A stretch of DNA of 64,000 nucleotides from Eledone cirrhosa (Eukaryota): assembly GCA_964016885.1 (NCBI GenBank), contig OZ024762.1:26536001-26600000 (forward strand). The letters run 5' to 3'. The translations under genes were made by a program, and so were the position numbers. The notes under the pieces are model-generated. The model had not been told where the DNA came from. It worked only from the letters and a program-made list of their open reading frames with translations, and searched no databases. Numbering within the stretch: the first letter of the stretch is position 1; every line of letters begins with the position of its first letter. Shown one piece after another: positions 1 through 64,000 of the stretch.

Positions 1-237
1 GGTGGTAGTAGTAATAGTAGTAGTAGTAGTGGTGGTGGTGGTGGTGGTTGTGGTAGTAGTAGTAGCAGTAGAAGTAGTAATAGTAGTAGTTGTTGTAGTA
101 GTAGCAGTAATAGTAGTAGTAACAGTAAAGTAGTAACAGCAGCACAGTAGCAGCAGTATTAGTAGTAGTAGTAACAGTAGTAGTAGCAGCAGCAGCAATA
201 GTAGTAGTAGTAGTAGTAGTAGTAGTAACAGCAATAT

Positions 238-285
<48 letters not shown>

Positions 286-315
286 CAGCAGAAGTAGCAG
301 CAGCAGCAGCAGCAG

Positions 316-381
<66 letters not shown>

Positions 382-406
382 CAGAGCAGCAGTAGTAGTG
401 GTTGTG

Positions 407-441
<35 letters not shown>
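1..441. repeat. Compound (TAG)n/(CAG)n/(GTG)n trinucleotide microsatellite
   Basis: Directly visible repeats. Confidence 0.95.
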
Positions 442-631
442 TCTTGTTAATATTATTGTTCCAACTGCTAAAGTCATTTGTTTCCCTGCCATTGTTGTAA
501 TTGATTTGATTTTATTCTTTTTTTTTCTTATGTTCTTTTGTAATTGTTGTTGTGTTTTTTGCTATTTTCTTCCTTTTCTTTTCTTCATATATCAACTGGA
601 GGTAATACAGAAATGACTTTCAAATTGATAT

Positions 632-696
632 CGACATACACACAAACACACACGCACACACACATACACACACACACATATATATATATTTATATA

Positions 697-765
<69 letters not shown>

Positions 766-892
766 ATATATATATATATATACACATATATATATAAATA
801 TAAAATGTGTATATGCTTGTGTGTGTTTGTGTGTCTATATAAATGCATATGTATCAATATATATTTATGTACGCTTTGTGCATATATATATA

Positions 893-937
<45 letters not shown>

Positions 938-1752
938 GACTTAAAAAATATATATGTATATATATATGTGTATATATATATATATACATATGTATATATA
1001 TATATATATATATATATGCACAAATCGTACATAAATATATATTGATACATATGCATTTATATAGACACACAAACACAGACAAGCATATACACACATAAGC
1101 ACACACACACACACAAACACACACAAGCATATACGCACAAAAGCACACACACACATTCACACACACATACACACACACATATATATATATGTACATATAT
1201 ATATATATGTACATATATATATATACGTGGGTGTATGTGTGTGAGTGTATGTGTATGTTTGTGCGTGTGAGTGTGTGTTAGTGAGTGTGTGTTTGTGTGT
1301 ATACTCAATGCAAAGTGTTGCATATATATCAATATTTGTTGGTGTACGTTTTGTGTATATATATACGCATGTTAGAATGTATGTATATATACCTGAGTAA
1401 ATATGCGTGTGTATGTGTGTGAGTGTGTGTATGTGTGTGTGTATGTGTGTGTGTGTGTTTGAGTGTTTGTGTGTGTGGATGTGTGTGGTTGTGTGTGTGT
1501 GTATGTGTGTATGTGTGTGTTTCTGTGTGCTTGAGTGTTTTGTGTGTGTGTGTGCGTATGTGTGTGTATGCGTGAGTGTGTGTGTGTATGTGTGCGTGTG
1601 TGTGTGTTTGTGTGTGTGTGTCTGTGTATAATCCCTTCGAGAATGGAGAGGGGAAAAACCTAACATAAAAGAGATAGGAAGATTTAAAATATTCGTTCGA
1701 ATGATAGGGAGAGAGATCAAACAAATATTGCATTCTGGCACACACACACACA

Positions 1753-1808
<56 letters not shown>

Positions 1809-1858
1809 ACACCACACATTTACACCCACACATACTCACTCAAATACACACATATATA
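632..1858. repeat. Compound (CA)n/(TA)n/(GT)n dinucleotide low-complexity region
   Basis: Directly visible; explains the YIYI/THTH/VCVC pseudo-ORFs. Confidence 0.95.
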
Positions 1859-2222
1859 AAGCGTGTTGTATTTTGTTTGAACCATTGTGTTAAGTTTAAA
1901 ATTATTGCGAGCTTTATAAGACATTAAATGATAAAAAGATTTCCGACTTTTACTCTCAGAGTTCTTTCATAGACCTTACTATTTCGGGATCAATCCCCTC
2001 CTCAAAAATAGAATTGAGTGAAGTAACTTACAGCAGGACATGTTATGTCGTTCCTATGCAGGCTCTTTTTATAACCAGAAAAAAATATTCGTCACTTATC
2101 TTATATATAATAATTCAAATGTAACATTCATTTTGCCGCAGTTTTCTAATATGATACACTATTTCTACACACACTCACACATAGAAATACATTTATATAG
2201 GTTACATACACACATACATATA

Positions 2223-2302
<80 letters not shown>

Positions 2303-2449
2303 TACATGCGTGTGAATGTGCGTGTGTAATTACATATGTCTTTAAATATAGCACCCTCCTATATATATATATATATATAAATGGCTTCTACAGGACTAGA
2401 ACTGTTTCATTCGGAGGTAAGATACATACGTGCACATACAATGGACATC

Positions 2450-2483
<34 letters not shown>

Positions 2484-2595
2484 TTGAAAAAAAATGAAAA
2501 CGAAATTTCATTTCTCACTCTTAGTATGGCACTTACTTAAATGTAAGTATGTATGTATACGTACATACATATATGTATACAGACGTACAGTAGCA

Positions 2596-2693
<98 letters not shown>

Positions 2694-2863
2694 TATACAC
2701 ATATGCATACAGGTACACATACATATATGCACGCATCAGTTTAGCCGACGTTTATTATAACGCCTGCTTTGTTCGTTTGTTTGTCAACAAATCGAACAGC
2801 CTGAATTTATGCCATACGGTGTTAAGGCAACCACGTCACCTTTTTGTTCAACACTTACACAGG

Positions 2864-2908
2864 AACGATGTACTAGTTTCAAGCTTGTTAGCTATCATCA
2901 CCACCGTT
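2864..2908 (-). ncRNA. Minimal type I hammerhead ribozyme, core mutated (GUGAUGA)
   Basis: Same as the 3402-3446 copy except C3 is changed to G. Confidence 0.65.
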
Positions 2909-3143
2909 TACCCATCTGCCAGATAGTTGAACGTTCGAAAGTATATACTTTCCTTATGAAAATTAACGGCTGAGCAGCCTAATTTGCATATTGAGTGAGT
3001 TAAATCGGTCAGGCATACCGAAAACGATAAGTTGAAATAAAATGAAAACGAAATTTCATTTCTCACTCTTAGTATGGCACTTACTTAAATGTAAGTATGT
3101 ATGTATACGTACATACATATATGTATACAGACGTACAGTAGCA

Positions 3144-3231
<88 letters not shown>

Positions 3232-3401
3232 TATACACATATGCATACAGGTACACATACATATATGCACGCATCAGTTTAGCCGACGTTTATTATAACG
3301 CCTGCTTTGTTCGTTTGTTTGTCAACAAATCGAACAGCCTGAATTTATGCCATACGGTGTTAAGGCAACCACGTCACCTTTTTGTTCAACACTGACACAG
3401 G

Positions 3402-3446
3402 AACGATGTACTAGTTTCAAGCTTGTTAGCTATCATCAGCACCGTT
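3402..3446 (-). ncRNA. Minimal type I hammerhead ribozyme
   Basis: Minus strand reads AACGGTG CTGATGA TAGCTAACAAGCTT GAAA CTAG TA CATCGTT: 7-bp stem I, intact core, stem II AGCT/AGCT, palindromic stem III ACTAGT, UA cleavage site. Confidence 0.85.
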
Positions 3447-3682
3447 TACCCATCTGCCAGATAGTTGAACGTTCGAAAGTATATACTTTCCTTATGAAAA
3501 TTAACGGCTGAGCAGCCTAATTTGCGTATTGTGTGAGTTAAATCGCTCAGGCATACCGAAAACGATAAGTTGAAAAAAAATGAAAACGAAATTTCATTTC
3601 TCACTCTTAGTATGGCACTTACTTAAATGTAAGTATGTATGTATACGTACATACATATATGTATACAGACGTACAGTAGCAA

Positions 3683-3725
<43 letters not shown>

Positions 3726-3963
3726 TATACACATATGCATACAGGTACACATACATATATGCACGCATCAGTTTAGCCGACGTTTATTATATCGCCACAT
3801 GTATATCTAATCACACGTACGTACGCGACTATATATATATATATATATATATACATACACACCCATACATACATATACATATACATATATATACATATAC
3901 ATATACATTCACCCACATACACACACACGTATAAATAAGTATGTAAAAAACATAGATATAAAA

Positions 3964-4000
<37 letters not shown>

Positions 4001-4389
4001 CGTACGCACGCACACATACGGAGGCGTTCGTATACATATACAGAACGTATACACACATATGCACACTCACACGCATAGATACAAATTATAAATAAATGAG
4101 TACAAATTATGAATAAATGAGTACAAATATAAAATCGGCTGCGAAACAACAGAATATATCAGGAGACGAAAACGCAAGTGACAGCGATATGAGGTAGTGA
4201 AAGAAAATGGGGAAGTAAAGTGTGGAATGTGAAAATATTAGGTAAGTGAATCAAAAAGTAGGGGGGGGGGGTCACTGGTGAGTGTGAAGTGAAAAAAAAA
4301 ATTAAATTAAAAATAAAGTTAAAAATGAAAGTAAATCAGAAAGAGAAGTCTGTAAAGAGGATAATTTAAGGAAAGTGAAGAACAAGAGT

Positions 4390-5462
4390 TTATGGAGGAT
4401 AAGTATCTGAAAGTGAGTTAAGTTTATATGAGCTGGAAAGTAAGTGTGATTTCATGTGTTGGCAACTGGTGAAAATTTCTGTTTTTGCGTTTAGGCAGGT
4501 TTTTGGTGATTTAAGGTTCTGTAAAATCCAATATTTTTCACTTATGCAGAGTGTGCATCTTCTTGTTCCTCTGGCATATTCTTTAGATTGGTTCAAAATT
4601 GCCCAATCCAATTTATATTGGATACCTTGGTCTTTCTGCTAGCCAGAGCTGTTGTGAATCTTTTTTCTGGATGTCGGAAAGATGCGACATGTGAGTAATA
4701 TAACGCGTTTTGAATTTGTCTTGTGTCATACCCACATGTCGTTTGCTGGTGGCTGGTAGGTTGTTGCTGATGGTTGTCACTTTAGCTGCTTATACAATGG
4801 CTTTGGTGTTGCATTTACCGTGTAATGGGCATTCACTTTTAACTCTACAGGAGCAATTTTGATGTTCTCTGGGTGTTTTCTTATTGATGATATAAGAAAT
4901 AATAGGGGGACCGCAGGAGTAGCTGATTTTGACACAGTTTCTATTGAAGATCTTATAGTATCTATGTGTTCTAGGGAAATGTTTATCTAAGAGCTCTAGA
5001 ATTTGTTGCCTACATTAGTTTTAACTGCTAAAGAGTAGGGGGTGTTAACCAGATTATTTTTCTTTTCCTGTGATTATGTTTAAAGGAGTTAGTATTGTTG
5101 GGTATGTACTTAATCGGTTCGCTAAATCCCCTATGTTGGAGGGCTTTATTATAGTAGGGGGATGCCTTATTGAAAATATCTTCTGAGGAAGAGAGGGTGG
5201 AGATCCTACGGCTAATATTAGGATAAGGTTTTTTTATATATTTTAAATTTTCATTAGGTTTATGGTACGGTTTATCAGAAGCAGTAGGCAGATCTAGGTT
5301 TATATCTAGAAAATTAACATGAGAAAGGATAGTGTCAATGGTAATTTTAAGATTAAAACTAGCGAAGGTTTTTATTAAGTCTTTCCTTAATCTATCTAAG
5401 TTATGGCCTATGGTGGTATGGGAAAGTATTAGACCATCGTCGCGGTAAAGCCCGTTAAACAC
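4390..5462 (-). mobile_element. Penelope-like retroelement fragment (RT C-terminus + GIY-YIG endonuclease), frameshifted
   Basis: GLYRDDGL, VNFLDINLDL, KPYHKPN, out-of-frame KHFPRTHRYYKIFNRNCVKISYSC, CSCRVKSECPLHGKC and C-terminal CTLCISEK...LNAKTEIFTSCQH match PLE motifs. Confidence 0.85.
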
Positions 5463-5683
5463 TTGCCTTTCTTGAGGAGATTTTTCAAATATATCACTAT
5501 ATTTTAAATTTCCTTGTCCGATGAACGAATGAGGACGTTTTTCGTATTCGTCTTATTTGGGAAAAGTCTGTTAATGAGGTAATTATATTGTATTATTTAT
5601 TATACATTAAATTTAGCTCTGCTACTTACATAGAGCATTCTTCACTACTATGACATTTTCAATTTTCAACGGAAACTTCAATA

Positions 5684-5739
<56 letters not shown>

Positions 5740-6018
5740 AGAAATCGTCTCTTCGACAATAATAGATAATTACTTGTTTCAATAACCGGACTGCAATCAT
5801 GCTCAGGCACTGGCATAAAATGAAGGGCTTTATTCTATCATATTAGCCCCAGTATTTTCTTTTTCTCAAGGTAGGTACTTTGTTTGTCGCTCACTTGTTT
5901 CCTAAGCCTAAGTTACGGGATATATATATAAAAATAGGAGACTTACATTCAAACATGTCCACACACATATAACCACATGCACACACACACATACACGCAC
6001 ACGCACACAGACACACAG

Positions 6019-6093
<75 letters not shown>

Positions 6094-6117
6094 TGTGTGT
6101 GTGTGTATATTTATATA

Positions 6118-6327
<210 letters not shown>

Positions 6328-6342
6328 AAGAGAGAGAGACAG

Positions 6343-6425
<83 letters not shown>

Positions 6426-6429
6426 TCTA

Positions 6430-6775
6430 TAGAAATTTCGTATTTCTAAAAAAACACGGTATGTTTACAGGGTTTTTCTATTCTATTGTAATTTGTGCCA
6501 ACTTATGCAGCTTCATATGCAAATGAGATTAATCACCTCATTTGCACAGACGAGAAAACTGTATATTCTCGACTGTTCACAAGTCCAGCAGTTGCAAGCG
6601 TGTGAGGGACCGTCCTGATGAAGACCAGTCAAGTCTGAAATGCATAGACGGTTCCCCGCCTTGCTTCTGCTGCACACGACCAGAGGGCGTTATCCCCGGT
6701 GTTTGCATAGCTATGGCTTCCTCGATGTTTTACCCTGTAAAGATACCGTGTTTCTTTAGAAATACCAAATGTTTA
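6430..6775 (+). mobile_element. Short element with ~45-bp imperfect terminal inverted repeats enclosing an octamer and a hammerhead (PLE pLTR/retrozyme-like)
   Basis: 6430-6473 gtatttctaaaaaaacacggtatgtttacagggt is the near reverse complement of 6731-6775; lies between microsatellites. Confidence 0.7.
6606..6655 (+). ncRNA. Minimal type I hammerhead ribozyme
   Basis: GGGACCGTC CTGATGA AGAC-cagtcaa-GTCT GAAA TGCA TA GACGGTTCC: 9-bp stem I with one GU, intact core, 4-bp stem II, palindromic stem III. Confidence 0.9.
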
Positions 6776-6802
6776 AAGCTAAATAATATTTCTATTATAT
6801 AT

Positions 6803-7002
6803 ATAGGAAAATGTTTAACTCCGACGACAGAGCTCAAGCCGTTTCGACGGCTATTTCCGGACGAGCCAGATATAGCCGTCGAAACGGCTTGAGCTCTGCC
6901 GTCGGGGTTAAACATTTTCCTATTACCCACTCTACTACACTAAGTATTGAGTACTCTATTGCGCTATGGTCCATCTGGTTCCTTACCACACTTCCTTCGT
7001 TA
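6803..7002. mobile_element. Fold-back hairpin + tail element (family G), copy 1
   Basis: ~120-bp hairpin 6803-6923 followed by an ~80-bp tail; homologous to 7061-7181, 14419-14585, 38585-38780, 38801-38992 and 44599-44995. Confidence 0.8.
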
Positions 7003-7006
7003 TATG

Positions 7007-7060
<54 letters not shown>

Positions 7061-7062
<2 letters not shown>

Positions 7063-7179
7063 AACAAGTATGACCCCGACAGCAGAGTTGAAGCCGTCTT
7101 GACGGCTAATTCTGGACTGAATTAGCCGTCTAGAATTGATGCGTTATGGTCCATCTGGTTCCTTACCACATTTCCTTCG

Positions 7180-7181
<2 letters not shown>
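7061..7181. mobile_element. Family G element, internally deleted copy
   Basis: Left arm and central GACGGCTAATT..AATTAGCCGTC stem joined directly to the tail tatggtccatctggttccttaccaca. Confidence 0.7.
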
Positions 7182-7216
<35 letters not shown>

Positions 7217-7217
<1 letters not shown>

Positions 7218-8851
7218 ACAAACCCTACAGGCAGAAATTTGGGACCGCTATGGGAACGAAAACAGCCCCCACTTATGCCAACCTAGTCATGGGATACCTG
7301 GAAATCACCCTCTACACTAAAGTCCTAAACAAATTTGGAAACACTCTCCACTTACACATAGAAAGGAACTGGAAGCGATATCTAGATGACTGCTTCATCC
7401 TTTGGCACGAAAACATCGAGAAACTTAAAGAATTTCACACCCTTATAAATGGGCTCAACACGAATATTAACTTCACGATGGAATACAGCCATCAACAACT
7501 CCCCTTCCTCGACATCCTCATTAAGATCCATAACAAAAAAAATAGAAACAGACATATACTACAAGCCCACAGACTCCAAGCAATATCTTCCTTTCAACTC
7601 TTGCCACCCTAGACACGTTAAAATTAATATTCCCTACAACTTAGCCAAGAGAATCTGTACTATAATCTCCAATAAAAACACCTGCTACTTACGGCTACAA
7701 GAACTAATTGACAATGGAATCCAACGTGCCCTAAAATTCAGTACCCAGGACCTTAGACACCCCAAAGTAAATCAACCGAAACTAAAAGCTCTTCCATACA
7801 TCTCCACACACAACCCCCTCAACAATGAGGCCTTTGACACCATCCTCCAGAACATCCCTGTGTTGAAAAAGGACCATAGAATGAACCAAATCCTACGAAC
7901 ACACGATATCATAAAACATCCTAACACATGCCAAAGTACTGCCAACCACAACAACGAAACCCACAGTAAAAAAAATGCGATAGACCGAACTGTGGCATTT
8001 GCATCAACCTAATAGAGGGTTCGGAATTCTATTTCAAAGAATGACAACGTTTTATAGTAAAACACAATTTCACATGCGCATCAGAAAATCTAATATATGT
8101 ATTAACTTGCTCAGGTTGTCGAGAACAATACATAGGCCAGACCAAAAACAGCCTCCGCCAACGCATGACTGTCCATAGATCCCAAATTAAAATACGGGAA
8201 TACAGGAAACTACCAGTGAGTGAACACATTGATACCTGTGCCGCCCAAAATCATCCCAACTTCAGAATCTTTCCCATCTACAAATTTAAAGATAATACCA
8301 CCCACACTCAGCGCATCAGCAAGGAATCTTACTTTATTAACAAATACGGACCCCGTCTAAACACTTCTCCCTAAGACGAACCCACAACATAAACACGTCA
8401 ACATACATACCTACATCAGCATAATCTCTACTCACATATAAACACAATGACATACGCAACACAAATATACACAAATTTGCATACCTTTTGATGTCTATAG
8501 ATATAAACGTGCCGACACAAACCTACATTCACATGACTTCTACCGACCAATCAAAATTGTTTTGACCACAAGAATTTTTGCAACACGAATTGGCGCAAAA
8601 CTTATTTTAATACCGCTGGAGCCACTTTTTTAACATAAAAACAGGTAGAATTCACAAAACTAATCAGATCAAAGCAAACATCACGGACGCTCTATCTCAA
8701 AATTATTTTTGAAAAGCATTTAGAAATGCGCAACCGGTAAAACTTAAAACCAAAGCTGAATACTAACCAATACTATTAGTAATTTCACTTATTATTCCTA
8801 ATTAAACTATTTTTCACTGTGAACAATTTGTCAGCATTTTCTTTTCCGTTT

Positions 8852-8853
<2 letters not shown>
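7217..8853 (+). mobile_element. Penelope-like retroelement (Neptune/Naiad-type), 5'-truncated: RT, Cys linker, GIY-YIG, 3' pLTR
   Basis: GTAMGTKTAPTYANL, WKRYLDDCF, LPFLDI, YYKPTDSKQYL..CHP, CDRPNCGIC, NLIYVLTCSGCREQYIGQT; frameshifts and a stop; 3' part 8664-8853 matches the 14973-15364 palindrome; both ends in (TA)n. Confidence 0.9.
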
Positions 8854-8920
<67 letters not shown>

Positions 8921-9055
8921 AGAGAGAGAATATATATATATATATATAGAATATATATCTATATCTATATCTCTCTCTATATATATATATAGAATATTTT
9001 TTGTATTTATGCCTAAAAATATATATATGTGCGTGTGTATATATATATATATATT

Positions 9056-9120
<65 letters not shown>

Positions 9121-9257
9121 CTCACAGAGTTTCAGAATATCCTGTTAAGTGTGAAAGCACCGATTCTTTGCTTAAACGTTAATCTGTTACTTTAATAAAT
9201 ATATATAAATATTAAAATATAAATATTAATAAAATAGATGTTCTTTTGATCAATTAC

Positions 9258-9310
9258 ATTTTATTATACATATTTCGGATGTACAACAGTACGTCATCAT
9301 CAGACAAAAT
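9258..9310 (-). ncRNA. Minimal hammerhead (family H), stem II partly decayed
   Basis: ATTTTGT CTGATGA TGACGTAC-tgtt-GTACATCC GAAA TATGTA TA ATAAAAT. Confidence 0.7.
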
Positions 9311-9579
9311 ATAATGATACATGACATACCCTGAGATGTTAAATGGTTAAGATTTCATCGAGGTAGTGATTAACCCGAGAGAAAATTTTACTTATTACCT
9401 AATTATGAGAAAATGCGAAAACGTAATAAATTTATTAGAGAATGTGTGAGTAAGAAAAAACGTTGCTTACTGTAACCGTTCTAAAAGTTTTTAAAATGTA
9501 TGATACTACTTCTTTGACATAATCATTGAATATCGTTTAACACTTTAATATATATATATAAATATATATATATATAAAT

Positions 9580-10325
9580 ATAGCACCCATCCGCCATCTG
9601 AGTGAGTTTCTTGGTCAGTGTCCAAGTCTCAGACCCATACAGCAGCACAGACTCCACTACAGCAATGAAGAGGCGGATTTTCAGGTCTCTACGAAGGTCC
9701 GGCTTCCACACCGATCTCAAGCTGTGGCACGCCTCCCAGGCCTTGCTCTTCCTCTCAACCACATCATCTTCCGTATTCCCAATCTTTGCTCCCAAATACA
9801 GGAAGCCCTCAACCAATTCTAGCGGCTTCCTTCCTACATTAGTGATCCCCTCTGGCTTCTCAACATTCTCTACCAGATATTTTGTTTTAGTCTCATTCAT
9901 TCTCAGCCCCACACTCATCGACATAGTCTCAACCTCCCGCATCAAATCCTCTGCCTCCTTCGCTGTATTTGACACCAAAACGAGAATGCTGAGGATGGCT
10001 CTCAACATTAATCAGTATACACTGAGGATGAAAAACTCAGAGCTGTATGGGAGCATCCCAAAAGTCAGCTCAAAAGTGACACAGACGAGACTGAGGTTAG
10101 CTGGACATGTTCACCGACATCCAGAGTTGACATTGCACTCAGTGCTCCTTTGGGAGCCACTACATGGACACACTAGAAGAGGAAGACCAAGGTTAACGTA
10201 TGTTGATGCCCTAAGGACAGACACTGGTCTGTTGGAGACGCAGGACATGGCAGCAATAATGAGGGACAGAGACCGCTGGAGAGAACTCGTCCATGGATGT
10301 CGGGAATTTTACCCGCCTTAGAAAA
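9580..10325 (+). mobile_element. RTE-clade LINE 3' fragment with inverted 5' part
   Basis: Minus 9580-9978 encodes GLRMNETKTK, FLYLG and SVLLYGSETWTLT...DGCY; plus 9980-10321 continues TRMLR...RLRLAGHVHR...RRGRPRLTY. Confidence 0.88.
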
Positions 10326-10344
10326 TAGAATATATATATGTATA

Positions 10345-11015
10345 TATGAATGAAAAATAGAGCAAGAAACCAGGACTATCCATCATCAGTGATCTTCTGA
10401 CTATCATCGGTATTTCTTCGCATTAAAGTAAGAGGTACAAGGAGCGAGAAGGGGGAGTATCACATTCGCAACAACGCAGCACGCCATTTTTCATTCCTAT
10501 ATTTTTTCCCCTCGCCGCGATCTGTCTTTTTCTATCACCTTACTGCTGTCCTCTTTCTCTTTCCTCCTTCTCTCTCCTTGTACCTCTTACTTTCATTCAG
10601 CCCCTCTGCTGGCCACACTCTCTCGGCTGGCCTCTTCCTCACACTTTCACTCACCCACTCTCTGCTACTCCCCTCTCTCACTTCCTCCCGCCTGACCTGT
10701 GTGAAATCATTTTCTCGCTTACATTTCGCAGGGTTGGGACGCGTCCTTCGTCTTCTCGTCAATGATTTGCTAGAAGTTAAGTTCACATGTATCACTGACT
10801 TGTTTTCTCATTTTCCTCCCTTTAAGTTGCCTTACCATTTTTGTTTGTTTACATGTCTCTCTTTCTCTACCCAATTTTTTTTTATCCCAATAACTTATTT
10901 AATTATTGCTCGTGCTGGCTCTGAGGTATCTGGTCTTTAATGCGAAGAAATACCGATGATTGTCAGAAGATCACTGATGACGGATAGTCCTGGTTTCTTG
11001 CTCTATTTTTCATTC

Positions 11016-11020
<5 letters not shown>
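10345..11020. mobile_element. Element with ~80-bp terminal inverted repeats in (TA)n, with a nested inverted repeat
   Basis: 10350-10428 is the near reverse complement of 10936-11016; 10424-10457 also pairs with 10563-10593. Confidence 0.7.
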
Positions 11021-11087
<67 letters not shown>

Positions 11088-11391
11088 CGTTCTTCCACTG
11101 TAATTTATGGACAAGTAAGCTAAATATTATTCGTATATAATTGATTCTCATATACTCATTCTAACAGGAATGGAATATTCTGGTTAGAAAGGATAAATCA
11201 ATTAAATGATTTAATTTAAATCCTCGTTAATCTTTATTCTTTATGTATCTATACTCTTTGATACTGTAACACTACCGTGATTGGAAATTTGCCAGTTGGA
11301 TTGAACTCTAAACTGTCTTTTATATATCTTGTTGAAGATTATAAAATCCCATTTGAGCTTTAATCTGTTATTTGACTTCATATGGTTGTAT

Positions 11392-11479
<88 letters not shown>

Positions 11480-11511
11480 AAATGTAATCTGAGTTTTTCG
11501 AATATTAATAA

Positions 11512-11660
11512 CTTTTTCTACTTTGGGCACAAGGCCAGCAAATACCCAGTACATTACTGGTACTTTATTTTATCGACCTCTGTAAGGATGAAAGGCAAAG
11601 TTAACCTCGGCGGGATTTGAACTCAGATCGTAAAGGGACGTAACTATGCTGGCATAACAC
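11512..11660 (-). mobile_element. tRNA-derived SINE (octopod-type), partial
   Basis: ggcacaaggccagc..tactggtactttattttatcgac..aggatgaaaggcaaagttaacctcggcgggatttgaactc; B box GAGTTCAAATCC on the minus strand; many copies in the window. Confidence 0.85.
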
Positions 11661-11805
11661 TCGATTCGTTTGCAATTATGCAAACAGGCCTCATTTTTAA
11701 AGCCATGTCAGTAGAATGAACCCTGCATTCTTGCTCTTGTGTTGGCAAGTAAACAGAACTTCTTTTTTAATATGTATACAAATACACACACACAAACACA
11801 CACAA

Positions 11806-11872
<67 letters not shown>

Positions 11873-11875
<3 letters not shown>

Positions 11876-11997
11876 AAATATTAAACAAATAATGAATAAA
11901 ACAATGAAACAGTTCCTTATATTAAACAAAAAAACTTTTTTTGTTTAATATAAGGAACTCTTTCATTGTTTTATTCATTATTTGTTTAATATTTTAT
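11873..11997. repeat. 125-bp near-perfect palindrome followed by a ~130-bp tail, flanked by (TA)n
   Basis: Arms centred at 11935. Confidence 0.85.
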
Positions 11998-12128
11998 CTT
12001 GACTCTGTATTCCGTTTATCTTTCACCGAAAGTGATTTTTCATTGCATCTCTTCTTTCCATGATATCCGGAATACATTGAGTTCTTCATACGGATTGGAC
12101 ACTACCGTAAACTCTTGGTAGATTTATC

Positions 12129-12180
<52 letters not shown>

Positions 12181-12642
12181 TATATATGTATATATATATA
12201 TATATATATATAAATGAAATATATATATATATATATACTATAAATGAATATAAAATGGAGATAAATACAGATATATACATATATGTGTTCAAATCGTAAG
12301 GAACCAGGCTCGCTAACAAAAAGACTGACTCTAAACAATAGGGTTTGCCAGACTCTATTTAATAGAATAAATTAAGAAAATAAATACAAACCGATATGGG
12401 GTAACTACCAGACACCCAGACAGCATTTGGTAGGCTGTTTCGTCATTTAAGTGAAGAAAATTACCAATTATTTTGCTCAACAGTGGGTGTAAAATTAGTA
12501 AACCCTTCACTTCTATGTATCTCAGAAGACTGAATAATGTGCGTATTTAAAATAACGCACATGGCATAAGAAACTAGCGTGTCTCATATACGTATACTAC
12601 TAAAAATAGCAGCCAAGTTTACTCGACATTTAAGTATACCTT

Positions 12643-12928
<286 letters not shown>

Positions 12929-12954
12929 TATATATGTGTGTGTGTGTGTGGTTC

Positions 12955-13085
12955 TGTGGTTGTGTGGTTATAGAATTGGATTCGCAATCGAGAGGTTGTG
13001 AGTTCGATTCCTAGATCGGGCTATGCATTATGTCCTTGGGCAAGACACTTTATTTTACGTTGCTCCTTCTACCTGGAGTTGCGAC
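12955..13085 (+). mobile_element. Second tRNA-derived SINE family (CORE-like), partial
   Basis: A/B-box-like gtggttataga...gagttcgattcc followed by gtccttgggcaagacactt, resembling the CORE-SINE domain. Confidence 0.65.
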
Positions 13086-13164
13086 CAATAGATAGTATTA
13101 ACAATTGGAAATACCATTGGAAACATTGTTTCCTCGGTCCAATTTGACGAAAGTCGATCGGCTG

Positions 13165-13195
<31 letters not shown>

Positions 13196-13203
<8 letters not shown>

Positions 13204-13806
13204 ATACTTTGGGAGGGTCATGTTGCCAATAAGAAACACACGCACCATTTGCTTTCACTTCAATTTATTATATATTTATAAATTTACAAATTTATAAATT
13301 TATAAATTTCTGGTTGGTTGGTTCCACAACCAGATAGTTGTTTATATATAGTCATAGTCCTTTCGTCACACTCTGTGACCTCTTCAGTGACTGGGGATTC
13401 CTTTCTTTGTTTCTGTGCCCCTCCTTTGTTCTGTCCTACGCTATTTTGTTTCTGTGTGTGTGTTGTGTGCTCAGTTTGCGCATGCGCCACATCCGCGTGT
13501 CTGTGTGTGTTTATGTTCATTTATCTATTTGTTTATTTATTTATTTATTTATTTACAGAGGTCACAGAGTGTGTGACGAAAGGACTATGACTATATATAA
13601 ACAACTATCTGGTTGTGGAACCAACCAACCAATCAGAAATTTATAAATTTATAAATTTGTAAATTTATAAATATATAATAAATTGAAGTGAAAGCATGGT
13701 GCGTGTGTTTCTTATTGGCAACATGACCCTCCCAAAGTATAACAATATCGGTTTCAACACACGATTTCAGATAAAGAATCTTGCTAAACAAATTCAGAAA
13801 CGAAAT
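13196..13806. mobile_element. Solo inverted PLE pseudo-LTR pair, same family as 39011-39460
   Basis: Arms 13196-13384 and 13557-13748 are inverted, with a tail to 13806; sequence matches the 3' region of the PLE at 39 kb. Confidence 0.85.
13350..13392 (-). ncRNA. Minimal type I hammerhead ribozyme in PLE pLTR
   Basis: AGTCA CTGAAGA G GTCACA-gag-TGTGAC GAAA GGAC TA TGACT: 5-bp stem I, 6-bp stem II, intact core. Confidence 0.88.
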
Positions 13807-13823
13807 ATATATATATATATATA

Positions 13824-13900
13824 AACGGAAAAAATGAAACGAAATTTCATTTCTCACTCTTAGTACGGCTGTTACTTAAATATAATTATGTACACGTACA
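13824..13900 (-). mobile_element. Short terminal fragment of the retrozyme-like family
   Basis: ggaaaaaatgaaacgaaatttcatttctcactcttagtacggctgttacttaaa, same left end as both arrays. Confidence 0.75.
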
Positions 13901-13954
13901 TACATGTATGTATACATACACTTATATATGTATACATACACATATATATATATA

Positions 13955-14048
<94 letters not shown>

Positions 14049-14207
14049 TATATATATATATATGTATGTGTATATATGGAAAGTTATATTTAAATTGTTG
14101 GGTTACAACTAGTAAATATTTATAACTGATATAAAAGCACTCAACAAGTATTTGGAGTATATTTACGATATTAAATAAATGGAAACTATATTTATAAAAC
14201 CATATTT

Positions 14208-14271
14208 ATTTCATTATATATATTTCAGGGATATCATATTAACAATATGTTATGCCTTCTTCAGACAAAAT
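14208..14271 (-). ncRNA. Minimal hammerhead (family H)
   Basis: ATTTTGT CTGAAGA AGG..CATATT-gtt-AATATG..CCT GAAA TATATA TA ATGAAAT. Confidence 0.75.
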
Positions 14272-14418
14272 ACAATATAGACAGTTTTATAGATAAATAG
14301 ATTTGACATACCGTTCAACATCGACTTGTATTTGAGAAAGTTGATGTGTATATATATATATTTGAGAAAGTATATGTGTATATATATATATATAGAGAGA
14401 GAGAGAAAGAACAGAGTG

Positions 14419-14582
14419 GGGGTGGTAAGTTAACAAGCACTCTATACTTGGGGTAGTAGAGTGGGTAATATAAAAAGATTCAGGACCCCGACGGCTGAGC
14501 TTCGGCCGCTTCGATAGCTAGATCCGAACTGTCGGATCTAGCTGTCGAAACGGCCGAGGCTCAGTCGTCGGGGTCCTGAATC

Positions 14583-14585
<3 letters not shown>
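14419..14585. mobile_element. Family G hairpin + tail element (variant subfamily)
   Basis: Hairpin 14473-14585 centred on TAGCTAGATCCG..CGGATCTAGCTG, followed by GAAACGGCCG. Confidence 0.75.
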
Positions 14586-14679
<94 letters not shown>

Positions 14680-14690
14680 CTATCTATATA

Positions 14691-14740
<50 letters not shown>

Positions 14741-14743
<3 letters not shown>

Positions 14744-14864
14744 GGTGGCATAAAAGTCGCGATACATAGAAAAAATGTATTATGCTTCATAAGATACAAT
14801 ATATTCAAAATAAATAAATATGGAAACTTAAAAATTCCCTATGCATTGCTACTTTTGGGCCACC

Positions 14865-14867
<3 letters not shown>
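14741..14867. mobile_element. Tc1/mariner-type MITE (127 bp)
   Basis: 29-bp imperfect TIRs beginning CAGGGTGGC..AAAAGT, flanked by TA. Confidence 0.8.
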
Positions 14868-14937
<70 letters not shown>

Positions 14938-14972
14938 AAAGAATAGAGGTGTAACACACAAGTTATTATATA

Positions 14973-15360
14973 TTGGTAAACGGAATAGAAAATGCTGACA
15001 AATTGTTCACAGTTGAAAAATGGTTTAATTAGGAATAAAAGAGTATTAGTGATTGTATGGGTTAGTATTCAGTTGTGGTTTTAAGTTTTTAGGTTTTTAC
15101 CGGTTGCGCATTTCTAAATGCTTTTCAAAAATAATTTTGAGATAGAGTGTCCGTGCTGTTTGCTCTGATCAGAGTAAACAGCACGGACACTCTATCTCAA
15201 AATTGTTTTTGAAAAGCATTTAGAAATGCGCAACCGGTAAAAACTTAAAAACTTAAAACCACAACTGAATACTAACCCATACAATTACTAATACTCTTTT
15301 ATTCCTAATTAAACCATTTTTCAACTGTGAACAATTTGTCAGCATTTTCTATTCCGTTTA

Positions 15361-15364
<4 letters not shown>
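14973..15364. repeat. 392-bp near-perfect loopless palindrome of a PLE 3' end
   Basis: Centred on CTGA|TCAG at 15168/15169; arms match 8664-8853. Confidence 0.9.
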
Positions 15365-15408
<44 letters not shown>

Positions 15409-16239
15409 TTGGCATTTTAAATATCCCTGTTCCAACGTAAATCACTGTAATAGTAGTAGTCGGTCGTTATAAATAATAGTTGAGCAAATCCTGTGAAGCA
15501 AGCATGAAGAGGGGAAATTTCCATCGACTCTTTTGAAAAATAAACCTCATTTGGTCATTCCATGAGAGTATCTTGCTCAGCCTATAAATTTTGAGCCAAA
15601 ACTCTTATAATAAAAATTCAAAACACACCATAAAATGAATATATATATATGAATTTGGGTGACTTCCGTCCGTCACACGATCTGTGTGTGTGTTTTTGTG
15701 CGAATGTATGTGTGTAAAAGGAAGGACGTGATGGTGAAAAATCTATTGCAAGACACCGCTTGGCGTTCCATTTGCTACGCTGTGTGTGAGTGTATGTGTA
15801 TGATTGTGTAAATCTATTTGTGTGTGTATGCGTGTTTGTGGGAATGTGTGTGTATTTGTTTGAACGTATGTCAGTGAGTGTGTTATTTTGTGTGTCTGTG
15901 TTTGCGCGTTTATATTTATATACTCATACATATAAATGTATGTACATACACTCACGCACACACATATATTTATATATTCATACATATGCACATGCACGCA
16001 CAAATATATTTATATACACATATTTATATACTCATACTTATGCACATAAACACACCCACACATATTTATATACTCATAAATATGCACATGCGCATACATA
16101 TGCACATACACACACGCAAGCTCATATTCATATACACATATTTACATACCGATACACATACACATACACATGCACATACACACATACACATACATATACA
16201 TATGCACATACACACATATTTATATACATTAATGCACAT

Positions 16240-16357
16240 TTTTTTTCAATTCCCGGCCACACGCTCGGTGTGATAGGTCGATCTCGTTATAAAGAATTTT
16301 ACATTACAACGAATTTTTTTTATACACCATGTATTTCGTAATAACGGAATTTCATTG
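16240..16357. mobile_element. Partial pogo/Tigger-like MITE, opposite orientation to 16486-16661
   Basis: Reverse complement matches 16486-16570. Confidence 0.55.
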
Positions 16358-16485
16358 TATATGATTGGATCTGGTGTTTATTAGTAGTAACAGGGCGGTG
16401 TATTGGCATAATCGGTAGAGCGTCAGGCAGATAATTGTTGTCCATGTGCCAAAAGTAGAAACAATTATTCATTAGATTTCAAATA

Positions 16486-16661
16486 CAGTCACATTCCGTT
16501 ATAACGAAATTCACGGGGTATAAAAAAAATTCGCTGTAACGAAAGATTCTTTATAACAAGATCGACCTAACACATCGAGCCGGTGGGCAGAGATTGAAAA
16601 AAAGTTTCTTGATACTGAAAAATTTGTTATAATGGCATTCGTTATAACGGAATTTTACCTG
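16486..16661. mobile_element. pogo/Tigger-like MITE
   Basis: TA-CAG..ATTCCGTTATAACGAA inverted ends, flanked by TA. Confidence 0.65.
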
Positions 16662-16695
16662 TACATGATTGGATCTGATGTTTATTAGTAGTAAC

Positions 16696-16920
16696 AGGTG
16701 AATCGGCTGCAATCGGTAGATCGACGGACAGATAATTGCTGTTCTTGTGCCAAAAGTAAAACTCGCTCGCTGTTTCAAAACATATTTACTTGCCATTATA
16801 CTTATTCAAATCCCGCCGAGGTTAACTTTGCCTTTCATCCTTACGGGGTAGATAAAATAAAGTACCAGTAATACACTGGAATAATTGCTGGCTTTGTGCT
16901 AAAAGTAGAAAGAATTATAC
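16696..16920 (+). mobile_element. tRNA-derived SINE pieces; related internally deleted heads at 16394-16470 and 17178-17255
   Basis: ttcaaatcccgccgaggttaactttgcctttcatccttacgggg..aaagtaccagt. Confidence 0.75.
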
Positions 16921-16947
16921 TTGCTTCTAATTTGAATAGAAAGCGAT

Positions 16948-17022
16948 GGGTTGTGTGTTTGTGTAATGGTAGCACAGTGGTCTGTATAACTAAAGACATG
17001 GGTTCGACTCCAATGTACATCA
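16948..17022 (+). pseudogene. tRNA-like sequence (pseudo-tRNA or SINE head)
   Basis: tgtaatggtagcac D-arm-like segment and ggttcgactcc T-loop at tRNA spacing; acceptor and anticodon stems poor. Confidence 0.4.
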
Positions 17023-18075
17023 ATACTCATCGTTTTTCATTTCTTAGAGGGTTTTAAACCCCACTATCTATCTAAAATGTCTTTAGTAAAAAAATACGAC
17101 GTAAGCTTCTATTTCTATTTTAACTATCCATTAGATTAACATATATGTTTGTATCTGGTGTTTATTATTTGTAACATGGCGGTGGATTGGCAGCAATTGG
17201 CAGAGCGCCGGACAGATAATTTCTGTCCTTGTGCCAAAAGGAGAAACAATTATTCATCAGATTTAAAATATATGATTTCAAATCACAAATAGAGTTTCAA
17301 GTACGAGGGTGATTTTCTCATTGATTCCAAGTGTAGGCTCATTACTCGATGTAGTTAGTCAACAGGTTGTTGTCATGGTTATTATATTAATTAATCTGGC
17401 CCGAGGAGGGTGGCCTAGGAGGTGTTTGAGGTATATATATAGTGTGTGTGTGTGTGTGCGTTCATGTGTGTGTGGTGCTGGTGGTGGGGTGTTAGTTTAA
17501 ATTATTGGAATGTCAATAGCACAGCAACAACAACAGCAGCAACAGCAATAGCTGTCAGATGTTATAATTGCTTCCATGCATGCAATGATATTGTTGAAAT
17601 GCAAAGAAGCCTTAGATCTCGTTCAAGCTTTTAATGTTCTCCTTTTCTTCCCACAAGAGCACACAATATGGATCCCCGATAATTAATAACAGTAGATATT
17701 ATTAGGTTAATTACTTCTAAGTCAATGGAACGCCACGGAAGCATTCGATAATATTGCAAAAGGTTTTGCACATGGGACATGAATATCGGAATGTGTCCCT
17801 TTAACTTGCTTTTCTATAATCATACTAATTCGGTTTCTGCTAAGGTTAAGACATTTTATTTACATAATTTTCTAGATTCATTTTAGGATTCTGCTCCATT
17901 AATTTGATCCGAAGATGAGGCCTTTAGGAGGTCGTTCGACCTATTAGAAAGAGAAGATAACTCACAACTCATTTCATATCCAAAGATTTGATTAAATGAA
18001 AGATATGCCAGATAGTGTTGTCTTGAATTTACTAACGTCTATCTTTCTATTTATCACACTCTCTCTCTCACTCTC

Positions 18076-18158
<83 letters not shown>

Positions 18159-18299
18159 ATGTGTGTGTGTGTGTGTGTGTGTGTTGTGTGCGTGTCTGTA
18201 TGTGTGTAAAGAATAAACAAATAAAAGAAATAACAAAACACATGGTACACTACATGGAAGGAATATATTAGGTTAACGCTTGAAATGGCAGGAAGAGGG

Positions 18300-18335
18300 T
18301 CTTAACGCTTCGGACGCTAGTCCTTCGTCAGAAGA
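18300..18335 (-). ncRNA. Degenerate minimal hammerhead
   Basis: TCTT CTGACGA A GGAC-tagc-GTCC GAAG CG TT AAGA; one core substitution (GAAA to GAAG). Confidence 0.6.
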
Positions 18336-18428
18336 ATGAATGAGAAATTAGGTAGATTGAAGGGACGGGTGGGGTGGAATTGGAAAAAATGTCTTAAGAT
18401 TAAAATAACAGGTCCATTCATGTTGACA

Positions 18429-18650
<222 letters not shown>

Positions 18651-18806
18651 ACTGCTCTGTAAATCATCTGATGTTTTTACATTGAGCTACTTAACTTACT
18701 GGTAATAAGGTAGTAATATATTACTGCCTACCACTATTTAGGGTTTGTATAAAAATATATATAACTGCAAAAGGTTTTCGTATTTACATAACCATAAATA
18801 GTATAA

Positions 18807-18991
18807 TTAATTGTTTCTACTATTGGCACAAGGCCAGAAATTACCCAGTACATTACTGGTACTTTATTTTATCGACCCCGTAAGGATGAAAGGCAAAGTC
18901 AACCTCGGCGCGATTTGAACTCAGAATGGCAAGGGCCGTAACTCTATGCGTCAAAGCATGGCGTCCGACCCTCTACCGATACTGCCAATCC
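18807..18991 (-). mobile_element. tRNA-derived SINE, near full length
   Basis: Same family as 11512; head tggattggcagtatcggtagag on the minus strand. Confidence 0.88.
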
Positions 18992-18999
18992 ATAATTAA

Positions 19000-19095
<96 letters not shown>

Positions 19096-19189
19096 GAAGA
19101 GAGAGAGATGTAGTTTCCGAGTAAAATGGGGAGGTAACCACAACTTAAAAAGGTAGATTAGTAGAGTGTAAGAATCATTATTTGATATA

Positions 19190-19580
19190 AGCAGTGGATT
19201 GGTAGAGATTGGAGAGCAGTGGATAGCAGTATCGGCAGAGAGTCAGATGCCATGCTTTGCAGCATAGAGTTACGCCCCTTTACGGTCTGAATTCAAATCC
19301 CACCGAGGTTAACTTTGCCTTTCATCCTTACGGGGTCGATAAAATAAAGTACCAGTAATGCACTAGGATAATTGCTGGCCTTGTGCCAAAAGTAGAAACA
19401 ATTATTTAATATAAAAGATTGTTCTATATTAAATAATTGTTTCTACTTTTTGGCACAAGGCCAGCAATACGCCAGTGCATTACTGGTACTTTATTTTGCC
19501 GACTCCGTAAGGATATAAGGCAAAGCTAAACTCGGTGGGATTTGAACTCAGAAGTTAAAGCGCACTAACAGTATGCCACA
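19190..19580. mobile_element. Tail-to-tail SINE pair (19190-19406 +, 19432-19580 -)
   Basis: Two family copies in inverted orientation about 25 bp apart. Confidence 0.85.
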
Positions 19581-19603
19581 AATCATTTCGTCGGAGGAAT
19601 AAC

Positions 19604-19651
<48 letters not shown>

Positions 19652-19779
19652 GAAAGACTATAGGATTTGAATCTAGAAAGTTCTGCTTCGTCTGGTGAAG
19701 GTTGTTTGTGATGAAAGACCAGAGTTACCCAGGCATACAATGCATATGTTGTCCAATAGAAAGGTAATGACTGATACAG

Positions 19780-20685
19780 CTGTGTATATGTGTCTGCAGG
19801 TGTGAGAGTTTATGTGTCTATGTATCTGTCTGTGTGTCTGCGTACCTATGTGTCTATGTATTTATCTGTGTGTCTCTGTCTCTGTGTGTGTGTATGTGTC
19901 TGTGTATAGCTGTCTGTATGTGTGAGAGTTCTGCGCTGTATGTGTGAGAGTTTCTGTCTCTATCTATATGTCTGTGTGTGTATGTATTTATTTGTGTGTA
20001 TGTGTGTATGTGTTGCTATATGTTTTTCTGTATGTGTGAGAATTTGTGTGCCTATGCCTCTATCTGCGTATCTATCTGTCTATGTATTTATATGTGTGTC
20101 TCTGTGTGTGTATGTCTGTCTGTGTGTGTGTCTGGCTTGTTTTGCCTCTATGTGTGTATATGTGTGAGTATGTCTATATCTCTATCTGTGTGTGTGTGAG
20201 AACCTGTGTATTTATGTTTCTCTCTCTATGTGTGTGTCCGTGTGTCTGTCAGTATGTCTGTGTGTGTGCCTGTGTATATGTATCTCTATGTGTGAGACCC
20301 TGTGTATCTCTCTCTCTCTCTCTCCCTCTCTCTCTGTCGGTGTGTGTGTTTATGTATATGTGTCTGTGTCTGTTTTTATCCATGTGTGTGTGTATGTGCG
20401 TATGTGTATTTGTCCCTATCTGTGTGTTTCTATGTCTATCTCTGTACATATGTCTGTCTGTGCGTGACATGTCTATATATCTATATGTGTGTGTGCCTGT
20501 GTATATGTGTCTCTATGTGTGAGAGCCTGTGTACGTACGTCTCTCTCTAGGTGTGTGTCTGTATATTTATCTGTGTACGTACATCTCTATCTGTGTATCA
20601 GTGTGTCTGTCAGTGCGTCTCTCTCTCTACCTACGTCTCTATCTGTGTGTCTGTATGCCTGTAAATCTGTCTATGTGTCTCTTGT
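19780..20685. repeat. Degenerate (GT/CT/AT) low-complexity tract
   Basis: Directly visible. Confidence 0.9.
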
Positions 20686-20874
20686 ATAGAACAATACTAC
20701 TATTCATATAATTCTATAATAAAAATGTCGGCTACCTCCAAATAGCTTCCATCATTCGTCTCTCAACTAATAACCTACGAGGAGGGCCAAGTGTTGTAGT
20801 TTTTTCGTCTCATATCATTTTAAATATTTCTATTCTTTAAACTACAAGGACGTTGTGTCGTCTTTCGGAAAACA

Positions 20875-23800
20875 AAGGGCGGATGATACTAGAATATTCT
20901 GGAGAAAATGTCGGCTACAGTGTAGAAAGGGCAGATGATACCAGAATATTCTGGAGAAAATGTCGGCTACTGTGTAGAAAGGCGGATGATACCAGAATAT
21001 TCTGGAGAAAATGACGGCTACAGTGTAGAAAGGGCGGATGATACCAGAATATTCTGGAGAAAATGTCGGCTACAGTGTAGAAAGGACGGATGATACCAGA
21101 ATATTCTGGAGAAAATGTCGGCTACAGTGTAGAAAGGACGGATGATACCAGAATATTCTGGAGAAAATGTCGGCTACAGTGTAGAAAGGGCGGATGATAC
21201 CAGAATATTCTGGAGAAAATGTCGGCTACAGTGTAGAAAGGACGGATGATACCAGAATATTCTGGAGAAAATGTCGGCTACAGTGTAGAAAGGACGGATG
21301 ATACCAGAATATTCTGGAGAAAATGTCGGCTACTGTGTAGAAAGGCGGATGATACCAGAATATTCTGGAGAAAATGTTGGTTGCAGTGTAGAAAGGGCGG
21401 ATGATACCAGAATATTCTGGAGAAAATGTCGGCTACAGTGTAGAAAGGACGGATGATACCAGAATATTCTGGAGAAAATGACGGCTACTGTGTAGAAAGG
21501 GCGGATGATACCAGAATATTCTGGAGAAAATGTTGGCTACAGTGTAGAAAGGGCGGATGATACCAGAATATTCTGGAGAAAATGTTGGTTGCAGTGTAGA
21601 AAGGGCGGATGATACCAGAATATTCTGGAGAAAATGTCGGCTACAGTGTAGAAAGTGCGGATGATACCAGAATATTCTGGAGAAAATGTCGGCTACAGTG
21701 TAGAAAGGGCGGATGATAACAGAATATTCTGGAGAAAATGTTGGTTGCAGTGTAGAAAGTGCGGATGATACCAGAATATTCTGGAGAAAATGTCGGCTAC
21801 AGTGTAGAAAGGGCGGATGATACCAGAATATTCTGGAGAAAATGTCGGCTACAGTGTAGAAAGGGCGGATGATACCAGAATGTTCTGGAGAAAATGTCGG
21901 CTACAGTGTAGAAAGGGCGGATGATACCAGAATATTCTGGAGAAAATGTCGGCTACAGTGTAGAAAGGGCGGATGTTACCAGAATATTCTGGAGAAAATG
22001 TCTGCTACTGTGTAGAAAGGGCGGATGATACCAGAATATTCTGGAGAAAATGTCTGCTACTGTGTAGAAAGTGCGGATGATACCAGAATATTCTGGAGAA
22101 AATGTCGGCTACAGTGTAGAAAGGGCGGATGATACCAGAATATTCTGGAGAAAATGACGGCTACAGTGTAGAAAGGGCGGATGATACCAGAATATTCTGG
22201 AGAAAATGACGGCTACAGTGTAGAAAGGGCGGATTATACCAGAATATTCCGGAGAAAATGTTGGCTACAGTGTAGAAAGGGCGGATGATACCAGAATATT
22301 CTGGAGAAAATGTCGGCTACAGTGTAGAAAGGGCGGATGATACCAGAATATTCTGGAGAAAATGTCGGCTACAGTGTAGAAAGGGCGGATGATACCAGAA
22401 TATTCTGGAGAAAATGTCGGCTACAGTGTAGAAAGGGCGGATGATACCAGAATATTCTGGAGAAAATGTCGGCTACAGTGTAGAAAGGGCGGATGATACC
22501 AGAATATTCTGGAGAAAATGTTGGCTACAGTGTAGAAAGGACGGATGATACCAGAATATTCTGGAGAAAATGTCGGCTACAGTGTAGAAAGGGCGGATGA
22601 TACCAGAATATTCTGGAGAAAATGTCGGCTACAGTGTAGAAAGGGCGGATGATACCAGAATATTCTGGAGAAAATGTCGGCTACAGTGTAGAAAGGGCGG
22701 ATGATACCAGAATATTCTGGAGAAAATGTCGGTTGCAGTGTAGAAAGGGCGGATGATACCAGAATATTCTGGAGAAAATGTCGGCTACAGTGTAGAAAGT
22801 GCGGATGATACCAGAATATTCCGGAGAAAATGTCGGTTGCAGTGTAGAAAGGACGGATGATACCAGAATATTCTGGAGAAAATGTCGGCTACAGTGTAGA
22901 AAGGGCGGATGATACCAGAATATTCTGGAGAAAATGTTGGTTGCAGTGTAGAAAGGACGGATGATACCAGAATATTCTGGAGAAAATGTCGGCTACAGTG
23001 TAGAAAGGGCGGATGATACCAGAATATTCCGGAGAAAATGTCGGTTGCAGTGTAGAAAGGACGGATGATACCAGAATATTCTGGAGAAAATGTCGGTTGC
23101 AGTGTAGAAAGGGCGGATGATACCAGAATATTCTGGAGAAAATGTCGGCTACAGTGTAGAAAGGGCGGATGATACCAGAATATTCCGGAGAAAATGTCGG
23201 TTGCAGTGTAGAAAGGGCGGATGATACCAGAATATTCTGGAGAAAATATTGGCTACAGTGTAGAAAGGGCGGATGATACCAGAATATTCTGGAGAAAATG
23301 TCGGCTACAGTGTAGAAAGGGCGGATGATACCAGAATATTCTGGAGAAAATGTCGGCTACAGTGTAGAAAGGGCGGATGATACCAGAATATTCTGGAGAA
23401 AATGTCGGTTGCAGTGTAGAAAGGGCGGATGATACCAGAATATTCTGGAGAAAATGTCGGTTGCAGTGTAGAAAGGGCGGATGATACCAGAATATTCTGG
23501 AGAAAATGTCGGCTACAGTGTAGAAAGGGCGGATGATACCAGAATATTCTGGAGAAAATATTGGCTACAGTGTAGAAAGGGCGGATGATACCAGAATATT
23601 CTGGAGAAAATGTCGGCTACAGTGTAGAAAGGGCGGATGATACCAGAATATTCTGGAGAAAATGTCGGCTACAGTGTAGAAAGGGCGGATGATACCAGAA
23701 TATTCTGGAGAAAATATTGGCTACAGTGTAGAAAGGGCGGATGATACCAGAATATTCTGGAGAAAATGTCGGTTGCAGTGTAGAAAGGGCGGATGATACC

Positions 23801-26800
23801 AGAATATTCTGGAGAAAATGTCGGCTACAGTGTAGAAAGGGCGGATGATACCAGAATATTCTGGAGAAAATGTCGGCTACAGTGTAGAAAGGGCGGATGA
23901 TACCAGAATATTCTGGAGAAAATATTGGCTACAGTGTAGAAAGGGCGGATGATACCAGAATATTCTGGAGAAAATATTGGCTACAGTGTAGAAAGGGCGG
24001 ATGATACCAGAATATTCTGGAGAAAATGTCGGCTACAGTGTAGAAAGGGCGGATGATACCAGAATATTCTGGAGAAAATGTTGGCTACAGTGTAGAAAGG
24101 ACGGATGATACCAGAATATTCTGGAGAAAATATTGGCTACAGTGTAGAAAGGGCGGATGATACCAGAATATTCTGGAGAAAATATTGGCTACAGTGTAGA
24201 AAGGGCGGATGATACCAGAATATTCTGGAGAAAATGTCGGCTACAGTGTAGAAAGGGCGGATGATACCAGAATATTCTGGAGAAAATGTCGGCTACAGTG
24301 TAGAAAGGGCGGATGATACCAGAATATTCTGGAGAAAATGTCGGCTACAGTGTAGAAAGGGCGGATGATACCAGAATATTCTGGAGAAAATGTCGGTTGC
24401 AGTGTAGAAAGGGCGGATGATACCAGAATATTCTGGAGAAAATGTCGGCTACAGTGTAGAAAGGGCGGATGATACCAGAATATTCTGGAGAAAATGTCGG
24501 CTACAGTGTAGAAAGGGCGGATGATACCAGAATATTCTGGAGAAAATATTGGCTACAGTGTAGAAAGGGCGGATGATACCAGAATATTCTGGAGAAAATA
24601 TTGGCTACAGTGTAGAAAGGGCGGATGATACCAGAATATTCTGGAGAAAATATTGGCTACAGTGTAGAAAGGGCGGATGATACCAGAATATTCTGGAGAA
24701 AATGTCGGCTACAGTGTAGAAAGGGCGGATGATACCAGAATATTCTGGAGAAAATGTCGGCTACAGTGTAGAAAGGGCGGATGATACCAGAATATTCTGG
24801 AGAAAATATTGGCTACAGTGTAGAAAGGGCGGATGATACCAGAATATTCTGGAGAAAATATTGGCTACAGTGTAGAAAGGGCGGATGATACCAGAATATT
24901 CTGGAGAAAATATTGGCTACAGTGTAGAAAGGGCGGATGATACCAGAATATTCTGGAGAAAATGTCGGCTACAGTGTAGAAAGGGCGGATGATACCAGAA
25001 TATTCTGGAGAAAATGTCGGCTACAGTGTAGAAAGGGCGGATGATACCAGAATATTCTGGAGAAAATATTGGCTACAGTGTAGAAAGGGCGGATGATACC
25101 AGAATATTCTGGAGAAAATGTCGGCTACAGTGTAGAAAGGGCGGATGATACCAGAATATTCTGGAGAAAATGTCGGCTACAGTGTAGAAAGGGCGGATGA
25201 TACCAGAATATTCTGGAGAAAATATTGGCTACAGTGTAGAAAGGGCGGATGATACCAGAATATTCTGGAGAAAATGTCGGCTACAGTGTAGAAAGGGCGG
25301 ATGATACCAGAATATTCTGGAGAAAATGTCGGCTACAGTGTAGAAAGGGCGGATGATACCAGAATATTCTGGAGAAAATGTCGGCTACAGTGTAGAAAGG
25401 GCGGATGATACCAGAATATTCTGGAGAAAATATTGGCTACAGTGTAGAAAGGGCGGATGATACCAGAATATTCTGGAGAAAATATTGGCTACAGTGTAGA
25501 AAGGGCGGATGATACCAGAATATTCTGGAGAAAATGTCGGCTACAGTGTAGAAAGGGCGGATGATACCAGAATATTCTGGAGAAAATGTCGGCTACAGTG
25601 TAGAAAGGGCGGATGATACCAGAATATTCTGGAGAAAATATTGGCTACAGTGTAGAAAGGGCGGATGATACCAGAATATTCTGGAGAAAATGTCGGCTAC
25701 AGTGTAGAAAGGGCGGATGATACCAGAATATTCTGGAGAAAATGTCGGCTACAGTGTAGAAAGGGCGGATGATACCAGAATATTCTGGAGAAAATGTCGG
25801 CTACAGTGTAGAAAGGGCGGATGATACCAGAATATTCTGGAGAAAATATTGGCTACAGTGTAGAAAGGGCGGATGATACCAGAATATTCTGGAGAAAATG
25901 TCGGCTACAGTGTAGAAAGGGCGGATGATACCAGAATATTCTGGAGAAAATATTGGCTACAGTGTAGAAAGGGCGGATGATACCAGAATATTCTGGAGAA
26001 AATGTCGGCTACAGTGTAGAAAGGGCGGATGATACCAGAATATTCTGGAGAAAATGTCGGCTACAGTGTAGAAAGGGCGGATGATACCAGAATATTCTGG
26101 AGAAAATGTCGGCTACAGTGTAGAAAGGGCGGATGATACCAGAATATTCTGGAGAAAATATTGGCTACAGTGTAGAAAGGGCGGATGATACCAGAATATT
26201 CTGGAGAAAATGTCGGCTACAGTGTAGAAAGGGCGGATGATACCAGAATATTCTGGAGAAAATATTGGCTACAGTGTAGAAAGGGCGGATGATACCAGAA
26301 TATTCTGGAGAAAATGTTGGCTACAGTGTAGAAAGGGCGGATGATACCAGAATATTCTGGAGAAAATGTCGGCTACTGTGTAGAAAGGGCGGATGATACC
26401 AGAATATTCTGGAGAAAATATTGGCTACAGTGTAGAAAGGGCGGATGATACCAGAATATTCTGGAGAAAATGTCGGCTACAGTGTAGAAAGGGCGGATGA
26501 TACCAGAATATTCTGGAGAAAATGTCGGCTACAGTGTAGAAAGGGCGGATGATACCAGAATATTCTGGAGAAAATGTCGGCTACAGTGTAGAAAGGGCGG
26601 ATGATACCAGAATATTCTGGAGAAAATGTCGGCTACAGTGTAGAAAGGGCGGATGATACCAGAATATTCTGGAGAAAATGTCGGCTACAGTGTAGAAAGG
26701 GCGGATGATACCAGAATATTCTGGAGAAAATATTGGCTACAGTGTAGAAAGGGCGGATGATACCAGAATATTCTGGAGAAAATGTCGGCTACAGTGTAGA

Positions 26801-29800
26801 AAGGGCGGATGATACCAGAATATTCTGGAGAAAATGTCGGCTACAGTGTAGAAAGGGCGGATGATACCAGAATATTCTGGAGAAAATGTCGGCTACAGTG
26901 TAGAAAGGGCGGATGATACCAGAATATTCTGGAGAAAATATTGGCTACAGTGTAGAAAGGGCGGATGATACCAGAATATTCTGGAGAAAATGTCGGCTAC
27001 AGTGTAGAAAGGGCGGATGATACCAGAATATTCTGGAGAAAATATTGGCTACAGTGTAGAAAGGGCGGATGATACCAGAATATTCTGGAGAAAATGTTGG
27101 CTACAGTGTAGAAAGGGCGGATGATACCAGAATATTCTGGAGAAAATGTCGGCTACTGTGTAGAAAGGGCGGATGATACCAGAATATTCTGGAGAAAATG
27201 TTGGCTACAGTGTAGAAAGGGCGGATGATACCAGAATATTCTGGAGAAAATGTCGGTTGCAGTGTAGAAAGGGCGGATGATACCAGAATATTCTGGAGAA
27301 AATGTCGGCTACTGTGTAGAAAGGGCGGATGATACCAGAATATTCTGGAGAAAATGTTGGCTACAGTGTAGAAAGGGCGGATGATACCAGAATATTCTGG
27401 AGAAAATGTCGGCTACTGTGTAGAAAGGGCGGATGATACCAGAATATTCTGGAGAAAATGTTGGCTACAGTGTAGAAAGGGCGGATGATACCAGAATATT
27501 CTGGAGAAAATGTCGGTTGCAGTGTAGAAAGGGCGGATGATACCAGAATATTCTGGAGAAAATGTCGGCTACAGTGTAGAAAGGGCGGATGATACCAGAA
27601 TATTCTGGAGAAAATGTCGGCTACAGTGTAGAAAGGGCGGATGATACCAGAATATTCTGGAGAAAATATTGGCTACAGTGTAGAAAGGGCGGATGATACC
27701 AGAATATTCTGGAGAAAATGTCGGCTACAGTGTAGAAAGGGCGGATGATACCAGAATATTCTGGAGAAAATATTGGCTACAGTGTAGAAAGGGCGGATGA
27801 TACCAGAATATTCTGGAGAAAATGTTGGCTACAGTGTAGAAAGGGCGGATGATACCAGAATATTCTGGAGAAAATGTCGGCTACAGTGTAGAAAGGGCGG
27901 ATGATACCAGAATATTCTGGAGAAAATGTTGGCTACAGTGTAGAAAGTGCGGATGATACCAGAATATTCTGGAGAAAATGTCGGCTACAGTGTAGAAAGT
28001 GCGGATGATACCAGAATATTCTGGAGAAAATGTCGGTTGCAGTGTAGAAAGGGCGGATGATACCAGAATATTCTGGAGAAAATATCGGTTGCAGTGTAGA
28101 AAGGGCGGATGATACCAGAATATTCTGGAGAAAATATCGGTTGCAGTGTAGAAAGGGCGGATGATACCAGAATATTCTGGAGAAAATGTCGGTTGCAGTG
28201 TAGAAAGGGCGGATGATACCAGAATATTCTGGAGAAAATGTCGGTTGCAGTGTAGAAAGGGCGGATGATACCAGAATATTCTGGAGAAAATATCGGTTGC
28301 AGTGTAGAAAGGGCGGATGATACCAGAATATTCTGGAGAAAATGTCGGTTGCAGTGTAGAAAGGGCGGATGATACCAGAATATTCTGGAGAAAATGTCGG
28401 CTACAGTGTAGAAAGGGCGGATGATACCAGAATATTCTGGAGAAAATATCGGTTGCAGTGTAGAAAGGGCGGATGATACCAGAATATTCTGGAGAAAATG
28501 TCGGCTACAGTGTAGAAAGGGCGGATGATACCAGAATATTCTGGAGAAAATGTCGGTTGCAGTGTAGAAAGGGCGGATGATACCAGAATATTCTGGAGAA
28601 AATGTTGGCTACAGTGTAGAAAGGGCGGATGATACCAGAATATTCTGGAGAAAATGTCGGTTGCAGTGTAGAAAGGGCGGATGATACCAGAATATTCTGG
28701 AGAAAATGTCGGCTACAGTGTAGAAAGGGCGGATGATACCAGAATATTCTGGAGAAAATGTCGGCTACAGTGTAGAAAGGGCGGATGATACCAGAATATT
28801 CTGGAGAAAATGTCGGCTACAGTGTAGAAAGGGCGGATGATACCAGAATATTCTGGAGAAAATGTCGGTTGCAGTGTAGAAAGGGCGGATGATACCAGAA
28901 TATTCTGGAGAAAATATCGGTTGCAGTGTAGAAAGTGCGGATGATACCAGAATATTCTGGAGAAAATGTCGGTTGCAGTGTAGAAAGGGCGGATGATACC
29001 AGAATATTCTGGAGAAAATATCGGTTGCAGTGTAGAAAGGGCGGATGATACCAGAATATTCTGGAGAAAATATCGGTTGCAGTGTAGAAAGGGCGGATGA
29101 TACCAGAATATTCTGGAGAAAATGTCGGTTGCAGTGTAGAAAGGGCGGATGATACCAGAATATTCTGGAGAAAATGTCGGTTGCAGTGTAGAAAGGGCGG
29201 ATGATACCAGAATATTCTGGAGAAAATGTCGGTTGCAGTGTAGAAAGGGCGGATGATACCAGAATATTCTGGAGAAAATATCGGTTGCAGTGTAGAAAGG
29301 GCGGATGATACCAGAATATTCTGGATAAAATGTCGGCTAAAGTGTAGAAAGGGCGGATGATACCAGAATATTCTGGAGAAAATGTCGGCTAAAGTGTAGA
29401 AAGGGCGGATGATACCAGAATATTCTGGATAAAATATCGGTTGCAGTGTAGAAAGGGCGGATAATACCAGAATATTCTGGAGAAAATATCGGTTGCAGTG
29501 TAGAAAGGGCGGATGATACCAGAATATTCTGGATAAAATGTCGGCTAAAGTGTAGAAAGGGCGGATGATACCAGAATATTCTGGAGAAAATGTCGGTTGC
29601 AGTGTAGAAAGGGCGGATGATACCAGAATATTCTGGAGAAAATATCGGTTGCAGTGTAGAAAGTGCGGATGATACCAGAATATTCTGGAGAAAATGTCGG
29701 TTGCAGTGTAGAAAGGGCGGATGATACCAGAATATTCTGGAGAAAATGTCGGCTAAAGTGTAGAAAGGGCGGATGATACCAGAATATTCTGGATAAAATA

Positions 29801-32800
29801 TCGGTTGCAGTGTAGAAAGGGCGGATAATACCAGAATATTCTGGAGAAAATATCGGTTGCAGTGTAGAAAGGGCGGATGATACCAGAATATTCTGGATAA
29901 AATGTCGGCTAAAGTGTAGAAAGGGCGGATGATACCAGAATATTCTGGAGAAAATGTCGGTTGCAGTGTAGAAAGGGCGGATGATACCAGAATGTTCTGG
30001 AGAAAATGTCGGCTACAGTGTAGAAAGGGCGGATGATACCAGAATATTGTGGAGAAAATGTCGGCTACAGTGTAGAAAGGGCGGATGATACCAGAATATT
30101 GTGGAGAAAATGTCGGCTACAGTGTAGAAAGGGCGGATGATACCAGAATATTGTGGAGAAAATGTCGGCTACAGTGTAGAAAGGGCGGATGATACCAGAA
30201 TATTCTGGAGAAAATGTCGGCTACTGTGTAGAAAGGGCGGATGATACCAGAATATTCTGGAGAAAATGTCGGCTACAGTGTAGAAAGGGCGGATGATACC
30301 AGAATATTGTGGAGAAAATGTTGGCTACAGTGCAGAAAGGGCGGATGATACCAGAATATTCTGGAGAAAATGTCGGCTACAGTGCAGAAAGGGCGGATGA
30401 TACCAGAATATTCTGGAGAAAATGTCGGCTACAGTGTAGAAAGGGCGGATGATACCAGAATATTCTGGAGAAAATGTCGGCTAGTGTAGAAAGGGCGGAT
30501 GATACCAGAATATTCTGGAGAAAATGTCGGTTGCAGTGTAGAAAGTGCGGATGATACCAGAATATTCTGGAGAAAATGTCGGCTACAGTGTAGAAAGGGC
30601 GGATGATACCAGAATATTCTGGAGAAAATGTCGGCTACAGTGTAGAAAGGGCGGATGATACCAGAATATTCTGGAGAAAATGTCGGTTGCAGTGTAGAAA
30701 GGGCGGATGATACCAGAATATTCTGGAGAAAATATCGGTTGCAGTGTAGAAAGGGCGGATGATACCAGAATATTCTGGAGAAAATGTCGGTTGCAGTGTA
30801 GAAAGGGCGGATGATACCAGAATATTCTGGAGAAAATGTCGGTTGCAGTGTAGAAAGGGCGGATGATACCAGAATATTCTGGAGAAAATGTCGGCTAAAG
30901 TGTAGAAAGGGCGGATGATACCAGAATATTCTGGATAAAATATCGGTTGCAGTGTAGAAAGGGCGGATAATACCAGAATATTCTGGAGAAAATATCGGTT
31001 GCAGTGTAGAAAGGGCGGATGATACCAGAATATTCTGGATAAAATGTCGGCTAAAGTGTAGAAAGGGCGGATGATACCAGAATATTCTGGAGAAAATGTC
31101 GGTTGCAGTGTAGAAAGGGCGGATGATACCAGAATATTCTGGAGAAAATATCGGTTGCAGTGTAGAAAGGGCGGATGATACCAGAATATTCTGGAGAAAA
31201 TGTCGGTTGCAGTGTAGAAAGGGCGGATGATACCAGAATATTCTGGAGAAAATGTCGGTTGCAGTGTAGAAAGGGCGGATGATACCAGAATATTCTGGAG
31301 AAAATGTCGGCTAAAGTGTAGAAAGGGCGGATGATACCAGAATATTCTGGATAAAATATCGGTTGCAGTGTAGAAAGGGCGGATAATACCAGAATATTCT
31401 GGAGAAAATATCGGTTGCAGTGTAGAAAGGGCGGATGATACCAGAATATTCTGGATAAAATGTCGGCTAAAGTGTAGAAAGGGCGGATGATACCAGAATA
31501 TTCTGGAGAAAATGTCGGTTGCAGTGTAGAAAGGGCGGATGATACCAGAATGTTCTGGAGAAAATGTCGGCTACAGTGTAGAAAGGGCGGATGATACCAG
31601 AATATTGTGGAGAAAATGTCGGCTACAGTGTAGAAAGGGCGGATGATACCAGAATATTGTGGAGAAAATGTCGGCTACAGTGTAGAAAGGGCGGATGATA
31701 CCAGAATATTGTGGAGAAAATGTCGGCTACAGTGTAGAAAGGGCGGATGATACCAGAATATTCTGGAGAAAATGTCGGCTACTGTGTAGAAAGGGCGGAT
31801 GATACCAGAATATTCTGGAGAAAATGTCGGCTACAGTGTAGAAAGGGCGGATGATACCAGAATATTGTGGAGAAAATGTTGGCTACAGTGCAGAAAGGGC
31901 GGATGATACCAGAATATTCTGGAGAAAATGTCGGCTACAGTGCAGAAAGGGCGGATGATACCAGAATATTCTGGAGAAAATGTCGGCTACAGTGTAGAAA
32001 GGGCGGATGATACCAGAATATTCTGGAGAAAATGTCGGCTAGTGTAGAAAGGGCGGATGATACCAGAATATTCTGGAGAAAATGTCGGTTGCAGTGTAGA
32101 AAGGGCGGATGATACCAGAATATTCTGGAGAAAATGTCGGTTGCAGTGTAGAAAGGGCGGATGATACCAGAATATTCTGGAGAAAATATCGGTTGCAGTG
32201 TAGAAAGGGCGGATGATACCAGAATATTCTGGAGAAAATGTCGGTTGCAGTGTAGAAAGGGCGGATGATACCAGAATATTCTGGAGAAAATGTCGGTTGC
32301 AGTGTAGAAAGGGCGGATGATACCAGAATATTCTGGAGAAAATGTCGGCTAAAGTGTAGAAAGGGCGGATGATACCAGAATATTCTGGATAAAATATCGG
32401 TTGCAGTGTAGAAAGGGCGGATAATACCAGAATATTCTGGAGAAAATATCGGTTGCAGTGTAGAAAGGGCGGATGATACCAGAATATTCTGGATAAAATG
32501 TCGGCTAAAGTGTAGAAAGGGCGGATGATACCAGAATATTCTGGAGAAAATGTCGGTTGCAGTATAGAAAGGGCGGATGATACCAGAATGTTCTGGAGAA
32601 AATGTCGGCTACAGTGTAGAAAGTGCGGATGATACCAGAATATTCTGGAGAAAATGTCGTTTGCAGTGTAGAAAGGGCGGATGATACCAGAATATTCTGG
32701 AGAAAATGTCGGCTACAGTGTAGAAAGGGCGGGTGATACCAGAATATTCTGGAGAAAATATTGGCTACAGTGTAGAAAGGGCGGATGATACCAGAATATT

Positions 32801-35740
32801 CTGGAGAAAATGTCGGTTGCAGTGTAGAAAGGGCGGATGATACCAGAATATTCTGGAGAAAATGTCGGCTACAGTGTAGAAAGGGCGGATGATACCAGAA
32901 TATTGTGGAGAAAATGTTGGCTACAGTGTAGAAAGGGCGGATGATACCAGAATATTCTGGAGAAAATATCGGTTGCAGTGTAGAAAGGGCGGATGATACC
33001 AGAATATTCTGGAGAAAATGTCGGCTACAGTGTAGAAAGGGCGGATGATACCAGAATATTCTGGAGAAAATGTCGGCTACAGTGTAGAAAGGGCGGATGA
33101 TACCAGAATATTCTGGAGAAAATGTCGGTTGCAGTGTAGAAAGGGCGGATGATACCAGAATATTCTGGAGAAAATGTTGGCTACAGTGTAGAAAGGGCGG
33201 ATGATACCAGAATATTCTGGAGAAAATATCGGTTGCAGTGTAGAAAGGGCGGATGATACCAGAATATTCTGGAGAAAATGTCGGCTACAGTGTAGAAAGG
33301 GCGGATGATACCAGAATATTCTGGAGAAAATGTCGGTTGCAGTGTAGAAAGGGCGGATGATACCAGAATATTCTGGAGAAAATGTTGGCTACAGTGTAGA
33401 AAGGGCGGATGATACCAGAATATTCTGGAGAAAATATCGGTTGCAGTGTAGAAAGGGCGGATGATACCAGAATATTCTGGAGAAAATGTCGGCTACAGTG
33501 TAGAAAGGGCGGATGATACCAGAATATTCTGGAGAAAATGTCGGTTGCAGTGTAGAAAGGGCGGATGATACCAGAATATTCTGGAGAAAATGTTGGCTAC
33601 AGTGTAGAAAGGGCGGATGATACCAGAATATTCTGGAGAAAATGTCGGTTGCAGTGTAGAAAGGGCGGATGATACCAGAATATTCTGGAGAAAATGTCGG
33701 CTACAGTGTAGAAAGGGCGGATGATACCAGAATATTCTGGAGAAAATGTCGGCTACAGTGTAGAAAGGGCGGATGATACCAGAATATTCTGGAGAAAATG
33801 TCGGTTGCAGTGTAGAAAGGGCGGATGATACCAGAATATTCTGGAGAAAATATCGGTTGCAGTGTAGAAAGTGCGGATGATACCAGAATATTCTGGAGAA
33901 AATGTCGGTTGCAGTGTAGAAAGGGCGGATGATACCAGAATATTCTGGAGAAAATGTCGGCTAAAGTGTAGAAAGGGCGGATGATACCAGAATATTCTGG
34001 AGAAAATGTTGGCTACAGTGTAGAAAGTGCGGATGATACCAGAATATTCTGGAGAAAATGTCGGTTGCAGTGTAGAAAGGGCGGATGATACCAGAATATT
34101 CTGGAGAAAATGACGGCTACTGTGTAGAAAGGGCGGATGATACCAGAATATTCTGGAGAAAATGTTGGCTACAGTGTAGAAAGTGCGGATGATACCAGAA
34201 TATTCTGGAGAAAATGTCGGTTGCAGTGTAGAAAGGGCGGATGATACCAGAATATTCTGGAGAAAATGTCGGCTACAGTGTAGAAAGGGCGGATGATACC
34301 AGAATATTGTGGAGAAAATGTTGGCTACAGTGTAGAAAGGGCGGATGATACCAGAATATTCTGGAGAAAATGTCGGCTACAGTGTAGAAAGGGCGGATGA
34401 TACCAGAATATTGTGGAGAAAATGTTGGCTACAGTGTAGAAAGGGCGGATGATACCAGAATATTCTGGAGAAAATGTCGGCTACAGTGTAGAAAAGGCGG
34501 ATGATACCAGAATATTCTGGAGAAAATGACGGCTACTGTGTAGAAAGGGCGGATGATACCAGAATTTTCTGGAGAAAATGTCGGCTACAGTGTAGAAAAG
34601 GCGGATGATACCAGAATATTCTGGAGAAAATGTCGGCTACAGTGTAGAAAGGGCGGATGATACCAGAATTTTCTGGAGAAAATGTCGGCTACAGTGTAGA
34701 AAGGGCGGATGATACCAGAATTTTCTGGAGAAAATGTCGGCTACAGTGTAGAAAGGGCGGATGATACCAGAATTTTCTGGAGAAAATGTTGGCTACTGTG
34801 TAGAAAAGGCGGATGATACCAGAATATTCTGGAGAAAATGACGGCTACTGTGTAGAAAGGGCGGATGATACCAGAATATTCTGGAGAAAATGACGGCTAC
34901 TGTGTAGAAAGGGCGGATGATACCAGAATTTTCTGGAGAAAATGTCGGCTACAGTGTAGAAAGGGCGGATGATACCAGAATATTCTGGAGAAAATGTTGG
35001 CTACAGTGTAGAAAGGGCGGATGATACCAGAATATTCTGGAGAAAATGTTGGCTACAGTGTAGAAAGGGCGGATGATACCAGAATATTCTGGAGAAAATG
35101 TCGGCTACAGTGTAGAAAGGGCGGATGATACCAGAATATTCTGGAGAAAATGTCGGCTACTGTGTAGAAAGGGCGGATGATACCAGAATATTCTGGAGAA
35201 AATGTTGGCTACTGTGTAGAAAGGGCAGATGATACCAGAATATTCTGGAGAAAATGTCGGCTACTGTGTAGAAAGGGCGGATGATACCAGAATATTCTGG
35301 AGAAAATGTTGGCTACTGTGTAGAAAGGGCAGATGATACCAGAATATTCTGGAGAAAATGTCGGCTACTGTGTAGAAAGGGCGGATGATACCAGAATATT
35401 GTGGAGAAAATGTCGGCTACAGTGTAGAAAGGGCGGATGATACCAGAATATTGTGGAGAAAATGTCGGCTACAGTGTAGAAAGGACGGATGATACCATAA
35501 TATTCTGGAGAAAATGTCGGCTACAGTGTAGAAAGGACGGATGATACCAGAATATTGTGGAGAAAATGTCGGCTACAGTGTAGAAAGGGCGGATGATACC
35601 AGAATATTGTGGAGAAAATGTCGGCTACAGTGTAGAAAGGACGGATGATACCAGAATATTCTGGAGAAAATGTCGGCTACAGTGTAGAAAGGGATATGAT
35701 ACCATAATATTCTGGAGAAAATGTCGGCTACAATGTAGAA
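20875..35740. repeat. 52-bp satellite array, roughly 285 copies
   Basis: Consensus GAAAATGTCGGCTACAGTGTAGAAAGGGCGGATGATACCAGAATATTCTGGA; contains the 14-bp palindrome CCAGAATATTCTGG; few point variants. Confidence 0.98.
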
Positions 35741-35916
35741 GCTATTTTCTAGATACTGGGCCCTGGATTCTAAGACAAAGGCGGTGCCGAAAGTCAATAA
35801 TAAATTGTGCAAATCGAAGACATTATAATATTGGAAATAATAAAAATAATAAAAATAATAAAAACGAATACAATGATGTTATCCCATGATAATGCATAAA
35901 TTGTATTTCACAAAAT

Positions 35917-36155
35917 AATGATGATGATGACGATGATGATGGTAGTGGTGGTGGTGGTGATGATGGTGTGGTGGTGGTGGTGGTGATGGCGATGACGATG
36001 ACGATGGTGTTGGGAGTGTTGGTGGTGGTGGCGGTGGTGACGGTGATGATGATGATGATAATGATGATGATGATGATGATAAGGGTTAGAAGAAGAAGAA
36101 GAAGAAGAAGAAAAAGAAGAAGAAGAAGAAGAAGAAGAAGAAGAAGAAGAAGAAG

Positions 36156-36186
<31 letters not shown>

Positions 36187-36352
36187 GCATATGAAGTAGA
36201 AAGCAACGAAACAACAACAGCAACGACAACAACAGCGGCAACAACAACAACAACAACAGCACCAGCAACAACAACAAAAACAACAACAGCAACATAACAA
36301 CAACAGCAGCAACAGCACAAGTAACAACAACAACATTAACAAGAACAACAGC

Positions 36353-36386
<34 letters not shown>

Positions 36387-36486
36387 GCAACAACAACAAA
36401 AACAACAACAGCAACAACAAAAGTACAGCAAAAGCAATAACAACAACATTAACAACAACAACAGCAACAACAGCAAGAACAACAAT
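35917..36486. repeat. Compound (GAT)(GGT)(GAA)(CAA) trinucleotide microsatellite
   Basis: Directly visible. Confidence 0.95.
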
Positions 36487-36519
36487 ACATTTTTACTATT
36501 TTGTTTTTTACTATAAATA

Positions 36520-36614
<95 letters not shown>

Positions 36615-37426
36615 ATATATATATCTTTTTTGTTAGTGTGTGTGTAAATTAAATTTTCTCCGAACCTGCCTCTGTCACCTGATATCGCATCTTATTTGCA
36701 AACATCTATTTTTGTGGAGTGTCTTGGTGAATTGCTTTCTGCTGTCAGGTTTCTAGAATCGTGCTCTGCAGCAGGCAACAACTAGCGAAAAAATCAGAAA
36801 GAGAAGTGTGTGTGTGTTTGGGTCTGTGTGTGTGTATGTGTGATTGTGTGTGGTGGTGGGAAAGAGCTGTGTGACTGTGTGTGTGTTTGTGTGTGGGGGT
36901 TGTGTGTGATTGTATTTGTCTGTGTGTGTTTGTGCGTGGCTGTGTTTATGTGTAAGTATGTGTGTGTGATTGTGTGTCTATATGTGTGTATGTGTGTGTG
37001 TGTGTGGGGGGGGGGGGGCTATTTGTGTGTTTGTGTGTCAATAAGTGTATGACTATGTGTGTCTATAAGTATGTGACTTTGTGTGTATGTGAGTGCGTCT
37101 ATACGTGTGTCTATGTGTGTGAGTTTGTATATGTGAGTATGTATGTGGGCGTCAATAAGTGTGTGTATATTTATGTGTGTATTTCGAGTTTGTAATTGTA
37201 GAAAATTAATGAAGACATGGAGTCCATTGCACCACGAACATTTAATTCAATTGTCCAGCGAGACTTTTGCAGTGAACACACACCCACACCCACACACACA
37301 CACACATACACTCACACACATACACACATACACGTATGTATAGATACACACATATATTACATATATTACATATATATGTACATACATATATCACATATAT
37401 GTATATATATATATAAATATATATAA

Positions 37427-37457
<31 letters not shown>

Positions 37458-38061
37458 AAAGTAAGTCCATAGAATCATTTGATAAAATATATACAGTATT
37501 TCTTCTCCCAATCACCATAATCAACCACATAAAAAATCATTTAAACGAGGCTATAAGTTTAAAATATACTTATGAAGAAACAATAGATAAACGATATAGC
37601 TTTTTATCCGCGACTCACAGCTACAGTAAATTTACCTAGTATTTCTGATAGCCTGTAGAAATTGACTAGACATACTGTTAACCATACATAATTATGTACA
37701 AAATCAAAGTTAGAAGAAAAAGTGTACATAAACATACCAAACTCATCAAATATATCTCTACCCCTGGAGATTTCATTCGCTTTTTGGAAATATCTGATCT
37801 TGGAAAAAGCAACGAGTTTCGAAATCATCAGGAGACAAACTCAATTGGACAAAGATTTTTCTTAAATGATCCCCGCCAGAAACGAATTCAAAATGGCTAA
37901 GAATTGTCACGTGGCTAGTGGTCAAGTCAGAAAGCTGATTGATGCCTGTCGGCGAGTAGGCTGGCTGCTAGAAAGCGCAGCCGAATACTGCCTAAAGTTT
38001 TACTCAACCTTACGGGAGTATATAAAATATAGAGGTTTACATATACATAAGCTAGACAGAG

Positions 38062-38119
<58 letters not shown>

Positions 38120-38550
38120 GTTTTTGGCAACCATTCACGGTGTGGCTCAATGACGAATTAATTAATTAAATAATCATTAATCAGAGCAATATATAAGATC
38201 ATTTAAACGAGGCTATAAGCGAACGGACTTGAGAAATACCAAACCCAGCATGGATTCATTGAAGTGTGTCGGGCGGAGGGACAGCTTATGGCGAGTGTGA
38301 CAGCAACTATTGGTCAGAATTTATGATGACGTAGAAAAACAACAGCCAACAGCAGGACAAGCGAGGAAGAGATTTTTTGACGCTAACGCCCCAGTGAGAA
38401 AATTGATCCGAAATTATTGCAAATGTCCGACGAACCTGTAGGTCCAAAATCAGACAGATCCATACAATGATCGTGTCTCGAGCTGTCTGCCGGCGAAACA
38501 ATTGTAACACACAATAAATTGAGTTAAGATGCATCACTGATTTTTTGTTT

Positions 38551-38584
<34 letters not shown>

Positions 38585-38586
<2 letters not shown>

Positions 38587-38780
38587 CGAAGGAAATGTGG
38601 TAGGGAACCAGATGGACCATAACGCACCAAAGTACTCAATACTTAGCGTAGTAGAGTGGGTAATAGGAACTAGTAGGACCCCAACGGCTGAGCTCAAGCC
38701 GTTTCGACGGCTATTTCAGTCCAGAATTAGCCGTCGAAACGGCTTGAGCTCAGGCGTCGGGGTCCTACTCGTTCCCATAT
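38585..38780. mobile_element. Family G tail + hairpin element
   Basis: Opposite orientation to 6803-7002; (TA)n on both sides. Confidence 0.82.
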
Positions 38781-38800
38781 ATATATATATATATGTATAT

Positions 38801-38992
38801 ATAGGAAAAGAGTCAGGAACCGACGGCTGAGTTCCGGCCGTTTCGACAGTTAGATCCGTACCCACGTTCAGATCTAGATGTCAAAACGGCAGGAGCTCAG
38901 CCGTCGGGGCTCTGATCCTTTTTTCCCTATCACCCACTCTACTACCCTAAATATCGAGTACTCCTTGTTCCTTACCAAAATTTCTTTGTTTA
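38801..38992. mobile_element. Family G variant hairpin + tail element
   Basis: Diverged arms; same subfamily as 14419-14585. Confidence 0.75.
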
Positions 38993-39010
38993 TATATATA
39001 TACATATATA

Positions 39011-40465
39011 TTTCGTTTCTGAATTTGTTTACAAGATTCTTTATCTGAAAACGTGTGTTGAAACCGATAGTGTTATATTTTGGGAGAGTCATGTTGCCAA
39101 TAAGAAACACACGCACCATGCTTTTACTTCAATTTATTATAATAAATTTATAAATTTAGGAATTTATTAATTTCCGGTTGGTTGGTTGGTTCCACAACCA
39201 AATGATTGTTTATATATTGTCAAAGTTCTTTCGTCACACATTCTGTGAACTCTTCAGTGACTGGGGATCCTTTTCTTTGTTTTTGTGCCTCTCCTTTGTT
39301 CTGTCCTACGTCATCTTGTTTTTGTGTGTGTTGTGTGCTTAGTTTGCGCATGTGTTACATCAGGGTGTCTGTGTGTGTTTATATTTGTTTTTTTATTTGT
39401 TTATTTACATGTTACTGCTTGGTTGTTTGTTCTATGTGCGTGTGTGTTTTCATTTTGTCCTTAATTGTAAGTTGTGATGTTGCTGTTCCACTCATGTTTT
39501 CTATTTAATTTTGGTTGGAGTTCATTTATGTTTATTGCCTCTGTGATTTGTCTAAACATTGCGTCTTTTCTGTGTGTAGATTCTATTTTTATTTCTATGT
39601 TCTCTAATTTACCCTTATGTTCTATTTTAGCATGTTGGTAGAGTACAGATGATTCTTTACTATCTTGAAGCTCTCGCCAGTGTTCATTTATCCGTTCGCC
39701 TATACTACGAGCTGTCTCACCTATGTACACTATATTCTTATCTCTACATTGTCCTTCAGTACATCTTATGCTATATACTACATTTCTAGTTTTACAGTTA
39801 ATATGGGGGCTTAATTTACAGATTATACATTTCTTATCTTTACAGGGAGGTCTTTGAAAAGGGTATGTATTTCTGATAAATCTTTTTATGGGGGTACCTG
39901 GTCTTTCTACTATCTTAATATTGAGTTTATGTTTATCTAGAGCCTTTTTAAATTTGTAAGCTAATTCACCTCTAGGGGTTTTATCGATGAACATTACACT
40001 TTGGTATTTATTGCTATCATAGCATGAGTTTATTCAATTAACCTTATTCCTAGTTCTTTCTATTCTATTCCAAAATTTGCTCCTATACAAGGGGCAGGTC
40101 CCATTTGTGTCATTATTTACCATTTTCCCCATTTGGTTCTGGCTCCTCTATATACTCTGATTCTATATCTCTGATTGTAACCAGAGAACTGCATACGGTG
40201 GATGAAGTGTTGTATGTGTCACTCTAGTTCTTCGGGGTTGCACATGCGGGACACGTTTCTCATCACCCGTACCAAATCCGCAATCAGTATGTTGATTTTG
40301 GTATGGTCCGAAACAGCTGAGTTTCGGTGGATCAGATATTTGGAAGTCATGGGTTTGGCATAATGGGAATGGAGGATTTGTTTTTTGTTATTAATGGTAT
40401 CTAACCAGAGGTCTGTGTCTAGTACAGGTAATCGATGGTTGGGGTGTTTGCTTGGGGAGTCTACA
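39011..40465 (-). mobile_element. Penelope-like retroelement, 5'-truncated: RT thumb, Cys linker, GIY-YIG and 3' pLTR with hammerhead
   Basis: RLPVLDTDLW and HYAKPMTSKY upstream; ORF 39461-39994 has CKDKKCIIC, CKTRNVVYSIRC..C..YIGETARS..ER..EH, RQITEA..I, PKLN. Confidence 0.9.
39219..39261 (-). ncRNA. Minimal hammerhead in PLE 3' pLTR
   Basis: GTCA CTGAAGA GTTCACA-gaatg-TGTGAC GAAA GAAC TT TGAC; about 200 nt after the GIY-YIG stop. Confidence 0.75.
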
Positions 40466-40477
40466 AATCTGTATTGT

Positions 40478-40541
40478 ATTTTATCTGATGAAAGCGCACC
40501 ATAATTTGCATTGGTGGCCCTTGAAATATGTATAATAAAAT
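40478..40541 (+). ncRNA. Minimal hammerhead (family H)
   Basis: ATTTTAT CTGATGA AAG..CACCA..TGGTG..CTT GAAA TATGTA TA ATAAAAT. Confidence 0.8.
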
Positions 40542-40580
40542 ATATATGGTTTTATAAATATAGCTTCTATTTATTAATAT

Positions 40581-40633
<53 letters not shown>

Positions 40634-40668
40634 TAATAAATGGAAACTATCTTTACACAACCATATTT

Positions 40669-40728
40669 ATTTTATTATATATATTTCAAGGGTACCAACA
40701 TTTTTAGTACGCTCTCATCAGATAAAAT
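40669..40728 (-). ncRNA. Minimal hammerhead (family H)
   Basis: ATTTTAT CTGATGA GAG.GTACT..GGTAC.CTT GAAA TATATA TA ATAAAAT. Confidence 0.8.
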
Positions 40729-40773
40729 AGAAAAGTTGTTTTACAGATATTGGCATATTCAAAACAAGAACTT

Positions 40774-40820
<47 letters not shown>

Positions 40821-40823
<3 letters not shown>

Positions 40824-41001
40824 GTTATTCCGGGTTGAAACGGAGGTAACCACAGTAAGTAAGGTACTCAATACATAGCAGAGTATAACAGTTTTAATAT
40901 AGAAGAGATTCTACAGGACTAGAACTGTTTCATTCATAAGAAATCATCAGGATTCCTGATGATTTCTTATGAATGAAACAATTCTAGTCCTGTAGAATCT
41001 C

Positions 41002-41008
<7 letters not shown>
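40821..41008. mobile_element. Tail + 111-bp palindrome element in (TA)n
   Basis: Palindrome 40898-41008 centred at 40953, just 5' of CTGATGA; related fragment near 2386-2412. Confidence 0.8.
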
Positions 41009-41040
<32 letters not shown>

Positions 41041-41996
41041 AATGGAAAAAATGAAACGAAATTTCATTTCTCACTCTTAGTACGACTGTTACTTAAATAA
41101 GTATGTATACGTACATACATATAAGTATGCAGACGTACAGTAGTATGTATATATATACATGCATGCACACATATATAGTAAGTACGTATGGATTCACCGA
41201 ACATTTATTATAATGCTAGGTTTTTTTGTAAACAAACATCCCGAATTAAGCCGTACAGTGTGTAGCAACCATCGTTGCCCATTTATTCAATACTGACAAA
41301 GGAACGATGTACTAGTTTCAAGCTTATTAGCTATCGTCAGCACTCTATAGCTTCCTGCCAGATGATTGAACGTCTGAAAGCATATACTTTCCGTATGCAT
41401 ATTAACGTATCAGCAGCCTAATTTGCATATCGAGTGAGTTTTTCGGCTGGGCGCACCAAAAACGATAATTGGAATAAATGAAACGAAATTCCATTTCTCA
41501 TTCTTAGTACGGCTGTTACTTAAATATAAGTATGTATACGTACATACATATATGTATACATACGTACAGTAATATGTATATATATACATACATGCACACA
41601 TATCTATATGTACGTATGGATTCACCGAACTTTTATAATAATGCTCGGTTTGTTTGTAAACAAACATCCCGAAGTAAGCCGTACATTGTTTAGCAACCAT
41701 CGTTGCCATTTATTCAACACTGACAAAGGAACGATGAACTAGTTTCAAGCTTATTAGCTATCGGCAGCACCGTATACATTTCTGCCAGATGATTGAACGT
41801 CTGAAAGTATACTTTCCTTATGCATAATTAACGGCTGGGCAGCCTAATTTGCATATCGAGTGAGTTTATCGGCCGGGCGCACCGAAAACGATAAATGGAA
41901 TAAATGAAACGAAATTTCATTTCTCACTCTTAGTACGGCTTTTACTTAAATATAAGTATGTATACGTACACACATATATGTATACATACGTACAGT
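41041..41996 (-). mobile_element. Retrozyme-like tandem array 2 (~427-bp unit, ~2.2 copies)
   Basis: Units near 41041, 41467 and 41894; homologous to 2481-3790; HHR motifs at 41303-41347 (CTGACGA intact, weak stem I) and 41730-41774 (CTGCCGA mutated). Confidence 0.8.
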
Positions 41997-42097
41997 TGGA
42001 CATATCCGGCTTAAACCTTTCCTCATGAGTACAAAGTAGAGACAGGATTACAATGGAGAAACAGGAAAAAGGTACAGTAATGACCAAAATAAAATCG

Positions 42098-42136
<39 letters not shown>

Positions 42137-42648
42137 TATGTACATACACACGCGCACATATATTTGTATATAGATGTATAAATACAAATTTTTATACTTG
42201 TGTCTGTATTTATATAATATATACTGTGTGTGTGTGTGATTGTTTGTGTGTGTATACATTTTATGTGATATTAGTCACTTCATTTATTTATTGATTAAAT
42301 TATATTGTCAATTTCATAAAATGGAATAAAATATTAACAATGTCATAAACAAAAACAACTACAACAACAACAACAATAATAATAATAACAATAATAATAA
42401 TAGTAATAATAATAATAATGATTTCTTAATAATAATAATAATAATATAACTCAGAGATTCGTATAAAAAATACAGAAAAAAGAAAACATAAATTTCTAGT
42501 AAAAAGCCGTGACATAAAACGCGAACTGTCAAGAATAATTTTTACTAATTTCCACACACTTACTCCCACCCACTAAAGACTTTTCATTGCTACATTATTA
42601 GTATGCTAGTTAGTGAAATATCACACGCTTTTGTCTTCTGTCTTGCTC

Positions 42649-42735
<87 letters not shown>

Positions 42736-42862
42736 TCTCTCTCTCTGTATTTATATATATATATATATATGAATATATATATATGTACATATATGTGTAC
42801 ATATGTATATATTTATATATATATATATGAGTGTGTGTGTGAGTGTGTGTGTGAAATATATG

Positions 42863-42903
<41 letters not shown>

Positions 42904-43000
42904 CTCATATTTCTAGTCTTTAATCCATAATGCGAAACAATAAAAAAGTCGGTCTTATGACTGCTTTTAGTCAATTTCTCTCTCTATATACAGACATTTT

Positions 43001-43054
<54 letters not shown>

Positions 43055-43211
43055 GAAAGAGAGAGAGAGAGGGAGTGACAGAGAGACAGACAGACATAGA
43101 TAGACAAATGCATAATAAAAATAGTTTGGTAGAGCAACAGATAGATTTACATTAAAAAAATGTAACTTAACATAATATACGCATTTCACAGAAAGATATT
43201 GAAAGGAGCGA

Positions 43212-44416
43212 TCAGTAATAAGACTGTCTAAGACAGAGGTTAAACTAGCTGTCAAGTTAAGCCCCGCCTGAGAGGATTCACCACCAATGAGACTGTCTAA
43301 GGCAGAGGTTAAACTAGCTGTCAAGTTAAGCCCCACCTGAGAGGAGTGACCACAAATAAGACTGTCTAAGACAGAGGTTAAACTAGCTGTCAAGTTAAGC
43401 CCCACCTGAGAGGAGTGACCACCAATAAGACTGTCTAAGGCAGAGGTTAAACTAGCTGTCAAGTTAAGCCCCACCTGAAAGGAGTCACCACCAATAAGAC
43501 TGTCTAAGGCAGAGGTTAAACTAGCTGTCAAGTTAAGCCCCACCTGAGAGGAGTGACCACCAATAAGACTGTCTAAGACAGAGGTTAAACTAGCTGTCAA
43601 GTTAAGCCCCGCCTGAGAGGAGTGACCACCAATAAGACTGTCTAAGACAGAGGTTAAACTAGCTGTCAAGTTAAGCCCCACCTGAGAGGAGTCACCACCA
43701 ATGAGACTCTCTAAGGCAGAGGTTAAACTAGCTGTCAAGTTAAGCCCCGCCTGAGAGGAGTGACCACCAATAAGACTGTCTAAGACAGAGGTTAAACTAG
43801 CTGTCAAGTTAAGCCCCAACTGAGAGGAGTCACCACCAATAAGACTGTCTAAGACAGAGGTTAAACTAGCTGTCAAGTTAAGCCCCACCTGAGAGGAGTC
43901 ACCACCAATAAGACTGTCTAAGACAGAGGTTAAACTAGCTGTCAAGTTAAGCCCCAACTGAGAGGAGTCACCACCAATAAGACTGTCTAAGACAGAGGTT
44001 AAACTAGCTGTCAAGTTAAGCCCCACCTGAGAGGAGTCACCACCAATAAGACTGTCTAAGACAGAGGTTAAACTAGCTGTCAAGTTAAGCCCCACCTGAG
44101 AGGAGTCACCACCAATAAGACTGTCTAAGACAGAGGTTAAACTAGCTGTCAAGTTAAGCCCCACCTGAGAGGAGTCACCACCAATAAGACTGTCTAAGAC
44201 AGAGGTTAAACTAGCTGTCAAGTTAAGCCCCACCTGAGAGGAGTCACCACCAATAAGACTGTCTAAGACAGAGGTTAAACTAGCTGTCAAGTTAAGCCCC
44301 AACTGAGAGGAGTCACCACCAATAAGACTGTCTGAGCCAGAAGTAAAACTCGGTGTCAAGTTAATCCCCTGCTGAGTGGAGCCACCACCAATAAGACTGT
44401 CTGAGTCAGAGCTCAT
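43212..44416 (-). repeat. 66-bp minisatellite (~18 copies), open on the minus strand as a 22-aa repeat LDSLIGGDSSQVGLNLTASLTSV
   Basis: Tandem unit directly visible; ORF 42971-44416; coding status unproven. Confidence 0.9.
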
Positions 44417-44523
44417 TTACTCTGTGAGATCTAAATCTTGGTTAGTATTAAAAGGGTTTATTACTTAAAAAGTGGTAAATTGATCTCGAATCAGGTATCA
44501 GCAACGACTCAGTGCTCGTAATA

Positions 44524-44598
<75 letters not shown>

Positions 44599-44600
<2 letters not shown>

Positions 44601-44995
44601 CGAAGGGAATGTGGTAAGGAACCAGAATGACCATAACGAATCAAAGTACTCAATACTTAGTGTAGTAGAGTGGGTAATAGGAACGAGTAGGACCCCGACA
44701 GCTGAGCTCAAGGATTTTGCTGTAGTTGTCACTATCAACGCACGACTGGGGTTCCTCCACTCCCTCTCCCTCTTTCTTCTACTGGCAAGTTCAGCCTTCC
44801 ACAAAATGCCATGATAGAATTATGTGTGTCAACAACAAACTTTTGACCAATCCTTGTGACAATCACTTTTACCATATATGGAATTACCCCCTGAGAAGCT
44901 CGGCTATTCATGTACCAGGATAAACATTTTTATTTAGTCCAGAATTAGCCGTCGAAACGGCTTGAGCTGAGCTGTCGGGGTCCTACTCGTTCCTA
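44599..44995. mobile_element. Family G element with ~220 bp of foreign sequence inside the hairpin
   Basis: Tail and left arm to 44712, unrelated 44713-44930, right arm 44931-44995. Confidence 0.78.
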
Positions 44996-45051
44996 TATAT
45001 ATATATATATATATGAATGTATGTATATATATGTGTGTGTGTGTAGATATA

Positions 45052-45112
<61 letters not shown>

Positions 45113-45575
45113 CAAATATATATAAATAACAAATACATATATATATATATTTGTTATTTAGGCACTAAGCCAAAGTCATTTACTGTTGACAAAAGTCGTA
45201 TTAGATAGCACAACCATAAATGGATGGGACTGAGGTCACATTCAGGTGGACGTGTGATTTGTCAGACATGCAGGTGTTTTAAGAGGTACCAGAGATATTC
45301 CGTTATGTAGTGAGATTGGATGTGGGGGAGGGGTGGTGCTCATGTGTGTGTGATACACATGGCAATTGAGTGAGACCGGAATTGTATGATCAATACTGAG
45401 CATTGTATGCGTCCAGAAAATGTTTTGAGTTCAGCATATCTCAAACATTTACAAATGTTGAAATGTTTTCTGTTTTTCTTTAATTCTAATCTTTATAGTA
45501 TCTCTACTAATGGATAGATGGAAAGCTAATTAAATGTCTAAAAACATCTGACTGATAAAATGACAAGTCCGTCAA

Positions 45576-45925
45576 TCATACTGATGGCCTCCCCACGGCC
45601 CCGGTGGAAAGTATGGATAAAAAGATTCCCCGGAAGACGGCAAGGGAGACGTGCTGGAAGAGCCACTCCAACTCGCGAGGCTCACACCTCCGGCTGGCCA
45701 GCTCAGCGCCTATGGTGGTGAGTAGGGAGGTAGCCCTAGGGTCGAGGACAGCAGAGGTCTCCGCTGCCAAGGGTACAACCGCAAACCTGTCGGAGAGTGA
45801 CCGGTAAAGGCCTGATGGCATGACCATCTCCCCGTTCCGCGGCGGCAAACCCCTCGTCTGGAGTCCAACTTGTACCGACACTTTCTCCAGCCGCAACCTG
45901 GGGCAGTCTGCGACTATTCCAGGTT
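45576..45925 (-). mobile_element. CRE-like RLE non-LTR retrotransposon 3' fragment with inversion
   Basis: Plus 45808-45925 RPDGMTISPFRGGKPLVW.PTCTDT (RLE PD motif); minus YRSLSDRFAVVPLAAET...EPRELEWLFQHVSLAVFRG..LSIL is the typical C-terminus. Confidence 0.7.
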
Positions 45926-46850
45926 TGGATAGATTGTTGTGAAAATGTGCAGTACTAGAGTGATTTTGATTTTTAATGTGATGCGGTCGTACTGTTGTTT
46001 TGTACTTTTCAAGAATGTCTTAGTAATGTCGTTTTATGTGGTTTCTTAATTCAAGTCTTTCAAGTAACTTTACTAATTGACAAGTTGTGCAAATTTACAG
46101 TATTAGAGAAATGACTTTAACTTTTAGTGTGATGCAGCGATAATGTTTTGTACTTTTCAAAAATGTCTTGCTTCTGTGGTTTGTTAATTCAAATGTTTAT
46201 AGTATATTCTCTAATGGACAGACTTTTGTGAAAATTTGCAGTACTAGAGTAATGACTTTAATTTTAAATGTGATGCAGGTGTAGAATTGTTTTGCATTTT
46301 TTCAAGAATGTTTTACTAATATGGCTTCAACTGGTTTGTTAATTCAAATGTTTCTTGTGTGTTTACTAATGGACAAATTGTGGAAATTGACAGTACTAGA
46401 TTAATGATTTTAATTTTCAATGTGATCCAGTCATAATGTTGTTTTTTACTTTTCAAGAATGTCTCGCTCATGTGGTTTGTTACTTCAAATGTTTTGTAAT
46501 TTTAAAGAATCTCTTCCTAATGTGGTTTTATGTGGTTTGTTACATCAAATGTTTATAGTATATTTACTAATGGACAGATTATTGAGAAAATTTGCAGTAA
46601 ATTAGAGTAATGGCATAAATTTTTAATGTGATGCAGCAATAATGTTGTTTTGTAATTTTAAAGAATCTCTTCCTAATGTGGTTTTATGTGGTTTGTCACT
46701 TCAAATGTTTGTAGTATGTTTATTTATGGACAGATTGGTGTGAAAATTTGCAGCAGCATAGCAAAATCTATCATTGTGAATGTGATACAGTCTCAGTGCT
46801 GTTTTGTATTTTTCGAGAAAGTCGCGTTCATGTGGCTTCATGTGGAACAT
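45926..46850. repeat. Diverged tandem repeat, ~140-155-bp unit, about 6 copies
   Basis: Recurring ctaatggaca..gaaaatttgcagtactagag..aatgtgatgcag..ttttcaagaatgtct..tgtggtttgtt. Confidence 0.85.
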
Positions 46851-47019
46851 GATGTTAAGTGTTAAATAATGAGGATAACGATAATACATAGCAGAATATC
46901 AAAATCTGGTGGGAAGGTATAGTACATTATAGGTATAGTACGTTAAGAGTGACAGAGGAGAAAGACAATCGAAAAAAAAATGGACGGGGAAATATCGGTA
47001 ATGGATATAGATTACCTAA

Positions 47020-47310
47020 TTCAGAAGGCTGTTAACTATCCAGAAACTGGAGGAACTAAGGAGAAGAAGAAGAAAAACTGATACCAAGAAAAACTAGAAT
47101 CACTAAGGCTTATAAATATATGCTGCTGGGAAAATCAATAATGAATACATAGATAAAGAAGATTACTTTCAAAATAAAAACGACTGTATGAAGATGGAAT
47201 ACAGGAAAGAAAAATGGTTGTTACATGGAGAGGTCTGTACTGTAAAGAGGATGTCAAAACAAGGGAGAGAACTATGAAACTGTTAAATGAGTTAAAGAAG
47301 AGTCGAGAAG
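47020..47310 (+). mobile_element. Possible highly decayed CR1/L2-like LINE 3' fragment
   Basis: Purine-rich; a frame reading LEELRRRRRKTD followed by AYKY resembles the LEERRxRGD..YK motif; weak. Confidence 0.3.
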
Positions 47311-47782
47311 GTGAACAAAATGGCTGATCATAGATATGCGGAAAAGAAAGACGCTAATGCGAATATGATGTTGATAAGACCCAGTTTCGGCATGATCGAG
47401 TGGACCGATGCTGAAAAACCTCCATGCCGTGTCTGCCATGTGTTCTTAAAGATATGTAGCTTTATTTTACCTCATATATCATTCATTTCTCTAAGACAGT
47501 AGAGCTTCCTTTGACAGTGATTTGGTTACTGTTTTCAGCAGGGCGAAGGATTACATTAAGGCTTTCTCGAATTATCAAGGGATTTTCTTTATTTTTTTAT
47601 GTTGTTAATGTTTAATTACAAATATACTCTGATTAAAACAGTTAATCGGCAGATTTCAAAGAGCAAAGATCTACTGCTGGTGATCGAACTATGTGGAGAG
47701 AGATATCACATGTTAATGCGCAGTATACAACTGGCAGAGTTTAGCGTCACAAGAAGAAAATAGTTAATACAGGTTACTGAAT

Positions 47783-48610
47783 TAGGCACAAGGCCAGCAA
47801 TTTTAGGGGAAGGGAAAGTCGATTAAATCGACACCAGTGTATTACTGGTACTATATTTTATCGACCCCGTAAAGATGAAAGTAAAAGCTAACCTTGACGA
47901 GATTTGAAGCCTGAACGAAAATGGGGAACCAATGCCACAAAAATGTGTCCGACACGCTACCGATGAAAAGCAAAGCTGACCTCAGCAGGATTTGAACTCT
48001 GATAGGAAAAGGGCCGTAACTCTGTGCTATAAATTGTCTGACGCTCTACCGATATTGTCTTACAATTATGATAATGTTTTATGATTTAGGCACAAGGCCA
48101 ACAATTTTTGGGGAGAGGAATGTCAATTAAATCGAAACCAGTGTATTACTGGTACTTTATTTTATCGATCCTTTAAGAATAAAAGAGAAAGTTATCCTCG
48201 ACGGGATTTGAACTCAGAACGGAAAAGAGCGAAACTCTGTACTATAAATTATGTTGTCCGATACTCTACGGATACTGCCTAAGAATAATGGTTTCTGATT
48301 TAGGCACAAGGTCAGCAATCACCCCAGTACATTACTGGTGTTTTATTTTATCGGCCCCGGTAAGGATGAAAGGCAAAGTTAACTCGGCGAGATTTGAACT
48401 CAGATCGTGCCGATGTTAACTGTGCCTTTAGGATACTGCCTAACAACAATGATAATAATTGTTTCTACTTTTGGCACAAAAGTGTATTACTGGTACTTTA
48501 TTTTATCGACTGTAAGGTTGAAAGGCAAAGTTAACCTCGGTGGGATTTGAACTCAGACCATAAAGGGCCTTTGCAAAGCATGGCATCCGACCCTCTACCG
48601 ATACTGACAA
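47783..48610 (-). mobile_element. Head-to-tail cluster of about 4-5 tRNA-derived SINE copies
   Basis: Repeated ggcacaagg..tactggtact..tttatcgac..gatttgaactc. Confidence 0.85.
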
Positions 48611-49033
48611 ATATTGATAAAATATAACAGATTTCATCTAGAAAATGTTCCCCGATAGGGGGCAGTGGAGGTTACGTTTTAGGGAAATTCTTGGCAATAA
48701 TAATCACTACTTTATTTCCCATAAAGCTCACAGAGAAAACTCCAATGATTTGTTGGGCATGTCTTGTTTTGCTCAACAAACGAGTCGGCGGCCATTGATA
48801 ACAACAATCTCGGAAGTTTGTGTCACCATAAACATCTCGCCTTGGAAATGTAGAAATTTCACGTGATATCAACGAGAAGGAGAGATAAAGGAAAATTAAA
48901 ACAAATCATTGCTGAAACAAAAAGTAGATAATGGTGGGGGCGGGGGGGCTGTTGGAGAAGGCGGAAGGAGAAGATGAGGGGGAGGAGAAGGGGAGGAAGA
49001 AGATGTGGTGGTAGAGGAGGAGCAGGACTTGGA

Positions 49034-49103
49034 GAAGAAGAAGAAGAAGAAGAAGAAGAAGAAGAAGAAGAAGAAGAAGAAGAAGAAGAAGAAGAAGAAG
49101 AAG

Positions 49104-49132
<29 letters not shown>
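49034..49132. repeat. (GAA)n microsatellite
   Basis: Directly visible. Confidence 0.97.
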
Positions 49133-49134
<2 letters not shown>

Positions 49135-49284
49135 GCTAAATATAGTGTCCAAAACGTTGAGAATAATTTCGCTCATTATCGTTATGAACAGTAGAAAATT
49201 ACTTGTTTTAAATGGCGTCTAATTTTGTTGGCTTTGTGAGAGATGTGATGTGTGAGAGCTGTCTCTGTGTGTCGACTTTGAAAA

Positions 49285-50050
<766 letters not shown>

Positions 50051-50214
50051 ATTTTCGTTCTTCGCTTTCCATCATGATCATCATCATCATCATCATAGTT
50101 ATTTCTTTTTATTTGTCGCAACAATCATCATTAATATCATTATCATCAACAGAATGACGTTGCAACTGGGCGTGTTGTTTCAACTACGGTTTCGTCAGTC
50201 TAATTACTGACGGT

Positions 50215-53200
50215 ATCATCATCATCATCATCATCATTATCATCATTATCATCGTAATTATCATCGTCATCATCATCATCATCATCATCATTATAATCAT
50301 TATCATCATCATCATCATCATCATCATTATTGCCACCAACATTAACATCATCATCATCATCGTCATCCTCATTATTGTTATCATTATTATCATTATTATC
50401 CTTATCATTGTAATCATCGTCATCTCAGTCATAATAATCAGTTTCGTCATCACCACCAACATCATCATCACCCCACCAACATTACCACCATCATCATCAT
50501 CACCCCACCAACATTATCATCACCATAATCATCACCATCATCACCATCGTTACCAAAATCACCATCAACATCATCAACCTTACTAGCATTATCTTCAGCA
50601 CCATTGTCACCTGCATCACCATCAACATCATCATCTGTATATTCATCACAACCAGTAAACCAGCCATCCAAACAACCATCCAACCATCCAGCCAACGAGC
50701 CAACCTTCCAACCAACTATATAACCAACCATACAACCAACCAAACAACCATCCAACCAACCAACCATCAAAGCAATCAACCAACCATCCAACCAACAATC
50801 CAACCAACCATACAACCAACCAACCAACCAACCAACCATCCAATCATCCAAACATCTAACCAACAATCCAACCAACCATACAAACAACCAACCAACCAAC
50901 CATCCAACCATCCAACCAACAATCCAACCAACCATACAACCAATCAACCAACCATCCAACCAACCAACCAACTATCCAACCATCCAACCAACCATCCAAC
51001 CAATCATCCACTAACCATCCAACCAATCAACCAACCATCCAACCAATCATCCACCAACCATCCAACCAACCAACCAACCATCCAACCATCCAACCATCCA
51101 ACCAACAATCCAACAAACCATCCAACCAAACACCCAACCGACCATCCAACCATCCAACCAACAATCCAACCAACAAACCAACCATACAACCAAACAATCA
51201 TCCAACCAACAATCCAACAAACAAGCCAACAATCCAACCATTCAACCAACCATCCAACCAATAAACGAACAATCCAATCAACAAATCAACCATCCAACCA
51301 ACCAACCAAACAAACAAACAATCAACCAACCATCCAACAATCCAACCAACAACCCAAACAGCCATCCAACCAACCAACCATCCAAACAACCAACCATCAA
51401 ACCAAGCCACCAACCATCCAATCAACCATCCATCCAACCAACGAACCAACCATCACACCAAACCACCAACCTAACAATCAACCATCCACCCATCAAACCA
51501 TGCAACCATCCAACCATCCAAACATCCAACCAACCAACCAACCAACCAACCATCCAACCATACAACCAACCATCCAACCAACCATCCAACCAACCATCCA
51601 AGCAACAAACCATCCAACCATCCAACCATTTATCCAACCACCCAACCAACCATCCAAACATCCAAACATCCAACCACCAACCAACCATCCAACCACCAAC
51701 CAACCATCCAACCATCCAACCATCCAACCATCCAAGCATGGAAACATCCAACCAACCAACTAACCAACCATCCAAACATCCAAACCACCAGCCAACCAAC
51801 CTACCATCCAACCAACCAACAATCAAACCAGACCACCAACCATCCCACCATTCAACCATCCAAGCATGCAAACATCCAACCAACCAACTAACCAACCATC
51901 CAACCATACAAAGAACAGTCCAACCAACCTACAATCCAAACCACCAACCATCCAACAATCTAACTAACCATCAAACCACCACCCAACCAACCATCCAACC
52001 AACCATCCAACCATCCAACCAACCATCCAACCAACGATCCAACCAACCATCAAACCACCACCCAACCAACCAACCATCCACCCATCCAACCAACCATCCA
52101 ACCAACAATCCAACCAACCATCAAACCACTACCCAACCAACCATCCAACCAACCAACCATCCAACCATTTATCCAACCACCCAACTAACCATCCAAACAT
52201 CGAAACCATCCAACCACCAACCAACCGAACATCTATCCAATCAACCAACCAACCAGCCATCCAACCATCCAACCATCCAACAATCCAAGCATGGAAACAT
52301 CCAACCAACCAACTAACCAACCATCCAACCATCCAAACCACTAGCCAACCAACCTACCATCCAAACAACCAACAATCAAACCAGACCACCAACCATCCAA
52401 CCATTCAACCATCCAACCATCCAACCATCCAAGCATGAAAACATCCAACCAACCAACTAACCAACCATCCAACTATACAAAGAACCATCCAACCAACCTA
52501 CCATCCAACCAACCAACAATCAAACCAAACCACCAACCAACAAACTAAACCACCAACCATACAACCAACCAAACCACCAACCCTTAAACCAAACCACCAA
52601 TCATCAAACTAAACCACAAACCAACCCACCAACCATCAAACTAAACCACCAACCATACAACCAACCAAACCACCAACTATCAAACTAAACCACCAACCAT
52701 ACAACCAACCAAACCACCAACCATCAAACCAAACCACCAACCATCAACCTAAACTACCAACCATACAAACAACCAAACCACCAACCATCAAACCAAACCA
52801 CCAACCATCAAACTAAACCACTAACCATACAACCAACCAAACCACCATCCATCAAACCAAACCACCAACCATCAAACTAAACCACCAACCACCAACTATC
52901 AAACCAAAACACCAACCATCAAACTAAACCACCAACCATACAACCAACCAAACCACCAACCATCAAACCAAACCACCAACCATCAACCTAAACCACCAAC
53001 CATACAAACCAACCAAACCACCAACCATCAAACCAAACCACCAACCATCAAACTAAACCACTCACCATACAACCAACCAAACCACCAACCATCAAACTAA
53101 ACCACTAACCATATAACAAACCAAACCACCATCCATCAAACCAAACCACCAACCATCAAACTAAACCACCAACCATCAAACCAACCAAACCACCAACCAT

Positions 53201-54365
53201 CAAACCAAACCATCGAACCATTAAACTAAACCAACAACCATCCAACCAACCAAACCACCAACCATCAAACCAAACCACCAACCATTAAACTAAACCACCA
53301 ACCATCCAACCAACCAAACCACCAACCATCAAACCAAACCACCAACCATTAAACTAAACCACCAACCATACAACCAACCAAACCACCAACCAACCAACCA
53401 AACCACCAACCATCAAACTAAACCACCAACCATCCAACCAACCAAACCACCAACCATCAAACTAAACCACCAACCATCAAACCAAACCACAACCATCAAA
53501 CCAAACCACCAGCCATCAAACTAAACCACCAACCACCCAACCAACCAAACCATCAACCATCAAACCAAACCACCAACCATTAAACTAAACCACCAACCAT
53601 CCAACCAACCAAACCACCAACCATCAAACTAAACCACCAACCATCAAACCAAACCACAACCATCAAACCAAACCACCAGCCATCAAACTAAACCACCAAC
53701 CACCCAACCAACCAAACCATCAACCATCAAACCAAACCACCAACCATTAAACTAAACCACCAACCACCCAACCAACCAAACCACCAACCATCAAACCAAA
53801 CCACCAACCATCCAACCAACCAAACCACCAACCATCAAACCAAACCACCAACCATCAAACTAAACCACCAACCACCCAACCAACCAAACCACCAACCATC
53901 AAACCAAACCACCAACCATCCAACCAACCAAACCACCAACCATCAAACTAAACCACCAATCATCCAACCAACCAAACCACCAACCATCAAACTAAACCAC
54001 CAACCATCAAACCAAACCACCAACCATTAAACTAAACCACCAACCATCTAACCAACCAAACCACCAACCATCAAACTAAATACCAACCATCCAACCAACC
54101 AAACCACCAACCATCAAACCAAACCACCAACCATTAAACTAAACCACCAACCATCCAACCAAACAAACCACCAACCATCAAACCAAACCACCAACCATTA
54201 AACTAAACCACCAACCATCCAACCAGCCAAACCACCAACCATCAAACCAAACCACCAACCATTAAACTAAACCACCAACCATCCAACCAACCAAACCACC
54301 AACCATACAACCAACCATCCAACCAACAAAACCACCAACCATACAACCAACCAAACCACCAACCA
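50215..54365. repeat. (CAT)n grading into (CCAA/CCAT)n, then a 20/24-bp minisatellite
   Basis: From ~52540 units such as aaaccaccaaccatcaaact and aaaccaccaaccatccaaccaacc alternate. Confidence 0.92.
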
Positions 54366-54499
54366 TTGTTTGACAGTTTGTTGATACCCACCATTGTTGA
54401 CAGACATCATTGAGACAACTTTCAGATCTATTTCTATTTTTTTGCCACCAAAAAATGAGGTCAAATAACTTGATAACCTCCCCTTGTTATCAATGATGT

Positions 54500-54507
54500 G
54501 GATGTTG

Positions 54508-54539
<32 letters not shown>

Positions 54540-55750
54540 GTGTGTGTGTGTATATGTGGAGGTGTGTTTGTGTGTGGAGGTGTATGTATTGGTGTATATG
54601 TGTGTGTGTGTCCATGTATGTATGTGTCTGTGTGTATGTATGTGTCTATGTATGTATGAGTTTATGTATGTATGTATGTATGTGTGTGTGTGTGTATGTA
54701 TGTGTGTATGTGTGTATGTGTGTATGTGTGTATGTGTCTATGTATGTATGAGTTTATGTATGTATGTGTCTATGTATATATGAGTCTATGTATGTTTGTG
54801 TCTATGTATGTATGTCTCTATGTATGTTTGTGTCTATGTATGTATGTCTCTATGTATGTGTGTGTCTATGTATGTGTGTGTGTATGTATGTATGTGTGTA
54901 TGTATGTATGTGTGTATGTATGTGTCTATGTATGTATGAGTCTATGTATGTTTGTGCCTATGTATGTATGTCTCTATGTATGTGTGTGTCTATGTATGTG
55001 TGTGTGTATGTATGTATGGGTCTATGTATGTATGTGTATGTATATATATATATATATATATAAATGTATGAATGATATTGCTTTTTATGTGTGTCAACGT
55101 GTGTGTATGTGTATGAGTGTTTGTATGAGTGTGTGTGTATATGTGTGAGTGTGTGTATTTGTGTATATGTTGCTACATATTTTCTATGTATGTATATACT
55201 TGTAAACATACATTTGCTTTTGTGTATGTGTGTGTGTATATATACATATATATATTGTATGTGTATGGTCAATATATTCGTGTGTGTCAGTGTATGTGTG
55301 TCAGTATGTGCACTGGTCATTGTGTATATGTGTGTATATGTGTGAATGTATGTATATATTGTGTGAGAGTATGGGCCAGTATAGCTACGTGTATGTATAT
55401 ATATATATACCTTTGTATGTGCATTGGTCACTGTGTGTATATATGTGTCTGTGTCTATGTGTGTGTGAATGCTTGTACATACTGTGTGAGTGTAATGGCC
55501 AGTATGCCTGTGTGTGTATATATCTCTTCGTATGAGTGTCAGTGTGTGTGTGTGTTTGTAATTCTGTGTGTGGTTTTGTATGTGCGTGTGCGTGTGTGGT
55601 TCTGTCTGGGTGTGGGTGTGTGGTTCTGTGTGTGTGTGTGTGTATGTGGTTATGTTTGTGTGTAGTTCTATGTGTTTGTGTGTGTATGTGGTTATGTGTG
55701 TATGTAATTATGTGTGTGTGTGTATGTGGTTATATGTGTGTGGTTGTGTG
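54500..55750. repeat. (GT)/(GTAT) low-complexity tract
   Basis: Directly visible. Confidence 0.92.
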
Positions 55751-55990
55751 TGCCCTTCATTTATCTCCCTTTCCGTTATCTCCCCCGCCCTTCTTTTATC
55801 TCATTTTCTTTAATATCCTCCTCAGTGTTATCTCCCCTTTCGTATTATCCCTATCCCCGCCTACACCCCCTTCCCTTGCCCTCATTATCTTTCCCTCATT
55901 CACCTCAGTGTTTTTTTTTTCTTTTTTTCTATTTCATCTGATTGTAATCAACAACACCAACACCTTCATCGCCATTACTATCATCATCAC

Positions 55991-56065
<75 letters not shown>

Positions 56066-56103
56066 TATAATCATCATTTAAATCATCATCATCATTATAA
56101 TCA

Positions 56104-56288
56104 TTGGCAGTATCGATAGAGGGTCAGACGCCATGCTGCCCAACATGGAGTTACGTACCTTTACGTTCTGAATTCAAATCCCGTTGCGGTTAACTTTGCC
56201 TTTCATCCTTACGGGAGTCGATAAAATAAAGTACCAGTAATACACTGACATAATTGGTGGCTTTGTGACAAAAGTAGAAACAATTATC
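56104..56288 (+). mobile_element. tRNA-derived SINE, near full length, within (CAT)n
   Basis: ttggcagtatcgatagag...gaattcaaatcccg...aaagtaccagt...aaagtagaaacaatt. Confidence 0.85.
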
Positions 56289-56368
56289 ATTCTAATCATC
56301 ATCAGCATCATCACCAACAACAACAATACTTGCTACTTTCTCTCAGCATCTTATTTCATTTATTCGTT

Positions 56369-56434
<66 letters not shown>

Positions 56435-56520
56435 GTTGTTGTTATTCCTTGAATCTCAGTCATTGATGTTGGTTAACTGGAAAGTCCGTTGGATTGAATA
56501 TCAAGCCACTACCTGCAGCC

Positions 56521-59500
56521 TCAGATATTCAGGACGTATCGGAGGGTTCTTGCCGTTCCAAGCAAGCATGCCTTTTGAAGCGTTCCAAAAAGCGTGAAGG
56601 GGCCGATTTTCTTTAACCATCCCTGGAAACCTTTGGAGATAGTCCCCAGTGCGCCTATGACAATCGGGATCACTTTGACTTCATGGCAGTTCCAAATCCT
56701 TTTCACCTCCCACTTTAGGTCCTGGTATCGGTTAATTTTCTCCCTCTCCTTCTCTTGCACTCTCGTGTCGAACGGGCAGGCCACATCCACAATCAGGCAC
56801 GATCTTTTTTCTTTGTCCACAACCACCAGGTCAGGTCTATTGTGTTCCAGTTTTTTGTCCGTCTGTATCCTAAAATCCCACAGCACCTTCACCTGATTGT
56901 TCTCCATCACCGCCTCTGGCCTATGCTCATACCATTTCTCAGAATGTGGTAGATTGTTTACTTTGCACAGGTGCCAGTGGATCACCCTGCCCATCACATC
57001 GTGTCTCCGGCCCTTATAGTGGGTCTGGGCTAGGTGTTTACACTCGGACACAATGTGAGCTACAGTCTCCTCTCTCTCTCCACAGATCCTGCACAGTGGG
57101 CTAGCCTCCTCCTTGTAGATATGGTGCTTCAACCACTTCGTTTTGAGGGCCTGCTCCTGCGCAGCCATTAGCATTCCTTCTGTAGCCTTTTTGAGGTCTC
57201 CTCTTCTCAACCAGTTCCATGTCTGTGGATCTCTAAATTCAGTTTTCTCAAAGAAGGTACTATGAAGGGATTTTCCCTTAAGGCTGCTCTTCCTCCTTGA
57301 TGTTATTTCCTCCTTGGGTATCCCCTGGCCTACTGTCCCCTCCTTCAGTACAGCTCTGAGCATTGGCTCCTTACTATAGGTCACGTATTTGTATAGGTTG
57401 TTTTTCTCCATCTGAACACAGTCCTCTATGCTGATAAGACCTCTTCCACCCTCAGATCTCCTTAGGTAGAGTCTATCGACATCACTCCTCTTGTGGAACA
57501 TGTTGTAGATAGTCAATAGCTTCCTAGTCTTCCTATCCATTTCTTTTTGTTCAGCAACATTCCATCTCAGAATTCCCGCACTGTACCTAATAATAGACAC
57601 AGCTCGGGAATTTACTGCGCTTATGGCATTTCTGCTGTTCAGATGTGACTTCAATACGCTCCTTACTCTCCGAATGTATTCAGTTCTTAACAATTCCTTC
57701 ATTTTTTTGTTCTTTATGCCATCAGCCTCCAGAACGCCCAAATACTTGTATCCTTCCTCAGAGTCAATTTCCTTTATCATCTCACCTGTTGGTATCTGGA
57801 TCCCGTTACTTCTGCTCAACCTACCCCTCCTCATCACAATGACTCCACATTTACCAATACCAAACTGCATACATATATCACTGCTGAAAATACGGACAGT
57901 GTCAACAAGCACATCCAACTCCTTCTCACTTTTCCCGAAGAGCTTAAGGTCGTCCATGAAGAGGAGGTGATTGATGGTAAGCTCTCCCCTTCCCAACTTG
58001 TATCCTGCTCTCACTTTTCGCAGCATAATGGTCAAGGGCATCAGGGCAAGGACAAACAACAGAGGGGACAGGCTATCTCCCTGGAAGATACCTCTCTTGA
58101 TCTTCACGCTTCCCAAGGATACTCCAGTTGATGTCAACTCTGTCTCCCAGGACCCCATACTCCTGCCCAGCAACTGTCTGATGTTATCTGCCACCCTGAA
58201 GATCTCCAGGCTTTTGGTGATCCAGGAATGAGGCACCATGTCAAATGCCTTTCTGTAGTCTATCCATCCCATGGCAAGATCAGTGTGTCTCCTCCTGCAA
58301 TTCCCCATTACCATCTTATCAATAAGCAACTGGTCCTTTGTACCACGTGACTTCTTTCGGCATCCTTTCTGTTCGTCCGGCAACAAGTTGTTTGTGTGGA
58401 GGTGATGGTAGATTTCCTCAGACACAATGCTCGTCAACAGTTTCCACATTACGGGCAGACATGTGATAGGTCTATAGTTGGTGACATCATTACCCTTGAT
58501 TTGGTCTTTCATTATCAGAACTGTGGTACCTTTTGTCAACCACTCTGGCACCTCACCCGACACCAAGCAGTCATTGAACATGGCCGTCAGCTTCGGGTGG
58601 AGGGATGTTAAATGTTTAATCCAATACCCCTGCACACCATCTGGGCCTGGTGATTTCCAGTTGGTTAGTTTTTTGGCTTGCCCCTTAAGAGTTTCAACTG
58701 TGATACTCAAATCAGTCTGTTGCTGTGCCTGCTCACCGATCTCCCTCTGTACTGTCTCAATCCACCCTGCCTGGGCATTGTGTCTAACATCCTGCTCCCA
58801 TATTCCTCTCCAGAATGTTTTAGCTTGTTCCGCCCCAGGGATCAAGTCGGTGCCTCTTTCTTTCCCCTCAAGCTGTCCAAACAGCATCTTCTGGTTGTTG
58901 TCGAACATGCGGTTCTGTTTATACTGACTGACTCTGTTCTCGTATCGCCTGATTTTGGCACTCTTTGCTACAATGCGTTGCTTCAATTCCTCTATGATAA
59001 TATTTAGCTTTTTACTCCTAGTTTTGTATTTTATTTCCAGTCTATTTTTAGTGCCTATGTTTTTTAGTGTCCCATTCAGTAGTGACTCAAGCTTTCCTAT
59101 GTCATTTCTCATTTCCCCGATTTGCCCACTCAGTCGCTTCTTCCACCACGGCTCTGCTCTTTCTTGTCTGTTGTTTCCTCTCGCTTTTATACCAAGTAGT
59201 TTCCTCACCGTATTTGCTGTTGCTTTGAGGATATTGTTGCACTGGTGAAGACTCCTCGCCTCAAGGTATGGGATGACTTTGTTTACCTTAGCTGTTGTTT
59301 CTTTTAACTTTTTCCTGTCTACAAATCTTAGGTTCATAGGTCTCCCACTATCATTGTTCAACTCATCTACCACTAAATTTAGGATGTCAACCGAATCTTG
59401 TCCTAGCCCGTCAGCATTCATCTCCTCAGTGGCCGTATCTCTGTTCCAGGTATTATTTATCTCAGTATTCAGATCATTGTCTGCTTCGGGTGGTTCCTTC

Positions 59501-59913
59501 GCTCTCAGGACCTCCTCACCTTCATTTCCCGCCGGCTCGCTTGTCTGGCATACTACACCCGCCATCTCCAAGCCATTCTCTCTGCTCAGTTCCTCCAGTT
59601 CCAGCTCGCTTATCCACCCATTAGTTCTTATTACCCGAGCCTGCCCGGCCAATTTTTGTTCATCTAATTTAAATAAACCAATCTCGTTCCAGATGTTATG
59701 CATCCGTCTCCTGTAGCCCCTCTCCTTGGGGTTACTTTTCAGGTAGCATTGCATAACAGTTCTATTCAATTCTTTCGTCCAGTTGGTTCTGGCCCCTTTC
59801 CTTCTTCTTCTTCCTCCAACATCAGCAGTATTTCGTTGACAGTCAGGTTCCTGCTGCTGAGCCAGGGGGCACCTGTTGGGTGAGAGTCTGTCACATGACG
59901 TTCTAGTCTCCAT
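56521..59913 (-). CDS. Dong/R4-type non-LTR retrotransposon ORF (RT + CCHC + restriction-like endonuclease), 1130 aa, uninterrupted
   Basis: KSPGPDG, NYRPITCL, WIDYRKAFDMVPH, GIFQGDSLSPLLF, LFMDDLKL, YKYLG, CRICGEREETVAHIVSEC, RHD, RPDLVV..DVACP..EKINRY, PIVIGALG; 3' UTR 56445-56520 ends in (CAA)(TAA)n. Confidence 0.95.
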   Translation of the reverse strand: METRTSCDRLSPNRCPLAQQQEPDCQRNTADVGGRRRRKGARTNWTKELNRTVMQCYLKSNPKERGYRRRMHNIWNEIGLFKLDEQKLAGQARVIRTNGWISELELEELSRENGLEMAGVVCQTSEPAGNEGEEVLRAKEPPEADNDLNTEINNTWNRDTATEEMNADGLGQDSVDILNLVVDELNNDSGRPMNLRFVDRKKLKETTAKVNKVIPYLEARSLHQCNNILKATANTVRKLLGIKARGNNRQERAEPWWKKRLSGQIGEMRNDIGKLESLLNGTLKNIGTKNRLEIKYKTRSKKLNIIIEELKQRIVAKSAKIRRYENRVSQYKQNRMFDNNQKMLFGQLEGKERGTDLIPGAEQAKTFWRGIWEQDVRHNAQAGWIETVQREIGEQAQQQTDLSITVETLKGQAKKLTNWKSPGPDGVQGYWIKHLTSLHPKLTAMFNDCLVSGEVPEWLTKGTTVLIMKDQIKGNDVTNYRPITCLPVMWKLLTSIVSEEIYHHLHTNNLLPDEQKGCRKKSRGTKDQLLIDKMVMGNCRRRHTDLAMGWIDYRKAFDMVPHSWITKSLEIFRVADNIRQLLGRSMGSWETELTSTGVSLGSVKIKRGIFQGDSLSPLLFVLALMPLTIMLRKVRAGYKLGRGELTINHLLFMDDLKLFGKSEKELDVLVDTVRIFSSDICMQFGIGKCGVIVMRRGRLSRSNGIQIPTGEMIKEIDSEEGYKYLGVLEADGIKNKKMKELLRTEYIRRVRSVLKSHLNSRNAISAVNSRAVSIIRYSAGILRWNVAEQKEMDRKTRKLLTIYNMFHKRSDVDRLYLRRSEGGRGLISIEDCVQMEKNNLYKYVTYSKEPMLRAVLKEGTVGQGIPKEEITSRRKSSLKGKSLHSTFFEKTEFRDPQTWNWLRRGDLKKATEGMLMAAQEQALKTKWLKHHIYKEEASPLCRICGEREETVAHIVSECKHLAQTHYKGRRHDVMGRVIHWHLCKVNNLPHSEKWYEHRPEAVMENNQVKVLWDFRIQTDKKLEHNRPDLVVVDKEKRSCLIVDVACPFDTRVQEKEREKINRYQDLKWEVKRIWNCHEVKVIPIVIGALGTISKGFQGWLKKIGPFTLFGTLQKACLLGTARTLRYVLNI

Positions 59914-60482
59914 TTCACCGTTATTCGAACTGTTTATGTTCGATATTTAAACACTCTTATCGAGGATTGGCGAATGTATGTTTACATAGCCATCTGTGGA
60001 TCCGCCATCCCACTTGGCCCTTGTGTGGCATTATCACCACGCTGTATACGGACACACATAAACAAACAAACACACGGGCAGAAAGGGCCCCAAAAATGAA
60101 TAAGCATAAGTTTCATTGTAATGTAGTATTCGAATGTCCGACTTAGTTTTTGTTTTTTAAGTTTTACTTTTCCCCCCCTCTTCTCTGTCCGTCCGCCTGC
60201 TTCTCTCTTCATTCTTATTTTCTTTACGTTTTTGGGGTTTCTTTTTTTGTTTTTGTTTTTCTCTGTTTTTCTCGTTTTTTACTGTTGTTGCTGTGCTGCT
60301 TTTGTTGTTTGTTTTTTCTTTTTTCTTTTGAGTCTATCTATATATTTTGATGCCTTCCTCTTTGTTAGTAGTAGGAATTCTATAATGTGGAAGTGGTAGC
60401 CAGCAGAGACTAGCGGCGTTGGCGATACTGAGACAGTGGTGGCGGTGATGTCGATACCGAGGCAGCGGTGGCGGTGATGCGA

Positions 60483-61151
60483 CCGTATTACTGTAGTGAT
60501 GGTGCTGTAGCGGTGGCAGCAGCAGTGAAGGAGTCAGGGGGTGGTGGCGGCGGTGATGGGACAGCGGTGGCAATGATGGCCGTAGTGAGCGGTGGCGGTG
60601 AAGGTGAAAATGCTGTTGTGTTTAGTGTACACAGATGATGGGGTGGGTGGTGTATCTAGTTTCTGGTGTTGGTGAGTTTCGCTGTCCTATATAGTGTAGC
60701 CAGAGGAGAGGAGGGGGGGGGGGGTTCTTCTTCTTCCATTTATAGCCATTTTATTTTATTTATTTTTTTTTTTTTTTTTTTTTTTGGATATACAGTGTAC
60801 AATACAAAGTTGAATATTTGAATATTTGAGCCGTATTACTGTAGTGATGGTGCTGTAGCGGTGGCAGCAGCAGTGAAGGAGTCAGGGGGTGGTGGCGGCG
60901 GTGATGGGACAGCGGTGGCAATGATGGCCGTAGTGAGCGGTGGCGGTGAAGGTGAAAATGCTGTTGTGTTTAGTGTACACAGATGATGGGGTGGGCGGTG
61001 TATCTAGTTTCTGGTGTTGGTGAGTTTAGCTGTCCTATATAGTGTAGCCAGAGGAGAGGAGGGGGGGGGGGGTTCTTCTTCTTCCATTTATAGCCATTTT
61101 TTTTTTGGATATACAGTGTACAATACAAAGTTGAACATTTGAATATTTGAG
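60483..61151. repeat. Recent tandem duplication (60483-60830 and 60831-61151)
   Basis: Near-identical copies differing mainly in a T-rich tract. Confidence 0.92.
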
Positions 61152-61318
61152 CCTTATAACAATATATTTTGGGTCCGAATTTTTTGGGGCTCAAGCCGGG
61201 TGCTTTACGTAGCATTTGTACTAAGAGTTGTTATTTCACAAATGATTTAAATATGTTAAAAATTCAAAACTTACGGGAGCGATTTCATGACCTCCGTCAC
61301 CTCGTGCGTCTTCTTCCC

Positions 61319-61370
<52 letters not shown>

Positions 61371-61380
61371 GTTGTTGTTG

Positions 61381-61603
61381 TTATTCCTTGAATCTCAGTC
61401 ATTGATGTTGGTTAACTGGAAAGTCCGTTGGATTGAATATCAAGCCACTACCTGCAGCCTCAGATATTCAGGACGTATCGGAGGGTTCTTGCTGTTCCAA
61501 GCAAGCATGCCTTTTGAAGCGTTCCAAAAAGCGTGAAGGGGCCGATTTTCTTTAACCATCCCTGGAAACTTTTGGAGATAGTCCCCAGTGCGCCTATGAC
61601 AAT
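61381..61603 (-). mobile_element. 5'-truncated copy of the Dong/R4-type element
   Basis: Nearly identical to 56442-56664; (TTA)n on both sides. Confidence 0.93.
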
Positions 61604-61814
61604 TATTATTATTATTATTATTTGCATTTATCTTGCTTTATGTTTATACGAGTTATCACCAAGTCACAACCAGTGACCTCAAGAGACAACAAGGTCCGCC
61701 ATGTTCAAGAAAGAACATACATATTCACACATGCATCCTTAGTGTTTAGACTTGTGATGTACTTATATTGACAGGATCTTCCTTAGTATATGGGCAGTTC
61801 CCATTAGTACTATC

Positions 61815-61868
<54 letters not shown>

Positions 61869-62095
61869 GGTGTTGTTGGTGAAACCACGCTTCCTATCGC
61901 CTCCAGTCTTTTTCAACGTTTTACCTCTTTTTCAACCGTTCTAAACCTTTTATTCAAGTTTTAAATTTGATAAAAGTTTAGAAGAAGTGACCCACCTAAT
62001 ACAGGGGTTCACTAGTAAATAATACGGCACCCCTTTACGGGGTGTCGTATTCGTATTCGTATTTGTGTAAAAATGCTTTTTTGAAAAATTTCAAC

Positions 62096-63678
62096 ATGGA
62101 TAACACAAAAAAGAGAGAGAGCGCTGTCAGACAACACAGAGAGAGGGAGACTTTATCAGCATGTCAACAAGACAGCGTTCCAGCGGAGGTAAATATAAAC
62201 GAAAATATTACAAAGGAAAAAAAGATTGTTACAGATTTAAAATTAACAAATATTTCTAACACAAACAACACCAACAATAACACCAACAACATCACCAACA
62301 ACAACACCAAAAATAACAGCGGTAAAGTCGAGAACGACAATAACAAAAATAACAGTGGTAAGGTCGAGAACGACAATAACAATGACAATTACAACAGCCA
62401 CAACAACAATAATAGTAGGAACAGTATCAACAAAAACAACAATAATAACAATAGCCACAATAACAGTAACAGCAGCAACAGTATCAACGAAAACAACACC
62501 AACAACTGTACCAGCGAAAAGAACAACAATGACACCGATACCTGTAATAGCGACCTCAGCACCACCAGTAAGACCAGTAGCGGCAGCAATAGAGGTGCTG
62601 CTGAATAAGAGACCACTTCTTTTGCAGGTGTCGCCCGAAATATCGAGACAGTGTTAGTCACAGAGGAGGAGATGGCAGTCGCAAGATGGTGACAAGAAGC
62701 GCCCGATTTTTTCAAGGACCAGCAGCTACGAACGGTGACTTACCGCACCGTAAGCAAAATCTCACATCGAGTGGAGAGAGCCACGGAGGCTCAAATCCAA
62801 AAGGCCTTGGGGTGCGTCTGGGCTCGCAAAACCCACATCACCCGAGGCAGAAAGTACGCCACAGTAGACGTACTTTTTGCCACCCCCCAGGAAGCAAAGT
62901 CTCACTCTTTGGAAACCCTAAAGAGTGAGGAGTTAGTCTTGGTGCCCTCCTACTGCGGCAAGAAATTTGTGAGGGTCAAAGTGACCCAGGTCCCACCCGA
63001 CGTGCCCATACCTTGGCTGGCCGTGTCTGTCCTTGCTGGAATTGAGAACAGGGCGACCATGCTGCAAGTAGAAAAAATAGGGAGAGAGAACTGGTCAGGT
63101 ATAGGCATGCAAATGCTTATACAAACTGACCAGGAATGTATCGAGGCTATCCCCGATATCATAGACTTTGAGGAAGGACTCCAACTCCCTGTAAGTGTAG
63201 AAGGAAGACGACCAAAATGTTATCTCTGTGGGTCGAAAGGTCACCTCAGGGACTTTTGCCGCAGAAGACACCGAAGATGGCCCCTCTCCTTCCAATACCT
63301 GGTCCGCTGCTACCAAGAGCAGGACAGGCAACAAACGAAGAAGCCCCTTCCACGGTGAGTAGGAGGGCAACGTCCGTAGCACCGGTACCAAGGCCACGGA
63401 TAACTAAAGCAGCATCATCAGTAGCGGCAACACAAATAGCTACATTTGAAATGGCTACACCAGCAACAAAATTGCCGAAGAGGGCTCCACTACCACCACC
63501 AACAGCCGTGGAGCACTTACCCCTCCCAGACCCCACAGAAACCGACATGGAGTTTGAGGCGGGAGTGACGTGGCAAACAGTCTGCCACAAAAAACAAAAA
63601 ACAAAAAAACAAAAAAACAAAAAACAAAAAACAAAAAACAAAAAACAAAAAAACCTTAGATTCACCCTCCAAAAGTGA
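62096..63678 (+). pseudogene. Disrupted gag-like ORF1 of a non-LTR retrotransposon (clade uncertain)
   Basis: ORFs 62042 and 62735 share a frame across two stops; VSVEGRRPKCYLCGSKGHLRDFC is a CCHC knuckle; frameshift into a Pro/Ala-rich tail ending WQTV+basic; Asn-rich N-terminus; begins after (TAT)n. Confidence 0.7.
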
Positions 63679-64000
63679 AGGCATACAAAGAGGGGTAAAG
63701 GCAGCAAGGAAACTTGCAGCAACACCACCAAAAACACCAACAACGCAAACACAACAAGACACTCACACCAAACAGCAACAAGAAGAAAACGGCAACAAAA
63801 TCACCCTCCCCCCAAAAAGTACACAGCCATAAACATAGCAAAAAAAGAACTCATAAAATATATAAAGCAGCACACAGACATCACGGAAAAAAATGACTAC
63901 ACCCCACCAACACCAAGAACTCTCTCGACAAACATAAGCATCATCGAAATCTCATTAGAACAATACAAACCTTTAAAACAAAAATTCCCCAACGCAGTTG

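Follow-up and report, generated by a model that had tools for sequence, protein, structure and literature searches.

A hammerhead retrozyme-type tandem family with Penelope-like insertion anatomy in the genome of Eledone cirrhosa

How animal retrozymes return to the genome is an open question, for which Penelope-like elements (PLEs) have been proposed on the basis of co-occurrence and pLTR homology (PMC7229834; 10.64898/2026.07.22.740005; here and below, publications are cited for the parts of them that were covered). The window analysed here, by which the whole 64-kb stretch of DNA from this genome of 3.0 Gb is meant, holds three copies of a tandem hammerhead repeat and raises the same question for a concrete locus: from which template were these copies made, and by which kind of enzyme were they inserted? 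It is considered highly probable that the family is a retrozyme with Penelope-type insertion in trans. The fuller account, in which a non-coding tandem element of retrozyme type was inserted into (TA)n by a PLE enzyme, probably while copying round a circular RNA, is somewhat favoured.

The copies in the window and their predicted ribozyme

The copies and their hammerheads, all on the minus strand, were located as follows.

2482..3796 (5' end ~3791-3796), minus strand: array A, single-armed, ~2.4 units, subfamily A
2482..2541, minus strand: 3' tail of array A, the ~60 nt between the long end and the short end of other copies
2482..3028, minus strand: unit A1, 547 bp, with an internal (TA)n tract and a broken hammerhead core (C3 to G)
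2871..2901, minus strand: hammerhead core of A1, C3G, predicted inactive
3029..3567, minus strand: unit A2, 539 bp, with an internal (TA)n tract and an intact hammerhead
3385..3469, minus strand: hammerhead of A2, type I with extended stem I, core 3409-3439
13824..~13920, minus strand: fragment C, a strongly 5'-truncated copy consisting of the tail and ~40 nt
~41041..41996, minus strand: array B, single-armed, ~2.2 units of ~427 bp, long 3' end at (TA)n
41310..41340, minus strand: hammerhead core of B1, intact, predicted cut between 41310 and 41309
41737..41767, minus strand: hammerhead core of B2, A6 changed and GUU site, predicted impaired

The first-pass annotation had described two head-to-tail arrays of one non-coding family, and the alignment agrees: the units of 539-547 bp in array A and of ~427 bp in array B align together, and with fragment C they form one family whose common left end against (TA)n, likewise noted at that stage, is recovered in all three insertions. 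The units follow directly upon one another with no spacer, their GC content is 0.32-0.38, and no open reading frame of at least 120 aa was found over arrays A and B. Array A has its long 3' end at 2482, adjoining (TA)n, and is 5'-truncated at the opposite end, where a third, partial unit lies beyond 3567; a hairpin and a T run are found inside its 3' tail. Array B comprises two units of ~427 bp and one partial unit, and its subfamily is the older-looking one, with ~68-70 differences from subfamily A over the part of the unit that was compared. The left end previously given for fragment C, 13824, was correct, but the fragment runs to ~13920 rather than to 13900 and contains no hammerhead. Its insertion site is the (TA)n run that terminates a Penelope-like element, namely the 3' end (13560-13810) of a PLE family with a 60-nt tail, in which the tail encodes the first codons of the frame. 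All three window copies are single-armed and carry the long end, and head-to-head copies are absent from the window. The ~35 nt of unique sequence that separate the 5' end of array A from the next (TA)n (3797-3829) were present in one of 278 loci, the window's own.

A minus-strand type I hammerhead with a palindromic stem III had been claimed for each full unit. The motif is indeed present in all four full units, but the core is intact in only two of them (3410-3439 and 41311-41340), and in neither window array do intact ribozymes follow one another. In a PLE hammerhead, the change seen in A1 (C3G) has been shown to abolish cleavage (PMC11167929). Li et al. regard an array as 'active' when it has two intact hammerheads in succession, and many other arrays are of this kind, for example at locus L061-62, where all 11 of the 11 units are identical. 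The hammerhead is made up of a 6-bp stem I followed by an internal loop and then a long outer stem, a CUGANGA core, a 4-bp stem II on a U.U base, GAAA, the palindromic stem III and a GUA site. With this architecture it is a ribozyme of the canonical metazoan type and not of the minimal, pLTR-type kind that had been supposed, while the predicted cut in A2, between 3409 and 3408, is the same as previously given when the hammerhead is read on the minus strand. A strict hammerhead pattern matched twice in the window and in none of 100 shuffles. Since the Rfam matches listed for the window (150 of 172) included no hammerhead family and were microRNA models on TA repeats, support for the hammerhead comes from the motif, its covariation and its conservation.

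Genome-wide, the exact 30-nt core occurs in 24,602 copies, compared to none for the reversed control, and at this number of exact cores the family is a sizeable part of the genome; a pattern aimed at relatives of the hammerhead with a different stem II still matched this family (28,512 matches) and was uninformative on relatives. The upstream 26-nt motif has 16,113 genomic copies, and cores were intact at 25 of 30 loci picked by this motif, several of these loci lying in one array. At 100 loci picked by the 3' end, and thus independently of the core, the 12 catalytic positions mismatched in 10/1234 cases in subfamily A, compared to 452/18434 outside the ribozyme, and in 14/872 cases in subfamily B, compared to 524/12172 outside. 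A comparison of core and flanks had been set beforehand as a possible refutation, and the core proved the better conserved, with 1 of 31 core positions differing between an A unit and a B-type unit as against 61 of 203 outside it (Fisher p 0.0008). Stem I covaries, with G-U, U-G and A-U at one pair and A-U and U-G at another, and 97.3% of the cells in the ribozyme alignment pair, compared to 32-43% in slid controls; these cells are not independent and the independent events are few, the set being 64 of 85 distinct ribozyme regions after exclusion of 5'-truncated, gapped and some near-duplicate rows. The locus samples come mainly from contig C1, and some loci overlap or are duplicated (L093). 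Sequence comparison thus indicates that the hammerhead core is under selection across the family.

In the monomer, stem III has one pair only, round a palindromic tetraloop, and the best fold of the hammerhead region is an inactive one (-28.9 kcal/mol, compared to -16.5 kcal/mol for the stem-III form), while the palindrome can pair with itself at -4.8 kcal/mol. Owing to the weak monomer stem III, the inactive best monomer fold and the self-pairing palindrome, cleavage as a dimer is the likely mode of this predicted hammerhead, and such cleavage is known for canonical metazoan hammerheads (PMC4209133; PMC7229834). The 81-nt hammerhead folds no better than shuffles, the 95-nt hammerhead region gave z -3.3 for A2 and z -1.6 for B1, and circular folds of the unit reached z -5.8 to -11.9 (25 shuffles), scores that are inflated by the internal TA hairpin.

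Insertion anatomy and Penelope-like elements

The assumption of one fixed 3' end did not survive the sampling of further loci in the genome: the family has two 3' ends, ~60 nt apart and both in (TA)n, and the window holds three long-end copies by chance. Among the first 100 cores listed, 41 pairs of neighbouring cores were less than 1 kb apart, with 30 of them tandem, 11 head-to-head and none tail-to-tail. Inverted arrangements made up 40 of 78 clusters (63 stretches), a sample that is biased to multi-copy loci and includes duplicated pairs in L093; where both ends of an inverted cluster could be classed, a long end was paired with a short one in 30 of 31 cases, and (TA)n adjoined 97 of the 102 classed ends. 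The second sample, drawn by the long end alone, consisted of 100 loci taken from the top of the lists of 701 A-type and 4,282 B-type matches, two rows being skipped as already sampled or adjacent. Here, 60 loci proved inverted and 33 single-armed, 5 extended beyond the edge and 2 were without an arm. The opposite end of the 60 inverted loci was short in 42 and long in none, with 10 unclassed, some of which are probably TA-rich false matches, and 8 off the edge.

The 5' ends are scattered across the unit, as expected from the variable 5' truncation described for the window copies. Four of 153 were positioned within 6 nt of the cut, where the chance estimate is 4-5, and no excess was found among the 153 ends at the cut site or at the predicted start site; an excess at the unit start is probably an alignment-boundary artefact. 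The unit boundary was crossed by 41 of 98 long arms, which reach up to at least 10 units, and the remaining 57 stay within one unit. Given that the 5' ends ignore the cut and that 41 of the 98 long arms extend past a unit boundary, a cleaved linear monomer was not the template, and the earlier idea of a template spanning several uncut ribozymes is supported.

One copy in a non-TA target has a 9-nt TSD. At L088 a chimera between the unit and a PLE was considered and rejected, as comparison with further copies of the PLE concerned revealed a simple nested insertion that had duplicated 9 nt. At three inverted insertions (L061-62, L076 and L080-81), the host flank beyond (TA)n is also duplicated in inverted orientation, which suggests fold-back at the target.

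The combination of one long and one short end, head-to-head arms and (TA)n targets corroborates the Penelope-type insertion that had been suggested for this family. The 'tail' of PLEs is common in and unique to these elements and has been mapped to two internal RT start sites (PMC11167929), Penelope insertions show head-to-head arms with the tail on one arm and TSDs of 8-10 bp (PMC3846280), and in the Penelope layout one of the two arms placed head-to-head may bear a 3' tail (PMC3846280; 10.1101/2021.04.23.441226). Many PLE fragments are present in this genome. One coding PLE family, which has GIY-YIG at the C-terminus of its frame and whose end motif occurs 27,554 times, displays a long and a short end in 9 of 10 head-to-head pairs, with the ends ~60 nt apart in (TA)n, while other PLE families here have tails of ~80, 88 and 100 nt. 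Because its tail length matches, this GIY-YIG family is the best candidate helper and may serve as a lead; it shares no sequence with the unit, no similarity to its 3' region being found (best E 0.02, over 12 nt). Pfam did not recognise most of the PLE fragments, and their assignment is based on motifs and on Atlas leads in which 11-27% of members carry GIY-YIG.

Two other origins have to be weighed against insertion of a retrozyme in trans. The unit could be the pLTR, or a recent pLTR derivative, of an unsampled coding PLE, with the arrays representing truncated partial tandems. All insertion marks are of PLE type, as this would predict, and among the 22 known TEs with a match to Xenopus retrozyme families, 21 were PLEs, the match lying at their pLTRs (10.64898/2026.07.22.740005). 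This origin is nevertheless held to be improbable: none of the 33 single-armed copies has a PLE frame joined at the unit start (three PLE-like frames near copies end 537-1749 nt from the truncated ends), the arrays have no spacer between units, and the hammerheads at PLE ends in this genome are of another sequence and shape than that of the unit. Moreover, comparison of the unit with the 3' regions of two PLE families revealed no similarity, and a pLTR origin from these families was rejected. The annotation had named the unit proving to be such a pLTR as a refutation; the unit was not found as one in ~180 clusters inspected of many thousands, a sample in which a rare coding master could be missed, and the sampled copies, with no coding frame attached, conform to a non-autonomous family.

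The unit could also be a hammerhead satellite or SINE-like repeat that was spread by a LINE, by an element with a restriction-like endonuclease or by DNA duplication, its TA ends simply reflecting a TA-rich genome. In favour of this, (TA)n is plentiful in the genome, the window includes an intact RT frame of 1141 aa belonging to another non-LTR type, and four inverted clusters have duplicated flanks or are themselves duplicates. Such a spread would, however, leave unexplained the two exact 3' ends, the pairing of long with short ends and the head-to-head polarity, insertion marks that are all matched by the coding PLE family in this genome, and is regarded as very improbable. Inversions that arise by twin priming of LINEs have a single 3' end.

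Promoter motifs, template and route of copying

The units of array A carry two motifs upstream of the ribozyme, again on the minus strand.

2979..2990 in A1 and 3517-3528 in A2 (one mismatch), minus strand: U6-promoter-like upstream element, 12 nt
2941..2948 in A1 and 3479-3486 in A2, minus strand: TATA-like box, 42 nt after the upstream element

The 12-nt element together with the TATA box was found in all four of the host U6 upstream regions examined (four genes at three distinct loci, out of 12 retrieved from a list of 48), compared to none of three for U2. Both motifs at the spacing of the unit occurred in 1 of 20,000 shuffles; this spacing is 42 nt in the unit as against 46-48 nt in host U6, and the TATA box is altered in both window B units. 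The predicted transcription start is at unit position 112-117, just ahead of the ribozyme. A run of 6-8 T closes the unit in most copies; polymerase III would terminate there, so that production of a monomer would need read-through. The host U6 genes (L155-L166) include a tandem cluster on contig C19 with a period of ~1.8 kb, and their upstream element, at -77 to -79, is octamer-like and absent from that place in U2 genes.

Contigs of datasets X5 and X6 contain pieces of the unit, and no reads of the RNA run X7 fell on 3240-3680 in the ~12% of the run that was covered, without an organism control. In subfamily A, A>G substitutions outnumber T>C (39 vs 16; p 0.004, uncorrected), but in subfamily B the two counts are 19 and 18, and a skew is seen for G>T as well, so that there is only a hint of RNA-editing scars.

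The favoured account, in which a PLE enzyme copies round a circular RNA, could proceed as follows. Transcription from the U6-like promoter of one unit would extend into the following unit; two hammerheads would pair via their palindromic stem III and excise a monomer, and a host ligase would close this monomer into a circle, with an expected size of ~420-430 nt for the B-type and ~465-540 nt for the A-type. A Penelope-type protein would then cut a (TA)n run, and reverse transcription would begin inside the RNA at two start sites, one per DNA strand, the enzyme running round the template for a variable length before the two cDNAs join at their truncated ends. New arrays would thereby regain an upstream promoter, and this could account for the need of the element to be tandem.

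The array of 11 identical units and the arms of at least 10 units suit rolling round a circle. On the other hand, three arrays alternate two unit variants, clearly so at L090 (13 differences) and weakly at L078 and L080-81, and one monomer circle cannot yield such alternation, which calls for a circle of two units, a linear multimer or subsequent duplication. Penelope-type insertion from a linear, uncleaved read-through multimer, with the ribozyme acting elsewhere and the long arrays being partly due to later duplication, would accommodate these alternating variants, the 57 of 98 long arms that stay within one unit and a monomer fold that disfavours cleavage. It would also accord with the in vitro behaviour of the Poseidon enzyme, which used uncleaved RNA and inserted ribozyme mutants equally well (PMC11167929); in vitro cleavage was obtained for one of nine predicted retrozyme dimers in a recent study (10.64898/2026.07.22.740005). 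If the polymerase is polymerase III, however, at least 10 near-identical units would, we infer, need read-through of many T runs, the catalytic core is kept across subfamilies, so that cleavage would seem to matter for spread, and coral, mussel and axolotl retrozymes accumulate in circular form (PMC7229834). The linear multimer is given some weight, though it ranks on the unlikely side.

Copying round a circle, the favoured account, can be given a more specific and decidedly tentative form. A self-promoting RNA circle without pLTR kinship would mimic the two start sites used by the enzyme of the PLE with the 60-nt tail, which would copy monomer and dimer circles on both strands of a cut (TA)n, and tandem insertion would regenerate the U6-like promoter. 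If this is true, rolling-circle reverse transcription has left a record that can be read in every insertion, and an enzyme and a template that match would be at hand for showing the movement of an animal retrozyme. With the two predicted start sites mapped to a few bases, the proposed mobilisation of animal retrozymes by PLEs becomes testable with purified protein and a 480-nt RNA.

Relation to published elements and neighbouring repeats

On genomic criteria the element is an animal non-LTR retrozyme, for which cleavage and circles are predicted: it has tandem units with one type I hammerhead each, is non-coding, shows no LTR architecture and has a GC content below 45-50%, and it bears marks of mobility in the form of dispersed copies, fixed 3' ends, 5' truncation and the single 9-nt TSD. 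The unit of 420-550 bp is slightly above the 150-450 bp of one published range (PMC7229834) and within the 51-972 bp of another (10.64898/2026.07.22.740005). The retrozymes of coral, mussel and axolotl (PMC7229834) likewise have a canonical type I hammerhead in each short tandem unit, low GC, no LTR, arrays from dimers to long multimers and a highly paired predicted circle, and they lack a PBS or PPT; axolotl HHR_Amex1 shares the one-pair stem III with a palindromic tetraloop, and HHR_Amex2 the U.U mismatch at the base of stem II. Their RNAs, in contrast, measure 170-400 nt, the expandable (TA)n hairpin in the unit is a feature of the present family unlike those described there, and circles and cleavage have been shown for them whereas they are predicted here. 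Mobilisation by PLEs is proposed in that work, which in the parts covered reports neither a tail nor head-to-head arms. The vertebrate retrozymes of Li, Clavereau and Pollet 2026 (10.64898/2026.07.22.740005) are likewise non-autonomous hammerhead tandems, which co-occur with PLEs and are proposed users of PLE enzymes. The basis there is co-occurrence and pLTR homology, mostly in vertebrates and, in the parts covered, without a mollusc, whereas here it is insertion anatomy, and pLTR homology was not found in the two PLE families tested.

With the GIY-YIG PLEs (PMC11167929; PMC3846280; 10.1101/2021.04.23.441226) the family has in common the optional 3' tail on one arm, inverted head-to-head 5'-truncated arms, partial tandems, (TA)n or AT-rich targets, a TSD of ~9 bp where visible and a hammerhead in the repeat. 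It differs from the published PLEs in having no ORF, a tail of ~60 nt instead of 30-40 nt, and a canonical instead of a minimal hammerhead. Newt satellite 2 and the schistosome hammerhead satellite (as cited in PMC2220036) are likewise hammerhead tandems with a promoter inside the unit, of the snRNA type for polymerase II in the newt and for polymerase III in the schistosome, while the motifs of the putative promoter here match the upstream region of host U6. What appears to be new is the presence of a Penelope tail and head-to-head arms on a non-coding retrozyme, footprints that offer unusually clear genomic evidence for the proposed Penelope-driven route. The literature searched, with most subscription papers and two relevant supplements outside its scope, yielded no account uniting retrozyme, Penelope and head-to-head insertion. 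Within the same limits, where supplements could bear on novelty, it yielded none of such repeats in cephalopods, in line with the earlier remark that no description was known in this lineage.

Another hammerhead family in tandem arrangement, its unit measuring 310 bp, was met at L081:3140-4500 and L066:1-1400. It has the same U.U base of stem II, a different palindromic stem III, an inverted arm and (TA)n ends, and the U6-like element was not found in it. A PLE 3' end at L080:7300-7420 has a hammerhead-like core that begins with CAGAAGA instead of CUGANGA. Within the window, seven other type I hammerhead motifs, at 6615, 40485 and 40956 on the plus strand and at 9303, 13387, 14264 and 40721 on the minus strand, belong to other repeat families, several of them at Penelope-like ends, and a head-to-head pair adjoins array B at 40905-41000. 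The 1141-aa non-LTR retrotransposon frame mentioned above is uninterrupted, carries RVT_1 and lies at 56521-59946 on the minus strand; its C-terminal region resembles a restriction-like endonuclease. The window further contains a 52-bp satellite at 20874-35740 (286 copies, 96% match) and a 69-bp minisatellite at 43217-44411 (17 copies). Long near-palindromic stretches with weak matches to microRNA models are found at 19299-19539 and 18573-18638, the former of which has the look of two inverted copies of a short, abundant repeat.

Follow-up and report, generated by a model that had tools for sequence, protein, structure and literature searches.

A hammerhead-bearing solo monomer in the genome of Eledone cirrhosa: probable retrozyme-like origin and a candidate octamer–TATA promoter

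In a 64,000-nt window of the Eledone cirrhosa genome (GCA_964016885.1, contig OZ024762.1, positions 26,536,001 to 26,600,000 of the forward strand; all positions below are numbered from the first letter of this window), a hammerhead ribozyme motif lies a short distance downstream of an octamer, and both are bracketed by inverted ends. This raises the question of what kind of mobile element the arrangement represents, and whether it arose once or repeatedly. We conclude that the locus is probably a decayed solo monomer from a retrozyme-like element that is non-coding and multi-copy, likely moved by Penelope machinery and likely kin to the tandem hammerhead family of the same window.

The window is AT-rich and filled with microsatellites, and includes ORF fragments of Penelope-type reverse transcriptase (RT) and GIY-YIG endonuclease as well as a long LINE ORF. 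Broken Penelope-type RT-endonuclease ORFs extend over 7121–8560 (forward strand) and about 4480–5630 (reverse strand), and the RT fragment at 7220–7555 has its best named homologues in Argonauta (68%), Mytilus (64%) and Octopus bimaculoides (63%). A search for a related locus with a Penelope protein found none, nor did a search for homologues of the GIY-YIG fragment among longer proteins. The LINE-type ORF, uninterrupted over 1141 codons with RT and zf-RVT matches, occupies 56521–59946 on the reverse strand. Satellites at 20874–35740, 43217–44411 and 50658–54366 comprise a 52-bp unit repeated 286 times (96%), a 69-bp unit repeated 17 times and an (AACC)-type array. A SINE-like repeat is present in many copies, often as inverted pairs (11502–11651, 16789–16922, 18802–19586, 47834–48610 and 56103–56287), with a weak tRNA match (16952–17022; 28.1 bits, below threshold) beside one of them.

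The motif at 6606–6655 is a type I hammerhead on the forward strand with a minimal palindromic stem III. Each part described in the earlier note (a 9-bp stem I, an intact CUGAUGA/GAAA core and an AUGCAU stem III) could be located:

6606–6614 and 6647–6655, forward: stem I, nine pairs including one G-U
6615–6621, forward: core CUGAUGA
6622–6625 and 6633–6636, forward: stem II, canonical, four pairs with a 7-nt loop
6637–6640, forward: GAAA
6640–6645, forward: palindromic AUGCAU, stem III being one pair plus the palindromic loop
6646, forward: A, the predicted cleavage base

All parts of a type I hammerhead are thus present, from the core (CUGANGA, GAAA, UH) and the first two stems to a stem III that is closed, and the cut remains predicted after 6646. 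A strict hammerhead descriptor produced a single match in the 39.6 kb of unmasked window and none in 200 Markov simulations of equal length; the motif exceeds chance. The fold of the 63-nt hammerhead fragment has a z-score of −3.3. At −10.3 kcal/mol, or −15.7 when stem III is left out, the active fold falls short of the most stable fold of the monomer (−17.5 kcal/mol), which is expected because stem III needs a partner. Dimer-type hammerheads with a short palindromic helix III are described in PMC4209133. An Rfam scan of the window returned no hammerhead family among the 150 of 172 matches listed, which were microsatellite-driven miRNA models below their gathering scores.

Relatives of the element were sought in public sequencing data. 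Of the seven runs that the search listed, four carry part of the stretch; these four stem from no more than two samples of a single study, and no RNA run was listed as carrying it, which says nothing about expression. Their contigs, whose library type is not recorded, were aligned to 6400–7000 at 80% likeness. The element is multi-copy, because 113–120 contigs in runs X1 to X3 carry a letter at 6544 that differs from this copy. In X1, summed depth, which depends on the drift of this copy and is no copy number, reached about 165,000 over the octamer region, 26,000–69,000 over the hammerhead and 3,000–10,000 over the arms. The majority state includes a compensatory stem II pair (A-U to G-C) formed by 6624 A to G and 6634 T to C (26168 of 27945 and 38094 of 40216 in X1 depth), and a T to C change at 6619, a tolerant position and the only core change among the 40 of 80 difference rows listed. 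By inspection, majority letters at 6603, 6654, 6655 and 6658 suggest that stem I in most relatives has seven pairs rather than nine and comes with an internal loop and another helix. The small inverted repeat surrounding the octamer (6518–6527/6537–6546) forms 10 of 10 pairs in the 6475–6788 copy and 9 of 10 in most relatives, where 6544 is A (G to A in 99.8% of X1 depth). Hence the "very clean" stem I and the perfect small inverted repeat, both correctly described for this copy, are contradicted as family traits by the majority letters.

The boundaries of the element bear on how it moved:

6424–6473, reverse: left arm, an inverted copy (86%) of 6732–6781, without tail and adjoining a (GA)n/(TA)n run
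6475–6788, forward: inferred monomer, 314 nt, 42.7% GC, no ORF of at least 120 aa inside
6732–6781, forward: right arm, taken to be the 3′ region of the element itself
6757–6775, forward: terminal hairpin, decayed in the right arm and intact in the left arm
6782–6796, forward: one-sided tail of about 15 nt, ending in an 8-nt repeat and followed by (TA)n

The inverted ends are real, and at 50 nt they are slightly longer than the ~45 bp first assigned to them. With 86% complementarity around 258 nt they have the appearance of terminal inverted repeats, and a long stem forms when the entire stretch is folded (z −10). One could thus regard the locus as a MITE that captured a fragment of a retrozyme or Penelope terminal repeat and spread by cut and paste, and other copies do connect the hammerhead with the right arm (record 4 of X1, with 26 other letters, and record 15 of X2). 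We consider this origin unlikely. Among the eight pieces listed per run, no long contig enters the left arm; they begin at 6475, 6476, 6493, 6497 or later, one of them with about 560 unaligned letters upstream. The left arm is thereby suggested to be specific to this copy. The 3′ side of the element closes with a repeat of the monomer start: the repeat 6475–6486/6789–6800 gives the 314-nt period, and over 30 starts the chance of the eight matching nucleotides (6789–6796 against 6475–6482) is about 0.006. The flanks of the element show no direct repeat of at least 6 nt; a 2–3 nt duplication could hide in their TA-rich sequence, as could a TA duplication inside (TA)n.

The same false inverted ends are seen in a Penelope-type hammerhead terminal repeat of the window (13196–13826 and 38988–40033; cores at 13387 and 39257, reverse strand), which is present once behind a GIY-YIG ORF and once as a solo repeat with an inverted truncated copy. 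Here, 13196–13539 matches at 86% the hammerhead-bearing repeat (39067–39407) of the GIY-YIG element at 39067–40033, and 13557–13826 is an inverted truncated copy of the former (90%) with a one-sided extension. This layout makes true terminal inverted repeats the less likely reading of our element too. Penelope-like insertions, according to 10.1101/2021.04.23.441226, carry an inverted 5′-truncated copy that produces flanking inverted repeats, a tail at one end and a (TA)n bias. The element lies between (TA)n runs, in an AT-rich target without a regular duplication, and 6424–6796 is best read as a Penelope-type insertion composed of an inverted truncated copy, one monomer and a short tail in (TA)n. 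Its tail of about 15 nt compares with the 30–40 nt described for Penelope-like insertions. Near-perfect inverted duplications or palindromes adjoin (TA)n elsewhere in the window (10330–10428/10935–11033, 11870–12000, 14967–15370, 18561–18650 and 40900–41005), two of which contain CTGATGA without a full hammerhead by scan; these are possibly further Penelope-type inverted ends. The 3′ end of the element adjoins a short repeat of very high abundance that has long palindromic cores and ends in (TA)n (6797–7060, 7040–7214, 14349–14585, 38551–39011 and 44540–45014), for which the summed run depth is far higher.

A second set of hammerheads in the window belongs to a tandem family of head-to-tail, ORF-less arrays:

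2481–3796, reverse: array 1, a partial unit and two full units, 3′ end in (TA)n
2901 and 3439, reverse: hammerhead cores of array 1, the first with C3 changed to G
41040–41996, reverse: array 2, with two octamers (41428, 41854) and two hammerhead cores (41340 and, carrying an altered core base, 41767)
13823–14047, reverse: 3′-end fragment, ending in (TA)n at the same site as the arrays

All three insertions of this family end at one site in (TA)n. The earlier note had seen no visible similarity between the element and this family beyond octamer and hammerhead, and had taken their layout to have appeared twice independently. The alignments contradict the first claim. Colinearity with the tandem family spans about 140 nt of the element from octamer to hammerhead and takes in the sequence between these motifs; the element is also the best non-self match (E 0.021) of an nhmmer profile built from four tandem copies; a profile of the inter-motif segment alone places it at E 4.3 over the window. 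Whole-interior alignments to the copies at 2729–3030 and 3267–3568 score 49 compared to 21.8 ± 3.4 for shuffled sequences, a score reached by none of 500 shuffles, and those to the two copies near 41 kb score 29 and 32, reached by 23 and 6 of 500 shuffles. For the segment from the inner repeat to stem I, both motifs excluded, the score is 28 against a shuffle mean of 13, with none of 2000 shuffles reaching it for the same two copies of array 1; the copies near 41 kb (212 and 83 of 2000 shuffles) are not clearly above the shuffles. A 42-nt block at 6553–6594, chosen after alignment, finds its top two matches among ~128,000 window positions in two tandem copies (28 of 42; next best 24).

Beyond the known promoter motifs, the likeness extends to loop II, the post-cleavage stem and a terminal 3′ hairpin with a common core in both families. 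The distance from the hairpin core to the next octamer is 57 nt in the element and 60, 60, 56 and 56 nt in the tandem copies. Taken alone, the hairpin match is weak: it holds for the left arm only, where 62 and 76 of 2000 shuffles do as well (p ~0.03–0.04). The downstream halves show hardly any alignment, their score being reached by 9–124 of 2000 shuffles. Overall similarity as judged from these alignments is modest, but the element and the tandem family likely have a common ancestor: though each piece is modest, common ancestry is the simpler reading because order and spacing agree around the whole unit.

The alternative is that two unrelated hammerhead elements converged on the same spacing of octamer, TATA and hammerhead through the demands of a Pol II promoter. 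Besides the low overall identity and the poorly aligning downstream halves, this idea draws on the TATA-like and start-site-like letters in block 6553–6594, which function could fix, and on the precedent of newt satellite 2, whose internal snRNA-type Pol II promoter is cited in PMC2220036. We nevertheless judge it quite improbable, given the likeness outside the promoter motifs with its conserved order and spacing, and given the other hammerheads of the window. A relaxed scan detected nine hammerhead-like sites. Four belong to the lineage of the element and the tandem family, with an exact octamer in three and one mismatch in the fourth; four are from other families (13387, 14264, 40485 and 40721), none of which has an octamer with fewer than two mismatches 30–130 nt upstream; and the last, a weak site at 2005, has a reversed one-mismatch octamer match. 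Since the octamer-bearing sites all belong to one lineage, this window shows no second, independent occurrence of the layout, and the claim of two origins finds no support. The third hammerhead family (40485, forward; 40721, 14264 and 9303, reverse) is characterized by an AT-rich stem I and a palindromic TA-type stem III; two of its copies lie opposed on either side of a (TA)n run, and an octamer is found upstream in 0 of its 3 scored sites.

The element is closest to the metazoan non-LTR retrozymes (Cervera and de la Pena 2020, PMC7229834; Li, Clavereau and Pollet 2026, 10.64898/2026.07.22.740005). As described in these papers, such retrozymes carry a type I hammerhead, are non-coding, have units of 150–450 nt with a GC content under 45–50%, and are multi-copy alongside Penelope-like elements, all of which the element resembles; solo monomers form a recognised class, and mussel retrozymes provide a mollusc precedent. 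Unlike typical retrozymes, the present copy is a single monomer next to an inverted arm instead of a tandem. Unit-length RNA and circles were shown for coral, mussel and axolotl retrozymes (PMC7229834). Li et al. (10.64898/2026.07.22.740005) take at least two consecutive hammerhead units as the criterion for an active retrozyme. With its single unit, the locus is classed here as a solo copy rather than an active element; a single-hammerhead copy is likely a dead end.

Comparison with Penelope-like elements (PMC4209133, 10.1101/2021.04.23.441226, PMC11167929 and PMC2377424) reveals the same hammerhead with a short palindromic helix III suited to dimers, the same inverted 5′-truncated copy with a tail at one end, an AT-rich or (TA)n target and a 3′-end stem-loop; the element differs in having no ORF, a shorter tail and a canonical 4-bp stem II in place of the minimal motif with a 5′ bulge. 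It is very improbable, however, that it is a solo pseudo-LTR (5′ UTR plus promoter) of an autonomous Penelope-like element and not a free-living retrozyme, a reading that differs from ours solely in whether an ORF-bearing parent still exists: although such repeats bear a type I hammerhead and mostly persist as lone truncated copies (PMC4209133), retrozymes derive from pseudo-LTRs (10.64898/2026.07.22.740005) and Penelope RT and GIY-YIG fragments lie nearby, no ORF-linked repeat of the window matches the element, and its relative builds ORF-less head-to-tail arrays. Neither an autonomous partner with the terminal repeat of the element nor a tandem copy of its own subfamily was seen.

Upstream of the hammerhead, the retrozyme-like monomer carries a set of motifs that may constitute a promoter:

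6517–6524, forward: octamer ATGCAAAT, inside a 13-nt context at 6515–6527
6537–6546, reverse: inverted octamer-like site, perfect here, with A at 6544 in most relatives
6553–6594, forward: block common to the tandem family, 28 of 42 ungapped
6560–6567, forward: TATA-like run, TATATATT once 6561 takes the majority letter

The octamer, on the same strand as the hammerhead, had been placed about 80 nt upstream of it; it lies 81 nt ahead of stem I and 98 nt ahead of CUGAUGA, and the chance of an exact same-strand octamer in a given 41-nt range of this window is ~0.005. Its 13-nt context, which we take to resemble POU2 binding sites, matches the tandem family at 12 of 13 positions, and no majority difference falls on the octamer among the 40 of 80 difference rows listed. 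The tandem family has a degenerate inverted octamer-like site at the corresponding place. In both families this site falls between the octamer and the TATA-like run, which starts 42–43 nt after the octamer start. At 6561 the majority letter (G to A) improves the TATA run and moves towards the tandem family; those at 6578–6579 move away from it, for a net 27 of 42. In immunoglobulin and histone H2B promoters, the octamer lies at about 70 and TATA at about 30. Counting about 30 nt from the TATA-like run would place a start site near 6590. Judging from this arrangement, the octamer dyad and TATA block make a plausible Pol II promoter, and one that may function, at somewhat less than even odds. 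Pol III terminates at T-runs, and Pol III read-through was rejected because T-runs interrupt both the element (T4 at 6474 and 6728) and the tandem unit (T8). Other families appear to place other promoter motifs at a similar distance from the hammerhead, as suggested by the sequence of the Penelope-type terminal repeat, where GCGCATGCGCA, which resembles an NRF1-type site, lies about 90 nt upstream of the ribozyme.

The promoter of newt satellite 2 uses an octamer and a proximal sequence element (PSE). Its hammerhead unit of about 330 nt, which acts as a dimer (PMC2114352), contains a snRNA-type Pol II promoter (Coats, Zhang and Epstein 1994, as cited in PMC2220036). The element is similar in carrying an octamer; unlike in the newt, its partners are an inverted octamer-like site and a TATA-like run, and no PSE was recognised that the two window families share. 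TCACC at 6533 was considered as such a PSE and rejected, as it occurs in the element and is absent from the tandem family.

From these features we tentatively propose that cephalopod retrozymes own a Pol II promoter, an inverted POU/octamer pair plus TATA, kept across diverged subfamilies. Transcription would start ~25 nt before the hammerhead core, the ribozyme would trim the capped leader, and reverse transcription from a point 35–39 nt upstream of the next octamer would rebuild the promoter. In tandem copies, Pol II would be set going near 6590 by the two inverted octamer-type sites and the TATA-like run that follows 42–43 nt on. The palindromic stem III of one unit's hammerhead would then pair with that of the next, giving the dimer form; cleavage after A6646 would take off a leader of ~57 nt and free a unit-length RNA able to circularise. 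Folded as a circle, the monomer has a z-score of −3.5 with 60% of its bases paired, partly owing to the hammerhead stems. A Penelope RT/endonuclease might copy this RNA from a site just past the 3′ hairpin; the 3′ end of the element lies 35 nt ahead of the equivalent octamer, and the array 1 junction 39 nt ahead. Under this proposal a full-length copy would begin with an intact promoter, because copying starts 35–39 nt upstream of the next octamer. Finally, ends resembling terminal inverted repeats would arise when such a copy inserts into (TA)n together with a second copy that is truncated and inverted.

Copying of retrozymes by Penelope RT has been proposed by Li et al. (10.64898/2026.07.22.740005). 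The protein of the anole Penelope element begins reverse transcription in a stem-loop and cuts AT-rich DNA. Several published results argue against the cycle as we outline it: eight of nine Xenopus retrozyme dimers showed no cleavage (10.64898/2026.07.22.740005), hammerhead cleavage was dispensable for insertion of the anole element in vitro, and the promoter of D. virilis Penelope is internal and TATA-less, unlike the TATA-like upstream block of the element.

We also looked for the arrangement beyond this genome. The octamer-TATA-core pattern hit 38 loci in metagenome contigs, none with a hammerhead fold, and the octamer-hammerhead pattern hit 120 loci in the 17 of 64 parts of the viral contigs scanned, one of them with minimal stems. 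BLAST of these 158 loci against the element gave nothing at E below 0.01, and the family hammerhead pattern had no match in viral contigs. The matches in metagenome and viral contigs are chance only. Animal retrozymes are reported to be strongly transcribed. As searched here, PMC7229834 and 10.64898/2026.07.22.740005 name no promoter elements for them, and neither main text mentions a conserved octamer dyad with a TATA block. More generally, the literature searched yielded no description of such a block for retrozymes or for Penelope repeats, although supplements or older papers may hold one. Ribozyme-carrying retroelements as such are already known from many animals, and an internal promoter in a hammerhead repeat was already reported for newt satellite 2.

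The present locus illustrates that Penelope-type insertions can pass for MITEs in annotation. If the promoter reading fails, the element is an ordinary decayed repeat. What makes that reading precisely testable is the promoter-like block kept between two otherwise far-drifted subfamilies. If true, it would explain how a retroposon retains an external promoter, in parallel with newt satellite 2, and the family would disperse paired POU-factor sites across the genome.
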